Shown: positions 1 through 41,275 of the stretch, piece after piece
Numbering within the stretch: position 1 is the stretch's first letter
Layout of the letters: each line of letters begins with the position of its first letter
Source: a virus
DNA: 41,275 bases
Reading direction: 5' to 3' (one strand)
Virus record (IMG/VR): IMGVR_UViG_3300025869_000003
Span: 1-41,275 of that record
Notes under the pieces: generated by a model
The model's input: the letters and a program-made list of their open reading frames with translations, nothing else
What the model was told of the DNA's origin: nothing
Database searches by the model: none
Made by a program: the position numbers and the translations under genes

Positions 1-127
1 CCCAAACAAAGGACATGGTGCGTGGCGAGATGCCACGACGAGTGGAGCGTTCTTACTTATTGAAACATCCAAATGGGAGCTTGGTTGCCCACGGCTCCAA
101 TGAGAGCCGTGGGTAGCCTAAAATTTA
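1..127. repeat. Terminal direct repeat, exact copy of 41149..41275 (circular-closure overlap or short DTR)
   Basis: The first 127 nt (cccaaacaaaggacatggtg...gggtagcctaaaattta) reappear base for base as the last 127 nt of the window. Confidence 0.95.
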
Positions 128-345
128 AATGCAAAAAGGAGAACATAGAAGTAGTAGCTCAGGGCGAGACTTATGTGATCTCGTTAATGGCAAAGGCAGA
201 TGTGGAAACTGCCCATTGGATCTTGGAAGGGATCCAGTTTCAGAATTTAGAAGATGCAATCGCCTGGATAAAGGCGAGGTCGAATATGACTGGTACATCA
301 CCCTCGCATCAATGTGGGACGACCCCACACAAGACTTTGATTTAA
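73..345 (+). CDS. Alternative small hypothetical protein (90 aa) in the overlapping frame
   Basis: The translation looks protein-like (ENIEVVAQGETYVISLMAKADVETAHWILEGIQFQNLEDAIAWIKARS), but the 5' end runs through the strong hairpin. I cannot decide between the frames by eye. Confidence 0.3.
   Translation: MGAWLPTAPMRAVGSLKFKCKKENIEVVAQGETYVISLMAKADVETAHWILEGIQFQNLEDAIAWIKARSNMTGTSPSHQCGTTPHKTLI
88..113 (+). terminator. GC-rich hairpin; possible terminator of the + strand early operon that ends at 41137
   Basis: Perfect 10-bp arms cccacggctc / gagccgtggg with the 6-nt loop caatga. It is duplicated at 41236..41261. No clear U-tract follows. A weaker 6-bp hairpin (cgtggc-gagat-gccacg) lies at 21..37. 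Confidence 0.35.
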
Positions 346-365
346 ACTTAGAAAAACAAATATGA
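129..365 (+). CDS. Small hypothetical protein (78 aa, Cys-rich CDLVNGKGRCGNC); mutually exclusive with the 73..345 frame
   Basis: Its stop overlaps the ATG of the next gene in an ATGA junction (362..365), the coupling style used throughout this genome. It starts after the 88..113 hairpin. No SD is visible. Confidence 0.35.
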   Translation: MQKGEHRSSSSGRDLCDLVNGKGRCGNCPLDLGRDPVSEFRRCNRLDKGEVEYDWYITLASMWDDPTQDFDLNLEKQI

Positions 366-682
366 ATATTAAGCATAATAATCCGGTAGTAGCAGATTTA
401 GTTAATCAAATTGAGATTAACTCAGACAATTTGATGAAAGTAAATTTGATGATTCAAATGTTTGATTTACCCAACTCAGACGAGATGAAACCCGCCCAAA
501 TTGGTAGAAAGATGGGCATTCCCGATGCATCCGTCCGTAAGCTAGAACAGCGAGCAAAAGCTAAACTCAATACTGAGTACCAAGCTATGCTTAATGAGGA
601 ACAAAGACTTTTAGATAAACACACGAAGGGCGATCAAGATCCTTCAATAAACTCAGGAGAACAAAAAATATGGCAAAATTGA
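362..682 (+). CDS. Small sigma-70 region-4-like HTH protein (106 aa)
   Basis: KPAQIGRKMGIPDASVRKLEQRAKAKL matches the region 4.2 HTH pattern (eIa..lgis..tVr....rA..kL). The protein is too short to hold region 2. Confidence 0.55.
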   Translation: MNIKHNNPVVADLVNQIEINSDNLMKVNLMIQMFDLPNSDEMKPAQIGRKMGIPDASVRKLEQRAKAKLNTEYQAMLNEEQRLLDKHTKGDQDPSINSGEQKIWQN

Positions 683-1527
683 AATCCAAAACTATCAACG
701 AAAAGTTCGCTACTTTGTACAACAAGGTCGAACGAGAAGGCATGGGCTTTCATGATCAAATGATCTTTGTTACAAACATACTTCGAGATCATGGAGTCGA
801 AGCTAAGACCGCTGTCGAACTTATGCATAAAGCAAGCGAAAATGTTGAACGCAGAAGACCAGCAATAGGTGAAATCGAACGCATTGTTAGATGGTCATAT
901 CAAAACAAGGGCGTGATTGATGGAAATTACCATAAGCCTAAGGAGACAGCTCGACGTAATCAGTCGGTGATTGATGAGTGGGCATCTAAAGGAAGTCTAT
1001 CATCCTTAAAGTTGCGTTCAAAAGAGATCCCCAAAAAAGCAGAATACATAATTGAAGAGCTTTACGCAGAACATGAATTACTTCACATCAGCGAAGACAT
1101 TTATCATGATACAATTAAGTCGGCTGGCGACTGGGTAGATGGAGGTCTAAAAGGAATGCAATACTTCTGTCCAGCAACCTTCAAGGGAGCTGACAAAGGT
1201 CGCTTGGCTGAAAATGTTGATGTAAGACCATATCTTGTTTTTGAAACAGACGAGCGACCCAAAGACTGGGATGGTCAATGCGGTCTCATAGACCGCCTTT
1301 CCCAAGAACTAGATTTGATTATGGTCACAGCCTCCGGCAATAAGTCACTTCATGCTCTCTTTGATGCCTCTACACCATCTGAGGATCGCATTGCGAGGTT
1401 TAAGGATCTAGTGGTTACCCTTGGCGGTGATAGAAGCGTTTTACGACCATCACAAATGGTAAGATTTCCATGGGGTGTAAATACCAAAACAAATACAATT
1501 CAGGAGGTCGTTTATTATGCAAGATGA
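670..1527 (+). CDS. Archaeo-eukaryotic-type (AEP / prim-pol-like) primase
   Basis: Motifs read in translation: LVFETDERP (acidic motif I), TASGNKSLHALF (SGxxxH motif II) and QMVRFPWGVNTK (RxPGxxN-like motif III). The gene overlaps the downstream ATPase gene by 11 nt. Confidence 0.65.
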   Translation: MAKLKSKTINEKFATLYNKVEREGMGFHDQMIFVTNILRDHGVEAKTAVELMHKASENVERRRPAIGEIERIVRWSYQNKGVIDGNYHKPKETARRNQSVIDEWASKGSLSSLKLRSKEIPKKAEYIIEELYAEHELLHISEDIYHDTIKSAGDWVDGGLKGMQYFCPATFKGADKGRLAENVDVRPYLVFETDERPKDWDGQCGLIDRLSQELDLIMVTASGNKSLHALFDASTPSEDRIARFKDLVVTLGGDRSVLRPSQMVRFPWGVNTKTNTIQEVVYYAR

Positions 1528-2659
1528 CTCTTCCAATTTCACAAAGTTTTTCACCGATACTTCAGTACTAGAGGACATTGGTTCTAATGGTCGTAATTAT
1601 TCAGATGAAGCCTCAGGAGAGTCTAAACCTATGCCCTCCCCTGAGGTGGATTCTACAATTCTTCCACCAATATTATCAGGCAAAGACTTCCCTCCTCTTT
1701 GGGAACTAGAATCTAGACCCTTCTTAGTGGATGGTATGATCCAAAAATCTGATACAGTCCTATTAACATCGCCAGCAAAAGTTGGAAAATCATTCATTTG
1801 GGCAAACATGGCAATGAATATTGCGACCGGAACTCCTTTCCTTGGTAAGCAAACTACGCAAAGCAATGTCCTCATAATAGACCTTGAATTGCGTCGTGAT
1901 GTTGCAATCGACAGATTGACAAATATCGCAAATAAATTGGGCTTCGATAAAGTACCTGAGAATTTATATTTGTGGTCTTTAGCTCGTCATACTTACCGCC
2001 TAAATACAATTATTGAAGTCTTACATTCAAGACTCCAGCAATTGCCTGAGATCGGCTTAATCGTAGTGGATCCACTATATGTAATTGATAGAAGTGATGC
2101 CGAAGGAGGAGGCGAATTTGACGAAAATAACGCCCATTCTGTAACTCGATTGATTATAGAATTGGAACAGCTCACAACTGAGCAAGGATCCGCTTTAGGG
2201 CTAGTTCATCATACCCGAAAAGGAAATCTCAATAGTACTGACTCTATGGATCGATCAAGCGGTAGTTCAGCATTCTCAAGATACCCAAGCGTGATAATGA
2301 ATGTCAGTCGCCATGAGATCGACAATTGTGGCATCATTGAATTTACGACTCGAAACTTTAAAAGTCCAAGCCCGGTATGCTATGAAATGAAGGCTCCGCT
2401 AGTGTTGGAGCGTCCGGATCTTGACCCAACTAAATTTCGCAGATATGGCAATGCTGGCATATCTGAAGTGGTGTCTCAAGACGTTGCATTAAAAGCCCTA
2501 CCTAATCATGCGGTGAGCAAACAAGAATGGTTTGCTCGATGCAGATCCGCTGGGGTTAAAGAATCTGAGTTTCTACAACTTGTTGATGAAATGTTATCCA
2601 GCGGTCTTATTATTGAAACTAAGGATGGCTTTGCGAAAAACATGGGGGCTGGAATATGA
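1517..2659 (+). CDS. RecA-fold replicative ATPase/helicase, RepA (AAA_25)-like
   Basis: Walker A SPAKVGKS, Walker B-like LIVVDPLY and the LVHHTRKG segment. An aggagg SD lies about 9 nt upstream of the ATG. Confidence 0.7.
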   Translation: MQDDSSNFTKFFTDTSVLEDIGSNGRNYSDEASGESKPMPSPEVDSTILPPILSGKDFPPLWELESRPFLVDGMIQKSDTVLLTSPAKVGKSFIWANMAMNIATGTPFLGKQTTQSNVLIIDLELRRDVAIDRLTNIANKLGFDKVPENLYLWSLARHTYRLNTIIEVLHSRLQQLPEIGLIVVDPLYVIDRSDAEGGGEFDENNAHSVTRLIIELEQLTTEQGSALGLVHHTRKGNLNSTDSMDRSSGSSAFSRYPSVIMNVSRHEIDNCGIIEFTTRNFKSPSPVCYEMKAPLVLERPDLDPTKFRRYGNAGISEVVSQDVALKALPNHAVSKQEWFARCRSAGVKESEFLQLVDEMLSSGLIIETKDGFAKNMGAGI

Positions 2660-2862
2660 GCGAACCTAAATACGAATGCCTTCTAACTAGAAGACAAGTT
2701 GCAGAAATGCTCAATTGTAGCGTGAACACAGTTATTAATCTTGAGCAGAGAGGTAAGATACCTCTTGTCCAATTAACCGGAAGTGCAATTAGATTTAAGC
2801 CTGAAACAATCCAATCTTACATCGATGGCAGAGAGATTTTTATTAAACCAAAGTATAATTAA
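2656..2862 (+). CDS. Excisionase/AlpA-family (MerR-like) HTH protein; Xis candidate
   Basis: LTRRQVAEMLNCSVNTVINLEQRGKIPLVQLTGSAIRFKPETIQSYI fits the excisionase-type HTH pattern. It forms an ATGA overlap with the helicase stop. Confidence 0.6.
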   Translation: MSEPKYECLLTRRQVAEMLNCSVNTVINLEQRGKIPLVQLTGSAIRFKPETIQSYIDGREIFIKPKYN

Positions 2863-2864
2863 CC

Positions 2865-3932
2865 ATGAACATTATTAACGAAGAAGACTTGTCAGATATA
2901 TCGACTAGAAAGCTCATTGCTGAGTATCAGGGTATCAATCAAAAGATTGCTCTCCTTGAAATTGAGATTGAGGAACGAAAGAGGGATTTAACCTTCAATG
3001 ATAACTATAAGCGTGAGCTTCGATCTCTTGAAGGCAAGTCCAGCAGAATTAAAGCTGACATCATTAATGGTCATAGACAAATGATGGGTAAGGCTGTCGG
3101 TTATTGCATTAATAAATATGGCGTATGGGATCATGATAAGGGCAAAAGGGTTCCGTTGCATGACCTCAGAGGATTTAGTCAATCAAAAGACAAATACGGA
3201 AAAGTCGTTGAAGTCGATGACGATGAACTTAAATCAGAAGCGTTGTGTCAGTTCCAAAGGACATTACACAAATTTGACTTGAGCAAAGAGAATAGCGACT
3301 TCAGCCAAAATGCCTTCAGAGATATATGCACTCATATAAAAAGACTTTTTGGTATTGCTGGAATGAAAACAAAAAAGAGAAAAGCTATTTGGGCAGAGCA
3401 ATGCTTACAAAAGTTGGTTAATGTCAGAAAGAATGAATGTTTAAGACAAGGCAGAGAAGTTAAATTTAGCGAGGTTGCTAAGATACTTGGCATTAAACAA
3501 AAAGTCGTAGATGGATTGCTATCAATATGCTCTCATACTGAGTCGCTTTACTTGGAAGATATAAAAGGCGGTGGAGTAAAAAGTGACTACTATGATAACG
3601 GCTTGGAAGAAGATTGCCGCGCGGAAGTTGATACCAATGCCAAGGACGATTGGCTTCAGCAAAACGCTGAAAAAATTTGCTCCAGAAAAGAACTTGATGT
3701 TTTAGCCCACCGCCTCATGGAGCCAAAATTATATCTTGTAAGTATTACATCCACTACAGAAGAGTTTCCGGTCGTTGATAATCGTATTAAGGAAATTGAA
3801 AATTTAATCAGTCAAAACAAGTACGATGAAAGATTAGTTGATATGCTCAAAGACTTCTTCGGTTTTGAGCCAAGATCCACTCAGGAACCCGATGTCGATT
3901 TGCTAATCAGACTTGGGATATACGATAACTAA
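2865..3932 (+). CDS. Divergent sigma-70-family-like transcription factor (putative)
   Basis: SEALCQFQRTLHKFDLSKENSDFSQNAFRDICTHIKRLF resembles sigma region 2 (gL..a..kFd...g..Fs.ya...I...I.r). VKFSEVAKILGIKQKVVDGLL and SRKELDVLAHRL resemble regions 3 and 4.1. The region-2 match is interrupted by an insertion. Confidence 0.4.
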   Translation: MNIINEEDLSDISTRKLIAEYQGINQKIALLEIEIEERKRDLTFNDNYKRELRSLEGKSSRIKADIINGHRQMMGKAVGYCINKYGVWDHDKGKRVPLHDLRGFSQSKDKYGKVVEVDDDELKSEALCQFQRTLHKFDLSKENSDFSQNAFRDICTHIKRLFGIAGMKTKKRKAIWAEQCLQKLVNVRKNECLRQGREVKFSEVAKILGIKQKVVDGLLSICSHTESLYLEDIKGGGVKSDYYDNGLEEDCRAEVDTNAKDDWLQQNAEKICSRKELDVLAHRLMEPKLYLVSITSTTEEFPVVDNRIKEIENLISQNKYDERLVDMLKDFFGFEPRSTQEPDVDLLIRLGIYDN

Positions 3933-6900
3933 TTCCTGAAGCGATCCAGCTCTCTTGATGTTGCCATAGACCTAGACATGGCTGGAGCCATAAATCTATT
4001 TTGATTAACGGCTGATGGTGACATCCTATTGGTGTCACCATCATCAGGCATGAATTGCTCTATTTCTTTGGAGCCTTTGCTTTGCCCTTTGGAGTTTTGA
4101 GTTTTAGGTCGAACTCCTTCATTAGTCGTTCCATTGCCTTGTCCCCTACCTCCTTTATTAGCTCTAAGTTTGGTGACGTATCTTTTGGTGTATCCGCTGA
4201 TTGTTTCATTTGTTGATGCTCCTGAGTATCCTAATTCTTTTGCTGTTGAAATCATATAAAACCAACGAATCGCTTGCAAGGCGCTAGTTGGCATTTTCTG
4301 TTTAGTTTTCGTTTCAAATTCCTCCTGAAAGATCTCTGTGAAACGTGTAAATAAAGCGTGTTCATCGACATTTGCTGGAAGACCAGTATTTGGTTTAAAC
4401 ATTCCCTTAAAGTAAGAGCGAATGAATCTAGCCTCCCAAACATCAATCGTGTTGTAGTTGTGATTGCCGATGGTGTTCAAAGTGTAAGCTCCAACTTTTG
4501 GCCCGAAGATAAACATCCTTGGAATAAGCTCATCCTGACCAGTTGCTTGCTTAACGATCCGTCTAATATCTCCGGTCTTTGCAACATTACCAGCATATCC
4601 CATTTTCTTGTTAAACTTATGAAGTTCATTCATGGGAATAGCTTCTTCAAGGTAGTCGATAGCATTCCTGACGCTACCCAGCTTTTTACGAAGCTTATCA
4701 ACGATCAATAACGATCTCGCTTTGGTCGGAGCCGTTGTACCTGAAATCTTAAATGGAGAAGAGGCAATGACAGGATTACCCTTTTCACTAGTTCCCATCT
4801 TGATGTCTTCAATGTCTCCCTTCTCTTTGTACAAGTTAAAGATATTGACTCCATCTCCTACATTAGAAGGCAATTTTGTCCCCGGTGAGGTAAGCCCTAA
4901 CATCGTCTGATAATAAAGGAAATCATCATCGGTTACATTACCATAACCTTCGTTAAGCTCCCTACGAGATGCCTCCATATCCTTATTGTAGTAATCAGCG
5001 AATTGAGGGTTTTCTCGCATAAATGGAGTGACGTCTTCAATCGCTCTTCTAGTAGCCTCACGAATATTCCGCACACTAGCTTTTAGCTGTCCCTTGGTCT
5101 TACGAAGGAGCTTGGGCATAAAGGATCCGAAAAACGCATCCTCTGCACTTTCTGCTACCCTACCTTGCTCTCTCACGATTGCCTTTGCGTCTTCCAACGC
5201 TGGCATGAACATTTGGTCATTTCGATTAGCTTGCTGGGATCGCGTAGCCTCCCTTTCAGATCTGACCTGACCGCTAAAAAGATCGTTTGCTAGAGTTTCT
5301 GTACGAACTTCATCAGCAGATTTATATCCAGCTCTCTTCAATAACTCTTGTGGATTGAAACCAGTCTTAGATTTCTTTGATACTTCCTTGGCGACCAAAG
5401 GTATACTATTATCTGAGACCTTACCGCTGTCCGGCATATAGAGCATGAGATCATCTATCTTGGACTTGTCGGCTGGTAATTCAAATGACCAGCCTCTGTA
5501 CTCACGCTTCCAAGGTCTACGATTAGCATCCATGCCACCAGTTACCTCAAAAGTGTATGGCTGAACTTTACCTCCACCAATCTTCTTACTTATCTTATTG
5601 GCTAAACTTACTAACTCCTTGTCATAGAAGTTTTTCATACCATCACCGCCAAACTCCATGTCTAGCCCAGTATAATAAACCTCTTGAGTGTCAGCGAATT
5701 TTAGTTCGTTTGGATCTGCATTTGCTCTCTTTTCACGAAGATCCTTAACAGCTCTTTCAGTTAAAGTCTTTCCGATGTATTTTTTAAGATCTCTTTCAAG
5801 CAGTTGATTTCTTAGGAGTGAATGAGGACTGCCTTCATGGCTGACTTCTATGCTGTACACATTATCTACGCCCTTGTTTGGAGTATAAACATGGATACTT
5901 TTGATCTTCTTAACCAAACTTGGATAACGATTTAAATGTCCCTGACCTCCCAACCAAGCGACTTTCTTTACTCCACGATTAACTGCATCCTTAATTGCAG
6001 TCTTCAAAGCTAAAGAGGGCCAACTTTTCTTAAATGGAGCATCAGGGACTCCTCCAGCAAGCTCACGCTTTAGATTTAGAAACTTATCATATGCTTTCTT
6101 CTGATCAGTTTCACGAATCCTGAACTGCCTTCCATCCTCAAAACGAGCCTGATACTCTCCATTTTCCGTTTTACTTAGCTGACCTTCGAGCGGTGAATTG
6201 TCATACCCTTCGCTTCTTCCGGTCTGATGCCAATCTGATTGAATTTCCTCGATGAAGAAAGTTTCACCGCTTTGTCTTATGTTGGATCGGATATGAGCAA
6301 CCACATTATTTTCGTCACTAAAATGCGGATCACTCCAAATATACTCGTCACCGCCAAATTTGATTAGAGTCTCTCTATAGTTTTCTCCTCCATCAGTTGC
6401 ATACTCAGGATAAACAGCGTCCCCATCTATATCCTCAGCAACATCGCTTTCGTAGACCTCTCTGATCTCTGCATCTGATGTATTGTTAGCAGAACTTTCT
6501 GCCATTTGTTCCGCATGATATTGTAACTCAGCCCTAGCATCGCTTTCGGATCCATATGTTTGGAGATCTCCAAAATCGCCATACAAAGGTTCGCCATAAA
6601 GATCGATGTACCATCCATTATCATCTTCGCTAAAGGCTACATCCAACTCATCAAGGTAGGTTTCGATTTCACTTTCATAGTAGCGATCACGAAGTTCCAT
6701 AATGTCGGTTGATTCACCAAGATCAGTCCTTTGAAGAACTGGAGATTCACGCTTAATGAATCGTTCAATCTCTTGCCGATCAAAACTCTTTTTTGTCTGC
6801 AAGAAATCGGTAAGACCGATTTCATCTGCATAATTCTTTGCTCCAGCAAACTTGGTCAATGCTGACATGAATTGCTGACCGCTAAACTTGAATTGCTTTA

Positions 6901-9900
6901 TGGTCTCCAAGGCTCCATCCAAAATGTTATCTCGCAGACCCAAGTGATTATAACTAGCAAATCGCTTGCTATCTACTTCTGCTGGAGTTGGAGGAAGCTT
7001 TGGATCGCCTTCCGGTGAGAAAAGAGTGTTCTTATCGGAAGGTTGAAACAACGGCTCACTTTGCCTAAATGGATTGTAGTTGTTCCTGATATTTTCGTAA
7101 TCAAATGCAAAAGCCTTTTTCTCCCCACGCCTTATTCCAGCTAGGGCTTCGACATCGAAAGACTTGAAGCTTTTCTTGATTACTCCTGACTCAAGTAAAT
7201 CCCGAAGCCCAGGTGATGCAATCTCACCAGCAGACTCTTTTAAGCCGAAGGCAACAGTCATTATTTCGTTTTCCTTGCGACCCTCAGGGTTAATTCTTCC
7301 TTCAGGATCTGCTAAGGCTTTCTGCCCTTGTTCTGCTAATCTCTTCTCAAAATCCTTGATGTCCTTTACATAGCCCTTCTCAACTAGAGTTTGCATATTC
7401 TGCCGGACAACAGCTTGGTCGTATCCTAAGACCTTTAATGTTCCAGCGGAGACTTGCCATCCATAGATTGCTACATCACGGATCCTAAATGGATTCTGTC
7501 TTTTAGACTTGGTTCCGCTTCGATAGCCAAAGACAATACCTACCCTTTGATCTATAGCTTCTTGTAAGGCGTTTAAAATAGTCGCAACGTTCCTGAACGG
7601 ATCGTTGCGAGTGAAGATTGTCCTAAGATCGTTGGTCAGCTTTTTGCCGATGAGAAAACCTCGCTTTGTCGTAGACCATCCATCTTCAGGATTTTCCTTA
7701 TAACGCTTTTTCATAGCGTCGATTTCTCTGCGAAGAGACTTGTTTGAAATTACAAGATTCTTGGCATCAGTCAGACTCAAGCCATTACCTCCAAACAATT
7801 CAACAAAGCGATCCTCACCAGTTTGCCCTTTCTTGGGTTGGATCAACATACCCTTCTTTGCTAGTTGCCCTTTCTCATCTAGCTCAATTGCCCTTGCTCT
7901 ACCATAATTCTCATAGACCCTTCGGATCGAAGGATTATCTAACTGAGCTTTTGATATTGGATTGCTCAATGGATTACCTGAGCTTGGTTCTACCACTCCT
8001 AAAATTCCAAGAAGTCTTCTACTGGAATCCAACAGATAGCGTCTTAGTCTTGGATGAAAATTCTCAAATGCATTTGGATCCTTAGTGAACATCATTGCAA
8101 ATTGTTCGGCTCCAATTTCTTGAGCTAGTTTGGAAGCGTCTTTGCCAATCGAAATACCCCCAATCAGTTCTCCCTCTCTTTGAGCCAAGCCTTTTGCGAC
8201 GTCCTCAGAGGTTGCTGGTCTACCCCTTTGCTTTGAATCGTAATCTCTTTGGATAGCAACAGCCGTATCATCTAGGTATATCGGATCTCCAAGAGGATTT
8301 CCTTTGTCATCGTATCTGTAATGAAAGGCTGTACCTTTACCCTCTTTAGTTCTGTACGGCTCAAGCAGTAATTGGAGCATTGTTGGATCATCTCCAATTG
8401 CTCGATAAATGAAATCGTGACCAGTCTCGTGAGCGATCAACTCAGTCGCTACCCTTGAGCTTTGTGGAAGATTACTTTCGTTGATGTAAATAGTCCGACT
8501 TGGCTTATCAAAATGCCCCTTTGGAGCGCGATCCAACTCAGGAAGGTTATTCTGTCTACGAGATTCATTGAGAAAATCTAGGTATGCCTTTGGCTCCATG
8601 ATCATGAACTTCGGAGATCCAATTCCAGCTTCTTGAAGAGTCGATAACATGACCTGAGCTGGTCTAGGCATTTTAACAAATGCCTTCCGCTGATCTTCAG
8701 TTAACTTGTTTTTCATATGAGCATCAATGGAGGCTGTATCTCTCGCAAAATTAGTTTTCCCAGCCTTCATCCCTTGCTGACCAGTTGGAATAAAACCTCC
8801 AGCTAAAAAGCCTCCTCCAGCCATAGCTCCCATATTTTCATAGTCTTCCCCGGCAAGCCCAGCTAGTCCGGCATTTATGGCTCCAACGCTGACTCCGTTA
8901 GCAACCATGTTGAACATCGCATCACCTACCGCAGTTCCATAGTGATTATAAGCATACATCGCTCTTTTTCGTGTAGATGGAGAGACTTTGCTGTTGGTAG
9001 CCAAACGATATAAAAACCTTTTGTTGCTGGCTGGCTGACCAAGAGTTTTGAGAACTTCACCAAATCCTAATCCTACTTTTTTAGCAATTAGCCCGACCCC
9101 TTCAGCGATACCAAGCTCCATTGCCAATGGGATAGATCCAGTCACACCTCCGACCAACTGACCTCCAACTGCAAAACCGCTTACATCTTCTGCCTTCTTG
9201 CTGATAGCTTTCGCTGTTTTCTCAACTGCCTTTCTTGGGAGTGATGCCATAAAAGCCGTCCCTTGCCCTAGTCTACCAACTCCTTTAAGACCGACTCCAG
9301 CTACATAGGAAGTCCCCTTTAATCCTTTCCTTAAAGCTTTAGCCGTTACCCTTGCTGCCATTTCTGTCGGGTACGCTCCGATCTTTCCAGCAATATCAAC
9401 TCCTCTTTCAAGCTTCTGTACAGCTCGTCTAGAACTTTTCATCTTGTTGGCAACATTTACTAGACCCTGAGATCTAGAAAGTTTTGCTCCAGCAGTCAGT
9501 CCAGCTTGGGTTGCCCTTAATGTTGTTTTGGTAGCAAACGCTCCAGCCTTTGCGACCGGAAAGATCATAAATGGATCTACGAAGTTTGCTCCAAATGAAA
9601 CTAATTTTTTATGCTCAATGTCATCGCTTTCAAGCATCTTTGGACGAACCTTTTCATAGTAGTCAAAGTTTTCCCGATACCGCTTATATTCTCGCTGTAT
9701 TTCTTCTGCGGTAGAATATGGCCCAGCCTTATCCATGATGGCTCCACCCAAGGTTTTTGCGAATCTAGTAAAGTCTCTAGATCCTATATTAAGAATATCT
9801 CCAAGTGTATCGTAATCGGCTAAAGCTCCTACTCCAGTCGCCCAATACCAAGGAACCTCTTCTAATGCTTCACCTCCTTCTTTAGCCATTCCTTTTACAC

Positions 9901-10129
9901 CTTCGACAAGACCAGTCCCAAAAGCAGATGCTTTTTCACTCGTAGACTTAACAGAGTCTGCTCGTCTCTTTTCTACAAACTGATCTATCGACATTGGAGT
10001 ACTAGCAATTCTTTGCTCCACCGCATTAATTTGAGAAAGAACATCAGCTTGGGAGATGAAATCTTTTTCTATCCCAAGCTTGTTCTCCAAGGCGTTAATC
10101 TTGGATAGTACTTCTTGTTCCGAAGGCAT
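3929..10129 (-). CDS. Giant (2066 aa) virion-associated polyvalent-like protein / ejected internal protein with a zincin HExxH motif
   Basis: It is the last gene of the late operon, after two other internal-protein-like genes. The N-terminal ~450 aa are Gly/Ala-rich with hydrophobic stretches (VGGQLVGGVTGSIPLAMELGIAEGVGLIA, GAINAGLAGLAG...GGGFLAGGFIP). LIAHETGHDF (HExxH) is encoded at 8417..8431. GENYRETLIKFGG...HFSDENNVVAHIRSN...FFIEEIQSDWHQ...PDAPFKKSWPSLALK resembles, from memory, a module seen in large phage/plasmid polyvalent proteins. Confidence 0.55.
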   Translation of the reverse strand: MPSEQEVLSKINALENKLGIEKDFISQADVLSQINAVEQRIASTPMSIDQFVEKRRADSVKSTSEKASAFGTGLVEGVKGMAKEGGEALEEVPWYWATGVGALADYDTLGDILNIGSRDFTRFAKTLGGAIMDKAGPYSTAEEIQREYKRYRENFDYYEKVRPKMLESDDIEHKKLVSFGANFVDPFMIFPVAKAGAFATKTTLRATQAGLTAGAKLSRSQGLVNVANKMKSSRRAVQKLERGVDIAGKIGAYPTEMAARVTAKALRKGLKGTSYVAGVGLKGVGRLGQGTAFMASLPRKAVEKTAKAISKKAEDVSGFAVGGQLVGGVTGSIPLAMELGIAEGVGLIAKKVGLGFGEVLKTLGQPASNKRFLYRLATNSKVSPSTRKRAMYAYNHYGTAVGDAMFNMVANGVSVGAINAGLAGLAGEDYENMGAMAGGGFLAGGFIPTGQQGMKAGKTNFARDTASIDAHMKNKLTEDQRKAFVKMPRPAQVMLSTLQEAGIGSPKFMIMEPKAYLDFLNESRRQNNLPELDRAPKGHFDKPSRTIYINESNLPQSSRVATELIAHETGHDFIYRAIGDDPTMLQLLLEPYRTKEGKGTAFHYRYDDKGNPLGDPIYLDDTAVAIQRDYDSKQRGRPATSEDVAKGLAQREGELIGGISIGKDASKLAQEIGAEQFAMMFTKDPNAFENFHPRLRRYLLDSSRRLLGILGVVEPSSGNPLSNPISKAQLDNPSIRRVYENYGRARAIELDEKGQLAKKGMLIQPKKGQTGEDRFVELFGGNGLSLTDAKNLVISNKSLRREIDAMKKRYKENPEDGWSTTKRGFLIGKKLTNDLRTIFTRNDPFRNVATILNALQEAIDQRVGIVFGYRSGTKSKRQNPFRIRDVAIYGWQVSAGTLKVLGYDQAVVRQNMQTLVEKGYVKDIKDFEKRLAEQGQKALADPEGRINPEGRKENEIMTVAFGLKESAGEIASPGLRDLLESGVIKKSFKSFDVEALAGIRRGEKKAFAFDYENIRNNYNPFRQSEPLFQPSDKNTLFSPEGDPKLPPTPAEVDSKRFASYNHLGLRDNILDGALETIKQFKFSGQQFMSALTKFAGAKNYADEIGLTDFLQTKKSFDRQEIERFIKRESPVLQRTDLGESTDIMELRDRYYESEIETYLDELDVAFSEDDNGWYIDLYGEPLYGDFGDLQTYGSESDARAELQYHAEQMAESSANNTSDAEIREVYESDVAEDIDGDAVYPEYATDGGENYRETLIKFGGDEYIWSDPHFSDENNVVAHIRSNIRQSGETFFIEEIQSDWHQTGRSEGYDNSPLEGQLSKTENGEYQARFEDGRQFRIRETDQKKAYDKFLNLKRELAGGVPDAPFKKSWPSLALKTAIKDAVNRGVKKVAWLGGQGHLNRYPSLVKKIKSIHVYTPNKGVDNVYSIEVSHEGSPHSLLRNQLLERDLKKYIGKTLTERAVKDLREKRANADPNELKFADTQEVYYTGLDMEFGGDGMKNFYDKELVSLANKISKKIGGGKVQPYTFEVTGGMDANRRPWKREYRGWSFELPADKSKIDDLMLYMPDSGKVSDNSIPLVAKEVSKKSKTGFNPQELLKRAGYKSADEVRTETLANDLFSGQVRSEREATRSQQANRNDQMFMPALEDAKAIVREQGRVAESAEDAFFGSFMPKLLRKTKGQLKASVRNIREATRRAIEDVTPFMRENPQFADYYNKDMEASRRELNEGYGNVTDDDFLYYQTMLGLTSPGTKLPSNVGDGVNIFNLYKEKGDIEDIKMGTSEKGNPVIASSPFKISGTTAPTKARSLLIVDKLRKKLGSVRNAIDYLEEAIPMNELHKFNKKMGYAGNVAKTGDIRRIVKQATGQDELIPRMFIFGPKVGAYTLNTIGNHNYNTIDVWEARFIRSYFKGMFKPNTGLPANVDEHALFTRFTEIFQEEFETKTKQKMPTSALQAIRWFYMISTAKELGYSGASTNETISGYTKRYVTKLRANKGGRGQGNGTTNEGVRPKTQNSKGQSKGSKEIEQFMPDDGDTNRMSPSAVNQNRFMAPAMSRSMATSRELDRFRN

Positions 10130-10131
10130 AA

Positions 10132-11544
10132 TTATTCCAAAAGATCTCCACTCTCGACTCTATCAAGAAGTGGGCTATTTCTTGTTGGTACTGGAGTTCT
10201 TTGAACTGGTGTTGGGGCGTTATTGCCCATCTCTGATTCATACCCAAGATTCCTCTTACTCTCCATTTCTTCCAACTCTTTCAATCTTGCTAATAGCTCA
10301 GGAGAAGCCTCTGCATTAGGATCTCCGGTCACTTGTGAAGTCGCTGGCATTTGTAGAATTTCTTTGTAATTAGAGTCGTTAGGATGAAGGTAAGGATGAT
10401 TACCTCTTCCATGAACCACATCATTATAAACATGACGAAGTAGACCTAAGTTATACTTCAAGTCCTTATCATCCTGAGCTTGATCTAGGTTACCAAAAAC
10501 CGCTTGTAATGAACTAAGCTCCTGATTGGAGACCTGACCTAAGGCTCCTCCAGTTGGCGATGCTTCACGCATCGCCTGAAGCTTATCGAAACCTATATTA
10601 GCTTTGATCGTCTCTAATGATTTGTTGAGAGCCAAAGCGTCTGTTTGAGGTATCGATTTTAAGAATGATCCAAATCCAGTTGAGTATGGAGTTATCAAAC
10701 CAAAAGATCTATCGATAGTGTCATTCACAACTAGCGAACCACTCAAATCAGCTTGTTTTCCCTCCCCTTGTTTCAAGTTGTGTTTGAATAACTCAAGACT
10801 GACCTTGTCATCAAACTCAGCCTCACGACTCGCTTGTTCCTGAGCGATTGCTTTCTTTTCCTCAATCATGGACATTCCAACTCTCGGAGAAATTTTACCT
10901 TCTTTAACAGCTTCTTGAACATTTCTTCCAAAACCTTTAAAGCGGTCAGGTAATTCTTGAACTACTGGAGAATCTTCTTGGATCATCTTTGCTGGTGGAG
11001 GAAGTGGTTCACCCTTCATAAGAGCTTCTTGGACTCTTCTACCTCCCTCTGATCTAGTTGGCATTCTTTCGGTAGGAGAAATCATCAAACGATTGCCAGC
11101 TTCCAATTCATCCTCAAGTTCTTGTTCCTTCTGTTGACCTTGATTATACTTATCAATATTGAATCCCAACTGATCCTCCTGAACGCCCACTTGCCGACCT
11201 TGAATATCTATTTGACGATCACCTTGAGCAAGCTGGGCATCATTTACCCTACGAGTCTCATCCATTTGCATGAACTGCTGTAGCATCTTTCCGACTTGCG
11301 GATCTCGTGAAGCAATCTTGGCTTGCTCAGGTTGCATCCCAGCGGAAATAAATGCGTTTTCTGCTAGTTGTTGATTTTCCTTCTTTTCTTTATTTTCTGC
11401 GTTTTTTGCGATAGCTCCACCGATTGCTATTCCCAATTGGTTAAAGGCATTTGCAAAAGATCGCCCAGGCGCTGTCGCTGATTGCATATCCATCCTCGCA
11501 ATTGGAGGAGCTGGGGTTTGTCCGTAAAATGGTCTTCTACTCAT
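10132..11544 (-). CDS. Virion internal/ejection protein candidate (470 aa, Gln/Glu-rich, coiled-coil-like)
   Basis: The call rests on its position between the 498-aa and 2066-aa genes (analogous to podovirus internal core genes), its biased composition, and an aggagga SD upstream. Confidence 0.35.
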   Translation of the reverse strand: MSRRPFYGQTPAPPIARMDMQSATAPGRSFANAFNQLGIAIGGAIAKNAENKEKKENQQLAENAFISAGMQPEQAKIASRDPQVGKMLQQFMQMDETRRVNDAQLAQGDRQIDIQGRQVGVQEDQLGFNIDKYNQGQQKEQELEDELEAGNRLMISPTERMPTRSEGGRRVQEALMKGEPLPPPAKMIQEDSPVVQELPDRFKGFGRNVQEAVKEGKISPRVGMSMIEEKKAIAQEQASREAEFDDKVSLELFKHNLKQGEGKQADLSGSLVVNDTIDRSFGLITPYSTGFGSFLKSIPQTDALALNKSLETIKANIGFDKLQAMREASPTGGALGQVSNQELSSLQAVFGNLDQAQDDKDLKYNLGLLRHVYNDVVHGRGNHPYLHPNDSNYKEILQMPATSQVTGDPNAEASPELLARLKELEEMESKRNLGYESEMGNNAPTPVQRTPVPTRNSPLLDRVESGDLLE

Positions 11545-11555
11545 AAAATATCCTC

Positions 11556-13052
11556 CTATCTAAAAAGCCCTGTTCCTCCCTTTGCCATACCGCCTATAAT
11601 TCCACCGCCCATTCCCATTAACCCTTGTAACACACCAGCCCGATTTGAAGCTGTTGCGGTTCGAGCATCCATCTGTCCCTGATAGTTTTGTGTCGCAAGC
11701 GCTCCAGCATATTGAGACTCAGGATTAAATATCGCTGGGCTTGAATCTAATGAAAATCCGGCTGATCCGAATTGCTGTTGAGCCATCATTGGGGCATTAC
11801 CTGATCTTCCGGTCAAAGCTTGAAGAACATCAAAGTTACCCATCTGATACGCGGTTCCAGCATTCTGTAAAGCTTGCTGGCGGTATGCTTGCTGGTTTGA
11901 AATTGCTCTAGCGTAATCATTTTCTCTTTGCCTTCCATATTGATCACGATTGGTAAGAGCGTTTATGAGACCACTAGTTCTGTCCTTACCTAATTGACGA
12001 TTTGCAGACAGCCTTTGTTCCACGGCTGACGCAAATGTGGCTCTCTGATCTTCCATCCCCCGATCACTAGCTCCCTCTAAAATTTGTTGATCCAAGTCTC
12101 GTTGCTCAGTCTCAGTTAAACCCTGACCAGCTTGATATTCCTCTCTCGCTTGATTTACAATTCTGTCAAAATCCTCTGAACCTCCAAGGTTCTGTTGTTT
12201 ATCAGAAACCATATCATCAAATGGATTTTCCGCACGAAGACCTTCTTTTGCACTACCCATTATGTCTTGCCTTATACCTTCAGCTAACGGATCGGCAGAC
12301 CTTTGGGCTTCTACAAGTTTTGGGCCAAGGTCTTGTATCATTTGAATTTCATCAGCGGTTGCCCTCGCCTTCTGTCTTCCTTGGGCTGGTACAATATGAT
12401 CTTCATATGCCTGAAGTAGCCCCATACTTGGGTCTAAACCAAGCTGTTCTAACATGATCCCCCTTTCAAGGTTTGCATATTGGGGACGAAACTGAGCTTC
12501 GTTACGATATAGATCAGGAGCTAAATCTACTTGAGCTTGTAATGTGTCTCTTGTTTCCTGACCATAGTTTCTTGGTGGAGGAGCATCTACATCTCCTTTT
12601 TTATAAGAAGGAACACCTCCAGCAGAAGGCTTTCCCGATCCTCCCATATTTTTAAGTACTGCTTCCTCAAAAGGATTAATAAAAGCAAGTCTCTCACCAG
12701 TCGGAGCGTTTTGATTTAAAACTTGAGCTGACTTTTTTAATGTAGGACTTTGAGAGATAGCGTCTTCTTGTGGGTTTACTGGATCGTAGCTTGGTACAGC
12801 GTTTGGGTTATATTTCTTTGCTGTTCCATACTTTCCTCCCCCACCATAATTAAATGCATTTTGATTCATTGCTGTATACTGGGGAACTTGCAATTCTGCT
12901 CCGCGTTTATTAGCTACCCCAAGCATAGGGTTATCTTGGGCGTCTTGGCTGTTCATCGGTCTAAACGATTGCGAATACATCTGCCCTGATGAATCCATAA
13001 AAACTGGTGTATATTGTTTTCTCGGAGGTGTCTTTTCTGAATTAAACTTCAT
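11556..13052 (-). CDS. Virion internal protein candidate (498 aa, Gln/Gly/Asn-rich, Gly-rich C terminus)
   Basis: The call rests on position. LAFINPFEEAVLKNMGGSGKP resembles a motif I associate with internal proteins of marine podoviruses. The C terminus is GLMGMGGGIIGGMAKGGTGLF. Confidence 0.35.
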   Translation of the reverse strand: MKFNSEKTPPRKQYTPVFMDSSGQMYSQSFRPMNSQDAQDNPMLGVANKRGAELQVPQYTAMNQNAFNYGGGGKYGTAKKYNPNAVPSYDPVNPQEDAISQSPTLKKSAQVLNQNAPTGERLAFINPFEEAVLKNMGGSGKPSAGGVPSYKKGDVDAPPPRNYGQETRDTLQAQVDLAPDLYRNEAQFRPQYANLERGIMLEQLGLDPSMGLLQAYEDHIVPAQGRQKARATADEIQMIQDLGPKLVEAQRSADPLAEGIRQDIMGSAKEGLRAENPFDDMVSDKQQNLGGSEDFDRIVNQAREEYQAGQGLTETEQRDLDQQILEGASDRGMEDQRATFASAVEQRLSANRQLGKDRTSGLINALTNRDQYGRQRENDYARAISNQQAYRQQALQNAGTAYQMGNFDVLQALTGRSGNAPMMAQQQFGSAGFSLDSSPAIFNPESQYAGALATQNYQGQMDARTATASNRAGVLQGLMGMGGGIIGGMAKGGTGLFR

Positions 13053-13431
13053 TTTCTGCTACCTTTCTGTACATAGTTTCCCATTTATAAGTTCTAATCT
13101 TTGTATCGCCATTTGGTGTTATTCTGCGAAACATCACAAATGGTAGTGGGCTTACATTATCCATCATTGCCTTTAGCTGACCCTGACCAGCTACCCAACG
13201 AACATACCATGTGTCAGGATTTTTCACATACCATTGCCCTTGCGGATCTGCGGAACCATCAATTGGTTTTAGCATCATAAAAAGCTGTGGATTGGAGATT
13301 ACAAGACCTCCAATCAAATAGTTATGCATCTCTTTAAAAAACTCTGATTTGTTTTCGTACAAAGAGACCACTTGCTCAAATGGTGGCAAATGCTTGAGCT
13401 TGTTTAAAAGTTCTATTTTTAGGCTACCCAT
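13042..13431 (-). CDS. Hypothetical protein (129 aa from MGSLKIELL)
   Basis: An ATG at 13431 shares one base with the tail-fibre stop (TGATG junction). The longer 13458 start would overlap the fibre gene by 28 nt. Confidence 0.5.
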   Translation of the reverse strand: MGSLKIELLNKLKHLPPFEQVVSLYENKSEFFKEMHNYLIGGLVISNPQLFMMLKPIDGSADPQGQWYVKNPDTWYVRWVAGQGQLKAMMDNVSPLPFVMFRRITPNGDTKIRTYKWETMYRKVAENEV

Positions 13432-14849
13432 CACAAAGCTGAAATGATGAATGCCCATAATTCATCATACCTTACCGACATTTCTTCCTTCTTAGTTGCC
13501 CCCTCAAACTCGGCAGTCTCTTGCTTGCGGTTGCCGTCCTCATCTTCACCAACCCAAACATCGTATTTCTTGAGGATTCCGTATTTTGATGGGTCTAAAC
13601 CTTCATCAATAAAGGCTTGCTCTAAGTCTTGAGCGATAATTCCAAAGTGAGTTTTAGCTCTCTCTTTTTTGCTTTCAACTGCGATCTTGTATTTGAATTT
13701 TCGGATCAAACCTTTCGCTTTAACCGCTACTCTTTTCTCAACCTCATCCAACTCCTCAATATCAGTTTTTAAGTCTCGGTCTGAACTTGTATCTACTGCA
13801 TAACCAGTAAAGATTCTACCCCATCTTCTAGTAGGTATCCCGAAGGTATACTCAAATGAATATGGTAAAACTGATGATGTGTAGAAAATGTTCGCACTAC
13901 TAGTATCTTGGTATGCTTGGAATCTAAATTTTAATCCATTGTCGTAGAAGAATGGGGGCCAAGCTCCTACGATTTTTTGAAATCTGAAGTCGTACTCCAA
14001 AGCATCAAAACCGACACCTCCTGTAAATCTGCTCCAATTTGCAAAATGTTCATGCTGAACAACACCGGGATTTCCTTCAAAGCCATTGATCGTTGGATGA
14101 TATGAATAAACCGATTGTTTGATCGTAGCAAAATTATTAGAGGCGTAAGAAACACCATTTATAGTTTTACTTGGTGTACCTCCATTAGATGTGTAAAGAC
14201 CTCGATGACCTTGTGTACCATCGGGCCACTCCCGAAGGTCTTGATGAATATTTAGAACCAAAGCTCCATCAGAATGACTCGTGTTGTATTCTTCTGCATC
14301 GATGTATAAATTTTTATCAATCGTTACACTATACCCACTTTCTTGAGTAGCGTTGCCAAGAGCAACTTCACCACTAGTATTTTGATTTGAACCTCCACCG
14401 CTACTCGCGCTCAAGCCATCTAACTTAGTCTTATCAGTAGAAGACATAAAACCAGCGCTTGATGAACTTGCATTACTATGAGTGTGAGCGGATGGAGTAA
14501 CTGTTAAGCCACTCGCAAGCTTTGAAGAATCTATAGCTCCATTTGCAATTTGAGTAGAAGTTACTGATTGGTTAACCAACTTATCTCCATTGATGGAATT
14601 AGAGGTAAAATTGTTATTATTGATTACAATAGTATCGTTCCCTGAGATTGCATCAGATGCCAATTTTTCAGATGTAATTCCACCATCCTTGATCTTCAAA
14701 TATCCATCTGCATGAACCTCAAGTGTTGAATCATCAGTTGTGTTTCCAGCTCCAGCAACAAACTGGGCATTGTCCACGTGTTCATTTAAATTATTTGCAG
14801 TAACAGAAGAGCCTTCTGCGTAAGTTGTTCCTTTGTTTAAAATAGCCAT
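13431..14849 (-). CDS. Tail fibre with a C-terminal intramolecular chaperone (peptidase S74-type) auto-cleavage domain
   Basis: TSSDRDLKTDIEELDEV...THFGIIAQDLEQAF...VRYDELWAFIISAL matches the S74 chaperone pattern (S-D-x-x-x-K cleavage motif, hiGfiAQev). It also has the fibre motif SAGFMSSTDKTKLDGL and N-terminal KLAS/SKLAS repeats. Confidence 0.8.
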   Translation of the reverse strand: MAILNKGTTYAEGSSVTANNLNEHVDNAQFVAGAGNTTDDSTLEVHADGYLKIKDGGITSEKLASDAISGNDTIVINNNNFTSNSINGDKLVNQSVTSTQIANGAIDSSKLASGLTVTPSAHTHSNASSSSAGFMSSTDKTKLDGLSASSGGGSNQNTSGEVALGNATQESGYSVTIDKNLYIDAEEYNTSHSDGALVLNIHQDLREWPDGTQGHRGLYTSNGGTPSKTINGVSYASNNFATIKQSVYSYHPTINGFEGNPGVVQHEHFANWSRFTGGVGFDALEYDFRFQKIVGAWPPFFYDNGLKFRFQAYQDTSSANIFYTSSVLPYSFEYTFGIPTRRWGRIFTGYAVDTSSDRDLKTDIEELDEVEKRVAVKAKGLIRKFKYKIAVESKKERAKTHFGIIAQDLEQAFIDEGLDPSKYGILKKYDVWVGEDEDGNRKQETAEFEGATKKEEMSVRYDELWAFIISAL

Positions 14850-14851
14850 GA

Positions 14852-17257
14852 TTAAGTTACAGATGTGGTTTGTCGGTTAATAATTCTTGAGTCCAGTTTG
14901 ACTGCCCTGACATAGGGTCTGCCTTTGGTTGGAGTAATTGTTGCAGAGCAACCATACCCTCTTAGCCTGACGCTTGATCGAATGCTGGTATCTTCATTAG
15001 AGTCTAATTCTGCTCCAAGTAGGGTATCCACACTTCTAGCAGATCTTACTGAATCAGGATCAGTTGTTTGAAATTGAATTGTTCCATTACTCTTGGAAAA
15101 AGGGCTAGATTTCATATGAACTTCAGCCCTATTAAAGTTCTTTCTATTGATCGTCTTAAACGCGTATTCCCTTGTTCTTAGTTCGCTTGAGACATCAAGT
15201 ATTTGAGGTGATGCAGTAGCTGTCGTTATGCTGATCTGATCACCGCCCTCATATCCTTCGTATTTGTGGATAGATCCACTTGAACTGATAAGGTATAAAA
15301 AGTTTTGAGATCCCTCTCTACCAACTACCATATCTCTGACATTGAATGTCAGGCTGTTAATTGAATCGATTGATTCCCAGCCTTGGTTGATGAAATTGTA
15401 AACAAGGATGTGAGAATTTTCTACTGCTCCATCTAAAGGTACTGCCAAGAAATATCGGTTATCGAAATAGACTCCAGTCGCCTGATCAACATACTGCTGG
15501 TTGATCCTTTGCATGGTTGGAGTGATCGGCTCTGATAATGGAACTTCTAGTCCACGAAGATTGTACTCATCCATAAAGGTAAGTGCGTACACACCTTGGT
15601 CGCTAAGAAAGATCATCTTGTTTGCGACCTGGGCTACTGAGTTTCTTGACGCACATCCTAGATCAGGAGTGATCACATTAACCTGAACATCCTGAAGGGA
15701 TCCGCTTACTCCATTTAGACGATGGACGGATCGCCTACCGAAAACCACCAAGGTGTTTTCGGTAAAAGGTTCAATTGCTGTGATGAAGTCTGAACTGCCT
15801 CCGGTTATTTTAAATTGATTCCCGATTACATCATAAGTGTCAGAATCCAAAATGTCAGAAGCGATGATTTCATCTGTAGTTGGACGCTTTGTTGGATTTG
15901 AATCAGAGGTAAAGAAATAAGGAAGCCAAAGCCTCCTCTGATTCAATACTCCAAAGGGGGCAGCAGGTTGGTGAATAAAGTAAGATATTGGAGTCCGTTG
16001 TGATAAGACGAGCAACTCACTTGCGGTGTCCTCTACTGCTAAATTAAACTCAAATGAATCAGCAGTTGTGGATGAGACTTTAACTTTTGTATCAGCAAGA
16101 TTCGAGAAATTACCCTCCCCTTTCACAATGGTTAATTCCTGACCAAGTTCTAACCCATGATTGGTCTCATTGATAGTTACCACTCCATTTGCTGATGTCG
16201 CGTTAGAATCAATAATGTAACTGGGCATTGTATACTGACCGCTTTTTACATTAGTGAAATTAGAGAAGTAACCAGCGCTTGCTCCAAAGACATTGTAAGT
16301 TTCAGAGCCACTATTTTCTATCTCATAGGTGAAGCTATTAGCTGTTGCTGATGTTACTAAATAAGCCCCATTGGGATTTGTTGTGAAGTTTTGTATTCCT
16401 GAAATAGTGACATAGTCATTACCATTTAAACCATGTCCGGTCGCATTAATCGTAACTACACTCCCACTTAAAGAAGCGCTAGTGATTAATGCCGTTGATA
16501 AAATAGGCGTTGAGACCAATGTTGTTTTATCTTGCCGGAATATAAAAAGCTTACTGAAGGCTTGAAGCAACTGACATCGCTTAGTTACGCGTTCACCTGA
16601 TGGATAATTAGCTCTAAACTCTAGCTTGTCCTTGAGTCTAAGTATAGAGCAGTAGCTATCTGTGGCTGTGAAGATAAAATCATCAATAAACTCAGAGCTT
16701 GGGTCTGAGAATAATGCAGACCCAAATACACTAGTGGCTGAACCTTGATCTAATAAAGTAAAATCAAGTTTTGTAGAAATTCTTGATCCTCCATCAGCAA
16801 TTGAATTTTCAGAACAAACGAAAAATTCATCTCCTCCAACCTGAGCAAATTTAATCTCTTTGTTTACAAAGCTAATTGAGGAGATTGTGTAAGTTCCATT
16901 TGGGTCTGTAGTAAATCCAGTAATGCCTTCAATGGTTATTTGATTTCCGACCTTAAAGCTTCTATTCGGGCTAAAGCGTAAAGTTATTGTTATTACATCA
17001 TTTTCCCTATTTGCCTTGGTTATAACAAACGGCAGTAAAGTAGAGTTTTGATCTAGTGTAATTTTACCAGCAAGAGTTTCGACTCCCTTTCTAGGTTGCC
17101 AAGTTCCATCAATATCCATTCGTCCATTTTTACTTAATTGAACTTCTCCAGCCTGAAGTTGTGATGGGCGAACACGACTATTCATTCTGTTAAAGAATGT
17201 ATCACCCTCTTCGATATAAGGGTCATCTAATTTGCCATATGCCCGGTAACGACTCAT
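14852..17257 (-). CDS. Large tail structural protein (801 aa; tail tubular B / nozzle-like) with three internal ~50-aa repeats
   Basis: The size and the position upstream of the fibre fit this role. The repeats are VITITLRF..GNQITIEGITGFTTDPNGTYTISS, VVTINATGHGLNGNDYVTISGIQNFTTNPNGAYLVTS and VVTINETNHGLELGQELTIVKGEGNF. No family-level motif was confirmed. Confidence 0.45.
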   Translation of the reverse strand: MSRYRAYGKLDDPYIEEGDTFFNRMNSRVRPSQLQAGEVQLSKNGRMDIDGTWQPRKGVETLAGKITLDQNSTLLPFVITKANRENDVITITLRFSPNRSFKVGNQITIEGITGFTTDPNGTYTISSISFVNKEIKFAQVGGDEFFVCSENSIADGGSRISTKLDFTLLDQGSATSVFGSALFSDPSSEFIDDFIFTATDSYCSILRLKDKLEFRANYPSGERVTKRCQLLQAFSKLFIFRQDKTTLVSTPILSTALITSASLSGSVVTINATGHGLNGNDYVTISGIQNFTTNPNGAYLVTSATANSFTYEIENSGSETYNVFGASAGYFSNFTNVKSGQYTMPSYIIDSNATSANGVVTINETNHGLELGQELTIVKGEGNFSNLADTKVKVSSTTADSFEFNLAVEDTASELLVLSQRTPISYFIHQPAAPFGVLNQRRLWLPYFFTSDSNPTKRPTTDEIIASDILDSDTYDVIGNQFKITGGSSDFITAIEPFTENTLVVFGRRSVHRLNGVSGSLQDVQVNVITPDLGCASRNSVAQVANKMIFLSDQGVYALTFMDEYNLRGLEVPLSEPITPTMQRINQQYVDQATGVYFDNRYFLAVPLDGAVENSHILVYNFINQGWESIDSINSLTFNVRDMVVGREGSQNFLYLISSSGSIHKYEGYEGGDQISITTATASPQILDVSSELRTREYAFKTINRKNFNRAEVHMKSSPFSKSNGTIQFQTTDPDSVRSARSVDTLLGAELDSNEDTSIRSSVRLRGYGCSATITPTKGRPYVRAVKLDSRIINRQTTSVT

Positions 17258-17397
17258 TTTTTAAGCAACTCCCAAATCTTGATGCTCATGTAAATGATGG
17301 TTGCTAGACCAGCAATAATACCGACTATGGCGTGGATTTGCCCTAAGCCGTATGAGGCAAATGTACCAGTCATTCCAAATATCGTTGCTCTATCCAT
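17254..17397 (-). CDS. Small membrane protein (47 aa) absent from the ORF track; holin-like or virion membrane-active peptide
   Basis: My own reverse-strand translation is MDRATIFGMTGTFASYGLGQIHAIVGIIAGLATIIYMSIKIWELLKK. Its TGA overlaps the ATG of the 801-aa gene (ATGA at 17254..17257). Confidence 0.5.
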   Translation of the reverse strand: MDRATIFGMTGTFASYGLGQIHAIVGIIAGLATIIYMSIKIWELLKK

Positions 17398-17439
17398 TAG
17401 CTGATTGTAATTAAATTTTTAGGTAAGTAATTTGGGTAA

Positions 17440-17982
17440 ATGAAAATAAGAAGTTTCATAGGTAGTTTTTGGTTTTATATCTTAAGCCTGTTGTACCCTC
17501 TTTATGAGGTGTTAAAAAACTTTGAAGATTCGTGGACATTTTTTGATTTTTTGGCTCATGGTTTTGTGACATTTCTAGGGTCTTGTTTATTTCTTGTAAT
17601 TGGATGTTTTCTCTTGGCTCAGTTTGAAGACAAATTTATGAAATGCCCGAAGTGCGACACAAAGGGAGGACACAAAGAATTGGGACGAGGGGAGGCATAT
17701 TCGACTTTGACTTTTAAAGGGCTGTGGCAATGTTGGATGTGTAAGCATAATTGGTATCCAGCTGGTAACCCTAAAGAAGGGGTTGAATGCCCAAAATGTA
17801 ATAAGAAAGGCGGGACATTTATTTATGATGAACTTGTTCGTGATATTCATAAAAGTCCGCCAAACAGCTATCCTATATCTACTATCGAAACGCTCGAAAA
17901 TTGTTTTAAATGCTCTGATTGTGGTCATGAATTTCTAGGCAAAGAGATCGAGTATGAAGATCAGAATCATAAGAATAAGTAG
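17440..17982 (+). CDS. Membrane protein with two N-terminal TM helices and two zinc ribbons
   Basis: Hydrophobic segments FWFYILSLLYPL and FVTFLGSCLFLVIGCFLLA. Duplicated CPKC(D/N)xKGG ... CWMC / CFKCSDC motifs give four CxxC pairs. The gene lies opposite to the surrounding late operon. Confidence 0.6.
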   Translation: MKIRSFIGSFWFYILSLLYPLYEVLKNFEDSWTFFDFLAHGFVTFLGSCLFLVIGCFLLAQFEDKFMKCPKCDTKGGHKELGRGEAYSTLTFKGLWQCWMCKHNWYPAGNPKEGVECPKCNKKGGTFIYDELVRDIHKSPPNSYPISTIETLENCFKCSDCGHEFLGKEIEYEDQNHKNK

Positions 17983-18087
17983 GCAAGTGATCATCTTTCC
18001 TCGCTTGGTTAGGGATTTGTATTTTTCAGTTAGTAGTTTGAGGTTTTTCATCTTTACATACTAAAAATTTAGATATTATTATTTTTT

Positions 18088-18462
18088 ATGGGATTAATGA
18101 ATTGTACTGACTGTGGGGCAAAACACTCTGATGCTAATGGAACGATATGCCCAAATTGTGGCAGAAAACACAAAGTTGGTTTTTTTGATCTTTCGGATGA
18201 GGAAAAACAACAACAGGAAATCGAATCTTTGATCACACAAGAGCTTGATTATGTAACCGACAACTTTAATGATTTGCGTCATAAGTGGAGAGATAACCCC
18301 TATGCATTAGAGTATATTGATAAATTGGATAAAATGCGCGAAGGGAAGATGAGCTCGAAACAATTTGGAATTATGATTATGATTGTGGTGGTGGTTATAT
18401 TTATTTCGATTGCTTATTCAGTAATTTCAATTTTTTGGGACGCATTCTCCAAGACCTTCTGA
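18088..18462 (+). CDS. N-terminal zinc-ribbon protein with a C-terminal TM anchor
   Basis: CTDCGAKHSDANGTICPNCG followed by the C-terminal helix FGIMIMIVVVVIFISIAYSVISIFW. Confidence 0.6.
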   Translation: MGLMNCTDCGAKHSDANGTICPNCGRKHKVGFFDLSDEEKQQQEIESLITQELDYVTDNFNDLRHKWRDNPYALEYIDKLDKMREGKMSSKQFGIMIMIVVVVIFISIAYSVISIFWDAFSKTF

Positions 18463-18472
18463 TATATCATCA

Positions 18473-18892
18473 TCATTTCGTCGGAAAAGGTGGACGAGTT
18501 AGGTGTTTTTGAGCCTCAGACCTCGAACATTTTCGAGCTACAAATATTGGGATCGCAAGGTAGCAAAGAAGAACTACAAAAGCTCCTATCAGGATTCGTT
18601 TGATTGTGGTTGTGAATGATTCAAATCCGCTGGCGTGTTGCTCCATTCCCTTCTCGACCAACTTTTGTACATCGCCATGAGATAAAGCTGAAATGGTTTC
18701 TCTCGCCTCTTCAATTTCCGCATTACCTTTAACAACCTCACCTATCAATGCTCCACCTCCAGCTCCAAGAGCAGATCCAACTGGGCCACCTAATGATCCA
18801 GCTCCACCGCCAACTACAGCTCCCATAGTTGGATACCATTGCTTCATTGAACAACCAGCAAGAAGAGTCAGGCATATGATTAATAGTTTCAA
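18473..18892 (-). CDS. Lipoprotein with a glycine zipper and a C-terminal TM helix (unimolecular-spanin-like topology)
   Basis: Lipobox LTLLAGC after a TTG start that overlaps the sulfotransferase stop. It has the glycine zipper GAVVGGGAGSLGGPVGSALGAGGGALIG and the C-terminal TM ILIGAFVVLLCYLAIPIFVA. Confidence 0.55.
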   Translation of the reverse strand: MKLLIICLTLLAGCSMKQWYPTMGAVVGGGAGSLGGPVGSALGAGGGALIGEVVKGNAEIEEARETISALSHGDVQKLVEKGMEQHASGFESFTTTIKRILIGAFVVLLCYLAIPIFVARKCSRSEAQKHLTRPPFPTK

Positions 18893-19536
18893 AATGTGTA
18901 ACCTCCTAGCTCTACATCTCTCGCAAACAAAGTTGCTATTCTTTCGGCTAACTCATCGTCGTAGTAATTCCTATAATCGCCTCTTTTGGTAGTGTTGATT
19001 TTCTTGGGCTTAGGTAGTTTAGTGAAGGAACAAAAGTCATCCCATTGGTCTTCTATCCTGAACCATTTACCTTCGCCTTCTAGCCATGAATATTGGTCAT
19101 CATCCTGACCCCATGCTCGACAAGTTTTTTCGTTGTATTCAAACTGCCTTCCATGTCCATCTACGAAGAATCCACCATCCATCCAAGATTCTTTGAAACC
19201 TTGCTTTGTTAAGATTCCATGATCTATCTGACCCCAATCCTGATCTAGGTTTTTAGAAGCGTTTTTAAGGTTGTAGGTATAAATTGATAATGCCCTATCC
19301 CAAGGATTCCGTAACAATGCAACTGGGGTTAATCCCTTTACTTCAGGACGCTCTGACCAATAGTTCCATTTGTTATGATGAGCCTGAGGTTTAACCTCAA
19401 ATGCATCGACTTGGTAATGAGATCTTTCGCTTTCAAAATCAGGATTACTATACCTGAGAAAAGGAGCCTCTACAGATGTTCCAGCATTCTTGGGAACATG
19501 AACAAAAGCCCAGGTATTTACCTTGCTATATAGCAT
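18889..19536 (-). CDS. Sulfotransferase (Sulfotransfer_2-like, PAPS-dependent)
   Basis: FVHVPKNAGTSV is a 5'-phosphosulfate loop of the hiPKtgGTS type. LLRNPWDRALSIY is a 3'-phosphate motif of the RdPxxRxxS type. The C-terminal NTTKRGDYRNYYDDELAERIATLFARDVELGGY matches the family's tail pattern. The ATG at 19536 is preferred over the TTG at 19542. Confidence 0.7.
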   Translation of the reverse strand: MLYSKVNTWAFVHVPKNAGTSVEAPFLRYSNPDFESERSHYQVDAFEVKPQAHHNKWNYWSERPEVKGLTPVALLRNPWDRALSIYTYNLKNASKNLDQDWGQIDHGILTKQGFKESWMDGGFFVDGHGRQFEYNEKTCRAWGQDDDQYSWLEGEGKWFRIEDQWDDFCSFTKLPKPKKINTTKRGDYRNYYDDELAERIATLFARDVELGGYTF

Positions 19537-20329
19537 TGGCAAACTCCTTTAGTTCGTCCGGCAACTTGGGAAATATGATCTCTTTCAATAGATCATATCC
19601 TTTGATTAGCCCTTTATCGGCATGAGCATAAGTTTCAGGGAAGGAATGGAAATGAACTGACTTAACCTTATCCCAATTTTCAACCGAATCCTGAAGACTG
19701 AGATTCCCACGATTCCATGTTTTAGCGAATCTCCAAAAACCAACATTATGATTCTTGCTAAATGTCCTTATGTCGAATTGCTCGAACATATGGATCAAAC
19801 CCTCTTGTTCATAGAACTTAGATCGAGTTAGATAGACATCTCTCCACGCTTGTGGAAAGTCTTTTGATTTTGTCCAAAGGTAACCAGCATTGAACGCTCC
19901 ATATGTTCGGTTTTGCTTTACCTTATCCTCAACATGGAAGTGAGGTGAAATCATCAATTCCATTGATCGATCAATATCCTCATTGATAGGCTTTATCAAA
20001 ACTATGTCGGCATCAACAAAGGTAGTTTCATCAGTTGATTTTAATGCCCACTCGATGCAATCCATTTTGGATAAAATGATAGATTTGGAATGAAAATCAT
20101 TTTGGTCTACCACATGACGAACAAGCCTATCTTTACGCTCTAAGTTTTCAGGCTCAAGATTGACTCTATACTCGATATTTTTGAACCTAAGACTTTCCAA
20201 GAAAGTCTTAGTTGATATATCGCAAGATACGAATACCGGGCAGTCGTAGAACTGACGAATGCTTTTAATGAGCAAGGCGACTTCTCGCTTTGCCCTATCG
20301 TTAGCGCAGACTGAGAAGGATTTGATCAT
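19526..20329 (-). CDS. Glycosyltransferase, GT-A fold (GT8-like) candidate
   Basis: DxD motif FVDADIVLIKPI, downstream GAFNAGYLW (compare the GT8 fNaGv motif), and an N-terminal beta-alpha start FSVCANDRAKREVALLIKSI. It forms an ATGA overlap with the upstream gene. Confidence 0.5.
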   Translation of the reverse strand: MIKSFSVCANDRAKREVALLIKSIRQFYDCPVFVSCDISTKTFLESLRFKNIEYRVNLEPENLERKDRLVRHVVDQNDFHSKSIILSKMDCIEWALKSTDETTFVDADIVLIKPINEDIDRSMELMISPHFHVEDKVKQNRTYGAFNAGYLWTKSKDFPQAWRDVYLTRSKFYEQEGLIHMFEQFDIRTFSKNHNVGFWRFAKTWNRGNLSLQDSVENWDKVKSVHFHSFPETYAHADKGLIKGYDLLKEIIFPKLPDELKEFANAI

Positions 20330-20982
20330 ATGTTTCTTTGAGCAAGATTTAGATTGGTAGTATGATATGAAGGATAGGTATTAACTGAGACTTTGTTTTG
20401 AGATTCGATTCGCTCAAATCTTTCCATTGCCTCTGCTAGATACTCTTGAGCTTTTTGTAGTTCGACTAATGCTTTGTCGCTTTGCCCATCTGCCAAGAAA
20501 TGGTCATGCATTGCGTAACTAAGTAACGCCCACTCCATGAATGCCGGAATATCTGTCCTACCTTGACCTGAAAAATATCCCTCTCCGTAGTCGTCTGCTG
20601 GAACCTTCGATCCCACCACAAATACAGATGTGGCTGTAGTTGATCTTGGTAGAACTAAATAACCATCGATCAAAGTGTGATCGATTCGTATAGCTCCGGT
20701 ATCTTCATATGGGTTTTTGTTATAAACCCCGAAGACATCATAGAGATCAATAGCATCATCTATTCTGACAGCATTTTCAGCTTTTAAGGTATCGGTACTA
20801 ATTACTTGAATTGTCTTTTCGACAACTACCAACAGATCACTCCACTTTGCCTTCACCCAAATCTGTTTTATTCGGTGATTGAGTGAATTACTGAAATCGG
20901 TTTTTTCCGAATCCAGCAACAAGTCTACACCTCTTAATGAAGTGTATTTCTTAAGTAGATCTTGGTAGGTAATCGTCCTCAC
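20326..20982 (-). CDS. Virion structural protein (218 aa; head-tail adaptor / tail tubular A-like by position)
   Basis: The call rests only on its position downstream of the capsid gene and on a GTG start overlapping the upstream stop (GTGA). Confidence 0.3.
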   Translation of the reverse strand: MRTITYQDLLKKYTSLRGVDLLLDSEKTDFSNSLNHRIKQIWVKAKWSDLLVVVEKTIQVISTDTLKAENAVRIDDAIDLYDVFGVYNKNPYEDTGAIRIDHTLIDGYLVLPRSTTATSVFVVGSKVPADDYGEGYFSGQGRTDIPAFMEWALLSYAMHDHFLADGQSDKALVELQKAQEYLAEAMERFERIESQNKVSVNTYPSYHTTNLNLAQRNI

Positions 20983-21236
20983 ATTTTCATCTCATCGTTG
21001 TCCCTACGAAGCTCTCTCATGTAGCTTTCATCTGAAGTACAACCTGGGTTTTCAGCTTCATGACGAAAGTAGGTTCGGGCATCGTAAACGCCCTGAACTT
21101 TCATTCCTTTGGGTAGCTGGATATTTTCGGCTTCCTTGCGGATCCTTCGTGATCTCTCCTTATAGGTCGCTTTCTCACGAATGACAGCTTCCTCGTTTTG
21201 CTTGGACATATAATGAGCTAGTTCCTCGTCACTCAT
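20979..21236 (-). CDS. Hypothetical protein (85 aa from MSDEELAHY)
   Basis: The ATG at 21236 is preceded by aaggtgga. The longer 21275 start lacks an SD. Confidence 0.5.
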   Translation of the reverse strand: MSDEELAHYMSKQNEEAVIREKATYKERSRRIRKEAENIQLPKGMKVQGVYDARTYFRHEAENPGCTSDESYMRELRRDNDEMKM

Positions 21237-21294
21237 TTTTCGTCCACCTTTTCTGACTATTATATTTAAAGACATGATTTATAGATGCGACTAA

Positions 21295-21321
21295 GGCTGA
21301 GACCGCTACGCAGTCCCAGCC
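21295..21321 (-). terminator. Hairpin just downstream of the capsid gene (attenuator/terminator candidate)
   Basis: Arms ggctgagac / gtcccagcc form a 9-bp stem, with one G-U pair when read on the - strand RNA, and a 9-nt loop. It lies in the 21237..21346 intergenic gap. Confidence 0.4.
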
Positions 21322-21346
21322 CTTGCCATTGGTTAAAATTTAAAGA

Positions 21347-22375
21347 TTAAACTGAGATGATTGATCCCAATGCTCTTGGGTTCAAAACACACAAGGTAAG
21401 AATCGCCCTAGTGAGAAAACGCTCACCGCCTCCACCAACATCAGGAAGATCCTGAACTGATATAGGCTGAAGCATTTTGAGACTTACATTGTCATCTTCA
21501 GGAATAAGAACTCCCGATTTCTTTGATAATGCGGTAAGTCCCGATCCACTCGTCCTGTTAATAAAAAGGTCAGGAATCACTACGATTTTTCCGTAATCTC
21601 CGATGATTTCTACAACAGAGAGGGTCAAAGTAGTACCTTGAATATTTGCATCAAAGTTTGCCTGAGTTCCTCCAACGATATTGGTTGCTCGACTGAATCC
21701 AGTAAGAGCATTCATGATCGAACTTCCGCAGAACAAGCGGTAGTTTTGGGCTTTACCTCCAGCCTCGTATATAGACTGAACAACAGTCCGAAACGCACCT
21801 TCGGTGAGAGTTCCTGATCCGTGTCTACTTCCGCTTACCGATCTAAATCCTTGCTTTGCAGTAGTACTGAAAAACCCACTAGTCGATGCTGGATCTGTAA
21901 CATGAAGAAGACCTGACATTTTTGAGCCAGCAGTAGAGGATCCAGCAGATTGTACATTAGAAGATCCGATTGCACCTTCTATGTCAGTTTTGAGCTGGGT
22001 CAAAACCCTAGCTTTTGACGCCGCCAAAAGTGAGGTCTGTGGGCCACTTACATCGATAGCCTCTGCGATAGGACTAACACTCGATTGTCTCTGAAAGGTT
22101 TGAATTAAGTTTCCTAATCGTACGCGATTTGCAATTTCATCTGTGTAAGAAGCAGAAGGAAATGCTAAATCTGCTCCATCGATTGGAGGAGTTCCAAATG
22201 ATGGATTGTCGAGAGTATCTGCAATCCAGCTTGTTTCGACCGCTTTTGGCGCGGCTGATTGTGGGAGAAGAGAGTACATTGGAGTGTCTTCGGGTGCGAC
22301 ACGTTTGAGTTGGTTGCTGAGGTCTTCCCTCGCCCCCTGAACTGAAGTTATTCCGTATGATGTTGCTTGAGCCAT
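21347..22375 (-). CDS. Major capsid protein (HK97-fold type)
   Basis: 342 aa, directly after the scaffold-like gene. The N terminus GAREDLSNQLKRVAPEDTPMYSLLPQSAAPKAVETSWIADTL matches the R.EDL...I..i.p.dTP......a.....eW..D.L start I associate with podovirus capsid families. Confidence 0.7.
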   Translation of the reverse strand: MAQATSYGITSVQGAREDLSNQLKRVAPEDTPMYSLLPQSAAPKAVETSWIADTLDNPSFGTPPIDGADLAFPSASYTDEIANRVRLGNLIQTFQRQSSVSPIAEAIDVSGPQTSLLAASKARVLTQLKTDIEGAIGSSNVQSAGSSTAGSKMSGLLHVTDPASTSGFFSTTAKQGFRSVSGSRHGSGTLTEGAFRTVVQSIYEAGGKAQNYRLFCGSSIMNALTGFSRATNIVGGTQANFDANIQGTTLTLSVVEIIGDYGKIVVIPDLFINRTSGSGLTALSKKSGVLIPEDDNVSLKMLQPISVQDLPDVGGGGERFLTRAILTLCVLNPRALGSIISV

Positions 22376-22396
22376 AGTAGTATAAAAGTTTGTTTG

Positions 22397-23377
22397 TTAA
22401 GTTAGAAATTCTGCAAATTGGCGGACTGATACATTGCCTTTTCCTAGAGCCTTTTCTTTCGCTTTCTGCTGTCTAACTTCCTTCGACTGAACTGGTGGAG
22501 CTACCGCTCCCCCTTCATCAGGTGGTGGGCTTTGAGGTTTCTTAGCTTTAGGTTTTGTTTTCTGTTCTGCTTCGATTGCCTCAATTCCTTTACATAGGAC
22601 TCCAGCTACAAAATCTCCATTTGGAAGGTTATCCAAAATCGTTTTGTATTGAGGAGCTTGCCTGATCTGAACATACCTTTCATATTCGGAGCCTTCGGCT
22701 TCGTATATGTAGGGAAACATTTTGGCAGTATCTTCTGCCCAAGCTTGTTTCTCTTGTAGATATTTTGCCCTTTCGGGTATCCGTTCTGACAAGTGATCTT
22801 CAGCTTCAGTTAAGATGTTCCGGATGTCCTGATCTTCGTATTCCTTGCCGTCAATTTCAACATAGTCACGACCAATGTTTTGCATTGCCCACTTCTTTGC
22901 TGAAAGAGCCTCTTTTCTCAGAGCTTCCAAATCCTCCAAAGAATTTACTTTGTCTAGAGCTGGTTTCTGATCTTCGGTCTCTTTTGCTGGCGAAGACTTT
23001 AATGATTGGATCTCTTCCTTTAGGGATTGTACTTCTTCCTCTGCTCCTTTTGCGCGAGCGGTAAGACGTCCAATCTGCTTAATAGCTTTTGATAATCCCT
23101 TTGGTTGAGGTTCATCCGATTCCTCTGTTTCCTCTTCTTCAGATTCATCCTCGGTTTCGGTGTTAGACTGGGAAAGAACTTCTGACTCCTCTTCTTCCGC
23201 ATCTACGACTTCTGTTTCCGTAATATCATCTGTCGCCTCGGTTGAAGACTCATTCGCGTTGGTTTCGACTTTCTCCATGAATGAAGAAGCAAAATCCTCC
23301 AGCGAAAGATTGGTGTTAGCATTAGTGTCTACTTCGTTTTCAGCGGAAGTCTCGCTGGTAATATCTGTATTTTCCAT
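22397..23377 (-). CDS. Scaffolding protein
   Basis: It lies between portal and capsid. It has an extremely acidic N-terminal third, coiled-coil-like segments (LKEEIQSLKSS) and a basic C terminus. Confidence 0.55.
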   Translation of the reverse strand: MENTDITSETSAENEVDTNANTNLSLEDFASSFMEKVETNANESSTEATDDITETEVVDAEEEESEVLSQSNTETEDESEEEETEESDEPQPKGLSKAIKQIGRLTARAKGAEEEVQSLKEEIQSLKSSPAKETEDQKPALDKVNSLEDLEALRKEALSAKKWAMQNIGRDYVEIDGKEYEDQDIRNILTEAEDHLSERIPERAKYLQEKQAWAEDTAKMFPYIYEAEGSEYERYVQIRQAPQYKTILDNLPNGDFVAGVLCKGIEAIEAEQKTKPKAKKPQSPPPDEGGAVAPPVQSKEVRQQKAKEKALGKGNVSVRQFAEFLT

Positions 23378-23512
23378 AATTTCTGCGTTTAACTGGAGTT
23401 CGCACTCTCTCTACGAGCGGATGCTCGTCATTACTCAGTATGCAGAAATTAAAGGCTCAAAGCTCAGAGTTGAAATATTGACGAAAAATTAGGAAAGTGG
23501 TTTGTTGGATAG

Positions 23513-23935
23513 ATGAGATTTACATTAATCATTCTTTTTATAACTACATTCATGATTGGCTGTATGTCGGAACAGCAAAAGAAAGAAAATAGCCAAGCCT
23601 TTTGGCTCATGATGGAGGAGTCAAAACAAGCCAAGTCAGATTTAGAGGCAAAATTCGTCGAAGGTGGACTTGAATCACTTTTTAAAAGAAGATTTGGAAA
23701 TGAGGAATCGATAACACTCCGTGAAGTTATTAAATTTATTGAATACCACTTTGAAGACGAAATTAATGACGCTGTTCGCCAATCTTATCTTAGTCACTTC
23801 AAACTTTCTGAACAAAGAAATCGTAGGATGACCGATGACTTAATTCAAATAATGCTAGATGGCGCAAAAAAATCTGTTGATAAAACTGTCTACGAAATTG
23901 CCAAGGATTTAGTTAAAAAGGGAGGATTCCTTTAG
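23513..23935 (+). CDS. Lipoprotein (140 aa), moron-like
   Basis: Signal peptide plus lipobox MRFTLIILFITTFMIGC. The gene lies opposite to the late operon. Confidence 0.6.
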   Translation: MRFTLIILFITTFMIGCMSEQQKKENSQAFWLMMEESKQAKSDLEAKFVEGGLESLFKRRFGNEESITLREVIKFIEYHFEDEINDAVRQSYLSHFKLSEQRNRRMTDDLIQIMLDGAKKSVDKTVYEIAKDLVKKGGFL

Positions 23936-24139
23936 ATGAAAAACAAAACTATCTTTTTTTTCGTTATGCTTATAGTTGGGTGCGGAGAAAGTGATAGGGA
24001 GAGACCTGATTATTACGAAAATGATTACGATTGGGGGTATGAAAATGGAAGCGATGATGGATACTCTTCAGGCTGGGACAAAGGGTATGAACAAGGTTAT
24101 CTAGATGCAAAAAAGGGGAAGGGTCAAATTAACCGATAG
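23936..24139 (+). CDS. Small lipoprotein (67 aa) with GY-rich repeats
   Basis: Lipobox FFFVMLIVGC, a gggagga SD upstream, and the repeat DWGYENGSDDGYSSGWDKGYEQGY. Confidence 0.6.
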   Translation: MKNKTIFFFVMLIVGCGESDRERPDYYENDYDWGYENGSDDGYSSGWDKGYEQGYLDAKKGKGQINR

Positions 24140-24141
24140 AT

Positions 24142-24348
24142 TCACTCCGACTCATAAGTGAGTGATTTGATAATCCGATCAACGGATGCAATTTCTCCAC
24201 CTAGTCGAGCTAAAGCTTGGGGATTTTCTAAAACCTCAGGCTGGTGAAAGTCATTAATTAAGACTTCTCTTTCCTTGGATAGATTTTCAAGAATCACCTT
24301 AAAATCATCGTTATGCCTTAATGCTTTTACTGCTTCTGCTAATGTCAT
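24142..24348 (-). CDS. Hypothetical protein (68 aa)
   Basis: This is the only - strand ORF filling the gap between the two + strand genes. No motif was recognised. Confidence 0.45.
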   Translation of the reverse strand: MTLAEAVKALRHNDDFKVILENLSKEREVLINDFHQPEVLENPQALARLGGEIASVDRIIKSLTYESE

Positions 24349-24354
24349 TTTTAT

Positions 24355-24765
24355 TTGTTAGGAAATATGTTTAAGGCTATTAAAATTAATATGAAAAAGT
24401 TTTTTAAAAATCCTTGGATGAGAATTTGGTTACTTTGTAGTTTTCTGTGGATAGTAGGATTTAATGTTTGGTGTTATTATAGTTGGGAAAAAACAGCTTC
24501 AGTTGCTAAATTATTACTCGCTCAACAGGAAGAAGCTGGCGTAACTTATTCACGGGAGGTAAGCTCGGAAAATAGGATTAAGTATGATAATTATTGGCTA
24601 TTCTATGTTGCTAAGGGGAGCTTTAGCTTGAGCTTTAGTGTACTCGACTCACAATTTGGAATACATTGGTTCTATATATCGTGTTTTGGCCCAAGTGTGG
24701 TTGGTTTAATTTTTATATATGGATTGCGGTGGATCATTGTTGGTTTTAAGTCACAGACAACTTGA
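24355..24765 (+). CDS. Polytopic membrane protein (start uncertain: TTG 24355, ATG 24367 or ATG 24391)
   Basis: Hydrophobic helices IWLLCSFLWIVGFNVWCYY and WFYISCFGPSVVGLIFIYGLRWIIV. Confidence 0.5.
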   Translation: MLGNMFKAIKINMKKFFKNPWMRIWLLCSFLWIVGFNVWCYYSWEKTASVAKLLLAQQEEAGVTYSREVSSENRIKYDNYWLFYVAKGSFSLSFSVLDSQFGIHWFYISCFGPSVVGLIFIYGLRWIIVGFKSQTT

Positions 24766-24801
24766 TCTGTTTATAGGAGTGATAGTTATTTAATAATTCT
24801 G

Positions 24802-26886
24802 TCATACCGCTACAGATGCTGGGATATTTCCAGCAGTAGTTCCTAAGGCTCCAGTTCTAGCGTTCTCTTGTTGCTGAATCATGAAGGTTAACTGATTGGA
24901 ATATTTCTCCAGCCTAGCCTTAAACTTTTCATCTTGTTGGAGCCTAGCTTGAATGTCCTCACCACTTATGTCTTCGGTTCCTTGCAAGTATTGCTGGATA
25001 ACTTGAAGTCGTAATTGTGGATTTGCATTTTGCTGGGGAGCGTTGACTACCTGACCGCTAGAAATCTTGGCTATGTCATTGGAAGTCTCGATAATTTCTT
25101 TGGTCGAAGCTTCTTGCTGAGGTATCAACAATTGATCGGATAAATTCGGATCAATAGCATCAATGAATACTCTGAGGTACTGGTCAAATCGGCTAACACC
25201 CTGACGATCAAATTGTGACATAATTTTACCAATCATCTCTAGCTTCGAGACTACCTTCTCCTCGTCATTGTTCATCGAGTTAAATGTGAGCTGGAAATCG
25301 TAGATCGATGCCATTTCATCCATTATGATATTTTGACCACGAGCGTTCTGAGTGACTCTGAACCAAACCTCAGAATTATAGCTACGATCATAAGCCCACA
25401 TCTTCTTGAGAACCTGGGAAAAGCCGTGAAGAAAATTGTTCACCAAAGACTGACGAATCAAGTTTGCTTCGACTGCATCAGCTTGACTTGTAGCTCGTCC
25501 GGTAAGCTTTTCAGCCAGCTCACGGATCTGCATTTCAACAGCCATATTATCTCCACTTTGAGGGGGGATTTCCATGTACCCAATATCACCGCGCCTTCTG
25601 ACTGGAATTTGACTACCAGCTCCGATCCTCTCAGGACGCGTTCCGATTCTATATTCTAAAGGAGGACAAGTTGATAGACTTTCTCGGTCTTTTCGCGCGT
25701 CCATCAGACTCTTAACGCAAATCTGATAACTGCGAAGGATCTCAGGGTAACCTCGACTATCAAGCAATCTGCGAGAAAGCTGTTCTCGTGTTATAGCTAC
25801 GAATGGATACCTACCCTCATCAGCAGACATAGTGTAGGTTTTACCATAACCCTCTGCTTGTTCGCTGAAGCAAGTGTAAGTGCAAATTGGTATTCCATCT
25901 TCATCAATCTCTTTGCGGTAACAGCCGACTAGTCGGATTAATCCATCATAATGGTCAGGAGCGTTGTCACCATACATAGTAGCCTCTGAATAACCATCGT
26001 GTTTATGATCATAGTCTCCGGTCGTATTTGTGATCACCTCATCGACAAAGTCTGCATCGAATCCATCAGTCACAACTTTCTCTTTTAGTTGCTCCGGTGA
26101 GTAATAGTTAACTGTGTAAATTGCTCTCGCACTTTCAAGATCGAGAATATTTGAATCAACAATTAGATCTCTGCCTAACTCGTAGGCTTTAATTGTCGGT
26201 CTGTTAGTTATGACCTTTTCTTGTGGAATCTCAGCTTCACCTTTGGAAGCTAAGTCACGAACCATTTTTCTGACTCGCTTCTTGGAAAGATTAGGGAAGG
26301 CGCTTTGAACAAGATCCAAAGCGCCTTCCTTCATGTCGGGATCGGTTATGGCAGAACCAAGCTCAGGAGAAAGGGCTGAAATCTCCTGAAGTGTGATGGG
26401 TTGTAAAACCCTAGTCACTTCCCTACGAAAATGTACGCCTAAAAAACAAAGTCCTTGTTCCAGCAAATAGTTGGCAGCAACACCTACTTCTCTTGGAAGT
26501 TCGTCCATCGTAGACATCCTCCATCGCATGAATTGGGTGACGATTGCCGAAGTAGTAATATCATTTGATTCAACTGGTGAAGCAATGAGGTTACCCTTGT
26601 TAACTGAGGATTTCAAAAGAGCGATGTCTCCATCAATTAGTGGTGATACTAAATTTGGTTCTAAATCGCTGGCTCCTTGCCAAGGAAATGCATCAGGATC
26701 CTCTTTTCTTCCAGTCTTTGACTTGCCTACCCAAACATTTCTACGAATGTCCCTAGCTTCTTCTGCAAGGTCTAAGTGGTAAGAAAGGTTATGCCTACAT
26801 CTGTCAAAATCGCTTTTGAGAAAATCGATGTCAGGCTTCGTTTCGTGTTCATAAAGTTCGTTTTCTAGTTCTGCCATATCTTTCAC
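24802..26886 (-). CDS. Portal protein
   Basis: 694 aa, in the late operon downstream of terL and upstream of scaffold and capsid. The start is GTG at 26886 (GTGA overlap) or ATG at 26877. The call rests on size and synteny. Confidence 0.6.
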   Translation of the reverse strand: MKDMAELENELYEHETKPDIDFLKSDFDRCRHNLSYHLDLAEEARDIRRNVWVGKSKTGRKEDPDAFPWQGASDLEPNLVSPLIDGDIALLKSSVNKGNLIASPVESNDITTSAIVTQFMRWRMSTMDELPREVGVAANYLLEQGLCFLGVHFRREVTRVLQPITLQEISALSPELGSAITDPDMKEGALDLVQSAFPNLSKKRVRKMVRDLASKGEAEIPQEKVITNRPTIKAYELGRDLIVDSNILDLESARAIYTVNYYSPEQLKEKVVTDGFDADFVDEVITNTTGDYDHKHDGYSEATMYGDNAPDHYDGLIRLVGCYRKEIDEDGIPICTYTCFSEQAEGYGKTYTMSADEGRYPFVAITREQLSRRLLDSRGYPEILRSYQICVKSLMDARKDRESLSTCPPLEYRIGTRPERIGAGSQIPVRRRGDIGYMEIPPQSGDNMAVEMQIRELAEKLTGRATSQADAVEANLIRQSLVNNFLHGFSQVLKKMWAYDRSYNSEVWFRVTQNARGQNIIMDEMASIYDFQLTFNSMNNDEEKVVSKLEMIGKIMSQFDRQGVSRFDQYLRVFIDAIDPNLSDQLLIPQQEASTKEIIETSNDIAKISSGQVVNAPQQNANPQLRLQVIQQYLQGTEDISGEDIQARLQQDEKFKARLEKYSNQLTFMIQQQENARTGALGTTAGNIPASVAV

Positions 26887-27125
26887 TTTGCAGAATTATC
26901 ATTCAATTTGCTCAAAGCGTCTTCTTCGATTCTTCTGATGGTATCATTTGAACAACCGCAGTAATCTGCTATTTGGGTTCTCGTAAACTTTGGGAACGGC
27001 TTATCGAACACCCAGCAATACAAAGTTGTTTCAATGACTAAAGATTTTAACATAGCTCCTATTCTTTCTTCAGTCTCTTTTCTGCTCTCAAATCTCCCGA
27101 AATAGTTCTTCATCTGATGTTTCAA
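26883..27125 (-). CDS. Small sigma region-4-like HTH protein (start uncertain)
   Basis: FTRTQIADYCGCSNDTIRRIEEDALSKL fits the region 4.2 HTH pattern. The longest ORF overlaps the upstream gene by 38 nt, and an alternative Met lies at 27053. Confidence 0.45.
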   Translation of the reverse strand: MKHQMKNYFGRFESRKETEERIGAMLKSLVIETTLYCWVFDKPFPKFTRTQIADYCGCSNDTIRRIEEDALSKLNDNSAK

Positions 27126-27411
27126 TCCTTTTAACTTTCAATGGCTTGTCTAAAAAGTGGTTGCCGTTAGCTCTAACAACACATTTGGAGACATTGTCAA
27201 AGTCGCCAAAATGGATAAATATGATCCTTGGATTGGGGCATAATTTGTAGACCCACGCTTTGAGTTCCTCACCTTGTAGCTTTTTATCAGCCTTTAATAT
27301 TCTTCCTACGCTGGCAGTACTTATTCCTAGATCCTTAGCAATCTTGGCGTTAGTGACTCCATCAGCTTTTAGCTTTAAAACTTCCTTAATTTTGTCTCCT
27401 GAAATTTTCAT
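27088..27411 (-). CDS. HTH DNA-binding protein (107 aa); regulator or small-terminase-like candidate
   Basis: GVTNAKIAKDLGISTASVGRILKA is an HTH. The ATG at 27411 forms an ATGA overlap with the methyltransferase stop. Confidence 0.5.
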   Translation of the reverse strand: MKISGDKIKEVLKLKADGVTNAKIAKDLGISTASVGRILKADKKLQGEELKAWVYKLCPNPRIIFIHFGDFDNVSKCVVRANGNHFLDKPLKVKRIETSDEELFREI

Positions 27412-28835
27412 TTTCCTGTAACCAAACTTATTCTCCTTGCTATCCACTCCATGACATGAGCGGTGATTCCATTTCCTAACATCCGGTATCTTGGTGCGTC
27501 TTTGAGTTCTATAACCTTACCTTTCTTGATCCATTTGTTGTCCACCAGCTCAAGGTCTTCCCTGAACTTAGTGAAATCATCTGATAGACCCTGAAGACGC
27601 TCTGCCTCCAAAGGAGTGATTTTACGGACAATCAAATCATGTGATACCGCATGAGTGTCACCAATTGTTAAAGTGTATTGAACTCCATCATCGCTGATAC
27701 CTAGTCCATTAGTGTCGCATTTTTCATTTCGTCCAATTGATTTACCAGCGAGAGCGACTGCATGAGCAAAACCCATTCCTTCACCTCCTTGCTGGGCGCG
27801 TAATGTTAAAGATACATCTTCTTTTGCCTTTGGAGTATGATCTCCATTCCAGCAACAAACTTTTGGCCCAGTTGCATTACTGATGCCTGATGCACAAGTT
27901 AAAGTTGGAGCAATATCTCCAGTTACAACTCCAGCATAGACATTACAGCCCTGAGTTAAGATGGGTAAATTATTCCCTCCAGTACCAGCCTTCTTTGTAA
28001 GAGTGGGGCTAATTTCTCCAGTCTCTTTGATGCGACTATCCTGAGCATGGTTTTCGTAGCAAGTGCATTGAGTTACCATCTCAAAGCTGTCAGCTCTTGA
28101 GTAGTCATTGCAACTTGTTTGAAGTGTCGAAGCTACTTCTTTGCAGTAGATTCGAGCGCTTGCCTTAGGATCGGGGGGAGACTTTCCAACTTTCCTCGTT
28201 TTTCTGCCCTCCTTAAAATGCCCTGACACGCGGTGTTTGAAAGTGAATATTTCTTCAATGGCTTCGGATCCAATATCGCAGAGAGTCCCAAGTACAAACA
28301 CTCGCAACCTCCGCTGAGGGACTGCTTGCCTAACTCCTCGTTTGTCGCTCCCTCGATTCTGTGGAAAACTGAAGGCGACGTGTTGAGAGTCCAAGTGCGT
28401 CCATCCGATCTCACGATGCCCGACTTCGGATAGGTCTTTGATGAACCTAGCAAAGTCGTTTTTATCTCCGCTGGACATGAGTCCGGCAACGTTTTCGGCA
28501 AGCGAGAGGATAAGCCCACGCTCTTTAAGTCCTGAAATAATTCTGATTGCTTCTCCATAAAGTGTAGATCGGTCTCCTTCTAATCCTTTCCGTTGACCAG
28601 CAACGGAAAGATCTTGGCATGGGAATGAGTATAAAACCCCATCGGCATCGGGTAGGTCATCAGCGGTGACTTTTTCAATATCTGAGAATATTGGAACACC
28701 GGGAAAGTTGTATGCGAAAACCCCTGCTGCTTGTTTGTCGTTCTCGATACCAGCGACAATCTCATGTCCAGCTCGTACTAATCCAAGGTCACCACAACCA
28801 GCTCCGCTAAACATTGAAATCCAGCGAAATGCCAT
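27408..28835 (-). CDS. DNA (cytosine-5)-methyltransferase with a long variable (target-recognition) region
   Basis: Motif I FSGAGCGDLG, motif IV FPCQDLSVAG, motif VI LAENVAGL, motif VIII PQRRLRVFVLG, motif IX-like RKITPLEAERLQGL and motif X GNGITAHV. About 220 aa separate motifs VIII and IX. Confidence 0.9.
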   Translation of the reverse strand: MAFRWISMFSGAGCGDLGLVRAGHEIVAGIENDKQAAGVFAYNFPGVPIFSDIEKVTADDLPDADGVLYSFPCQDLSVAGQRKGLEGDRSTLYGEAIRIISGLKERGLILSLAENVAGLMSSGDKNDFARFIKDLSEVGHREIGWTHLDSQHVAFSFPQNRGSDKRGVRQAVPQRRLRVFVLGTLCDIGSEAIEEIFTFKHRVSGHFKEGRKTRKVGKSPPDPKASARIYCKEVASTLQTSCNDYSRADSFEMVTQCTCYENHAQDSRIKETGEISPTLTKKAGTGGNNLPILTQGCNVYAGVVTGDIAPTLTCASGISNATGPKVCCWNGDHTPKAKEDVSLTLRAQQGGEGMGFAHAVALAGKSIGRNEKCDTNGLGISDDGVQYTLTIGDTHAVSHDLIVRKITPLEAERLQGLSDDFTKFREDLELVDNKWIKKGKVIELKDAPRYRMLGNGITAHVMEWIARRISLVTGK

Positions 28836-29059
28836 CAGTCGTTGCGTCTCCCTTCACAAATGTCTTGTTCCATCGCATAGAGGTAAAACCACAAGTCGAT
28901 GACCTCCTCTTTACACGCATCTATCTTTTGAAGCAGATGCATCCTTGATAGACCTTTTGTTCCGTCAGGATTATGTTCCAAGATTCCTTTTAGGAATTTT
29001 GATCGAGCCTCGCTTTTAAACTTTTGGAGGGCGTCTTCCATTAATTCTTCGTCCCTCAT
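28835..29059 (-). CDS. Small helical hypothetical protein (74 aa from MRDEELMED)
   Basis: ggagga SD, ATGA overlap with the upstream stop and TGATG junction with the methyltransferase start. The resemblance to MazG-like helices (EEVIDLWFYLYAM) is weak. Confidence 0.45.
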   Translation of the reverse strand: MRDEELMEDALQKFKSEARSKFLKGILEHNPDGTKGLSRMHLLQKIDACKEEVIDLWFYLYAMEQDICEGRRND

Positions 29060-29562
29060 TTGCCGTCCTCCTTGAATTGGGTGAGGCATCTTTGATCCAA
29101 TCCATAGCTCCAACCATAGCCGTAATCTACTTTATTATCCTCTTTGACTAATTCGCTCTTCCAAGCCCAACCTTTAATCTCAACAACTGATCCTTGTACT
29201 ACGCATAAGACATAGAAATCCACATCAGGGTTATCTTTTAATGTGCAAAGCAACTGAGAGGTTTGATTCTTTGTTGATTTAACATCGTATCGCTTTCCCT
29301 TGTAGACGCCGTCTTGGGATCCGCTTCTTGGACTCCATCCAATGTCAGGGAATAGATTGAAATGCTTTGCGAAAGCGTATTCTCCCATAAAGCCTAAAAC
29401 ATCAGCATCAGCTCCGTCCTGATTGCCCATTTTCGCGTCTTTTACATTGTTGCCACGAGCAACCAAGCTTCGGTTTCTGCCAACCATTTGGCAGTACTGA
29501 ATCTCAGAATGATCGAGTTCTACTTTAATGCCATCAACTAGCTTTTTGTTTATAATTGCCAT
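29056..29562 (-). CDS. PD-(D/E)XK (restriction-endonuclease/Hjc-like fold) protein candidate
   Basis: GFMGEYAFAKHF (Glu) ... SQDGVY (Asp) ... RYDVKST ((D/E)xK), then a hydrophobic core strand DFYVLCVV. Its ATG shares a base with the terL stop (TAATG). Confidence 0.4.
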   Translation of the reverse strand: MAIINKKLVDGIKVELDHSEIQYCQMVGRNRSLVARGNNVKDAKMGNQDGADADVLGFMGEYAFAKHFNLFPDIGWSPRSGSQDGVYKGKRYDVKSTKNQTSQLLCTLKDNPDVDFYVLCVVQGSVVEIKGWAWKSELVKEDNKVDYGYGWSYGLDQRCLTQFKEDGK

Positions 29563-31190
29563 TAGTATCCTCCAGCTCCGGTCGAGACCAATTCATGATC
29601 TTCGTAGTATTTGTAATTCCCTATTGCGACGTACCTGAGTGAATCGACTCCATCTTTGCAGACTCCTTTTGGCCCATGCTCTACCTGATAGTTAGAACAG
29701 CAATGGATCGTATTACCGCACTTGTCGCTGAATATAAGCTTTGAGTGATTATCGAAACCAATGGGTTTCGATGTATCGTAAGCTAAAAGTGAATTGATTG
29801 CCTGAAGACCAGTTTCAATGTCTAAGCCTTCGGCTGGATTTACATAAATTTCTTCATCAGCAAGGTCGCTTATGATGTTGGAAGTCCCTTCTGATTTTTG
29901 ATAGCTCGCAGATCCAAGACGAGGGTCTATGATCATATCAACATTCTCAAGCCCCTTGGTCATTTCCCTGATTACTTCAGCATAATCAGCGATTCCATAG
30001 CCGTTTGGCTGGCAAGCTTCCCCAGGTCTTCCCTGAGTTCCTTTCTCCATATCAGCCCATGCTCCATATGAAGGATCAGGGTATTCGTCTATGACATAGT
30101 GAGTCCCATTTGCGGAGATTCCTACCAGTATCATGAACCAAGGTTTTGCCCCAGCCGGATCAATTGAAAGGACATATGTACATGGATTGTCCTTCGGGTT
30201 TTTGATTATGGGAATCTCGCTATGTTTCATGATGACCTTGTCATCAAGATTTCTGAAAACTGTGTTAGCTGGCTTGGTCGGGACTCCATAAGCCCTTGTT
30301 AAAATCTCATCACGATTTGCTCCTTTAAGCTGATTCTTCGTAGCTTCCCAAGAATTGTAAGGATTCTCCTTTGTGTGAAAATAGACGATTCGAGCGTTGC
30401 GGATACTATGCTGTAAAACTGGAACTTCTTCATTGTTGAGAAGTTCAGCTTTCTTGGTTTCAAGAGTCCTAGCTCCGGTCAAATATTGGCTAACTACATT
30501 TGTCCAACCTGAGACCGTTGTGAAGCTACTGATAATACGAGCTGGGATTCCTTTAGAATCCGCTCTAGTAAGACAGCGATAGCGAAGTGTAGAAAGCCAT
30601 GAAAGGTTATACTCTTCGTCAAGCCAGCAACCTATTGAATGAGTTCCAGCAACTGGATCATCTATCAATCCGCATTCTCCACCTTCAACTGTTTTAATGT
30701 CTTGTTGGAAGTTGCGAAATACGCATTGGCTCTTATTCGGAAGTATAAAAGATCCGGAGGTAAAGCCGTTCTTATTTGAATAAGAGACGTAATAGGTTCT
30801 TGAGCGACCAAGCTTTTTGAACTCTTTGGGGAGGTAATGATAAATGATCGCTTGTTGATGAGCGATTGAGTTTTGAGAGGATGTCGTGAAACACCAAATT
30901 GTCGCTCCAGCGTTTTTGACTAAACATTCGACTACTCGCTTCGCACAAAAATTTGTTTTCGCAGAGCGGTTGCCTCCACATATTAAAAGCTCTGAATGAT
31001 CTGCGAGTTGATCGTCAGCAAGTTTCCAATGCGGTAATTCTGTTCCAAAGCGATATGGGTCTTCTCGCTCTCTTTCGATAGCTCCTTCTCTTCGCTCCCA
31101 ATATTGCAGAAGCTTCTCTGCTCCCATAGCGATTTGTTCCTTTTTTGAGGGAACTTCTAACAAGGGGTGCGGTGTCCATATCAAACTCAT
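29562..31190 (-). CDS. terL: Terminase large subunit
   Basis: Walker A LICGGNRSAKT, Walker B-like GCWLDEEY and nuclease-domain LSIDPAGAKPW. It is 542 aa and is the first long gene of the late operon. Confidence 0.85.
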   Translation of the reverse strand: MSLIWTPHPLLEVPSKKEQIAMGAEKLLQYWERREGAIEREREDPYRFGTELPHWKLADDQLADHSELLICGGNRSAKTNFCAKRVVECLVKNAGATIWCFTTSSQNSIAHQQAIIYHYLPKEFKKLGRSRTYYVSYSNKNGFTSGSFILPNKSQCVFRNFQQDIKTVEGGECGLIDDPVAGTHSIGCWLDEEYNLSWLSTLRYRCLTRADSKGIPARIISSFTTVSGWTNVVSQYLTGARTLETKKAELLNNEEVPVLQHSIRNARIVYFHTKENPYNSWEATKNQLKGANRDEILTRAYGVPTKPANTVFRNLDDKVIMKHSEIPIIKNPKDNPCTYVLSIDPAGAKPWFMILVGISANGTHYVIDEYPDPSYGAWADMEKGTQGRPGEACQPNGYGIADYAEVIREMTKGLENVDMIIDPRLGSASYQKSEGTSNIISDLADEEIYVNPAEGLDIETGLQAINSLLAYDTSKPIGFDNHSKLIFSDKCGNTIHCCSNYQVEHGPKGVCKDGVDSLRYVAIGNYKYYEDHELVSTGAGGY

Positions 31191-31233
31191 TCACAACCAT
31201 ATTTGCGGTCTTCGAGATGAATCGTGACAAATT
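31191..31233 (-). promoter_or_regulatory. Conserved bipartite element immediately upstream of terL (copy A)
   Basis: The - strand reads AATTTGTCACGAT-N15-CAAATATGG-ttgtga-ATG. The same boxes at the same spacing occur at 37022..37064 (+). An A9 run (plus strand T9, 31239..31247) lies just upstream. Confidence 0.6.
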
Positions 31234-31308
31234 GGAAATTTTTTTTTGTTTGAGCGAACTGGTCAGCGGAAAATCGGGCTGGCTTTCTCGACCCCCCTCC
31301 CCCCTACC

Positions 31309-31332
31309 CGATGGAACAAATTCGTTCCATCG
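31309..31332. promoter_or_regulatory. Perfect palindrome CGATGGAAC-aaattc-GTTCCATCG (operator/activator site candidate)
   Basis: The 9-bp arms and 6-bp spacer were read directly. Related copies lie at 34790..34808 and 35015..35034. A C6-T-C6-TA-C3 tract abuts it at 31292..31309. Confidence 0.6.
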
Positions 31333-31492
31333 AGCGACCAACTAAGATGAGGATCCGCTATTTCAATAGGGTATCAGGCGGTAGAGTCAGGGACTTTGAG
31401 TCTTCTTATGATGGATCCCAGCATAGTTGATGGAAACTTTCTGTTCACTTGCACCTATAATCTTAGATAGGTGTACACTAATCTAACTATTA

Positions 31493-31711
31493 CTAATCTT
31501 TAGCTTTCTTACCTTTTTGGAATATCCAATTAATGCTCTTATGGACTACAGCAATTGCTACTATAACCCCAACTACAAAGCCATATGCCTTAGCCTCAAA
31601 TTCAATCAAGGAATTGATCAGGATTTCAAGTCGAAGCTTTCCAAGCGTGATCCAAGCAATGGATCCGACATACAAGGCAAATACGCATAATCTCCTTAAA
31701 CTCTCAAACAT
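31493..31711 (-). CDS. Small two-TM protein (72 aa) with a basic C terminus; holin-like
   Basis: LCVFALYVGSIAWITL and GFVVGVIVAIAVV helices with a QKGKKAKD tail. It lies upstream of the terL operon on the same strand. Confidence 0.4.
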   Translation of the reverse strand: MFESLRRLCVFALYVGSIAWITLGKLRLEILINSLIEFEAKAYGFVVGVIVAIAVVHKSINWIFQKGKKAKD

Positions 31712-31720
31712 AACTTAATC

Positions 31721-32227
31721 ATGCCTACAAAGAAAAAACGAATCAATATCATTCCTGATAATCTACCAGCTCTCACAGCTCCCGAAGAAACTTGCCCTAG
31801 TTTGTTTACTGGTCAAAAGCTTGCAGAGAAGGATCCTGAGAAGTATGCGAGGATCGTTCAGAACCTGGGAGAAGGTAAGCCTTTGTCGAGGATCGCTAAG
31901 TCGGAGAAGGTCGCTCCTGAAACTGTCTCCGCTATCCTAAAGCGAGAGTCAAAGAGTGTGGATGCTGTCCAATCATTGACCGCTGGCTTGACCAGCTATG
32001 CATCGCAAACTTGCCTGATGAAGATCATCGAGAAATTAGATCGAGATGAGATTCCGGCTGGAGTGTTACCAATCACCTTTGGCATCCTTCGTGACAAGGA
32101 GAAGAATGATCTTGGTATGGCGACCAGCGTGATCGAACATAAAGCATCAGTCAGCATAGATGACGTCAGGCGAGAATTAGCTGAGATGAAGAAGGATGCT
32201 ATTGAGGTTGATACGAAGGATCTGTAA
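31721..32227 (+). CDS. HTH DNA-binding protein (168 aa); regulator (or small-terminase-like) candidate
   Basis: EGKPLSRIAKSEKVAPETVSAILKRE is an HTH. The gene lies between the lysogeny and packaging modules. The family was not identified. Confidence 0.4.
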   Translation: MPTKKKRINIIPDNLPALTAPEETCPSLFTGQKLAEKDPEKYARIVQNLGEGKPLSRIAKSEKVAPETVSAILKRESKSVDAVQSLTAGLTSYASQTCLMKIIEKLDRDEIPAGVLPITFGILRDKEKNDLGMATSVIEHKASVSIDDVRRELAEMKKDAIEVDTKDL

Positions 32228-32234
32228 TAATTAG

Positions 32235-32816
32235 TTAGCCTCTTCCATCAACCATCTCACCTTCTTTATATTCAAACTCATAATCTTTATGGAAAGTTCC
32301 GTCTTTATCAATTGAGTCCCAATATTGAACCATTATTCCGTTTCCATCTATAATTTTTGTTTCATCACATTTATCACCATTTGGCTTCCATACCTCACAT
32401 GAAATCATTTTGCCATCTCTGTAAAAAGCATGAGACTTTTTCCGCTTTCGATCCATATCATACCACTCGATCCAATATCCGTCCCTCTCATCTTTTTCAT
32501 TGAACTTGCCTTCAAAGGGTTCAGGTCTGCTATCAGTAGTTTCAGGCTCTCCAAACTCTTCACGCCAAAAGTTTTTTACGCAGTAAAAAGCAATTACAGT
32601 TACAATGATAAGAACTATTGGTCGTTCAAGGTTTATCAGAACTAATGGAAGCCATACTCCTATTGCAATACAAGCGCTAGCAACCTTTTCATTTCTGTTT
32701 ATGAAGAATATTCCAAAGATAAAACTAAGCCCTGCTACCCAACCACACCAAGCTGGGAAATCTCCAAAGAAATAACTATCGCTTGGATCAGGAACTGCTC
32801 CAATGATTTCAATCAT
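32235..32816 (-). CDS. Membrane protein with a C-terminal MORN-variant (YwqK-like) repeat region
   Basis: Three N-terminal hydrophobic helices. The C-terminal GYWIEWYDMDRKRKKSHAFYRDGKMISCEVWKPNG...GIMVQYWD...EFEYKEGEMVDG resembles MORN-variant repeats. Confidence 0.5.
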   Translation of the reverse strand: MIEIIGAVPDPSDSYFFGDFPAWCGWVAGLSFIFGIFFINRNEKVASACIAIGVWLPLVLINLERPIVLIIVTVIAFYCVKNFWREEFGEPETTDSRPEPFEGKFNEKDERDGYWIEWYDMDRKRKKSHAFYRDGKMISCEVWKPNGDKCDETKIIDGNGIMVQYWDSIDKDGTFHKDYEFEYKEGEMVDGRG

Positions 32817-33168
32817 TCTTATAAACTAATATCCAGTTGATTAGCTTGTGTACTGCAAACCCAATAGGAATAATTAAAATTGGAGAGAGGATACACAACC
32901 AAGCCAATCTTGTAATCTCCTTTTTATGTGTTCTGTATTCTTCTAACTCACTTTTTACTTCATCAATTTTAGTTATGTCATACTTAGCTGGATCAAGTAT
33001 GACTTCTTCAATCAAATCAGCTTCTTTATCATTCTTAATTGTCATGCTGTATGGAACATAATCGAGTTTATTTACTCCAATTATTGGAACCAATATTGTA
33101 AAAAATATTACAACAGCCCAAGATGCTGTGAGAAGTAAGCGTCTTATAATTTCGTACCCTTTAGACAT
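32809..33168 (-). CDS. Two-TM membrane protein (119 aa)
   Basis: LLLTASWAVVIFFTILVPIIGV and LAWLCILSPILIIPIGFAV helices flank an acidic loop. It overlaps the downstream gene by 8 nt. Confidence 0.5.
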   Translation of the reverse strand: MSKGYEIIRRLLLTASWAVVIFFTILVPIIGVNKLDYVPYSMTIKNDKEADLIEEVILDPAKYDITKIDEVKSELEEYRTHKKEITRLAWLCILSPILIIPIGFAVHKLINWILVYKND

Positions 33169-33200
33169 AGTTTTATTTTAGCATATATAACTATATAGCA

Positions 33201-33229
33201 AAGAAGGCTACCCTTAAGGTAGCCTTCTT
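33201..33229. terminator. Perfect 12-bp-stem hairpin downstream of int
   Basis: aagaaggctacc-cttaa-ggtagccttctt. No U-tract on either strand. Confidence 0.45.
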
Positions 33230-33230
33230 A

Positions 33231-33279
33231 ATAGCTGTAATAGCTATAATAGCTTTATAGCTTGGTCGCTTACATAGCT
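33231..33279. repeat. Array of five ATAGCT hexamers (spacing 9, 9, 8, 17 bp)
   Basis: aATAGCTgtaATAGCTataATAGCTttATAGCTtggtcgcttacATAGCTa, read directly. The hexamer starts are 33231, 33240, 33249, 33257 and 33274. Confidence 0.6.
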
Positions 33280-33452
33280 ATTTTGCGGTGATAAGTCGTA
33301 CTATGCTCACAATAGCGGAATTATTTTCAGAAATATTAATATTGGAGACCCTGATGCCTATTTAAGCTTCGGTTGCTCAATGAATGGGAATATATGGGTT
33401 GCTACCACAAAGGGACTGATTTGACAGAAGGGTCTCCATTTAAAAGCATCAT

Positions 33453-34808
33453 CTACTTCTTCGGCAGTATATCCCAAAACTGCTTACAAGTTCCAGCGGT
33501 GACTCCATCAACAGCCCGATAGTTTGAATCGATAATAGCCGGGGAATTTCCAGCCCACATGGCGGTCTTATTCTTATCGTTATTGATCTTGAGATAATAA
33601 GTGATTCCGGTGTGACGCATGACATCCCTTATCCAAGTAGGACGATCTTCGCTGTTGGAATCCTTGAGCTTGTGTTTCCACTCCTTAGCCATGTTTGGAT
33701 CTAACGAAGTGATTTTAAGGCGATAGCCAGCAACAGCTCTTATCAAAGCAAAAAGCTTCTTTGCATTGGCTGGGGCAACGGATCCCTCTTTTGCAGAAAG
33801 TGGCTTGAGCCACTTTATGCAAGTTGGATGCATATCAACTGAGCGGCGTCGCTGTCCCTTACCCTCAATCACAAAGCATGGCTTCTTATCGTCCCAAACG
33901 AATTTCTTCCAATCCAAGCGGAGGATCTCTGATGGGCGAACTGCTGAGAAGATAGCTAAAACGAAATACGGCAACATGGATCCGTTATCAACTTCTCCAG
34001 CGACCTTGAGCAACTTCTTGACCTCAGGGATACTGAGAGCCTCAGGCTCCAGCATCGCTGGATTTGGCTTATCAACTTTAGAGACCGGATTCTTGACCAG
34101 CCAATCCTTCTTCTCACAAAACTGAAAGAACGCGTGTATAATCGCATAATGATTGGATCTAGTCTTATCGACCCACTCTTTATTCTCATCGTAAATGTAA
34201 TCCTCAATCTCATCGACTGAATACTCGCTTACATTTCTTACATCAAAAGCATCAGAGAAATTCCTAAGCTTCTGTTTTGTCTTATCCTGATGGTCTTTAG
34301 AAGTCCTTTTAAGTTTTGGATTTTTGAGATACCTCTCAATCGCCTGATCCAATGTTATAGATCCAAAGTTTGGATCGAAGTGGTCGCAGTAATATTTGAC
34401 TGCATCGACAAGCTTACGAGTTTGAAAATCGGTCGGAAACTTTGACTTCAAAAGATTGAAAGCGTTCATCGCATCGCTCTCCTGAAGTGTTGATAAATGA
34501 GTTGGTCGAACATTCGTATTGAGGTGATAAACTCTCCACTCGTCTTGCTGGTCTTTACGAAAGGTAATCGCTTCTTCCTTCGTGTTAAACTTCCTTCTCA
34601 GTCTCTCTCTTTTGCCGTTTCTTCCTCGCTTTGGAAGGATCCCATAAACTTCCCATAGCTTCTTTTCGGGTAAATACTTTGGAGCCTTGATGGCAGAAAT
34701 GTCCCAATCTTGCTTCATGATCTCTATGCTTTCTTTTAATTTATTAGTGTTTGAGCGATGTTCCGATGGAACGAAATGGAACGCTCTCGATGGAAATAAG
34801 TGTTCCAT
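33453..34808 (-). CDS. int: Tyrosine integrase with an N-terminal AP2-like arm-binding domain (alternative start at 34718)
   Basis: Catalytic signature VRPSEILRLDW (Arg), VMRHTGITYYL (HxxR region) and IIDSNYRAV (Tyr). The N-terminal KKLWEVYGILPK...RRKFNTKEEAITF is arm-domain-like. The first 30 codons of the long ORF run through the repeat cluster at 34757..34808. Confidence 0.9.
   Translation of the reverse strand: MEHLFPSRAFHFVPSEHRSNTNKLKESIEIMKQDWDISAIKAPKYLPEKKLWEVYGILPKRGRNGKRERLRRKFNTKEEAITFRKDQQDEWRVYHLNTNVRPTHLSTLQESDAMNAFNLLKSKFPTDFQTRKLVDAVKYYCDHFDPNFGSITLDQAIERYLKNPKLKRTSKDHQDKTKQKLRNFSDAFDVRNVSEYSVDEIEDYIYDENKEWVDKTRSNHYAIIHAFFQFCEKKDWLVKNPVSKVDKPNPAMLEPEALSIPEVKKLLKVAGEVDNGSMLPYFVLAIFSAVRPSEILRLDWKKFVWDDKKPCFVIEGKGQRRRSVDMHPTCIKWLKPLSAKEGSVAPANAKKLFALIRAVAGYRLKITSLDPNMAKEWKHKLKDSNSEDRPTWIRDVMRHTGITYYLKINNDKNKTAMWAGNSPAIIDSNYRAVDGVTAGTCKQFWDILPKK
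34757..34808. promoter_or_regulatory. Cluster of ATGGAAC/GTTCCAT half-sites, including the palindrome CGATGGAA-N-GTTCCATCG (arm-type or operator sites)
   Basis: gatGTTCCgATGGAACgaaATGGAACgctctcgATGGAAataagtGTTCCATcg. It lies about 70 to 120 bp from the tRNA-like core. Confidence 0.55.
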
Positions 34809-34876
34809 CGATCTTCCGCTGCGTCAAACGCTTTTTTTAAGAAAGCTCTGAAACCCTGATGAATAGTGGGCTAGAA

Positions 34877-34923
34877 TGGAGGCGCGGGTCGGAATCGAAC
34901 CGACGAATAGAGGATTTGCAGTC
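34877..34923 (-). other. attP core candidate: 3' fragment of a tRNA-Cys(GCA) gene (not a complete tRNA)
   Basis: The reverse complement reads GA-CUGCAAA-UCCUC-UAUUC-GUCGG-UUCGAUU-CCGAC-CCGCGCC-U-CCA. That gives an anticodon loop with GCA, a perfect T arm, the 3' acceptor strand, the discriminator U typical of tRNA-Cys, and CCA. Upstream sequence cannot form the 5' acceptor or D arm. It is adjacent to int. Confidence 0.65.
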
Positions 34924-35014
34924 GTGGGCTACAAAGCCTATAATTTCATAAATCCTTGATTATTAACAAAAGTTAATTTTTGAAATACCAAGGAATACCA
35001 AGAAATACAAGCAA

Positions 35015-35034
35015 ATGGAACAAAAGTGTTCCAT
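35015..35034. promoter_or_regulatory. Palindrome ATGGAAC-aaaagt-GTTCCAT (third copy), on the other side of the att core
   Basis: Read directly. The right flank GTTCCATCGAG is identical to the 31324..31334 copy. Confidence 0.55.
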
Positions 35035-35127
35035 CGAGAGTAGAGGACTTTTGACGTCAAACCATCTATTTCTGATCTAAAATGGTTATTTTCAATCTGT
35101 TTATTGAGCGTCATAAATCGCATAAAA

Positions 35128-36954
35128 TTACTGCTTGTGTTTCTCACGATATTCATAAGCTTCCCTACCAAGTCTCAGATCTCGTTTAATTTGCTCAATT
35201 CTTTGAGCAGTTTTTCTTGGTAAATTTGTTAGAAGCCATGTTGCCATCTCCCAAGCGGTTATTCCACTCATACCTTTGAAGGTTGTCCGAACAAGATATG
35301 TTTTACCACCTACTTCCTCCTCCTTGTAATGAGATTTTGGAAACAACTTTAACCAAGACTGGTAAATGGGGTGAGCAGTAGGCGGTGTTGTGACACCTTC
35401 CTCATGCTCCTCATTGATAATACTGCTAATGAATTGCTTTGCATCTAAAGGAACTCTTTTGGGAACTTTCACTTCATCATATGCAGATGTGTATGCTTGC
35501 TTCCGGTATTTAATCGTTTTTTCAGATTCATGGTTCTTACAGCAATCTAGGAAGAACAATGTTTCTTTCAGGTTAATACCATTTCCACCTTCTTCTTCCA
35601 TATACTTGAGAAGACATTCTGCAACGAACTCAACCTTTTCAGGATCAAGCTCAGGCTCTGAAGATTCAGACAAACGCTCAAGCTCTTGCTGTAGAGTTTT
35701 TACTACTTCAGGATCAGGAGTAACTTCAGTTGCCTCTTGATCAGATTGATTCTTTCCCTCTCCGCTTAATGCAACCAAATCTGTATAAGTGTCATCATCT
35801 TGCCATGAACATATCAGATCCGGATTCTTCATCAGAATTTCAAGATAGTGAAACTGCTGTTCAATAATGGACTCCTCATCTCTCTCATCAGCGTTCCACT
35901 CATGAGCAATGTTATGTATAAGATCTCGCCAAAAATCACGTGCAAATTGTAGCTCCTTGAATTTCTCGATCTTCTTTTCCCAGCCAAGCCTCTCTTGAGA
36001 AGTAAGAACCTTCTTGGCTCTCTCGAAATGCATAAGCCAATTTTTGTATCCGCTCAGGTAATTGTCGGCTGTATTCAATTGATTACTAATCTCCTGAACA
36101 CTTACCTTCTGAACAGCTTCATAACCCATGAACTCAAAATAAATATCTTCCCCAAGAAAGAAACTTTTTGAGAATAGCGAAATAACACTAGGCTCAAGAC
36201 TTGGGAGAACATCAATCGGCTCCCTCAATTCGACATTAATTGTCGAGTCATCAACAACCTTTATCAAAGATTCCCTAACGACATTAGAGTTATGAGTGAA
36301 CCCCCCTACTCGTACATTTACCTGAGCAGTAGCTGGCAAAAGATACTTTTTATTGATTCTGTAATATCCATTAGTTTCTAGCAGAAAAATTAGAGCTTCT
36401 TTGCATTTTGTATCCGTTGGTACTATAAGCTCACCATCTTTTCGACTTCCCCATCTGTCTATACCTTGAATCTGTTTTGCTCTGACATAATTTCCAGTCA
36501 AAGAAATAGGAACACCATGTGTCACCCGTGGGTAACTCAAGTGTTGAAAAACTCTATCCGAAGCCATGAATCCGATTAGATTCATATGGCTGATAATATT
36601 TAGCAAGCCGTTGGCATCTTTGGCTTCTTTGTACAGCTCATCATTTAGCAAACCTGACTCTAAAGCTATGTCCAAATAACTAGTATAATTAGCTTCAAAA
36701 TCTTTCAGTTGTTCATCCTGAAGATATTGATCCTTATAAATTGGAGTATGCTCAATCCAAGCGGTTTCTGCATCTTTGTTACGCCCCTCTGTAAGTCGCT
36801 GGAATCTCATTGAGAATACAACATCTCCCCAAAGTTCCATTACATTCTCTGTATAGAGATTCTCGAATTGTAGAAAACGAAGTTTGAACTTTTCAAACTC
36901 ATCATCCCCTCTTGATCTACCTATCAATAGCCCCTCTCTACCCCTTTTTGCCAT
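35128..36954 (-). CDS. Large orphan protein (608 aa) at the immunity-region position next to attP
   Basis: An uninterrupted ORF, divergent from the early operon across a 110-bp palindrome-containing region. I saw no Walker, nuclease or clear HTH motif. Confidence 0.6.
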   Translation of the reverse strand: MAKRGREGLLIGRSRGDDEFEKFKLRFLQFENLYTENVMELWGDVVFSMRFQRLTEGRNKDAETAWIEHTPIYKDQYLQDEQLKDFEANYTSYLDIALESGLLNDELYKEAKDANGLLNIISHMNLIGFMASDRVFQHLSYPRVTHGVPISLTGNYVRAKQIQGIDRWGSRKDGELIVPTDTKCKEALIFLLETNGYYRINKKYLLPATAQVNVRVGGFTHNSNVVRESLIKVVDDSTINVELREPIDVLPSLEPSVISLFSKSFFLGEDIYFEFMGYEAVQKVSVQEISNQLNTADNYLSGYKNWLMHFERAKKVLTSQERLGWEKKIEKFKELQFARDFWRDLIHNIAHEWNADERDEESIIEQQFHYLEILMKNPDLICSWQDDDTYTDLVALSGEGKNQSDQEATEVTPDPEVVKTLQQELERLSESSEPELDPEKVEFVAECLLKYMEEEGGNGINLKETLFFLDCCKNHESEKTIKYRKQAYTSAYDEVKVPKRVPLDAKQFISSIINEEHEEGVTTPPTAHPIYQSWLKLFPKSHYKEEEVGGKTYLVRTTFKGMSGITAWEMATWLLTNLPRKTAQRIEQIKRDLRLGREAYEYREKHKQ

Positions 36955-36992
36955 GAGATTATTGTGGGGTTTTCGCCTCTTTTGTACAAGCC

Positions 36993-37064
36993 ATTTTAAT
37001 GAAATAAAACTTTTTTTGACAAATTTGTCACGATCTCTTCACAGCCCCTCAAATATGGCTGTGT
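36993..37064. promoter_or_regulatory. Divergent control region: 14-bp perfect palindrome TGACAAATTTGTCA (37017..37030), a leftward TTGTCA-18-TAAAAT promoter candidate, and the rightward bipartite element (copy B, 37022..37064)
   Basis: The palindrome was read directly. On the - strand, TTGTCA (37017..37022) and TAAAAT (36993..36998) are 18 nt apart. On the + strand, AATTTGTCACGAT-N15-CAAATATGG-ctgtgt-ATG. Confidence 0.5.
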
Positions 37065-37538
37065 ATGAAACAGAACCAAGAAGTAACAATCGTAATAGAC
37101 CCAGGTTCCAGCGGTGGATATGCAATCTGCTTTGGAGGCTTAAAGGCAATTACATTACACAATCTTCAAAGCCCATCTGACTTTATAGATCATGTACTAG
37201 AGCTAGAAGAAATCCATAAAGGATTTCTTCGATCTGTAGTGGAGGATGTTCCAAGTTACGCTGGAAAAGATGTTCCATCTTATACCAGCTTCAAGCTTGG
37301 TCGCTCATGCGGATTTCTTGAAGGAGTCCTTAGAGCTAGACAGATTCCGGTCGAATTTATCAGCCCAAGAAAATGGCAGAAAAATTTAGGCGGATTAAAA
37401 GGCTTATCCGGATCTCCTCGCAAGCGTGTTCTTAAAGACCACGCCTCCCGAAAGTACCCACTTTTGAAGCCAACATTAAAGACCTGCGATGCTCTTCTGA
37501 TGGCTGACTATCACTTTAATTCCAACCCAAATATATAA
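37065..37538 (+). CDS. RuvC-like Holliday-junction resolvase
   Basis: VTIVIDPGSSGGYAI (GIDPG..tG motif), VVEDVP (Glu) and CDALLMADY (DA..iA). Confidence 0.7.
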   Translation: MKQNQEVTIVIDPGSSGGYAICFGGLKAITLHNLQSPSDFIDHVLELEEIHKGFLRSVVEDVPSYAGKDVPSYTSFKLGRSCGFLEGVLRARQIPVEFISPRKWQKNLGGLKGLSGSPRKRVLKDHASRKYPLLKPTLKTCDALLMADYHFNSNPNI

Positions 37539-37542
37539 AATT

Positions 37543-38076
37543 ATGGCTAAAATAATAAATAATAGTGCAGACTACGGGGATGCCCGTGGTTTTAGATTAG
37601 AAAACGCTGGGCCAACTGGCTCCTTTCCAGCTCGCTTAGTCGATATCGAGGATAACTTCGATGTTGATGTGCAGAAGTATGGTGGAGCGATTGGTGAGAC
37701 TGAAAAGAAGAACGTTACAGAGTTCCTTTTCGCCTACAATGCCGATGGTCAAACTCATCTCGTCAAGAGCTGGGAAATGACTCAATCGGGAGGCGAGAGA
37801 TCTGCTTTGTACAAACTTCTTTCTCAGATGCTTGGTGAGCCTCCAGTCTTTGATGGTAACTACGATTACTGCGATGAGATTGGACAAACTTGCCAAGTTA
37901 CTGTTGCGAGCAAAACGTCAAAGAAAGGAAAGACCTACAATTGCATTGCTAGTGTCGCTCCTCTTCTTAGCGAGTTAATGGATAAGGCTCCAAAGCTTGA
38001 GGATGTAGAGATCCCTGACGGCAGAAGAGTTGCATTACCTTCCGCTGATCAAGATGCATTTGCCATTGAGGAATAA
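37543..38076 (+). CDS. ssDNA-binding / DUF669-like recombination accessory protein (putative)
   Basis: The N-terminal PTGSFPARLVDIED pattern and the acidic C-terminal tail DQDAFAIEE are typical of SSB-type proteins. It lies between the resolvase and the exonuclease. Confidence 0.35.
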   Translation: MAKIINNSADYGDARGFRLENAGPTGSFPARLVDIEDNFDVDVQKYGGAIGETEKKNVTEFLFAYNADGQTHLVKSWEMTQSGGERSALYKLLSQMLGEPPVFDGNYDYCDEIGQTCQVTVASKTSKKGKTYNCIASVAPLLSELMDKAPKLEDVEIPDGRRVALPSADQDAFAIEE

Positions 38077-38079
38077 GTC

Positions 38080-38853
38080 ATGGCTCATTGCTACGATAAA
38101 GATGGAAACCCCCACTTCAACTTGACCCCAGCTCAAGCGAAGAAGGAAGGTCTATTCTTTAGCGTTACTGAACATCAAGGTATCCTAGCAAAAAAGCCAC
38201 TTGAGCTTTGGAAGCTAGGTCAACACTTGAAGACTGCTTTTCAATATCCTCCCCGAAATGGGGAGGATGAGCAGTCGTTCATTAAACGCGTAAAGGGTAT
38301 TACTTGGAAAAACGGAGGAGGGGCAGCAGAACTCGGAACTGCAATCCACGCTGGCATTGAGTCAGTATTGAATAAGGAGAAGAAGGTTGAGGATCTTGAT
38401 GTAGATCTTCGCAAATATGTCGCTCCAGCAATCCGTTATTTCGAGTCCAAGAAATTTGAAATCTTGGATGTAGAAAAAGTTGTTGTGAATGAAAAACAAG
38501 GATATGCCGGAACTGCTGATGCAGTAGGCAAAACTCCATGTGGTAAGAAATTCATATTGGATTGGAAATCTAGAAAGTTTGGTAGTCGAAAAGTCGTTCC
38601 ATACGATGGTCAACCCGAACAAGTAAGTGCGTATGGAGCTGGCTATTTTGGAGAAGACGCTGTCAAAAACGAAGAGGTTTGGGGCATTAATGTCTTCGTA
38701 TCAACTGACAGATTTACCAGCGATGGTGAGTCTGAAATCGTTGTAACCAGCTACTCACCTAAAGACATGGCTAAAAACTACGAAACCTTCTGCCTAGTCT
38801 GCGAGATTTGGAGAAGAGTTGAGAAGTACGATCCTAGAAAGGAATGCGCATAA
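38080..38853 (+). CDS. PD-(D/E)XK exonuclease, Cas4/RecB-like
   Basis: GTAIHAGIESVL, YAGTADAVGK ... FILDWKS (D ... (D/E)xK), plus Cys4 near the N terminus and C-x2-C-x13-C at the C terminus. This cysteine pattern suggests a Cas4-type Fe-S cluster. Confidence 0.65.
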   Translation: MAHCYDKDGNPHFNLTPAQAKKEGLFFSVTEHQGILAKKPLELWKLGQHLKTAFQYPPRNGEDEQSFIKRVKGITWKNGGGAAELGTAIHAGIESVLNKEKKVEDLDVDLRKYVAPAIRYFESKKFEILDVEKVVVNEKQGYAGTADAVGKTPCGKKFILDWKSRKFGSRKVVPYDGQPEQVSAYGAGYFGEDAVKNEEVWGINVFVSTDRFTSDGESEIVVTSYSPKDMAKNYETFCLVCEIWRRVEKYDPRKECA

Positions 38854-39035
38854 TGTCACAATCACACTTTAGAAAAGCAAAGGATAAGCCCCTACCCTTA
38901 CAGACACGCTTGAGGATCCTTGGTCATAAGCTTGGCGTAGCTGAGTCCTACGACTGGTATGGGGAGCCTGAGCGATTCACCGCAATGAAGAAAGCCCATC
39001 AAGCTATGCTACGAAATTTCTACTTAGGTAATTAA
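38844..39035 (+). CDS. Hypothetical protein (63 aa)
   Basis: An ORF overlapping the exonuclease stop by 10 nt. No motif was recognised. Confidence 0.4.
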   Translation: MRIMSQSHFRKAKDKPLPLQTRLRILGHKLGVAESYDWYGEPERFTAMKKAHQAMLRNFYLGN

Positions 39036-39099
39036 TACAACCGGTTGAATTTTAGCATCTTGGTTAACACTATAAGTTGACACCGCATCTTAAATATAC

Positions 39100-39357
39100 G
39101 TGAAAAAACAAATTACAGCATCCCCTGATCGTTCGATTATCTTCGTTAAGAAAGGTGATCGCTATGAAATCAGAGTATGGAATCGATTTACTGGCGACGC
39201 TCCTATTGGAGCGCGCCTTGGGCGTAAAGACGGGTTGCCCAATCTTATTACACAAGCGGATACTTTTGACAGCGCTATTGATCTGCAAAAACGATGGCAA
39301 GCTTGGTTAGATGCCCAACCAAATACTGGTCGAAGGAAGGGAAAACAGAGGATATGA
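39100..39357 (+). CDS. Small basic DNA-binding protein with an AP2/integrase-arm-domain-like pattern (GTG start); iteron-binding candidate
   Basis: SIIFVKKGDRYEIRVWNRFTGDAPIGARLGRKDGLPNLITQADTFDSAIDL resembles the three-strand plus helix AP2-type fold pattern. The gene ends 1 nt before the iteron array. Confidence 0.35.
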   Translation: MKKQITASPDRSIIFVKKGDRYEIRVWNRFTGDAPIGARLGRKDGLPNLITQADTFDSAIDLQKRWQAWLDAQPNTGRRKGKQRI

Positions 39358-39358
39358 A

Positions 39359-39424
39359 AAAATCGCTATCCAACCGCTGTCAGACCGCTGTCCAACCGCT
39401 GTCCAACCGGTGTCAAAACGCTGT
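39359..39424. repeat. Six tandem 11-bp iterons (consensus CCAACCGCTGT); replication-origin candidate
   Basis: aaaatcgctat ccaaccgctgt cagaccgctgt ccaaccgctgt ccaaccggtgt caaaacgctgt, read directly. The 11-bp period equals about one helical turn. Confidence 0.7.
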
Positions 39425-39430
39425 ACATCC

Positions 39431-39587
39431 TTGTGTTTATAAGGCTTTTAGCATTTTAGGAACATTATTTACGTGTTATTATTGTATTTATAAAAAGCGC
39501 AACTCGGCTAACACAAAATCAAAATTTCAAACTTAAATCTAAAATTAAAATTATCACTTAAATAACAATTTAAAAACATATTATACC
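39431..39587. other. AT-rich tract following the iterons (DNA-unwinding-element candidate)
   Basis: For example caaaatcaaaatttcaaacttaaatctaaaattaaaattatcacttaaataacaatttaaaaacatattata. No convincing ORF is present. Confidence 0.5.
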
Positions 39588-39659
39588 ACTCTGCCTTTGG
39601 CAAGTAGAATAGGTCAACTTCTGCCACACCCAACTAATATTCGGTGAATAAAAAGAATC

Positions 39660-39947
39660 ATGAAATACGAACGACAAAAACTAACTAGGAAGTTTGTTTA
39701 CTCATTACCTGAGGGAACAATCTTATTATCTACAATCTATTTTTCCTTCGGCTTTCCAAGCTGGGAGATCAAAGATTACTACAGATCTTTATGGGAAGAA
39801 ATCAAAAGCTTTGGAGCTGATCAAAGAATGGCTGTAGCCTTCAATACTAAGGAAGATTACGAAGCCGGAATTAAAGAGATGTTAAAAAGCGTAGGGCAAA
39901 GTTTTACCTTTTGTAAAGTAAACTGGGGGGACGAAGTAACGATATGA
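39660..39947 (+). CDS. Hypothetical early protein (95 aa)
   Basis: ORF only. Confidence 0.5.
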   Translation: MKYERQKLTRKFVYSLPEGTILLSTIYFSFGFPSWEIKDYYRSLWEEIKSFGADQRMAVAFNTKEDYEAGIKEMLKSVGQSFTFCKVNWGDEVTI

Positions 39948-40044
39948 TTCGATTCGATCAGTTATCCTCTTTGTTCAAATTGTTCATTGTGCGTCAATCT
40001 GCGCATAGAGTCACTAATTTAATAAATAAAAAGAAAGCTATATT

Positions 40045-40377
40045 ATGAGTAAAAACGAGCCTATAAGGTCAAAAGTAGATCCCGATCTTCCTGATGAAGA
40101 GAAGGCAGAAAAGTATCTCGCTTCATGTAAGCATTATCTTCACCCCGAAAATGAAGAATGCTGGTTGGGTGAGAAATTAAATTCATCCGTACATCATGAG
40201 TACATGACAGCAATGGGTCTAAAGGGACTCACACCAAGAGATGTCATATACCCACTTGAACATGGATACTACAAGTATTTGACTACAACTGAGATCTTAG
40301 TCTCTGACCTTAAAGATCATAAAGTCAGATATACCGCTAAGTACGAAAAGTACACCAATACTGGAGGTGCAAAATGA
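40045..40377 (+). CDS. Hypothetical early protein (110 aa)
   Basis: An ORF forming an ATGA overlap with the next gene. Confidence 0.55.
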   Translation: MSKNEPIRSKVDPDLPDEEKAEKYLASCKHYLHPENEECWLGEKLNSSVHHEYMTAMGLKGLTPRDVIYPLEHGYYKYLTTTEILVSDLKDHKVRYTAKYEKYTNTGGAK

Positions 40378-40679
40378 TTCCCTCTAGAAGAAGTAAAATT
40401 CGTAATTGGCATTCATCGAATGTAACTGGTCAATCTGATTATTTATATCTCCCTGAAGGTCAAAGTAACGGGTTTAAAGGCATTGTTGCATTCACCCAAA
40501 ATCCAACAATAGGGATTCTTGATTTCGATACTTGCTTGGCAAACCTTCAACGCGATGGAATGTCCGAAAAAGAGGCATATGACTTTTTGATGCGCAAAGC
40601 CAAGAATCGTCAAGATCACGAGCCAATTATCATGTTCAGCTATCCTGAGCTTCACCCAAATATTGAGGAGGTATTTTGA
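40374..40679 (+). CDS. Hypothetical early protein (101 aa)
   Basis: ggaggt SD, and overlapping start/stop junctions on both sides. Confidence 0.55.
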   Translation: MIPSRRSKIRNWHSSNVTGQSDYLYLPEGQSNGFKGIVAFTQNPTIGILDFDTCLANLQRDGMSEKEAYDFLMRKAKNRQDHEPIIMFSYPELHPNIEEVF

Positions 40680-41137
40680 TGAAAGAGTATGCTCACTTAG
40701 ATAGCTTCCCTGATATCGGTATTTTTGAGGAATTTGTAGACCAAGATCGTGAATCCGATTCTAAAAATAAAATCATTAGCGGAGAGGCGACCCTTGAACC
40801 ATCTGATGACAAAGAGGGTTGCGTGATTCATGACTTCACACTCATCGCTGAGATAGAGAACGAATATAAAGATCTTTTTGTCGAGACTATGGGCCACTAT
40901 GGCTGGGAAGCTAAAGAGGGCTTATTGCTTCGAGGGTCTCCAAGAAGTGGGAAATCTTGGGCGACGCTTGATCTATTAAAGAAGATGGAAAATGGGGAGA
41001 AAATCGAAATCTCCAAGCCATCTGTTAATTCCGTCTTATTCACCCAAGCGAAAGAAAGTTACGATCCTGAATTACATGAGGAATTGTGGAGACGCTTGGA
41101 AGAGGATCCTTGCGACGACGAAGACTTTGATAAGTAG
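40676..41137 (+). CDS. Acidic hypothetical early protein (153 aa)
   Basis: gaggagg SD. The protein is visibly rich in Asp/Glu and ends EEDPCDDEDFDK. Confidence 0.55.
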   Translation: MMKEYAHLDSFPDIGIFEEFVDQDRESDSKNKIISGEATLEPSDDKEGCVIHDFTLIAEIENEYKDLFVETMGHYGWEAKEGLLLRGSPRSGKSWATLDLLKKMENGEKIEISKPSVNSVLFTQAKESYDPELHEELWRRLEEDPCDDEDFDK

Positions 41138-41148
41138 AATGATTGGTT

Positions 41149-41275
41149 CCCAAACAAAGGACATGGTGCGTGGCGAGATGCCACGACGAGTGGAGCGTTC
41201 TTACTTATTGAAACATCCAAATGGGAGCTTGGTTGCCCACGGCTCCAATGAGAGCCGTGGGTAGCCTAAAATTTA
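41149..41275. repeat. Second copy of the 127-bp terminal repeat
   Basis: Identical to 1..127. Confidence 0.95.

Follow-up and report, generated by a model that had tools for sequence, protein, structure and literature searches.

The giant gene and its genomic setting

The window, that is, the whole 41,275-nucleotide stretch of DNA analysed here, comes from a temperate, uncultured, marine phage. On its minus strand, a single ORF at 3929..10129 runs without interruption from an ATG start through 2066 codons to a stop, and occupies 15.0% of the window, in agreement with an earlier, sequence-only reading that had put it at about 15% of the genome. This is a real, intact gene. Its continuity is supported both by a protein from a separate assembly (P0001), which is 99.9-100% identical to the giant protein across aa 391-2066, and by a full-length collinear orthologue at locus L004; the ORF is also more than a product of chance, because it has relatives: a first search gave 36, and an exhaustive one 94 representatives.

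The giant gene is the final gene of the late, virion-related block on its strand, and faces a convergent plus-strand ORF (2865..3932). Directly upstream, on the same strand and after a gap of 2 nt, lie four late genes (10132..14849) which encode proteins of 470 aa (10132..11544), 498 aa (11556..13052) and 138 aa, and a 472-aa tail fibre with an S74 chaperone domain. Homologues of these four genes precede the giant gene in the same order in the loci L001, L002, L004 and L005, where it likewise ends the late block; the place at the end of the late operon, noted in the sequence-only reading, is conserved in these four other loci. The ejection genes of podoviruses form an operon of a small, a medium and a largest gene (PMC8954989), and the row of 138-, 498-, 470- and 2066-aa genes, with the largest ORF last, follows the gp14/gp15/gp16-like synteny as defined there. 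The 470-aa neighbour also has a weak PHROG match described as 'released from the phage upon host infection' (E = 1.5e-5), and we regard the 470-, 498- and 138-aa proteins as candidate ejection-protein partners of the giant protein.

A further trait common to these genes is the exclusion of cysteine. There is none among the 2066 residues of the giant protein, against 25.9 expected (P ~ 5e-12), none in the four upstream late genes and none in 29 relatives, and homologues of its first cargo module that stand alone contain 1 Cys in 84,517 residues. This common exclusion appears to be undescribed so far. It bears on the possibility that the giant protein is a late-expressed but unpackaged cytoplasmic polyprotein, which might serve as a toxin or exclusion factor, for instance, within the producing cell or the lysogen. 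In relatives, the gene does adjoin the part of the genome given to integrase and replication; however, it shares the total lack of cysteine with the upstream late genes, is closely coupled to them in translation, has domain kin typical of delivered proteins, and has stand-alone cargo-1 copies located in head modules, all of which makes a purely cytoplasmic role very improbable.

Besides the tail fibre, the window encodes an integrase and a 342-aa capsid protein with a separate scaffold-like gene, whilst its portal and terminase are not recognised by the family libraries. The sequence-only reading had allowed that tube or sheath genes might have been missed. Neither these nor a tape-measure gene was found anywhere in the window, and in Pfam, PHROGs and NCBIfam no ORF matches a family of tape-measure, tube, sheath or baseplate proteins. 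The phage was probably short-tailed, since no genes for a long tail were recognised, although portal and terminase escape recognition in this genome as well. Could the giant protein nonetheless be the tape measure of a long-tailed phage with unrecognised tube genes? Many window genes are without annotation, the first 470 residues resemble tape measures in being helical, hydrophobic and rich in Gly/Ala, and several tape-measure entries occur among the weak BFVD fold matches of this helical N-terminus (E = 0.045 and weaker). Yet relatives that share the virion module range from 1348 to 2189 aa, as a length ruler should not; the cargo is made up of enzymes; and 2066 residues would imply a tail of ~300 nm, improbably long for a 41-kb genome. 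Considering also the lack of any long-tail family, we give this idea almost no credence.

A conserved carrier with a zincin-like region

The N-terminal part of the protein, here termed the carrier (aa 1-1027), is conserved in ~94 database representatives, all of them from uncultured phages. Residues 1 to ~1040 align at 35-93% identity in P0002-P0029, and the remainder of the protein differs; P0002 is 93% identical as far as residue 1030 and not at all beyond. By alignment, a ~1030-residue carrier is shown to define a small protein family; the carrier begins with a helical and Gly-rich hydrophobic region, continues with a zincin-type HExxH...E region and ends in an alpha/beta region.

At the very start, a pair of similar helices (aa 4-43, 10001..10120 on the minus strand), modelled at aa 4-18 and 27-43, contains VLSKINALENKL (aa 7-18) and VLSQINAVEQRI (aa 30-41) and is weakly conserved among relatives; like every other peptide quoted in the sequence-only reading, these were found in the protein where it had placed them. 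The Gly/Ala-rich helical region which follows (aa ~183-470, 8720..9583, minus strand), delimited by hydropathy and composition, has 31% G+A. It had been taken for about 400 aa of hydrophobic stretches: the stretch exists, but it is ~270-290 aa long, and only two of its segments have transmembrane-like hydrophobicity (aa 319-349, nt 9083-9175; aa 408-427, nt 8849-8908). Both are conserved and glycine-zipper-like, with invariant Gly, Pro and Asn positions, and AlphaFold confidence in the region is <50. These two conserved Gly-rich segments, modelled with low confidence, make membrane insertion a possibility, and the region may represent the membrane-active or conduit part of the protein.

The zincin-like metallopeptidase region (aa ~505-685, 8075..8617, minus strand) was recognised from its HExxH, its Glu-bearing helix and the order of elements in the model. 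LIAHETGHDF lies at aa 564-573, with HETGH at aa 567-571 (nt 8417..8431), exactly as first reported, and the invariant helix LAQEIGAEQFAM at aa 668-679 (nt 8093-8128) offers E671 and E675 as candidates for the third zinc ligand. Not one of 25 close relatives departs from the HExxH or from the LAQEIGA(E/D)QF helix, and the HExxH is also retained in nearly all distant relatives; poor conservation in homologues, which the sequence-only reading had named as an argument against its proposal, is therefore not an objection here. The modelled succession of strand, helix, two strands, HExxH helix, insert and Glu helix fits the zincin core with variable insert described for polyvalent proteins (PMC5512222). 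The region has no significant match to Pfam, PDB sequences or PDB folds: its zincin-family Pfam matches are weak (best E = 0.0012, none above cut-off), if exclusively to zinc peptidases, its top PDB fold match is anthrax lethal factor (E = 0.02-0.05, the best at E = 0.02 with probability 0.3), and a helix-turn-helix is a further weak match, at E = 0.5, for the conserved Glu helix. Motif and secondary-structure order together suggest a putative peptidase activity.

There is a resemblance, and only a resemblance, to the site-specific zincins of the ImmA/IrrE (M78) type, in the HExxH and in a downstream Glu helix of ExxA(N/E)xFA-like sequence. Unlike those enzymes, 10 family members gave no Pfam match to Peptidase M78 even at E <= 10; IrrE-type solved structures gave no PDB profile match and do not occur among the fold matches of the region, which are headed by lethal factor and not by IrrE. 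The ImmA label that P0016 bears in its source annotation was likewise uncorroborated by the M78 Pfam, PDB profile and fold searches.

The carrier is completed by an alpha/beta part (aa 686-1026, 7052..8074, minus strand), delimited by conservation and modelled at pLDDT 70-86, which contains an invariant DPEGRINPEG (aa 941-950) and terminates in NIRNNYNPF. A WYL/SH3-like barrel is possible at aa ~851-904; the WYL Pfam match in this part is weak, and PafBC/BrxR fold matches have a probability of ~0.5.

Interchangeable cargo and the motif at its borders

Beyond the carrier lies the cargo half (aa 1031-2066), in which even relatives with 93% identical carriers are unlike one another, and comparison across the family shows that the C-terminal half is a series of interchangeable modules, which in relatives include ART-PolyVal, PBECR5, GNAT, ASCH and DUF7178 domains. 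The giant protein itself is built of at least four modules. None of them matches a named polyvalent Pfam domain, and nothing in either cargo module points specifically to an anti-defence role.

Cargo module 1 (aa 1031-1562, 5444..7039, minus strand) has 138 relatives. Its conserved core (aa ~1235-1520, nt 5570-6427) includes the invariant residues N1250, Y1251, E1253, R1281, E1295, Q1297, S1298, D1299 and R1305, and the peptides GENYRETL (aa 1248), NVVAHIRSN (aa 1275), FFIEEIQSDWHQ (aa 1291), PDAPFKKSWPSLALK (aa 1362) and VAWLGGQG (aa 1390). Searches of Pfam, PHROGs, NCBIfam and the PDB gave no match for the module, which looks like an enzyme. The same module recurs at ~30% identity in giants of 2600-3200 aa with LPD, ART and Zeta-toxin Pfam domains, and also in a 2387-aa protein of Dolichospermum phage Dfl-JY45. 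Together with the domains carried by the relatives, this supports the earlier view of the protein as a mosaic of polyvalent type.

A spacer of 73 residues (aa 1567-1639, 5213..5431, minus strand), poorly conserved and of low pLDDT (24-34% identity to the orthologue, with a deletion), leads towards cargo module 2 (aa 1644-2024, 4058..5200, minus strand). This second module, which contains FGPKVGAYTLNTIGNHNYNTIDVWEARF at aa 1875-1902, is mostly helical and confidently modelled (pLDDT 90-98 over aa ~1667-1997), with no PDB fold match at E <0.7. Its identity reaches 57-68% in P0003-P0010, 51% in P0030 and, in 50-residue windows over aa ~1650-2000, 80-96% in the orthologue; a further homologue is the cargo at the end of P0019-type members (hhalign 93%, E = 3e-7). 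The protein ends in a basic tail (aa 2029-2066, 3932..4045, minus strand) with NRFMAPA at aa 2044-2050 and ELDRFRN at the carboxyl terminus, and 19 of 29 relatives have NRF(M/L)xPA...(E/D)RFR(N) there, whatever their cargo. The conserved NRFMAPA...RFRN tail appears to be undescribed so far.

Every module border of the carrier family is shown to bear a short [LMQ]-[FY]-M-P motif in a poorly structured linker, and this [FY]-M-P junction also appears to be new to the literature. Junction 1 (L-F-Q-P, aa 1027-1030, 7040..7051, minus strand) separates the carrier from cargo 1; it takes the form [LF][FY]xP in every family member and MFMP in the orthologue, and it is exactly here that the cargo of P0002 diverges despite a 93% identical carrier. 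Junction 2 (L-Y-M-P, aa 1563-1566, 5432..5443, minus strand) corresponds to LFMP in the orthologue, at the aligned position amid indels. Junction 3 (M-F-M-P, aa 1640-1643, 5201..5212, minus strand; orthologue MFMP) stands directly before cargo 2, and xFMPALEDAK is kept in at least 8 relatives with different upstream modules. Junction 4 (Q-F-M-P, aa 2025-2028, 4046..4057, minus strand) reads QFLP in the orthologue and QQF(L/F)P in relatives. All four lie in segments with pLDDT <50.

The association between motif and border is also quantitative. The density of [FY][MLIFQ]P per 1000 aa is 5.19 in the cargo halves but 0.31 in the carriers; 44% of similarity breakpoints fall within 12 aa of the motif, against 12 +/- 1.6% at random (maximum 16% in 500 trials); and [FY]MP is found 59 times in close-clade cargo (2.0 expected) and 32 times in distant-clade cargo (2.1 expected), as opposed to 0 times (1.3 expected) in polyvalent giants without the carrier. 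The [FY]-M-P junction may be a cutting site.

A rival explanation would be that the protein is purely structural, an uncut gp16-like conduit whose zincin targets the cell wall or host envelope, and that the motifs are linker joints left by recombination. Breakpoints of similarity coinciding with the motif are what recombination joints would produce; the gene order is that of a podovirus ejection operon, the hydrophobic Gly-rich segments are conserved, and zincin-bearing proteins such as the N4 virion RNA polymerase and the plasmid proteins ArdC and TraC1 are transferred unprocessed (PMC5512222). The authors who studied gp47 of phage phi24B read that protein in this way, with the zincin acting on cell wall or host envelope proteins. 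On the other hand, for a fixed conduit one would not expect cargo and length to vary so widely (1348 to 2189 aa) among close relatives, or the cargo to include enzymes directed at the cytoplasm (ADP-ribosyltransferases, RNase-like PBECR5). Moreover, the L004 orthologue preserves the junction motifs at the corresponding alignment positions but not the linker residues next to them, and the motifs persist in family members whose carriers fall below ~30% identity, which argues for selection on the motif itself and not for shared linker ancestry. We therefore hold an uncut structural protein to be unlikely.

Granting a function to the motif does not make it a substrate of the protein's own zincin. 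Another protease of phage head or host might cut there, or the motif might be a signal for docking to the capsid interior or portal, in the manner of capsid-targeting sequences. Indeed, ~20 stand-alone cargo-1 homologues have [FY]MPD after a leader of 40-50 residues with no carrier in the same protein, so the motif is not strictly dependent on a zincin in cis; P0185 and P0186 keep F-M-P junctions although TEELGHH replaces their HExxH; and stand-alone proteins and giants alike have related (E/Q)QF(L/M)(G/P) elements in their C-terminal tails. Against this, the window has no recognised prohead protease, and its 342-aa capsid protein has a separate scaffold-like gene; the F-M-P form is found in no other window protein, and enrichment of the motif tracks presence of the carrier, being absent from polyvalent giants that lack it. 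A foreign protease or a docking role thus seems decidedly doubtful to us. The mere resemblance to ImmA mentioned above extends to its cleavage of ImmR at Phe95-Met96, the same dipeptide as the junction core.

A proposed model of ejection and its closest analogues

With moderate confidence, we favour a capsid-packaged, ejected carrier-cargo polyprotein which is processed at its junctions, possibly by its own zincin. In such a model, the giant protein would be packed in the capsid alongside the cysteine-free products, small and medium in size, of the genes immediately before its own, in keeping with the gp14/gp15/gp16-like gene order, and would leave through the tail channel at infection; its hydrophobic front part would help to build or anchor a trans-envelope conduit, and the cargo half would reach the cytoplasm. 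The polypeptide would be cut at or beside the [FY]-M-P junctions, either in the head or after ejection, with the protein's own zincin as the most economical candidate protease, and cutting would free the enzyme-like cargo 1 and the helical cargo 2 as separate proteins. Packaging and injection are probable from the gene position, the exclusion of cysteine and the analogy with phi24B gp47.

This last protein, the product of a Stx phage, is the closest tested analogue. The gp47 protein (2811 aa) is encoded by a giant single ORF of a temperate short-tailed phage and combines polyvalent-type domains with a metallopeptidase domain, as is probably the case for the window protein; it was seen in virions by mass spectrometry, was invisible in the cryo-EM map and was proposed to be a capsid-packaged ejection protein. 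Between the two there is no detectable sequence similarity, a tblastn search of the giant protein against 50,697 phage records having matched the Dolichospermum phage only, and the LPD5, LPD1, LPD38 and MuF-C Pfam domains described for gp47 are all lacking here. As far as it is accessible, the gp47 description makes no mention of a junction motif, a conserved tail or cysteine exclusion.

Polyvalent proteins at large (Iyer et al. 2017, PMC5512222) combine many unrelated domains, have a zincin-like hub peptidase and are encoded beside virion genes, to which the several modules, the putative zincin and the late-gene neighbours of the giant protein would correspond, and their ART, PBECR and GNAT cargo is that of its relatives; zincin-mediated autoprocessing has been predicted for them in general (PMC5512222). 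The phage context that implies their delivery is found here too, in the capsid protein, tail fibre and integrase and in the late-block end position kept in the four other loci. What sets the present family apart is a fixed ~1030-residue N-terminal carrier with the cargo always C-terminal, a border motif and a common tail of its own, a zincin that fits no Pfam polyvalent peptidase model, and cargo modules without a Pfam family. The N4 virion RNA polymerase and P1 DdrB/DarB are very large, have a zincin-like domain and are packaged and injected, as is proposed for the giant protein, P1 DdrB being proteolytically processed (PMC5512222). Unlike them, the giant protein has no RNA polymerase, helicase or methylase domain, and its fold match to an N4-like virion RNA polymerase is not significant (BFVD, E = 0.006, probability 0.47).

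MuF-fused effectors, in which MuF/gp7 precedes C-terminal toxins, offer a parallel in their logic, with effectors that vary at the C-terminus and an N-terminal part that is conserved and anchors to the virion. The portal-adjacent slot typical of MuF is taken by stand-alone cargo-1 copies, which directly follow the portal gene. Unlike MuF fusions, the giant protein has a carrier several times larger, serial cargo modules with a border motif and no MuF domain, Phage_Mu_F having no match in it or in 42 cargo-1 relatives.

Finally, the comparison with T7 gp16-like and large polyvalent proteins which the sequence-only reading had suggested came out in part: gene order and the polyvalent module are shared, but homology to T7 gp16 was not found. 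As with T7 gp14/gp15/gp16 and P22 gp7/gp20/gp16, a small-medium-largest order stands at the end of the virion genes and hydrophobic segments are present; there is no PHROG or Pfam match to T7 gp16 or P22 gp16-type proteins, and BFVD matches have E >= 0.045 for internal virion protein entries and E >= 0.04 when LT_GEWL entries are counted in. Unlike gp16-type proteins, the giant protein is without a transglycosylase domain and has exchangeable enzyme cargo, and with 2066 aa it exceeds the 609-1337 aa of known gp16-like proteins (PMC8954989). T7 gp16 also has a functionally important basic C-terminus (PMC8954989), with which the conserved ...RFRN tail of the giant protein may be compared.

Architecture of the giant gene and its family

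The minus-strand ORF at 3929..10129 runs for 2066 codons from an ATG start to a stop at 3929-3931 and takes up 15.0% of the 41,275-base window, intact and uninterrupted, as an earlier sequence-only reading had held. The gene is no assembly artefact, because a protein from a separately assembled contig (P0001) is 99.9-100% identical to it over residues 391-2066, and a 40.2-kb contig from a marine single-cell genome (L004) carries a collinear full-length orthologue. The peptides quoted in that reading were all located as described, with HETGH exactly at nt 8417..8431; its Gly/Ala-rich stretch of about 400 aa shrank on measurement to ~270-290 residues with 31% G+A.

A search with the full protein returned 36 relatives. 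Residues 1-~1040 align in P0002-P0029 (35-93% identity), most relatives have unrelated sequence in place of the middle part, and residues ~1637-2066 are present in a subset, at 57-68% identity. P0002, the closest relative, has 93% identity through residue 1030 and unrelated sequence beyond, and a recent exchange of cargo must therefore have taken place exactly there. The variable parts of the relatives hold ART-PolyVal, DUF3990, PBECR5, DUF7178, GNAT and ASCH domains, a set that is the 'polyvalent proteins' repertoire of Iyer et al. (PMC5512222). An exhaustive profile search with the part of the carrier from the zincin motif to its end found just 94 representatives among 1.84 billion proteins; in all full-length members, whose total lengths range from ~1200 to 3218 aa, this region begins at residue ~400-475. 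This makes the carrier a fixed N-terminal unit, shared by a small family. Pfam, PHROGs and NCBIfam gave nothing significant against the full protein, and 50,697 phage records yielded no match in a DNA search and one distant match, to the central module only, in protein mode. The sole deposited phage with a relative of this module is the 209-kb cyanophage Dolichospermum phage Dfl-JY45 (L006, PP438435.1 66403..73566), in which it lies inside an unannotated 2387-aa protein.

Behind the carrier, cargo 1 (aa 1031-1562) has 138 relatives, of which most are stand-alone proteins 600-900 aa long, and is also found within polyvalent giants of 2600-3200 aa and within the 2387-aa protein of Dfl-JY45. Its invariant polar residues (N1250, Y1251, E1253, R1281, E1295, Q1297, S1298, D1299 and R1305) suggest an enzyme; it has no counterpart in Pfam, PHROGs, NCBIfam or the PDB (nothing below E = 0.1 in a PDB profile search), and was poorly modelled in a joint cargo alignment. 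The slot after the portal gene is usually occupied by packaged minor head proteins, and in the P22-like head modules of two 44-57-kb contigs stand-alone cargo-1 copies lie directly past the portal gene (L007, 8001-10361; L008, 8001-10184), in loci with neither a carrier relative nor the junction motif. Many cargo-1 relatives (P0037-P0156) terminate in repeated DPLxQFLG elements.

Cargo 2 (aa 1644-2024) is modelled as mostly helical, at pLDDT 90-98, and Foldseek against the PDB found no fold match with E below 0.7. It occurs in ~13 of 29 relatives, invariably as the last module, and is homologous to the terminal cargo of members of the P0019 type (hhalign 93%, E = 3e-7); a relationship to DUF7178 received no hhalign support. 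Of its stand-alone homologues, one resembles a fragmented giant gene and the other sits at the edge of a bacterial contig. Two conserved modules without family assignment are hereby flagged, one of them confidently modelled and lacking any solved relative. In 19 of 29 relatives, irrespective of cargo, the C-terminal ~20 residues are conserved (NRFMAPA...ELDRFRN).

The zincin-like region and hydrophobic segments of the carrier

Modelled by AlphaFold from a 29-sequence alignment, the carrier (aa 1-1030) reached a mean pLDDT of 59.7, with low-confidence helices in residues 1-470 and moderate confidence (pLDDT 70-86) in residues 470-1020. The HExxH motif, singled out from sequence in the earlier reading, is invariant in 25/25 close relatives, as is LAQEIGA(E/D)QF(A/S)M some 100 residues further on. 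Along the chain, the model predicts a strand (507-511), a helix (513-526), two strands (538-541 and 546-550), the HExxH helix (554-578), an insert, and a helix (665-681) that bears E671 and E675. This order would correspond to that of polyvalent-protein peptidases, described as a zincin core with a variable insert between two C-terminal helices (PMC5512222).

Database support is weak. Pfam gave no match above cut-off on the carrier; in individual members Zn_peptidase_2, eCIS_core, M4, reprolysin-like and M91 appear below threshold (best E = 0.0012). A profile search of PDB sequences with the zincin region returned nothing below E = 0.1, and the best Foldseek hit of the carrier in the PDB, anthrax lethal factor, was not significant (E = 0.02-0.05, probability ~0.3). 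We therefore term the region zincin-like and leave its family unassigned; it may be catalytically competent. An M78 (ImmA/IrrE) zincin, an idea that came from an ExxAExFA-like helix, the source annotation of one relative (P0016) and the Phe-Met cut site of ImmA, found no profile or fold support.

A viral structure library matched the carrier to close relatives in uncultured marine phages and, significantly, to 'ART-PolyVal-like domain-containing' giants of uncultured Caudovirales; matches to N4-type virion RNA polymerase, internal virion proteins and tape-measure proteins were not significant there. Any membrane role of the carrier would follow solely from its Gly-rich hydrophobic segments, which hold many invariant Gly, Pro and Asn positions; transmembrane-like hydrophobicity is reached by two segments only of the giant protein, aa 319-349 and 408-427. 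Further along, aa ~851-904 (nt ~7418..7579, minus strand) are beta-rich, with a weak Pfam WYL match (E = 0.16) and fold matches to two WYL-domain regulators, PafBC and BrxR (probability ~0.5-0.6); this part of the model may form an SH3-like barrel that binds a ligand or nucleic acid.

A recurrent motif at module borders

In the variable regions of the relatives, a motif of the form ...L-F-M-P-(A/S)... recurs at module borders. Each protein holds 1-7 copies of FMP where ~0.1 would be expected, none of them ahead of residue ~970; the looser [FY][MLIFQ]P reaches a density of 5.19 per 1000 aa in the cargo halves versus 0.31 in the carriers. Among internal BLAST breakpoints between cargo halves (n=432), 44% lie within 12 residues of the motif, against 12 +/- 1.6% for random positions (maximum 16% in 500 trials). 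Both carrier-bearing clades are rich in [FY]MP, with 59 observed and 2.0 expected in close-clade cargo, and 32 and 2.1 in that of the distant clade, where the carrier itself terminates in ...N-Y-M-P; seven carrier-less polyvalent giants that share cargo modules have none, versus 1.3 expected.

The giant protein holds four junctions, LFQP (aa 1027-1030), LYMP (aa 1563-1566), MFMP (aa 1640-1643) and QFMP (aa 2025-2028), each modelled at pLDDT below 50, and a tail motif, RFMAP (aa 2045-2049); a further FMP at residue 1670 is within a folded helix and not conserved. The other proteins of the window have no F-M-P, and the looser pattern yields only three Y-L-P sites there, in unrelated ORFs. In the L004 orthologue the motifs stand at aligned positions while the flanking linkers differ and carry indels, which suggests that selection acts on the motif itself. 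The same orthologue has an extra segment of ~115 residues between carrier and cargo 1 (residues ~1059-1175), flanked by EPMFMP and EPMYMP, which looks like a natural module insertion at a junction.

Giant polyvalent proteins occur widely among phages, and to our knowledge their packaging, delivery and splitting are almost wholly a matter of conjecture. The carrier-cargo family offers a concrete handle, since a short, statistically unmistakable motif stands at each module border, an invariant candidate protease is found in the same chain, and natural cargo swaps separate the carrier from the payload parts. A processing site would be the simplest reading of the [FY]-M-P junctions, because they mark borders, sit in disordered linkers and co-occur with a protease-like domain in cis, and because polyvalent proteins in general have been predicted to undergo autoprocessing by zincins (PMC5512222). 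The zincin ImmA, as a parallel only, cleaves its substrate at Phe95-Met96 (PMC8960796). If the junctions are processing sites, they would represent the first defined cleavage signal of a phage polyvalent protein, and suggest a route for loading foreign proteins into phage particles for delivery.

That the giant protein is cut at these junctions by its own zincin is a more tentative proposition, which we hold to be possible rather than probable. Two relatives (P0185 and P0186) keep their F-M-P junctions despite TEELGHH in the place of HExxH, a replacement that would mean either an inactive zincin or a shifted usage of ligands. Moreover, ~20 stand-alone cargo-1 homologues carry [FY]MPD behind a leader of 40-50 residues, without a carrier, and motif-related (E/Q)QF(L/M)(G/P) elements are found in the C-terminal tails of stand-alone proteins. 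These three results speak against strict self-processing, and the junctions could therefore be cut by a different protease, or serve in docking. One stand-alone cargo-1 copy with a leader lies among early genes (L011), and no protease candidate was found at that locus.

Two other explanations of the motif were considered. The junction Met is unlikely to be an internal start codon, as L, I, F and Q are tolerated in its place (LFQP, FIP, FLP, FFP) and the conserved positions are the flanking [FY] and P. The junctions could also be the fused 'MP...' N-termini of once-separate genes; MP opens just 30% of the stand-alone cargo-1 homologues, and in some the motif is internal and preceded by a leader, such that this origin would account for part of the pattern at most.

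Cysteine exclusion and the late gene block

The giant protein is devoid of cysteine, against 25.9 residues predicted from the 1.25% average of the other window ORFs (P ~ 5e-12). So are the four genes upstream (470, 498, 138 and 472 aa), so that five consecutive late genes (3929..14849, minus strand) encode 3644 residues without a single Cys (P ~ 1e-20 versus the 1.25% average), while the capsid, the 694-aa portal-sized and the 801-aa proteins of the window contain it. The exclusion extends to 29 relatives of the giant protein (~50,000 residues, none) and, nearly, to cargo 1, with one Cys in 84,517 residues among the 120 matches listed (P0037-P0156). We suggest that it could be the signature of proteins that have to pass unfolded along a narrow channel and across an oxidising compartment; the word cysteine is absent from the open-access reviews on ejection proteins that a literature search returned. 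If the signature is true, complete exclusion could cheaply predict ejected proteins genome-wide.

The 470-aa and 498-aa ORFs directly precede the giant gene on the same strand, as the earlier reading had noted; it starts 2 nt past the end of the 470-aa gene and is the terminal gene of its strand block. The 470-aa neighbour has a weak PHROG match (E = 1.5e-5) to a family described as 'released from the phage upon host infection'. Four further loci, from metagenomes and genomes, repeat the order 801-aa gene, fibre, 138-aa, 498-aa, 470-aa and giant gene, and an order of small, medium and largest gene identifies podovirus ejection operons where sequence similarity fails (PMC8954989). The proposed comparison with T7 gp16-like ejection proteins held for this gene order and for nothing further: the basic C-terminus of T7 gp16 is required for infectivity (PMC8954989), and its likeness to the conserved tail is one of analogy, not homology. 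The giant protein was also compared with the tape-measure, MuF-fusion, N4 vRNAP and M78 groups, and falls within none of them.

Its closest tested analogue is phi24B gp47, with which it shares no sequence similarity. This 2811-aa protein combines LPD domains with a metallopeptidase domain. Mass spectrometry showed it to be abundant in virions, it cannot be seen in the cryo-EM map, and a role as a packaged ejection protein has been proposed for it. The giant protein fits the polyvalent class by architecture and context; none of its modules is a named Pfam polyvalent domain, and its zincin-like region matches no existing model.

Taken together, the analysis supports the core of the sequence-only reading, i.e. 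a polyvalent protein of mosaic build that closes the late operon and carries a conserved zincin motif, and adds to it a fixed carrier/cargo architecture, a family-wide [FY]-M-P border motif, a conserved tail, total cysteine exclusion and two unassigned cargo families. The protein may also have roles in injection, membrane insertion and anti-defence. We consider it likely that this is a virion-associated polyvalent carrier-cargo protein, and lean slightly towards the composite model of a carrier-cargo polyprotein that is packaged, ejected and processed at its junctions. A still broader reading, which we think rather unlikely, is that the whole family is a self-processing system of injected effector polyproteins. 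The carrier would then form part of the ejection conduit and bear a site-specific zincin; whatever cargo module stands between copies of the portable [FY]-M-P tag could be plugged in, delivered through the tail and then freed in the host cytoplasm; and strict cysteine exclusion would be a general signature of proteins that cross the phage tail and the oxidising periplasm unfolded.

The window itself is a temperate phage genome or prophage, with an integrase (33453..34808), a major capsid protein (21347..22375), a 472-aa tail fibre with an S74 intramolecular chaperone domain (13431..14849, minus strand), a scaffold-like protein, a helicase-primase and an exonuclease among its recognisable genes. 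No window ORF matched tape-measure, tube, sheath or baseplate families in Pfam, PHROGs or NCBIfam; the missing long-tail genes are suggestive rather than conclusive, because the presumed terminase (29562..31190) and portal (24802..26886), assigned by size, match no portal or terminase family in these databases either. Between these two ORFs lies a gene for a 475-aa C5 cytosine DNA methyltransferase (27408..28835, minus strand; Pfam E = 2e-41). A galactose-3-O-sulfotransferase-like gene (18889..19542, minus strand; PHROG E = 1.6e-10) sits within the structural block, between the capsid and tail genes, and may be a moron or an enzyme that modifies the virion or host surface. The 801-aa late protein (14852..17257, minus strand) narrowly matches the Pfam ubiquitin-activating-enzyme E1 FCCH domain (30.0 bits versus a cut-off of 29.5), with weak PHROG matches to amidase, head-closure and internal-virion families. 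The window's closest collinear relative, L004 (CACFTI010000022.1), is a contig of phage-genome size in a genome labelled uncultured Verrucomicrobia (AG-908-P09), and a more distant one (L005, NZQM01000244.1) lies in a Parvibaculum MAG; both lineages are possible host leads.

What the first reader, a model, noticed from the sequence alone, without database searches (positions are those of the whole stretch)
18473..20329. Glycosyltransferase + sulfotransferase + lipoprotein cassette welded into the virion structural operon
- **What is there:** three consecutive - strand genes sit between the capsid-proximal genes and the tail genes. All three are joined by overlapping start/stop codons: ATGA at 20326..20329, an 11-nt overlap at 19526..19536, and a TTG start over the stop at 18889..18892.
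- **267-aa product:** it has a GT-A style DxD (FVDADIVL) and a GT8-like GAFNAGYLW.
- **215-aa product:** it has both PAPS-binding signatures of sulfotransferases (VHVPKNAGTS and LLRNPWDRALSIY) and the family's typical C-terminal tail.
- **Third product:** a lipobox lipoprotein with a glycine zipper and a C-terminal TM helix.
- **Why it matters:** a sulfotransferase co-translated with virion genes is unusual. The trio suggests a sulfated glycan is made during late infection. The target could be virion proteins (phage-encoded capsid glycosylation is known from some mycobacteriophages) or host envelope polymers, which could serve for receptor masking or superinfection exclusion. I know of no described phage system for sulfated-glycan decoration.
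Basis: partly seen in the sequence, partly recalled or inferred. Interest (0 to 1): 0.75.

Follow-up and report, generated by a model that had tools for sequence, protein, structure and literature searches.

The report
Phage glycosyltransferase–sulfotransferase pair in virion operon
A marine temperate phage carries, inside its virion-gene operon, a sugar-adding enzyme coupled to a sulfate-adding enzyme; the same pairing (often as one fused protein) recurs next to tail-fibre genes in many marine phages, pointing to an undescribed sulfated-sugar modification whose target is still unknown.

Summary
The three overlapping minus-strand genes, their motifs and their start/stop overlaps are as described. 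The window is a complete, circular, roughly 41-kb temperate marine podovirus-like phage.

- **267-aa protein:** a confident GT-A fold (pLDDT 94.9). Its nearest structures are GT8 glycogenin, LARGE1 and UGGT. The DxD is invariant. It belongs to a divergent, apparently viral family that Pfam does not recognise.
- **215-aa protein:** a minimal Sulfotransfer_2-type enzyme with both PAPS-binding motifs conserved.
- **GT–ST coupling:** among 50 non-redundant loci carrying this GT, 43 have a sulfotransferase fused (17), adjacent or within 4 kb. In a sister phage a different sulfotransferase family fills the same slot.
- **Location:** the cassette sits in a hypervariable glycan-enzyme slot inside structural modules. 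Upstream neighbours are mostly tail-fibre or virion proteins.
- **Lipoprotein:** real, but an independent backbone gene linked to tm47–p801, with unimolecular-spanin-like architecture. It is not a cassette member.

The GT–ST pair making a sulfated glycoconjugate is well supported. The target is inferred only: virion proteins about 0.45, host envelope glycans about 0.3. No described phage precedent turned up in the searchable literature.

The parts
19526..20329 (-). 267-aa soluble GT-A-fold glycosyltransferase of a divergent, apparently virus-restricted family (the 'A1 family'). It has a DxD at D106/D108, an NAGY motif at 147-150 and an HxH at 226/228.
   Evidence: - ORF.
- 62 homologues found.
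- Invariant residues.
- AF2 model pLDDT 94.9, pTM 0.92.
- Foldseek PDB top hits are glycogenin GT8 (E 2.5e-9), LARGE1, UGGT and XXYLT1.
- BFVD top hits are cyanophage and giant-virus GTs at 10-17% identity.
- No Pfam, PHROG or NCBIfam hit.
- No TM helix.
- 683 cluster representatives among 1.84 billion proteins.
18889..19536 (-). 215-aa soluble PAPS-type sulfotransferase (Sulfotransfer_2-like, minimal size). It has the 5'-PSB motif FVHVPKNAGTS, the 3'-PB motif RNPWDRALS and the conserved C-terminal YYDDEL...GGYxF tail.
   Evidence: - Pfam PF03567: 22.6 bits against a cutoff of 22. PHROG 3347: 7.8e-10, full length.
- Invariant residues H13, G19, R76, N77, P78 and S84; K16 near-invariant.
- AF2 pLDDT 95.8.
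- All top-50 Foldseek PDB hits are sulfotransferases, but weak (best E 5.9e-4, TM about 0.4).
- The family profile hits heparan sulfate 2-O-sulfotransferase at E 0.028.
- No TM helix.
20326..20329 (-). ATGA stop/start overlap coupling the upstream 218-aa head-module gene to the GT
   Evidence: Sequence. The p218–GT adjacency is conserved in all same-lineage loci (L001, L006-L011, L069).
19526..19549 (-). 11-nt GT/ST overlap (19526..19536) together with the ST Shine-Dalgarno AAGGAG (19549..19544)
   Evidence: Sequence. An overlapping or adjacent ST directly downstream of the GT, or fused to it, occurs in 19 of 50 non-redundant loci by the profile searches. With the more sensitive search, the fusions alone number 17.
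20326..20982 (-). 218-aa protein of unknown function. It is the last conserved head-module gene before the variable glycan-enzyme slot.
   Evidence: no family hit. Synteny MCP–p98–p218–GT.
18473..18892 (-). 139-aa lipoprotein with a C-terminal TM helix (Lpp). It is a neighbour, not a cassette member. It belongs to a conserved family with unimolecular-spanin-like architecture.
   Evidence: - Lipobox LAGC, Gly-zipper (Pfam PF13488, 0.0018, below cutoff), TM helix and basic tail.
- SD AGGAGG 9 nt before the TTG start.
- Linked to tm47–p801 in L001, L006, L010, L011, L018 and L069.
- Variable position relative to the GT in L002, L004, L022, L026 and L066.
- No homologue in GenBank phages.
17254..17397 (-). 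47-aa single-TM protein (tm47). It is translationally coupled by ATGA to the 801-aa virion protein and is the backbone partner of Lpp in sister phages.
17440..18462 (+). Two opposite-strand Zn-ribbon membrane-protein genes (180 aa and 124 aa). They are inserted where sister phages carry extra glycan enzymes and a minor-tail-fibre-like gene.

Best explanation
**Shown**
- The 267-aa and 215-aa genes form a two-enzyme module.
- The first is a soluble GT-A-fold (GT8-like, DxD, presumably metal-dependent) glycosyltransferase.
- The second is a soluble sulfotransferase with both PAPS-binding motifs.
- Both are translationally coupled to each other and to the head-module gene upstream.

**Inferred mechanism**
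1. Late in infection the GT transfers a sugar from a nucleotide-sugar donor onto an acceptor in the cytoplasm.
2. The sulfotransferase then O-sulfates that sugar, or a neighbouring one, using host-made PAPS. The phage encodes no recognisable PAPS-synthesis gene.
3. The product is a sulfated glycoconjugate.

**Most likely acceptor (inferred, not shown)**
- A virion structural protein (tail fibre, tail or capsid), assembled in the same compartment at the same time.
- On this reading progeny virions would carry a small sulfated glycan.

**Cassette variability**
- The slot downstream of p218 is a hypervariable glycan-enzyme cassette in this phage lineage. The window carries its minimal version, GT + ST.

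**The third gene**
- The lipoprotein is a separate envelope-spanning backbone protein, possibly a unimolecular spanin.

**Confidence split**
- About 0.85 that GT + ST act together on one glycoconjugate.
- About 0.45 that the target is the virion.
For: **Enzyme identities**
- GT model pLDDT 94.9, with Foldseek hits to GT8, LARGE1 and UGGT at E about 1e-9. The DxD is invariant.
- The ST reaches Pfam and PHROG profiles, and its PAPS motifs are invariant. All 50 top structural neighbours are sulfotransferases.

**Functional coupling**
- 17 of 50 non-redundant loci encode GT–ST fusion proteins. An iterative search seeded on the fusion C-terminal domain recovers the window ST at E 2e-14.
- 43 of 50 loci have a sulfotransferase fused, adjacent or within 4 kb.
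- In sister phage L010, a Sulfotransfer_4 enzyme (4e-27) occupies the slot in place of the A2-type ST.
- Sulfotransferase families top the Pfam census of the three downstream genes.

**Virion association**
- The order MCP–p98–p218–GT–ST–[variable]–Lpp–tm47–p801 is conserved.
- Sister phages carry a minor-tail-fibre-like gene inside the same slot.
- In unrelated backbones the three upstream genes are dominated by tail-fibre, tail and virion structural PHROGs.
- Start/stop overlaps and SD sites are present, and there is no promoter-like or terminator-like signal inside the cassette.
- Both enzymes lack TM helices and signal peptides.
- No Gtr-type membrane components are present, and the cassette is about 13 kb from the integrase.
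- Relatives also occur on large contigs (50–158 kb) whose neighbours include T4-type prohead protease and PhoH. Lysogenic conversion is a less natural explanation for such phages.

**Precedent**
- Phage-encoded GTs glycosylate mycobacteriophage capsids (Freeman 2023, as summarised in PMC11256854).
Against: - No biochemical or proteomic evidence exists. Donor, acceptor and regiochemistry are all unknown.
- Positions next to tail-fibre genes are also classic cargo (moron) hot-spots, so neighbourhood does not prove a virion target.
- The window itself lacks the small fibre gene that sister phages have in the slot.
- A systematic test found no enrichment of Ser/Thr-rich tracts in GT neighbours.
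- The phage is temperate (integrase), which is compatible with host-surface conversion.
- Late expression is inferred from gene arrangement only.
- The ST's Pfam score is marginal and its Foldseek TM-scores are low (about 0.4).
- The GT has no sequence-level family membership, and its C-terminal catalytic motifs could not be aligned to GT8.
Confidence: 0.45

Rival explanations
1. **Host-envelope remodelling.** The GT and ST act at the cytoplasmic face on host LPS, LOS, capsule or S-layer glycan precursors. Infected or lysogenic cells would then display a sulfated, altered surface glycan. That could mask the receptor, exclude superinfecting phages, or stop progeny from adsorbing to debris.
For: - The phage is temperate (integrase).
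- Cassette content is hypervariable between close relatives, as O-antigen and capsule loci are.
- Larger relatives' cassettes contain several GTs (GT2, GT4, GT31, GT32, Caps_synth-like) that could build an oligosaccharide.
- Bacterial GT8 enzymes are typically LPS-core transferases (general knowledge).
- Marine-phage GT genes are usually interpreted as host cell-surface modifiers (PMC12801897).
- Positions next to tail-fibre genes are known cargo hot-spots.
Against: - There is no membrane component, flippase, polymerase or Gtr-like gene, and both enzymes are soluble.
- The pair is not next to int/attP, where classical seroconversion modules sit.
- It is translationally welded to a head-module gene with no internal promoter-like site. 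That suggests late expression, which is too late for exclusion.
- The family also occurs on large contigs with T4-type head genes nearby.
- The GT family is almost absent from 185,579 representative prokaryotic genomes. The single hit is itself a phage contig.
Confidence: 0.3
2. **Non-glycoconjugate or non-envelope acceptor.** The pair modifies a small metabolite, a lipid (sulfoglycolipid), a cytoplasmic host protein or phage DNA. The purpose could be defence evasion or host takeover.
For: - The acceptor is entirely unknown.
- Some structural neighbours of the GT act on cytoplasmic proteins: glycogenin self-glucosylates, and one hit is a Skp1 galactosyltransferase.
- Phage GTs are known to glycosylate DNA (general knowledge; mentioned in PMC12801897).
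Against: - The cassette sits consistently within or after structural and tail-fibre genes, not in replication or nucleotide-metabolism modules.
- Co-occurring enzymes are glycan-type GTs and methyltransferases.
- I know of no sulfated DNA modification.
Confidence: 0.12
3. **The first reader's trio.** GT, ST and the lipoprotein form one functional unit. The lipoprotein could be the acceptor, or an envelope anchor or exporter for the sulfated glycan.
For: - In the window the three genes overlap start to stop.
- Lpp-family genes lie within 1–4 kb of the GT in about 13 of 50 non-redundant loci, across several backbones.
Against: - In sister phages, 0.5–2 kb of variable genes separate the ST and Lpp.
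- Lpp lies upstream of the GT in L004, L018, L022 and L026, and downstream in L002 and L066.
- It is absent from all 17 fusion-type loci.
- It is always followed by tm47–p801 in the window's lineage and in L018.
- Its periplasmic location, implied by the lipobox and C-terminal TM helix, is a different compartment from the cytoplasmic enzymes.
Confidence: 0.08

Closest known systems
Mycobacteriophage virion glycosylation (Che8, Rita and other cluster F1 phages; Freeman et al. 2023, as summarised in PMC11256854)
   Same: - Temperate phages encode their own soluble glycosyltransferases.
- In the mycobacteriophage case, glycans end up covalently attached to virion structural proteins made in the cytoplasm.
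   Different: - In the mycobacteriophages the GT genes lie near the 3' end of the genome, away from the structural operon. No sulfotransferase is involved and the host is an actinobacterium.
- Here the GT belongs to a different, unclassified GT-A family. It is obligately paired or fused with a sulfotransferase and sits inside structural or tail-fibre modules of marine phages.
- Glycosylation of these virions has not been shown.
GT8 / GT24 retaining GT-A glycosyltransferases (glycogenin, LARGE1 xylosyltransferase domain, UGGT catalytic domain, XXYLT1)
   Same: - The overall GT-A fold is shared (Foldseek E about 1e-9, TM 0.55–0.62).
- The DxD lies on the equivalent strand, and K88 aligns with the glycogenin Lys upstream of its DxD.
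- An 'FNxG' motif and a C-terminal His are present.
   Different: - Identity is only 10–17%.
- The window protein has no Pfam GT8 hit.
- The C-terminal half finds nothing in the PDB by sequence.
- Profile–profile comparison with the clearly GT8-like second GT of sister phages is not significant.
- Donor, acceptor and stereochemistry are unknown.
Sulfotransfer_2 (PF03567) carbohydrate sulfotransferases (e.g. heparan sulfate 2-O-sulfotransferase, chondroitin 4-sulfotransferases) and PHROG 3347 'galactose-3-O-sulfotransferase'
   Same: - The 5'-PSB and 3'-PB PAPS-binding motifs are present.
- The conserved C-terminal YYDxE…GY motif is present.
- Profile hits exist to both families.
   Different: - It is much smaller (215 aa) and soluble, lacking the type-II membrane anchor.
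- The Pfam score is only marginal.
- It is viral, and frequently fused C-terminally to the A1 GT.
- Its substrate is unknown.
Chlorovirus and giant-virus capsid or fibril glycosylation machinery (e.g. PBCV-1 multidomain GT–GT–methyltransferase). This comparison rests on general knowledge and was not tested here.
   Same: - These viruses encode soluble, eukaryote-like GT families with fused methyltransferase domains that build the virus's own structural glycans in the cytoplasm.
- Sister cassettes here contain a methyltransferase–GT fusion and GT29-, GT31- and GT32-like enzymes.
   Different: - Those are eukaryotic viruses.
- As far as I know, no sulfotransferase step has been described for them.
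- There is no sequence relationship beyond the fold.
Phage seroconversion modules (P22/SfV gtrABC, Sf6 oac; general knowledge)
   Same: A temperate phage carries glycan-modifying enzymes that could change the host surface.
   Different: - gtr modules are membrane proteins (flippase, bactoprenol GT and a GT-C-type transferase). They sit next to int/attP and are expressed in the lysogen.
- Here the enzymes are soluble, lie about 13 kb from the integrase and are welded into the late structural block.
Unimolecular spanin, T1 gp11 (PMC6139136). This applies to the third gene only.
   Same: - N-terminal outer-membrane lipoprotein signal (the T1 lipobox is LSGC; here it is LAGC).
- C-terminal TM domain.
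- Size of roughly 130–140 aa.
- No periplasmic cysteine.
   Different: - There is no sequence similarity.
- By sequence the periplasmic domain is a Gly-zipper followed by a helix, whereas gp11 is predicted to be beta-rich.
- It is not in a recognisable lysis cassette, and no endolysin or holin was identified in the genome.

Membership tests
GT-A fold glycosyltransferase (GT8-like clan) | Rossmann-like GT-A fold | tested here: met
   AF2 model pLDDT 94.9, pTM 0.92. Foldseek PDB gives 88 hits at E<=1e-3. The top hits are all GT8, GT24 or LARGE1, with E down to 2.5e-9 and TM 0.5–0.62. BFVD hits are all GTs.
GT-A fold glycosyltransferase (GT8-like clan) | DxD metal/nucleotide-sugar binding motif on the central strand | tested here: met
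   FVDADIV. D106 and D108 are invariant in 45 homologues. The motif aligns to glycogenin's FMDADT.
GT-A fold glycosyltransferase (GT8-like clan) | Significant match to the curated GT8 sequence profile (PF01501) | tested here: not met
   The window protein has no Pfam hit at E<=1 other than noise. Only 1 of 45 family members reaches PF01501, at 0.007. hhalign against the GT8-like second GT gives probability 2.3%.
GT-A fold glycosyltransferase (GT8-like clan) | C-terminal catalytic and metal-ligand motifs of GT8 (the DQG-type loop and the third metal ligand His) | tested here: inconclusive
   Invariant E174, Q175 and H226/H228 are present. Equivalence to the GT8 residues could not be shown, because the C-terminal half-profile finds nothing in the PDB.
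GT-A fold glycosyltransferase (GT8-like clan) | Glycosyl transfer from a nucleotide sugar (activity, donor, retaining stereochemistry) | not testable with these tools
   Requires enzymology.
Sulfotransfer_2 (PF03567) PAPS-dependent sulfotransferase | Profile score at or above the curated cutoff | tested here: met
   22.6 bits against a cutoff of 22, which is marginal and covers the N-terminal half. PHROG 3347 matches at 7.8e-10 over the full length. Many homologues carry a precomputed PF03567 annotation.
Sulfotransfer_2 (PF03567) PAPS-dependent sulfotransferase | 5'-phosphosulfate-binding loop (PKxxGT/S) and 3'-phosphate-binding motif (RxPxxR…S) | tested here: met
   HVPKNAGTS and RNPWDRALS. 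H13, G19, R76, N77, P78 and S84 are invariant, and K16 is at least 90% conserved.
Sulfotransfer_2 (PF03567) PAPS-dependent sulfotransferase | Sulfotransferase fold | tested here: met
   Model pLDDT 95.8. All 50 best PDB neighbours are sulfotransferases, but the matches are weak (best E 5.9e-4, TM about 0.4).
Sulfotransfer_2 (PF03567) PAPS-dependent sulfotransferase | PAPS-dependent sulfotransfer to a carbohydrate acceptor | not testable with these tools
   Requires enzymology. No PAPS-synthesis gene was recognised in the window, so host PAPS would be needed.
Phage virion glycosylation system (mycobacteriophage type) | Phage-encoded glycosyltransferase(s) | tested here: met
Phage virion glycosylation system (mycobacteriophage type) | Glycan covalently attached to capsid or tail proteins of purified virions | not testable with these tools
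   Needs virion MS and glycan staining. A search for Ser/Thr-rich acceptor tracts next to the GT showed no general enrichment.
Seroconversion module (gtrABC type) | Membrane-embedded GtrA/GtrB/GtrC-type components | tested here: not met
   The GT and ST have no TM helix (maximum Kyte-Doolittle 19-residue window 1.01 and 0.38). No such families appear in the neighbour census.
Seroconversion module (gtrABC type) | Location adjacent to the integrase/attP, with lysogenic expression | tested here: not met
   The integrase is at 33453..34808, about 13 kb away. The cassette overlaps head-module genes. Expression was not tested.
Unimolecular spanin (third gene) | N-terminal lipoprotein signal with lipobox Cys | tested here: met
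   MKLLIICLTLLAGC. The feature is conserved in all family members. SD AGGAGG lies before the TTG start.
Unimolecular spanin (third gene) | C-terminal transmembrane domain and no periplasmic Cys | tested here: met
   The TM helix spans roughly residues 100–128 (Kyte-Doolittle 2.85) and is followed by a basic tail. There is no Cys between residue 15 and the TM helix. The criteria come from PMC6139136.
Unimolecular spanin (third gene) | Membership of a lysis cassette with holin and endolysin | tested here: not met
   No endolysin or holin family was found anywhere in the window with PHROGs, Pfam or NCBIfam. The neighbours are a 47-aa TM protein and a virion protein.
Unimolecular spanin (third gene) | Complements an Rz/Rz1 lysis defect | not testable with these tools
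   Requires genetics.

The most novel reading that the evidence does not exclude
Many marine tailed phages, from about 40-kb podoviruses to contigs above 100 kb, use a virus-specific glycosyltransferase–sulfotransferase enzyme pair, often one bifunctional protein encoded right after the tail-fibre genes, to decorate their own fibres or virions with sulfated sugars. This would be the first sulfated-glycan virion decoration in phages. Such a polyanionic coat could tune sticking to sulfated marine gels or mucus. It could also mimic the sulfated algal polysaccharides that hosts such as Verrucomicrobia forage for; the only host clue is one single-cell genome.
Probability: 0.35. Interest if true: 0.85.

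Novelty: new variant of a known kind. Interest (0 to 1): 0.62.

Why it matters
**What is new**
- Phage-encoded glycan chemistry is known in only a few forms: DNA glucosylation, seroconversion and mycobacteriophage capsid glycans.
- Sulfation has not been described for any of these. Sulfotransferase genes in marine phage genomes have been catalogued as auxiliary metabolic genes of unclear function (PMC10580990).

**What the comparison shows**
- These sulfotransferases are not stray metabolic genes. They form one half of a conserved, frequently fused GT–ST module that lives in virion and tail-fibre gene blocks.
- This turns a vague annotation into a specific, testable hypothesis: a sulfated glycoconjugate is made during virion production.

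**Consequences if the target is the virion**
- Virion surface charge, adsorption to marine gels and host recognition in the ocean would all be affected.
- It would also supply compact, soluble, bifunctional GT–ST enzymes for glycoengineering.

**Consequences if the target is the host envelope**
- It would be a new kind of phage-driven surface conversion.

Tried and rejected
1. **DNA-level relatives.** None exist in 50,697 GenBank phage records. The GT has no tblastn hit there, and the ST has only three weak ones.
2. **Curated families for the GT.** Pfam, PHROGs and NCBIfam give nothing. The 540–770-aa fusion proteins also get no Pfam hits, so Pfam is blind to this family. My first motif regex for the fusion ST domain was too strict and was replaced by an iterative search.
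3. **C-terminal GT8 catalytic motifs.** The half-profile search against the PDB found nothing. hhalign against the GT8-like second GT of sister phages was not significant.
4. **Mucin-like acceptor idea.** One siphovirus (L002) has TTTQAP repeats in the tail protein upstream of its cassette. A systematic scan showed no enrichment of Ser/Thr-rich tracts next to the GT, so this was rejected as a general rule.
5. **The sister phages' fibre as obligatory substrate.** The window lacks that gene.
6. **The trio as a unit.** Rejected on synteny.
7. **Spanin context.** No endolysin or holin was recognised, and the lipoprotein has no GenBank phage homologue. The spanin reading stays an architecture-based guess.
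8. **Host identification.**
   - The window has no tRNA gene.
   - The genome-contig scan returned a single hit, a contig of the same phage lineage in a Verrucomicrobia single-cell genome.
   - This is suggestive only.
9. **Promoter and terminator scan.** Nothing above background.
10. **Literature.** No paper on phage sulfotransferase function or sulfated phage glycans is in the searchable library. Freeman 2023 itself is not held.

Full report
**1. The observation**

The window is a complete phage genome. Its ends share an exact 127-bp overlap, so it assembles as a circle of about 41.15 kb. The identical 267-aa protein occurs on 22 contigs, ten of them 20–50 kb, from several marine metagenomes.

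The genome encodes an integrase (33453..34808), a DNA methyltransferase, a primase/helicase and an exonuclease. It also has an SU10-type major capsid protein (21347..22375), a tail-fibre protein (13431..14849) and several large virion proteins. No GenBank phage is similar at the DNA level. The capsid protein is about 25–31% identical to those of diverse podoviruses.

The junctions read directly from the sequence:
- ATGA at 20326..20329 joins the upstream 218-aa gene to the GT.
- The GT stop and the ST start overlap by 11 nt. AAGGAG lies 7 nt before the ST ATG.
- TTGA at 18889..18892 joins the ST to the lipoprotein. AGGAGG lies 9 nt before the lipoprotein TTG.

All quoted motifs are present. 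Some gene callers choose a downstream ATG and lose the signal peptide of the third protein. Every homologue keeps the signal peptide and lipobox, so the TTG start is right.

**2. The glycosyltransferase**

The 267-aa protein has no significant Pfam, PHROG or NCBIfam hit. It does have 62 metagenomic homologues. In an alignment of 45 of them, the invariant residues are D106/D108 (the DxD), K88, S128-P-H130, N147-A-G-Y150, E174-Q175, H194-N…G-F-W-R200 and H226/H228.

With that alignment AlphaFold2 gives a very confident model, pLDDT 94.9 and pTM 0.92. Foldseek against the PDB returns only GT-A enzymes of the GT8/GT24 group:
- glycogenin at E 2.5e-9
- LARGE1
- the UGGT catalytic domain
- XXYLT1
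- a Skp1 galactosyltransferase

TM-scores are 0.5–0.62 at 10–18% identity. A profile search of PDB sequences finds only glycogenin, below significance (E 0.25), with the DxD and the upstream Lys aligned. Among predicted viral structures the best matches are unnamed or generic GTs of cyanophages and giant viruses at 10–17% identity.

Two attempts to show sequence-level GT8 membership failed:
- The C-terminal half-profile finds nothing in the PDB.
- Profile–profile comparison with a clearly GT8-like second GT from sister phages is not significant.

So this is a GT-A fold enzyme nearest to GT8, in a family of its own. An exhaustive profile search finds 683 cluster representatives among 1.84 billion proteins, many of them multidomain. 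A pattern scan of 185,579 representative prokaryotic genomes returns a single hit. That hit is a 40-kb contig of the same phage lineage in a Verrucomicrobia single-cell genome. The family therefore looks essentially viral.

**3. The sulfotransferase**

- The 215-aa protein reaches Pfam Sulfotransfer_2 just above its cutoff (22.6 against 22 bits). It matches PHROG 3347 over its full length at 7.8e-10.
- In 45 homologues that include cellular Sulfotransfer_2 proteins, the 5'-phosphosulfate loop (H13, K16, G19) and the 3'-phosphate motif (R76, N77, P78, S84) are invariant or nearly so. The C-terminal YYDDE…GY tail is also conserved.
- The model is confident (pLDDT 95.8). All 50 nearest PDB structures are sulfotransferases, but the scores are weak (best E 5.9e-4, TM about 0.4), as expected for a minimal and divergent member.
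- Both enzymes lack hydrophobic segments and so are soluble cytoplasmic proteins.

**4. GT and ST are one functional module**

I fetched 69 related loci and reduced them, with the window, to 50 whose GTs are less than 85% identical. The counts are:

| Sulfotransferase arrangement | Loci (of 50) | Source |
|---|---|---|
| Single ORF with GT domain followed by ST domain | 17 | |
| Separate homologous ST, very often overlapping the GT stop codon | 21 (L058 also carries a fusion) | |
| Further ST detected only with the family profile | 3 | |
| Sulfotransfer_4-type enzyme instead | 3 | |
| **Any sulfotransferase fused, adjacent or within 4 kb** | **43** | |

Supporting details:
- An iterative search seeded on a fusion's C-terminal domain converges on the window's ST at E 2e-14.
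- The Sulfotransfer_4 case includes a sister phage of the window, L009/L010, at E 4e-27.
- A Pfam census of the three genes downstream of the GT is headed by four different sulfotransferase families. Methyltransferases and further GT families follow.

Gene fusion, conserved adjacency and replacement by a non-homologous sulfotransferase together make a strong case that the GT's product or acceptor is sulfated.

**5. Genomic setting**

In the window's own lineage (L001, L006–L011, L069) the order is fixed as MCP – p98 – p218 – GT – … – Lpp – tm47 – p801. The stretch between the GT and Lpp is hypervariable:

| Loci | Content between the GT and Lpp |
|---|---|
| window | ST only |
| L001 | ST + a small fibre-like protein |
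| L006, L008, L069, L007 | ST + a second GT8-like GT + the fibre-like protein |
| L011 | ST + a methyltransferase–GT fusion + the fibre-like protein |
| L010 | DUF6625 + Sulfotransfer_4 + a GT32-like enzyme |
| L019 | six enzymes |

The fibre-like protein matches the repeats of annotated minor tail and tail-fibre proteins. In a related podovirus (L018) the cassette lies after the p801 homologue instead.

In unrelated backbones (siphoviruses with tape-measure genes, and contigs of 50–158 kb) the three upstream genes are dominated by tail-fibre, tail, collagen-like minor tail and virion structural PHROGs. So the module is recurrently embedded in, or placed directly after, virion and fibre genes. 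Within the window's cassette I found no promoter-like or terminator-like signal above background.

**6. The lipoprotein**

The 139-aa protein has five recognisable parts:
- a lipobox, LAGC
- a Gly-zipper
- a conserved helix, ETIxALxxGDV
- a strong C-terminal TM helix
- a basic tail

The same architecture is conserved in homologues from podovirus, siphovirus and large-phage backbones. It does not travel with GT–ST:
- Spacing and order vary.
- It is missing from about three quarters of the loci.
- In the window's lineage and in L018 it is always followed by the 47-aa TM protein and p801.

Its architecture (outer-membrane lipoprotein signal, C-terminal TM domain, about 140 aa, no periplasmic Cys) matches the definition of unimolecular spanins such as T1 gp11 (PMC6139136). 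Against that reading, it shares no sequence similarity with gp11, and no holin or endolysin could be recognised anywhere in the genome. I rate 'u-spanin-like envelope-spanning protein' as a plausible guess (about 0.35) and 'member of the sulfoglycan cassette' as unlikely (about 0.08).

**7. Mechanism and target**

*Shown:*
- two soluble enzymes with the catalytic signatures of a nucleotide-sugar-dependent GT-A transferase and a PAPS-dependent sulfotransferase
- genetic coupling between them
- location inside structural modules

*Inferred:*
1. They are made with the late proteins.
2. The GT adds a sugar.
3. The ST sulfates it using host PAPS, since no PAPS-synthesis gene was recognised in the phage.

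*Arguments for a virion-protein acceptor:*
- The pair is welded to head-module genes and is not near int/attP.
- Fibre genes lie inside or next to the cassette.
- Fusion forms sit directly after giant tail-fibre genes on large contigs. Some of these have T4-type head genes nearby, where lysogenic conversion is a less natural explanation.
- No membrane or export components are present.
- Cassette enzymes are Golgi-like families (GT29, GT31, GT32, methyltransferase fusions), reminiscent of giant-virus capsid glycosylation (general knowledge).
- Mycobacteriophage virion glycosylation is a precedent (PMC11256854, citing Freeman 2023).

*Arguments for a host-envelope acceptor:*
- The phage is temperate.
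- The cassette is hypervariable.
- Tail-fibre-adjacent sites are cargo hot-spots.
- The usual reading of marine-phage GT genes is host cell-surface modification (PMC12801897).

*Tests that might have tipped the balance:*
- Enrichment of Ser/Thr-rich acceptor tracts near the GT was negative.
- The window lacks the small fibre gene present in its sisters.

My estimates are about 0.45 for the virion, 0.30 for the host envelope and 0.12 for another acceptor.

**8. Novelty and verdict**

I found no paper describing the function of a phage sulfotransferase or a sulfated phage glycan. [quoted passage not shown]

The finding is a new variant of a known kind, phage-encoded glycan modification. It differs in three respects:
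- a virus-specific GT-A family
- an obligate, often fused, sulfotransferase partner
- residence in virion and tail-fibre gene blocks of marine phages

Noticed in passing
window 17440..17982 (+) and 18088..18462 (+): Two opposite-strand genes encode zinc-ribbon proteins with TM helices (180 and 124 aa). They sit between the lipoprotein and the tm47/p801 genes, antisense to the late operon. They are absent from sister phages at this position. A promoter-like site (TTTACA-18-TATTAT) lies at 18053..18082, just before the 124-aa gene. They may be a moron or superinfection-exclusion insert.
   Followed up: partly
window 23513..24765 (+): A second antisense insert lies between the scaffold-like and portal-like genes. 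It holds two small lipobox proteins (140 aa with MIGC, 67 aa with IVGC) and a 136-aa membrane protein. None has a family hit.
   Followed up: partly
window 1..127 and 41149..41275: The ends share an exact 127-bp terminal overlap. The window is therefore a circularly assembled, complete phage genome of about 41,148 bp. Near-identical contigs of about 41.2 kb occur in several marine metagenomes.
   Followed up: yes
L002 11480..12022 (+) and 8149..9996 (+): In a marine siphovirus, the GT–ST pair is followed by a 181-aa ORF matching eukaryote-type sialyltransferase family GT29 (PF00777, 5e-14). The gene caller missed it and called a different frame. The pair is preceded by a 615-aa tail-region protein with mucin-like TTTQAP repeats. 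A GT2 gene and a PD-(D/E)xK gene follow.
   Followed up: partly
L069 (CACFTI010000022.1, 40,216 bp): The only hit in 185,579 representative prokaryotic genomes is a phage-sized contig of the same lineage (GT 74% identical). It lies in a single-cell genome labelled uncultured Verrucomicrobia AG-908-P09. This is the sole host clue, and it could reflect infection, attachment or co-sorting.
   Followed up: no
window 18473..18892 (-); L002, L004, L018, L022, L026, L066 homologues: The lipoprotein belongs to a conserved family of about 140 aa found in very different marine phage backbones. The shared parts are a lipobox, a Gly-zipper, an ETIxALTxGDV helix, a C-terminal TM helix and a basic tail. It has no homologue in GenBank phages. 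It is a candidate new unimolecular-spanin family.
   Followed up: partly
window 14852..17257 (-) versus L001 12692..14362: The virion protein p801 is about 245 aa longer than its 556-aa uvMED homologue. It carries an E1_FCCH-like domain (PF16190, 5e-7) with repeated 'ITGFTTDPNGTYTISS'-type segments. This looks like lineage-specific domain insertion in a tail or adaptor protein.
   Followed up: no
window 27408..28835 (-): A 475-aa C5 DNA methyltransferase sits between the terminase-like and portal-like genes, inside the packaging/head block. The position is conserved in the uvMED relative L001.
   Followed up: no
L011 10001..11467 and L007 throughout: The GT, ST, portal and MCP genes are split into two to four ORFs in these IMG/VR contigs. 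This probably reflects sequencing frameshifts rather than decay, but it was not checked.
   Followed up: no
window 3929..10129 (-): A 2066-aa protein has no Pfam or PHROG hit at all. It is conserved (41–65% identity) in sister phages at the end of the tail block. It is presumably an internal or ejection virion protein.
   Followed up: no

What the first reader, a model, noticed from the sequence alone, without database searches (positions are those of the whole stretch)
37022..37064. Identical bipartite element in front of terL and the ruvC-like gene: AATTTGTCACGAT-N15-CAAATATGG-N6-ATG
- **Copy B (+ strand):** 37022..37064 reads AATTTGTCACGAT ctcttcacagcccct CAAATATGG ctgtgt ATG.
- **Copy A (- strand):** 31233..31191 reads AATTTGTCACGAT tcatctcgaagaccg CAAATATGG ttgtga ATG.
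- **Conservation:** a 13-mer and a 9-mer are conserved at exactly the same spacing from each other and from the start codon, while the 15-nt spacer is unrelated. That is far beyond chance for two short intergenic regions.
- **Promoter reading:** neither gene has an SD, and box 2 ends 6 nt before the ATG. If box 2 acts as a -10-like element, the transcripts would be leaderless or nearly so. The TTGTCA to AAATAT distance (20 nt) does not fit a standard sigma-70 promoter. The element may therefore be read by one of the phage sigma-like proteins or by a dedicated regulator.
- **Context:** in copy B, box 1 is the right half of the perfect palindrome TGACAAATTTGTCA. In copy A it is preceded by an A9 run. 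Each copy also contains an out-of-frame ATG inside box 2.
- **Implication:** the late packaging operon and the early recombination operon would be under common control.
Basis: seen in the sequence. Interest (0 to 1): 0.65.

Follow-up and report, generated by a model that had tools for sequence, protein, structure and literature searches.

The report
Phage-specific promoter heading two operons
The repeated two-box motif is real and is most likely a phage-specific promoter that starts the two big operons of a temperate marine phage; it is probably read by the phage's own fast-evolving sigma-like proteins, because related phages have swapped in different boxes at all their copies together.

Summary
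**Observation: confirmed.** AATTTGTCACGAT-N15-CAAATATGG-N6-ATG occurs exactly twice. One copy is at 37022-37058 (+), before the RuvC-like gene. The other is at 31233-31197 (-), before terL. Chance expects none.

**Setting.** The window is a circular 41-kb temperate phage genome. The two copies head its two convergent operons.

**Comparative evidence.**
- Each related genome carries its own box 1 at 2-4 operon heads, with the same spacing and unrelated spacers.
- Examples are AGTTCACGAT, ATTCTGAACG and ACTTAGG.
- One prophage has the same T>C change in box 1 at both sites.
- Near-identical strains change the spacer but not the boxes.

**Candidate readers.**
- The early operon ends with a divergent sigma-70-family gene (2865-3932).
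- It also holds a small protein resembling sigma region 4 (362-682).
- These two are the fastest-evolving early genes.

**Best reading.** This is a -35/-10-type promoter read by a phage sigma-like factor. The start codon sits at or near the transcription start.

**Limits.** No 5' end could be mapped, and the reader protein is inferred.

**Novelty.** A new variant of a known kind (phage sigma with cognate promoters).

**Host.** Probably marine Verrucomicrobiota.

The parts
37022..37034 (+). Copy B, box 1 (-35-like block) AATTTGTCACGAT
   Evidence: In prophage relative L047 it reads AATTTGCCACGAT.
37035..37049 (+). Copy B, 15-nt spacer; fixed length, free sequence
   Evidence: It is unrelated to the spacer of copy A. 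It differs at 8 of 15 positions in L047 while the boxes are kept.
37050..37058 (+). Copy B, box 2 (-10-like block) CAAATATGG, followed by cTGTGt and the ATG at 37065
37011..37017 (+). T7 run just upstream of box 1, resembling an UP element
   Evidence: An A- or T-run precedes box 1 in most copies of most relatives.
37017..37030 (.). Perfect palindrome TGACAAATTTGTCA overlapping box 1. Its left half read on the - strand (TTGTCA) is the -35 of a sigma-70-like site, TTGTCA-18-TAAAAT, pointing at the 608-aa gene.
   Evidence: The palindrome is not conserved in L047.
37065..37538 (+). RuvC-like Holliday junction resolvase, first gene of the + strand early operon. The operon runs across the end of the circular window to 3932.
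   Evidence: PHROG 1770 at 4.6e-15. The window is circular.
31221..31233 (-). Copy A, box 1 AATTTGTCACGAT
31206..31220 (-). Copy A, 15-nt spacer
   Evidence: It differs at 7 of 15 positions in the near-identical strain L016 (99% TerL), where both boxes are intact.
31197..31205 (-). Copy A, box 2 CAAATATGG, followed by tTGTGa and the ATG at 31190
31239..31247 (-). A9 run upstream of copy A, resembling an UP element
   Evidence: It is conserved upstream of terL in relatives.
29562..31190 (-). Large terminase subunit, first gene of the - strand structural operon (31190 down to 3929)
   Evidence: Homologues carry PF03237 Terminase_6N. Walker A GGNRSAKT and Walker B WLDEE are present. Synteny with Phage C75C1 supports the position.
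2865..3932 (+). Divergent sigma-70-family protein (355 aa), last gene of the early operon; main candidate reader of the boxes
   Evidence: It matches NCBIfam RpoD_Cterm over residues 129-331 at E 1e-3. The positional homologue in L044 matches Sig70-cyanoRpoD at 2.8e-11 and PHROG 351 sigma factor at 8e-11. A profile search reaches RpoD and members carrying Sigma70 r2 and r3. All top 50 Foldseek PDB hits are sigma chains (the model is of low confidence).
362..682 (+). 106-aa protein with a helix-turn-helix like sigma region 4.2; second candidate reader or co-factor
   Evidence: Pfam Sigma70_r4_2 at 8.4e-4 and TIGR02937 at 1.3e-3, both below the curated cut-offs. PHROG sigma-factor families match at 0.005-0.03.
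31422..31455 (+). Remnant of a third promoter pointing away from terL: box-2-like CATAGTTGA, then GAAACTTTCTGTT and CACTTGCACC. Its box 1 has been lost through a deletion of about 22 nt.
   Evidence: In most relatives this position carries a full copy of that genome's own box 1-N15-box 2.

Best explanation
**What it is.** The element is a phage-specific promoter of the bipartite (-35/-10) type.
- Box 1 plays the part of a -35 element.
- Box 2 (CA..A/T-rich) plays the part of a -10 element.
- The 15-nt spacer only sets the distance between them.
- An A/T run upstream acts like an UP element.

**Where it sits.** The element stands at the head of each of the two large convergent operons of a circular 41-kb temperate phage.
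- One operon holds recombination, replication and regulation genes. It starts at the RuvC-like gene.
- The other holds the structural and packaging genes. It starts at terL.

**Who reads it.** The boxes are read by a specificity factor that the phage encodes itself, not by the host's housekeeping sigma.
- The most likely reader is the divergent sigma-70-family protein at 2865-3932, bound to host core RNA polymerase.
- The small protein resembling sigma region 4 at 362-682 may act with it or instead of it.

**Consequences.**
- The sigma gene lies in one of the operons that the promoter drives, so the circuit would feed back positively on itself.
- Both operons would be switched on by the same factor.
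- The start codon lies 13-15 nt after the start of box 2, so transcripts should begin at or within a few bases of the ATG (leaderless or nearly so).

**Shown:** the repeat, its position, its within-genome identity and between-genome replacement, and the presence and fast evolution of the sigma-like genes.

For: **1. The repeat is beyond chance.**
- There are two exact copies where none is expected.
- No further copy exists in the genome.

**2. Position.**
- Both copies lie directly before the first gene of an operon and point into it.
- The window is circular, so the two operons cover most of the genome and converge near 3930.

**3. Constraint on the boxes, not the spacer.**
- Strain L016 (99% TerL) differs at 7 of 15 spacer positions and at no box position. 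L037 and L040 each have one spacer change.
- Prophage L047 differs at 8 of 15 spacer positions but at only 1 of 22 box positions.

**4. Concerted change.**
- In the prophage contig L047/L058, both the terL copy and the ruvC copy read TTGCCACGAT where the window has TTGTCACGAT.

**5. Replacement between genomes, identity within them.** All copies keep the same N15 spacing.
- L010 and L013 carry AGTTCACGAT three times.
- L044 carries ATTCTGAACG four times.
- L011 carries ACTTAGG three times.
- L007 carries CTATCGTTTC twice.
- L021 carries GTTTCCGAGGT twice.
- L020 carries TTTCTGATG twice.
- L034 carries TTTTTCCGTCTAAA twice.
- For terL-upstream against divergent-promoter regions, the longest shared word averages 9.3 within a genome and 5.6 between genomes. 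The permutation p is about 5e-5.

**6. A sigma-70-family gene is present.**

**7. The sigma-like genes evolve fastest.**
- Against L047 the sigma is 61% identical and the region-4-like protein 58%, while most other early proteins are 74-94%, with two lower.
- Against L045 both are about 26%, while most others are 49-80%, with one at 32%.
- Against L044 neither gives a BLAST hit, while most others are 45-68%, with one at 24%.

**8. The -35-reading helix varies with box 1.**
- I aligned the region 4.2 helix by eye with E. coli sigma-70 VTRERIRQIE (my own knowledge of that protein).
- It reads VVDNRIKEIE in the window and VIDNRIKEIE in L047, whose box 1 is nearly the same.
- It reads AIQKRIGEIE in L045 and NPESRVRSLK in L044, whose box 1 sequences differ.

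**9. A standard sigma-70 reading does not fit.**
- TTGTCA lies 19-20 nt from any -10-like hexamer.
- The consensus scan lists no site on these strands.
- The box 1 sequences of relatives do not resemble TTGACA.
Against: - No transcription start could be mapped.
  - Metatranscriptome contigs show that the early operon is transcribed from at least 37162 onward.
  - A few RNA-library contigs cross the promoter regions: 31218-31442 in X31 and 36947-37071 in X27. These could be DNA carry-over, read-through or the opposite strand.
- The window's own sigma matches sigma families only weakly: E about 1e-3, below the curated cut-offs. The structure model has a mean pLDDT of 57.
- Only four genomes give a sigma-and-box pair, so the sigma-box correlation is anecdotal.
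- The single T>C change in box 1 of L047/L058 comes with an unchanged sigma recognition helix but a changed helix in the region-4-like protein.
- A sigma encoded inside an operon that it drives needs some other trigger, and none was found.
- Some relatives lack the bipartite element and carry repeated sites instead (TGGACA, TTGTRGCAAA).
- In the window the third promoter has lost box 1, which shows that the element can be dispensed with at that site.
Confidence: 0.62

Rival explanations
1. Box 1 is the binding site of a small phage activator. The candidate is the 106-aa protein resembling sigma region 4, working like the RinA/ArpU-type late activators. It would recruit host holoenzyme, and the host sigma would read box 2. 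The 355-aa sigma would then have other targets.
For: - The 106-aa protein has a helix-turn-helix like region 4.2.
- It is as hypervariable as the sigma.
- Its recognition helix changes between the window and L047 (IPDASVRKLEQRAKAKL to ISDGFVRKLQKRASAKL), where box 1 changes by one base at both sites. The sigma helix does not change there.
- Its helix is similar in the window and L045, whose box 1 sequences share TCACGAT.
- Box 2 varies much less than box 1 across genomes (always CA, then A/T-rich), as expected if a conserved host factor reads it.
- RinA has region-4 similarity and activates the promoter upstream of terS (PMC3152322).
Against: - Box 2 does differ between genomes: CAAATA, CATAAT and CACTA.
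- It begins with an invariant C where a host -10 would be expected to have T.
- The sigma-family matches of the 106-aa protein are all below the curated cut-offs.
- No case is known to me of such an activator also driving the early operon that encodes it.
Confidence: 0.22
2. Box 1 is an operator for an immunity repressor encoded in the lysogeny module between the two copies. The arrangement would resemble lambda OL/OR flanking cI. Box 2 would be a host-sigma -10 element.
For: - The two copies flank the integrase module (31190-37065) and point outward, like PL and PR.
- Box 1 specificity differs between related phages, as immunity types do.
- The 608-aa gene divergent from ruvC is hypervariable (23% identity).
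- In copy B, box 1 is half of a perfect palindrome.
Against: - Box 1 is not a dyad in most genomes.
- The window palindrome is not kept in L047 (10/14 symmetric, with uncompensated changes).
- In the window and most relatives there is one site per promoter, in fixed register with box 2, rather than arrays of operators. L044 has two box 1 copies about 105 nt apart upstream of ruvC.
- No helix-turn-helix repressor was found in the module by Pfam or PHROGs.
- The same element also heads a third operon inside the module in relatives.
- Box 2 also shifts between genomes.
Confidence: 0.1
3. The repeat has no regulatory role. It would be a leftover of a recent duplication or gene conversion between the two intergenic regions, or part of a packaging or recombination site.
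For: There are only two copies in this genome, and the terL copy lies near a conserved G-rich tract that could be a packaging site.
Against: - The spacers and flanks of the two copies are unrelated, which a duplication or conversion tract would not produce.
- The boxes are kept while spacers drift in close strains.
- The same architecture, with other box sequences, recurs at the same gene heads in at least ten distinct related genomes.
Confidence: 0.04

Closest known systems
Phage-encoded sigma factors with their own promoter consensus (Bacillus phage SPO1 gp28 and gp33/34; T4 gp55 late promoters). These are cited in PMC3152322 and are otherwise from my own knowledge.
   Same: - A phage gene of the sigma family redirects host core polymerase to phage-only promoters that do not match the host consensus.
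- The promoters head the late or structural genes.
   Different: - Here the phage is temperate.
- The same element heads both the early (recombination and replication) operon and the late operon, and the sigma gene lies inside one of them.
- The promoter specificity has diversified within one phage lineage.
- Nothing has been shown biochemically.
RinA / ArpU / LtrC-type late activators of temperate phages of Gram-positive bacteria (PMC3152322)
   Same: - A small phage protein with similarity to sigma region 4 acts at the promoter just upstream of the packaging genes.
- Different RinA types are proposed to recognise divergent upstream sequences.
   Different: - No sequence-family match to RinA or ArpU was found.
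- The element here is bipartite, at a fixed distance from the start codon.
- It also heads the early operon.
- A full-length sigma-family gene is present as well.
ECF-type sigma/promoter pairs: mutually orthogonal -35/-10 specificities and autoregulated sigma genes (my own knowledge)
   Same: - The promoter is bipartite with a fixed spacer.
- The -35 block co-varies with region 4 of the cognate sigma.
- The sigma gene is driven by its own promoter type.
   Different: - The 355-aa protein is not ECF-like. It aligns with RpoD-type regions 2-4, including region 3.
- The boxes do not resemble GAAC/CGTC-type ECF motifs, apart from the TGAAC in the L044 type.
Lambda-type PL/PR with shared operators flanking the immunity region (my own knowledge)
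   Same: - Two outward-facing promoters flank the lysogeny module and share one recognition sequence.
- That sequence differs between related phages.
   Different: - The shared sequence is not a dyad and is not repeated in tandem.
- It is in fixed register with a second box and with the ATG.
- No repressor gene was identified.
Leaderless mRNAs, with the transcription start at the A of the AUG (my own knowledge)
   Same: - There is no Shine-Dalgarno sequence.
- The start codon lies a fixed 13-15 nt after the start of the -10-like block in most genomes.
   Different: - The 5' end has not been mapped.
- The third promoter of relatives has a leader of about 35 nt.
- Relative L059 has about 80 nt between the corresponding position and the terL ATG, and no bipartite element was identified there.

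Membership tests
Bipartite sigma-70-family promoter (-35/-10 type) read by a dedicated sigma | Two conserved blocks separated by a spacer of fixed length and free sequence | tested here: met
   The element is 13 nt + N15 + 9 nt in both window copies, with unrelated spacers. The N15 spacing holds in at least ten related genomes.
Bipartite sigma-70-family promoter (-35/-10 type) read by a dedicated sigma | Located upstream of, and oriented with, the first gene of a transcription unit | tested here: met
   The ORF map shows the copies before ruvC (+ operon) and terL (- operon). The positions are the same in relatives.
Bipartite sigma-70-family promoter (-35/-10 type) read by a dedicated sigma | A cognate sigma-family protein is encoded, and it varies with the boxes | tested here: inconclusive
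   A sigma-family gene is present and is hypervariable. The region 4.2 helix differs where box 1 differs. Only four genome pairs are available, and the small region-4-like protein fits equally well.
Bipartite sigma-70-family promoter (-35/-10 type) read by a dedicated sigma | Transcription starts 5-9 nt downstream of the -10 block and depends on the boxes | not testable with these tools
   Only assembled metatranscriptome contigs are available. They are patchy and may include DNA.
Canonical housekeeping promoter TTGACA-17(+/-1)-TATAAT | Both hexamers match the consensus at 16-18 nt spacing | tested here: not met
   TTGTCA lies 19-20 nt from CAAATA or AAATAT. The consensus scan lists no site on the ruvC or terL strands at these places. 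Box 1 of relatives is unlike TTGACA.
Repressor operators of an immunity region (lambda OL/OR type) | Dyad-symmetric sites, usually several per promoter | tested here: not met
   Box 1 is asymmetric in most genomes. In the window and most relatives there is one site per promoter; L044 has two box 1 copies about 105 nt apart upstream of ruvC. The palindrome in copy B is degraded in L047.
Repressor operators of an immunity region (lambda OL/OR type) | A DNA-binding repressor gene lies in the module between the promoters | tested here: not met
   Pfam and PHROG scans of the module's proteins found no helix-turn-helix or repressor family. Remote homologues could have been missed.
Repressor operators of an immunity region (lambda OL/OR type) | The same recognition sequence at both outward promoters, differing between related phages | tested here: met
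RinA/ArpU-type late activator site | A small phage protein of the RinA/ArpU family is encoded | tested here: not met
   The 106-aa protein matches only sigma region 4 models, and weakly. No RinA or ArpU family appears in Pfam, PHROGs or NCBIfam.
RinA/ArpU-type late activator site | The site lies upstream of the packaging genes and activates late transcription | not testable with these tools
   The position upstream of terL fits, but activity cannot be tested here.
Leaderless transcript | The 5' end of the mRNA coincides with the start codon | not testable with these tools
   Indirect evidence only. There is no Shine-Dalgarno sequence, and the ATG or GTG lies 13-15 nt after the start of box 2 in the window and most relatives. 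One RNA contig ends at 31196, 6 nt before the terL ATG, but this is a single observation.

The most novel reading that the evidence does not exclude
**Proposed reading.** The sigma-like gene or genes and their promoters form a self-contained, self-activating transcription switch.
- The switch would decide between prophage silence and lytic growth.
- No factor means that neither operon is expressed.
- A pulse of factor locks both operons on.

**Why the diversification matters.** The promoter and factor specificity has diversified among closely related phages of marine Verrucomicrobiota. Co-resident or superinfecting relatives would then be unable to cross-activate each other. This would be a sigma-based counterpart of lambdoid heteroimmunity.
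Probability: 0.2. Interest if true: 0.75.

Novelty: new variant of a known kind. Interest (0 to 1): 0.55.

Why it matters
- It gives a concrete, testable promoter and factor pair for a group of uncultured temperate phages whose hosts are probably marine Verrucomicrobiota. Almost nothing is known about transcription signals in that phylum.
- The natural series of box 1 variants, each paired with a variant sigma-like protein, is a ready-made set of possibly orthogonal promoter/factor pairs.
- It is also a case study of how promoter specificity co-evolves at several loci at once.
- If the start codon really sits at the transcription start, the two main operons of the phage are translated from leaderless messages.

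Tried and rejected
- **Bacteroidota-type promoter (-33 TTTG / -7 TAnnTTTG).**
  - I considered this because the RuvC relatives are in Flavobacterium and Bacteroides phages.
  - The spacing does not fit, and relatives lack the motif.
  - The host turned out to be Verrucomicrobiota.
- **Sigma-54 reading of TTGCA in CACTTGCACC.** There is no GG element at the right distance.
- **Close phage relatives in GenBank.** There is no nucleotide match. The only TerL relative is Phage C75C1 at 32%, which has no host annotation.
- **Rfam and tRNA scans of the window.** Nothing was found.
- **First scan of genome contigs with the TerL profile.** Nothing was found.
- **Searches for relatives in viral contigs.**
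  - The RuvC-like protein and the 355-aa sigma as single proteins gave nothing.
  - Relatives were reached through the helicase, through the profile of the 285-aa protein, and through the protein profile search.
- **Metatranscriptome contigs for 5' ends.** They were too patchy, and some cross the promoters.
- **Structure of the sigma.** The model is of low confidence (pLDDT 57). The fold hits are used only as support.
- **Further copies in the window.** None was found above background.
- **The exact box pair in IMG/VR.** It occurs only in the near-identical contig.
- **The 608-aa protein as a repressor.** No family match was found for it or for its positional homologues.
Full report
**1. The observation**

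The sequence is as described.

- Copy B, on the + strand, reads AATTTGTCACGAT (37022-37034), then ctcttcacagcccct, then CAAATATGG (37050-37058), then ctgtgt, then the ATG at 37065.
- Copy A, on the - strand, reads AATTTGTCACGAT (31233-31221), then tcatctcgaagaccg, then CAAATATGG (31205-31197), then ttgtga, then the ATG at 31190.
- Allowing three mismatches, the 37-nt pattern matches only these two places. None of 100 shuffles produced a match.
- A looser scan of both strands found nothing else above background.
- Either box alone is not over-represented.
- The two spacers and the flanks are unrelated, so this is not a duplicated segment.
- The palindrome TGACAAATTTGTCA (37017-37030) is present.
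- The A9 run before copy A is present.
- Neither start codon has a Shine-Dalgarno sequence.

**2. The setting**

The last 130 or so bases of the window repeat the first, so this is a complete circular genome. The ORF map shows two long convergent transcription units.

The + strand unit runs from 37065 across the window end to 3932. It holds these genes:

- a RuvC-like resolvase (PHROG 1770, 4.6e-15) and an exonuclease;
- an AAA_25 helicase and an HTH_17 protein;
- a 106-aa protein with a helix-turn-helix like sigma region 4;
- as its last gene, a 355-aa protein.

The - strand unit runs from 31190 down to 3929. It starts with the 542-aa gene and continues through the structural genes.

The 542-aa protein has no direct family hit. 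I accept it as TerL for these reasons:

- Homologues up to 83% identical carry PF03237 Terminase_6N.
- It has Walker A and B motifs.
- Its distant homologue in Phage C75C1 sits at the head of the head-gene cluster.

Between the two copies lies an integrase module. The two copies therefore head the two operons that make up most of the phage.

**3. Related genomes**

TerL relatives at 60-100% identity were collected from IMG/VR, JGI and ENA marine metagenomes.

Upstream of terL, several features are conserved:

- the flanks, including a G6AG6 tract;
- GACCAGTTCGCTCA;
- an A-run followed by TTTCCAA.

The stretch that holds the boxes is replaced by a different sequence in each lineage. That lineage-specific sequence recurs within the same genome at other operon heads, in the same register.

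| Genome | Box 1 | Copies | Where |
|---|---|---|---|
| L010, L013 | AGTTCACGAT-N15-CA(A/T)AAT | 3 | before terL, before ruvC, and about 230 nt upstream of terL pointing the other way |
| L044 | ATTCTGAACG | 4 | operon heads |
| L011 | ACTTAGG | 3 | operon heads |
| L007 | CTATCGTTTC | 2 | operon heads |
| L020 | TTTCTGATG | 2 | operon heads |
| L021 | GTTTCCGAGGT | 2 | operon heads |
| L019 | ATTCTGAACGAT | 2 | operon heads |
| L034 | TTTTTCCGTCTAAA | 2 | operon heads |

- Across ten distinct genomes I compared the terL-upstream region with the divergent promoter region. The longest shared word averages 9.3 nt within a genome and 5.6 nt between genomes, with a permutation p of about 5e-5.
- Close strains show where the constraint lies. 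L016 (99% TerL) differs at 7 of 15 spacer positions and at no box position. L037 and L040 each carry one spacer change.
- The most telling case is a 65.5-kb prophage contig (L047 plus L058), in which most early proteins are 74-94% identical to the window's.
  - Its ruvC copy reads AATTTGCCACGAT-cttagcgcagtacct-CAAATATGG.
  - Its terL copy reads ATTTTGCCACGAT-tttgtccaaacacct-CAAATGTGG.
  - Both sites carry the same T>C change in box 1, and the spacers have drifted freely.
- The exact window box pair occurs in only one, near-identical IMG/VR contig.

**4. What reads it**

A site recognised by the host's housekeeping sigma should not be replaced wholesale between related phages while staying identical at several loci within each phage. 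That pattern points to a phage-encoded reader. Two candidates stand out.

*The 355-aa protein (2865-3932).*

- It matches RpoD-type sigma models across regions 2-4, weakly (E about 1e-3).
- Its positional homologue in L044 matches sigma models clearly: Sig70-cyanoRpoD at 2.8e-11, PHROG 351 at 8e-11, and Pfam r3 and r2.
- A profile of the family reaches proteins carrying Sigma70_r2 and r3, and reaches RpoD itself.
- A low-confidence model (pLDDT 57) finds only sigma chains among its top 50 PDB matches.

*The 106-aa protein (362-682).*

- It has a typical region 4.2 helix-turn-helix.

*Rates of change.* Both candidates are the fastest-changing early genes.

| Compared with | 355-aa sigma | 106-aa protein | Other early proteins |
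|---|---|---|---|
| L047 | 61% | 58% | mostly 74-94% (two lower: 47%, 60%) |
| L045 | about 26% | about 26% | mostly 49-80% (one at 32%) |
| L044 | no BLAST hit | no BLAST hit | mostly 45-68% (one at 24%) |

*The recognition helix.*

- I aligned it by eye with E. coli sigma-70 VTRERIRQIE (my own knowledge of that protein).
- The positions that read the -35 element are D, N, K, E in the window and in L047, whose box 1 is almost the same.
- They are Q, K, G, E in L045 and E, S, R, S in L044, whose box 1 sequences differ.
- Four genomes are too few to call this a correlation.
- The one-base change in L047/L058 goes with a changed helix in the 106-aa protein, not in the sigma.
- I therefore hold the sigma as the likelier reader and keep the small protein as a serious alternative or partner.
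- Box 2 varies less than box 1 (always CA, then A/T-rich). This matches the better conservation of regions 2-3 than of region 4 in the sigma alignment.

**5. How it most likely works**

- Box 1 acts as a -35 block and box 2 as a -10 block.
- The A/T run acts like an UP element.
- The ATG or GTG lies 13 nt (most relatives) or 15 nt (window type) after the first base of box 2. This puts the expected start at or within a few bases of the start codon.
- That fixed distance is the only evidence for leaderless transcripts.
- The third promoter of relatives has a leader of about 35 nt that contains a conserved CACTTGCACC.
- Relative L059 has about 80 nt between the corresponding position and the terL ATG, and no bipartite element was identified there.
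- The sigma gene lies at the end of one of the operons that the element heads. The circuit would therefore be self-reinforcing and would need an outside trigger, which I did not find.

**6. RNA data**

- Marine metatranscriptomes contain contigs of the early operon from 37162 onward, at depths up to about 90.
- None lies in 36400-37160 in four runs.
- One RNA contig ends at 31196, just after box 2 of the terL copy.
- Other RNA-library contigs cross the promoter regions: 31218-31442, 36947-37071, and a relative's contig running 73 nt upstream of terL.
- These are assembled contigs without strand information and may include DNA. I treat the RNA evidence as inconclusive.

**7. Rivals**

*An immunity-operator reading.*

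- For: the outward-facing geometry around the integrase module, and the lineage-specific sequence.
- Against: box 1 is not a dyad.
- Against: in the window and most relatives it occurs once per promoter, in fixed register with box 2. L044 has two copies about 105 nt apart upstream of ruvC.
- Against: the window palindrome is degraded in L047 without compensating changes.
- Against: no repressor-like protein was found in the module.
- The left half of the palindrome may instead be the -35 of a sigma-70-like site for the divergent 608-aa gene (TTGTCA-18-TAAAAT). The region-wide count of such sites is not above chance.

*A duplication or packaging-site reading.* It is excluded by the unrelated spacers and by the recurrence of the architecture with other box sequences.

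**8. Comparison with known systems**

- The closest known kind is a phage-encoded sigma with its own promoters, as in SPO1 and T4 late transcription (cited in PMC3152322).
- For the small protein, the closest kind is the RinA/ArpU-type late activators, whose C-terminal half resembles sigma region 4.
- No sequence-family membership in RinA or ArpU was found.
- Four things differ here:
  - the phage has a temperate lifestyle;
  - one element is used for both the early and the late operon;
  - the sigma sits inside its own regulon;
  - the specificity has diversified rapidly and in concert across a lineage.
- I rate this a new variant of a known kind.

**9. Host**

- Two independent prophage flanks point to marine Verrucomicrobiota.
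- Genes next to a 65%-identical sigma gene (L048) are 87% identical to a Verrucomicrobia single-cell genome.
- The redoxin gene beside the L058 prophage has its nearest named relatives in Opitutae and Opitutales MAGs, at 63-66% identity.

Noticed in passing
window 1-130 and 41146-41275: The last 130 or so bases repeat the first. The window is therefore a complete circular (or terminally redundant) genome of about 41.1 kb, and the + strand operon runs across the junction.
   Followed up: partly
window 31292-31331 (+); the same position in L002-L043: A C6TC6 tract (G6AG6 on the terL strand) lies next to a 22-nt hairpin (gatggaacaaattcgttccatc), about 100-140 nt upstream of terL. A similar G-rich tract is present in most relatives examined, down to about 60% TerL identity. 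The hairpin sequence changes but stays palindromic. It may be a packaging (pac/cos) or TerS-binding site. It is not an intrinsic terminator, because no T-run follows it.
   Followed up: no
window 31434-31455 (+); relatives: GAAAACTTT...CACTTGCACC is conserved in more than 20 relatives, 4-10 nt before the first ATG of the operon that diverges from terL, and downstream of that operon's copy of the bipartite promoter. In the window, about 22 nt including box 1 are deleted and the small gene behind the motif is missing. The role of the motif is unknown; it may be a leader or translation signal.
   Followed up: partly
window 31721-32227 (+): A 168-aa protein with an N-terminal helix-turn-helix-like stretch is 80-91% identical across relatives, far more conserved than its neighbours. 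It is transcribed divergently from terL. It is a candidate small terminase subunit, and no family matches it.
   Followed up: no
window 35128-36954 (-): A 608-aa protein is transcribed divergently from the ruvC promoter. It is hypervariable (23% identity to its positional homologues in L010 and L045, and fragmented in L047). It has no Pfam or PHROG match, and its function is unknown.
   Followed up: partly
L025, L026, L028, L039 (upstream of terL); L059 5540-5600 (- strand): More distant relatives lack the bipartite element and carry short direct repeats instead. TGGACA occurs twice before terL. TTGTRGCAAA occurs four times at the head of the early operon in L059. These look like arrays of binding sites for a different kind of regulator.
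   Followed up: no
L058 1-5111; L048 5946-11576: Relatives of this phage are integrated in contigs whose flanking genes have their nearest relatives in marine Verrucomicrobiota (FecR, redoxin, enolase-superfamily proteins, sulfatases). One flank is 87% identical to Verrucomicrobia SAG AH-558-J18. The other is 63-66% identical to Opitutae MAGs. This points to a host phylum with very few known phages. One DNA run labelled as an organism rather than a metagenome (X4) holds 96% of the window's words.
   Followed up: partly
window 37700-38500 (+): The genes just after ruvC (the 177-aa protein and the exonuclease) reach word depths of 30-90 in several marine metatranscriptome assemblies. The early operon is therefore actively transcribed in nature.
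   Followed up: partly
window 3929-10129 (-): A single 2066-aa ORF ends the structural operon and converges on the sigma gene. Relatives have ORFs of 1052-1363 aa at this position. I did not examine it further.
   Followed up: no
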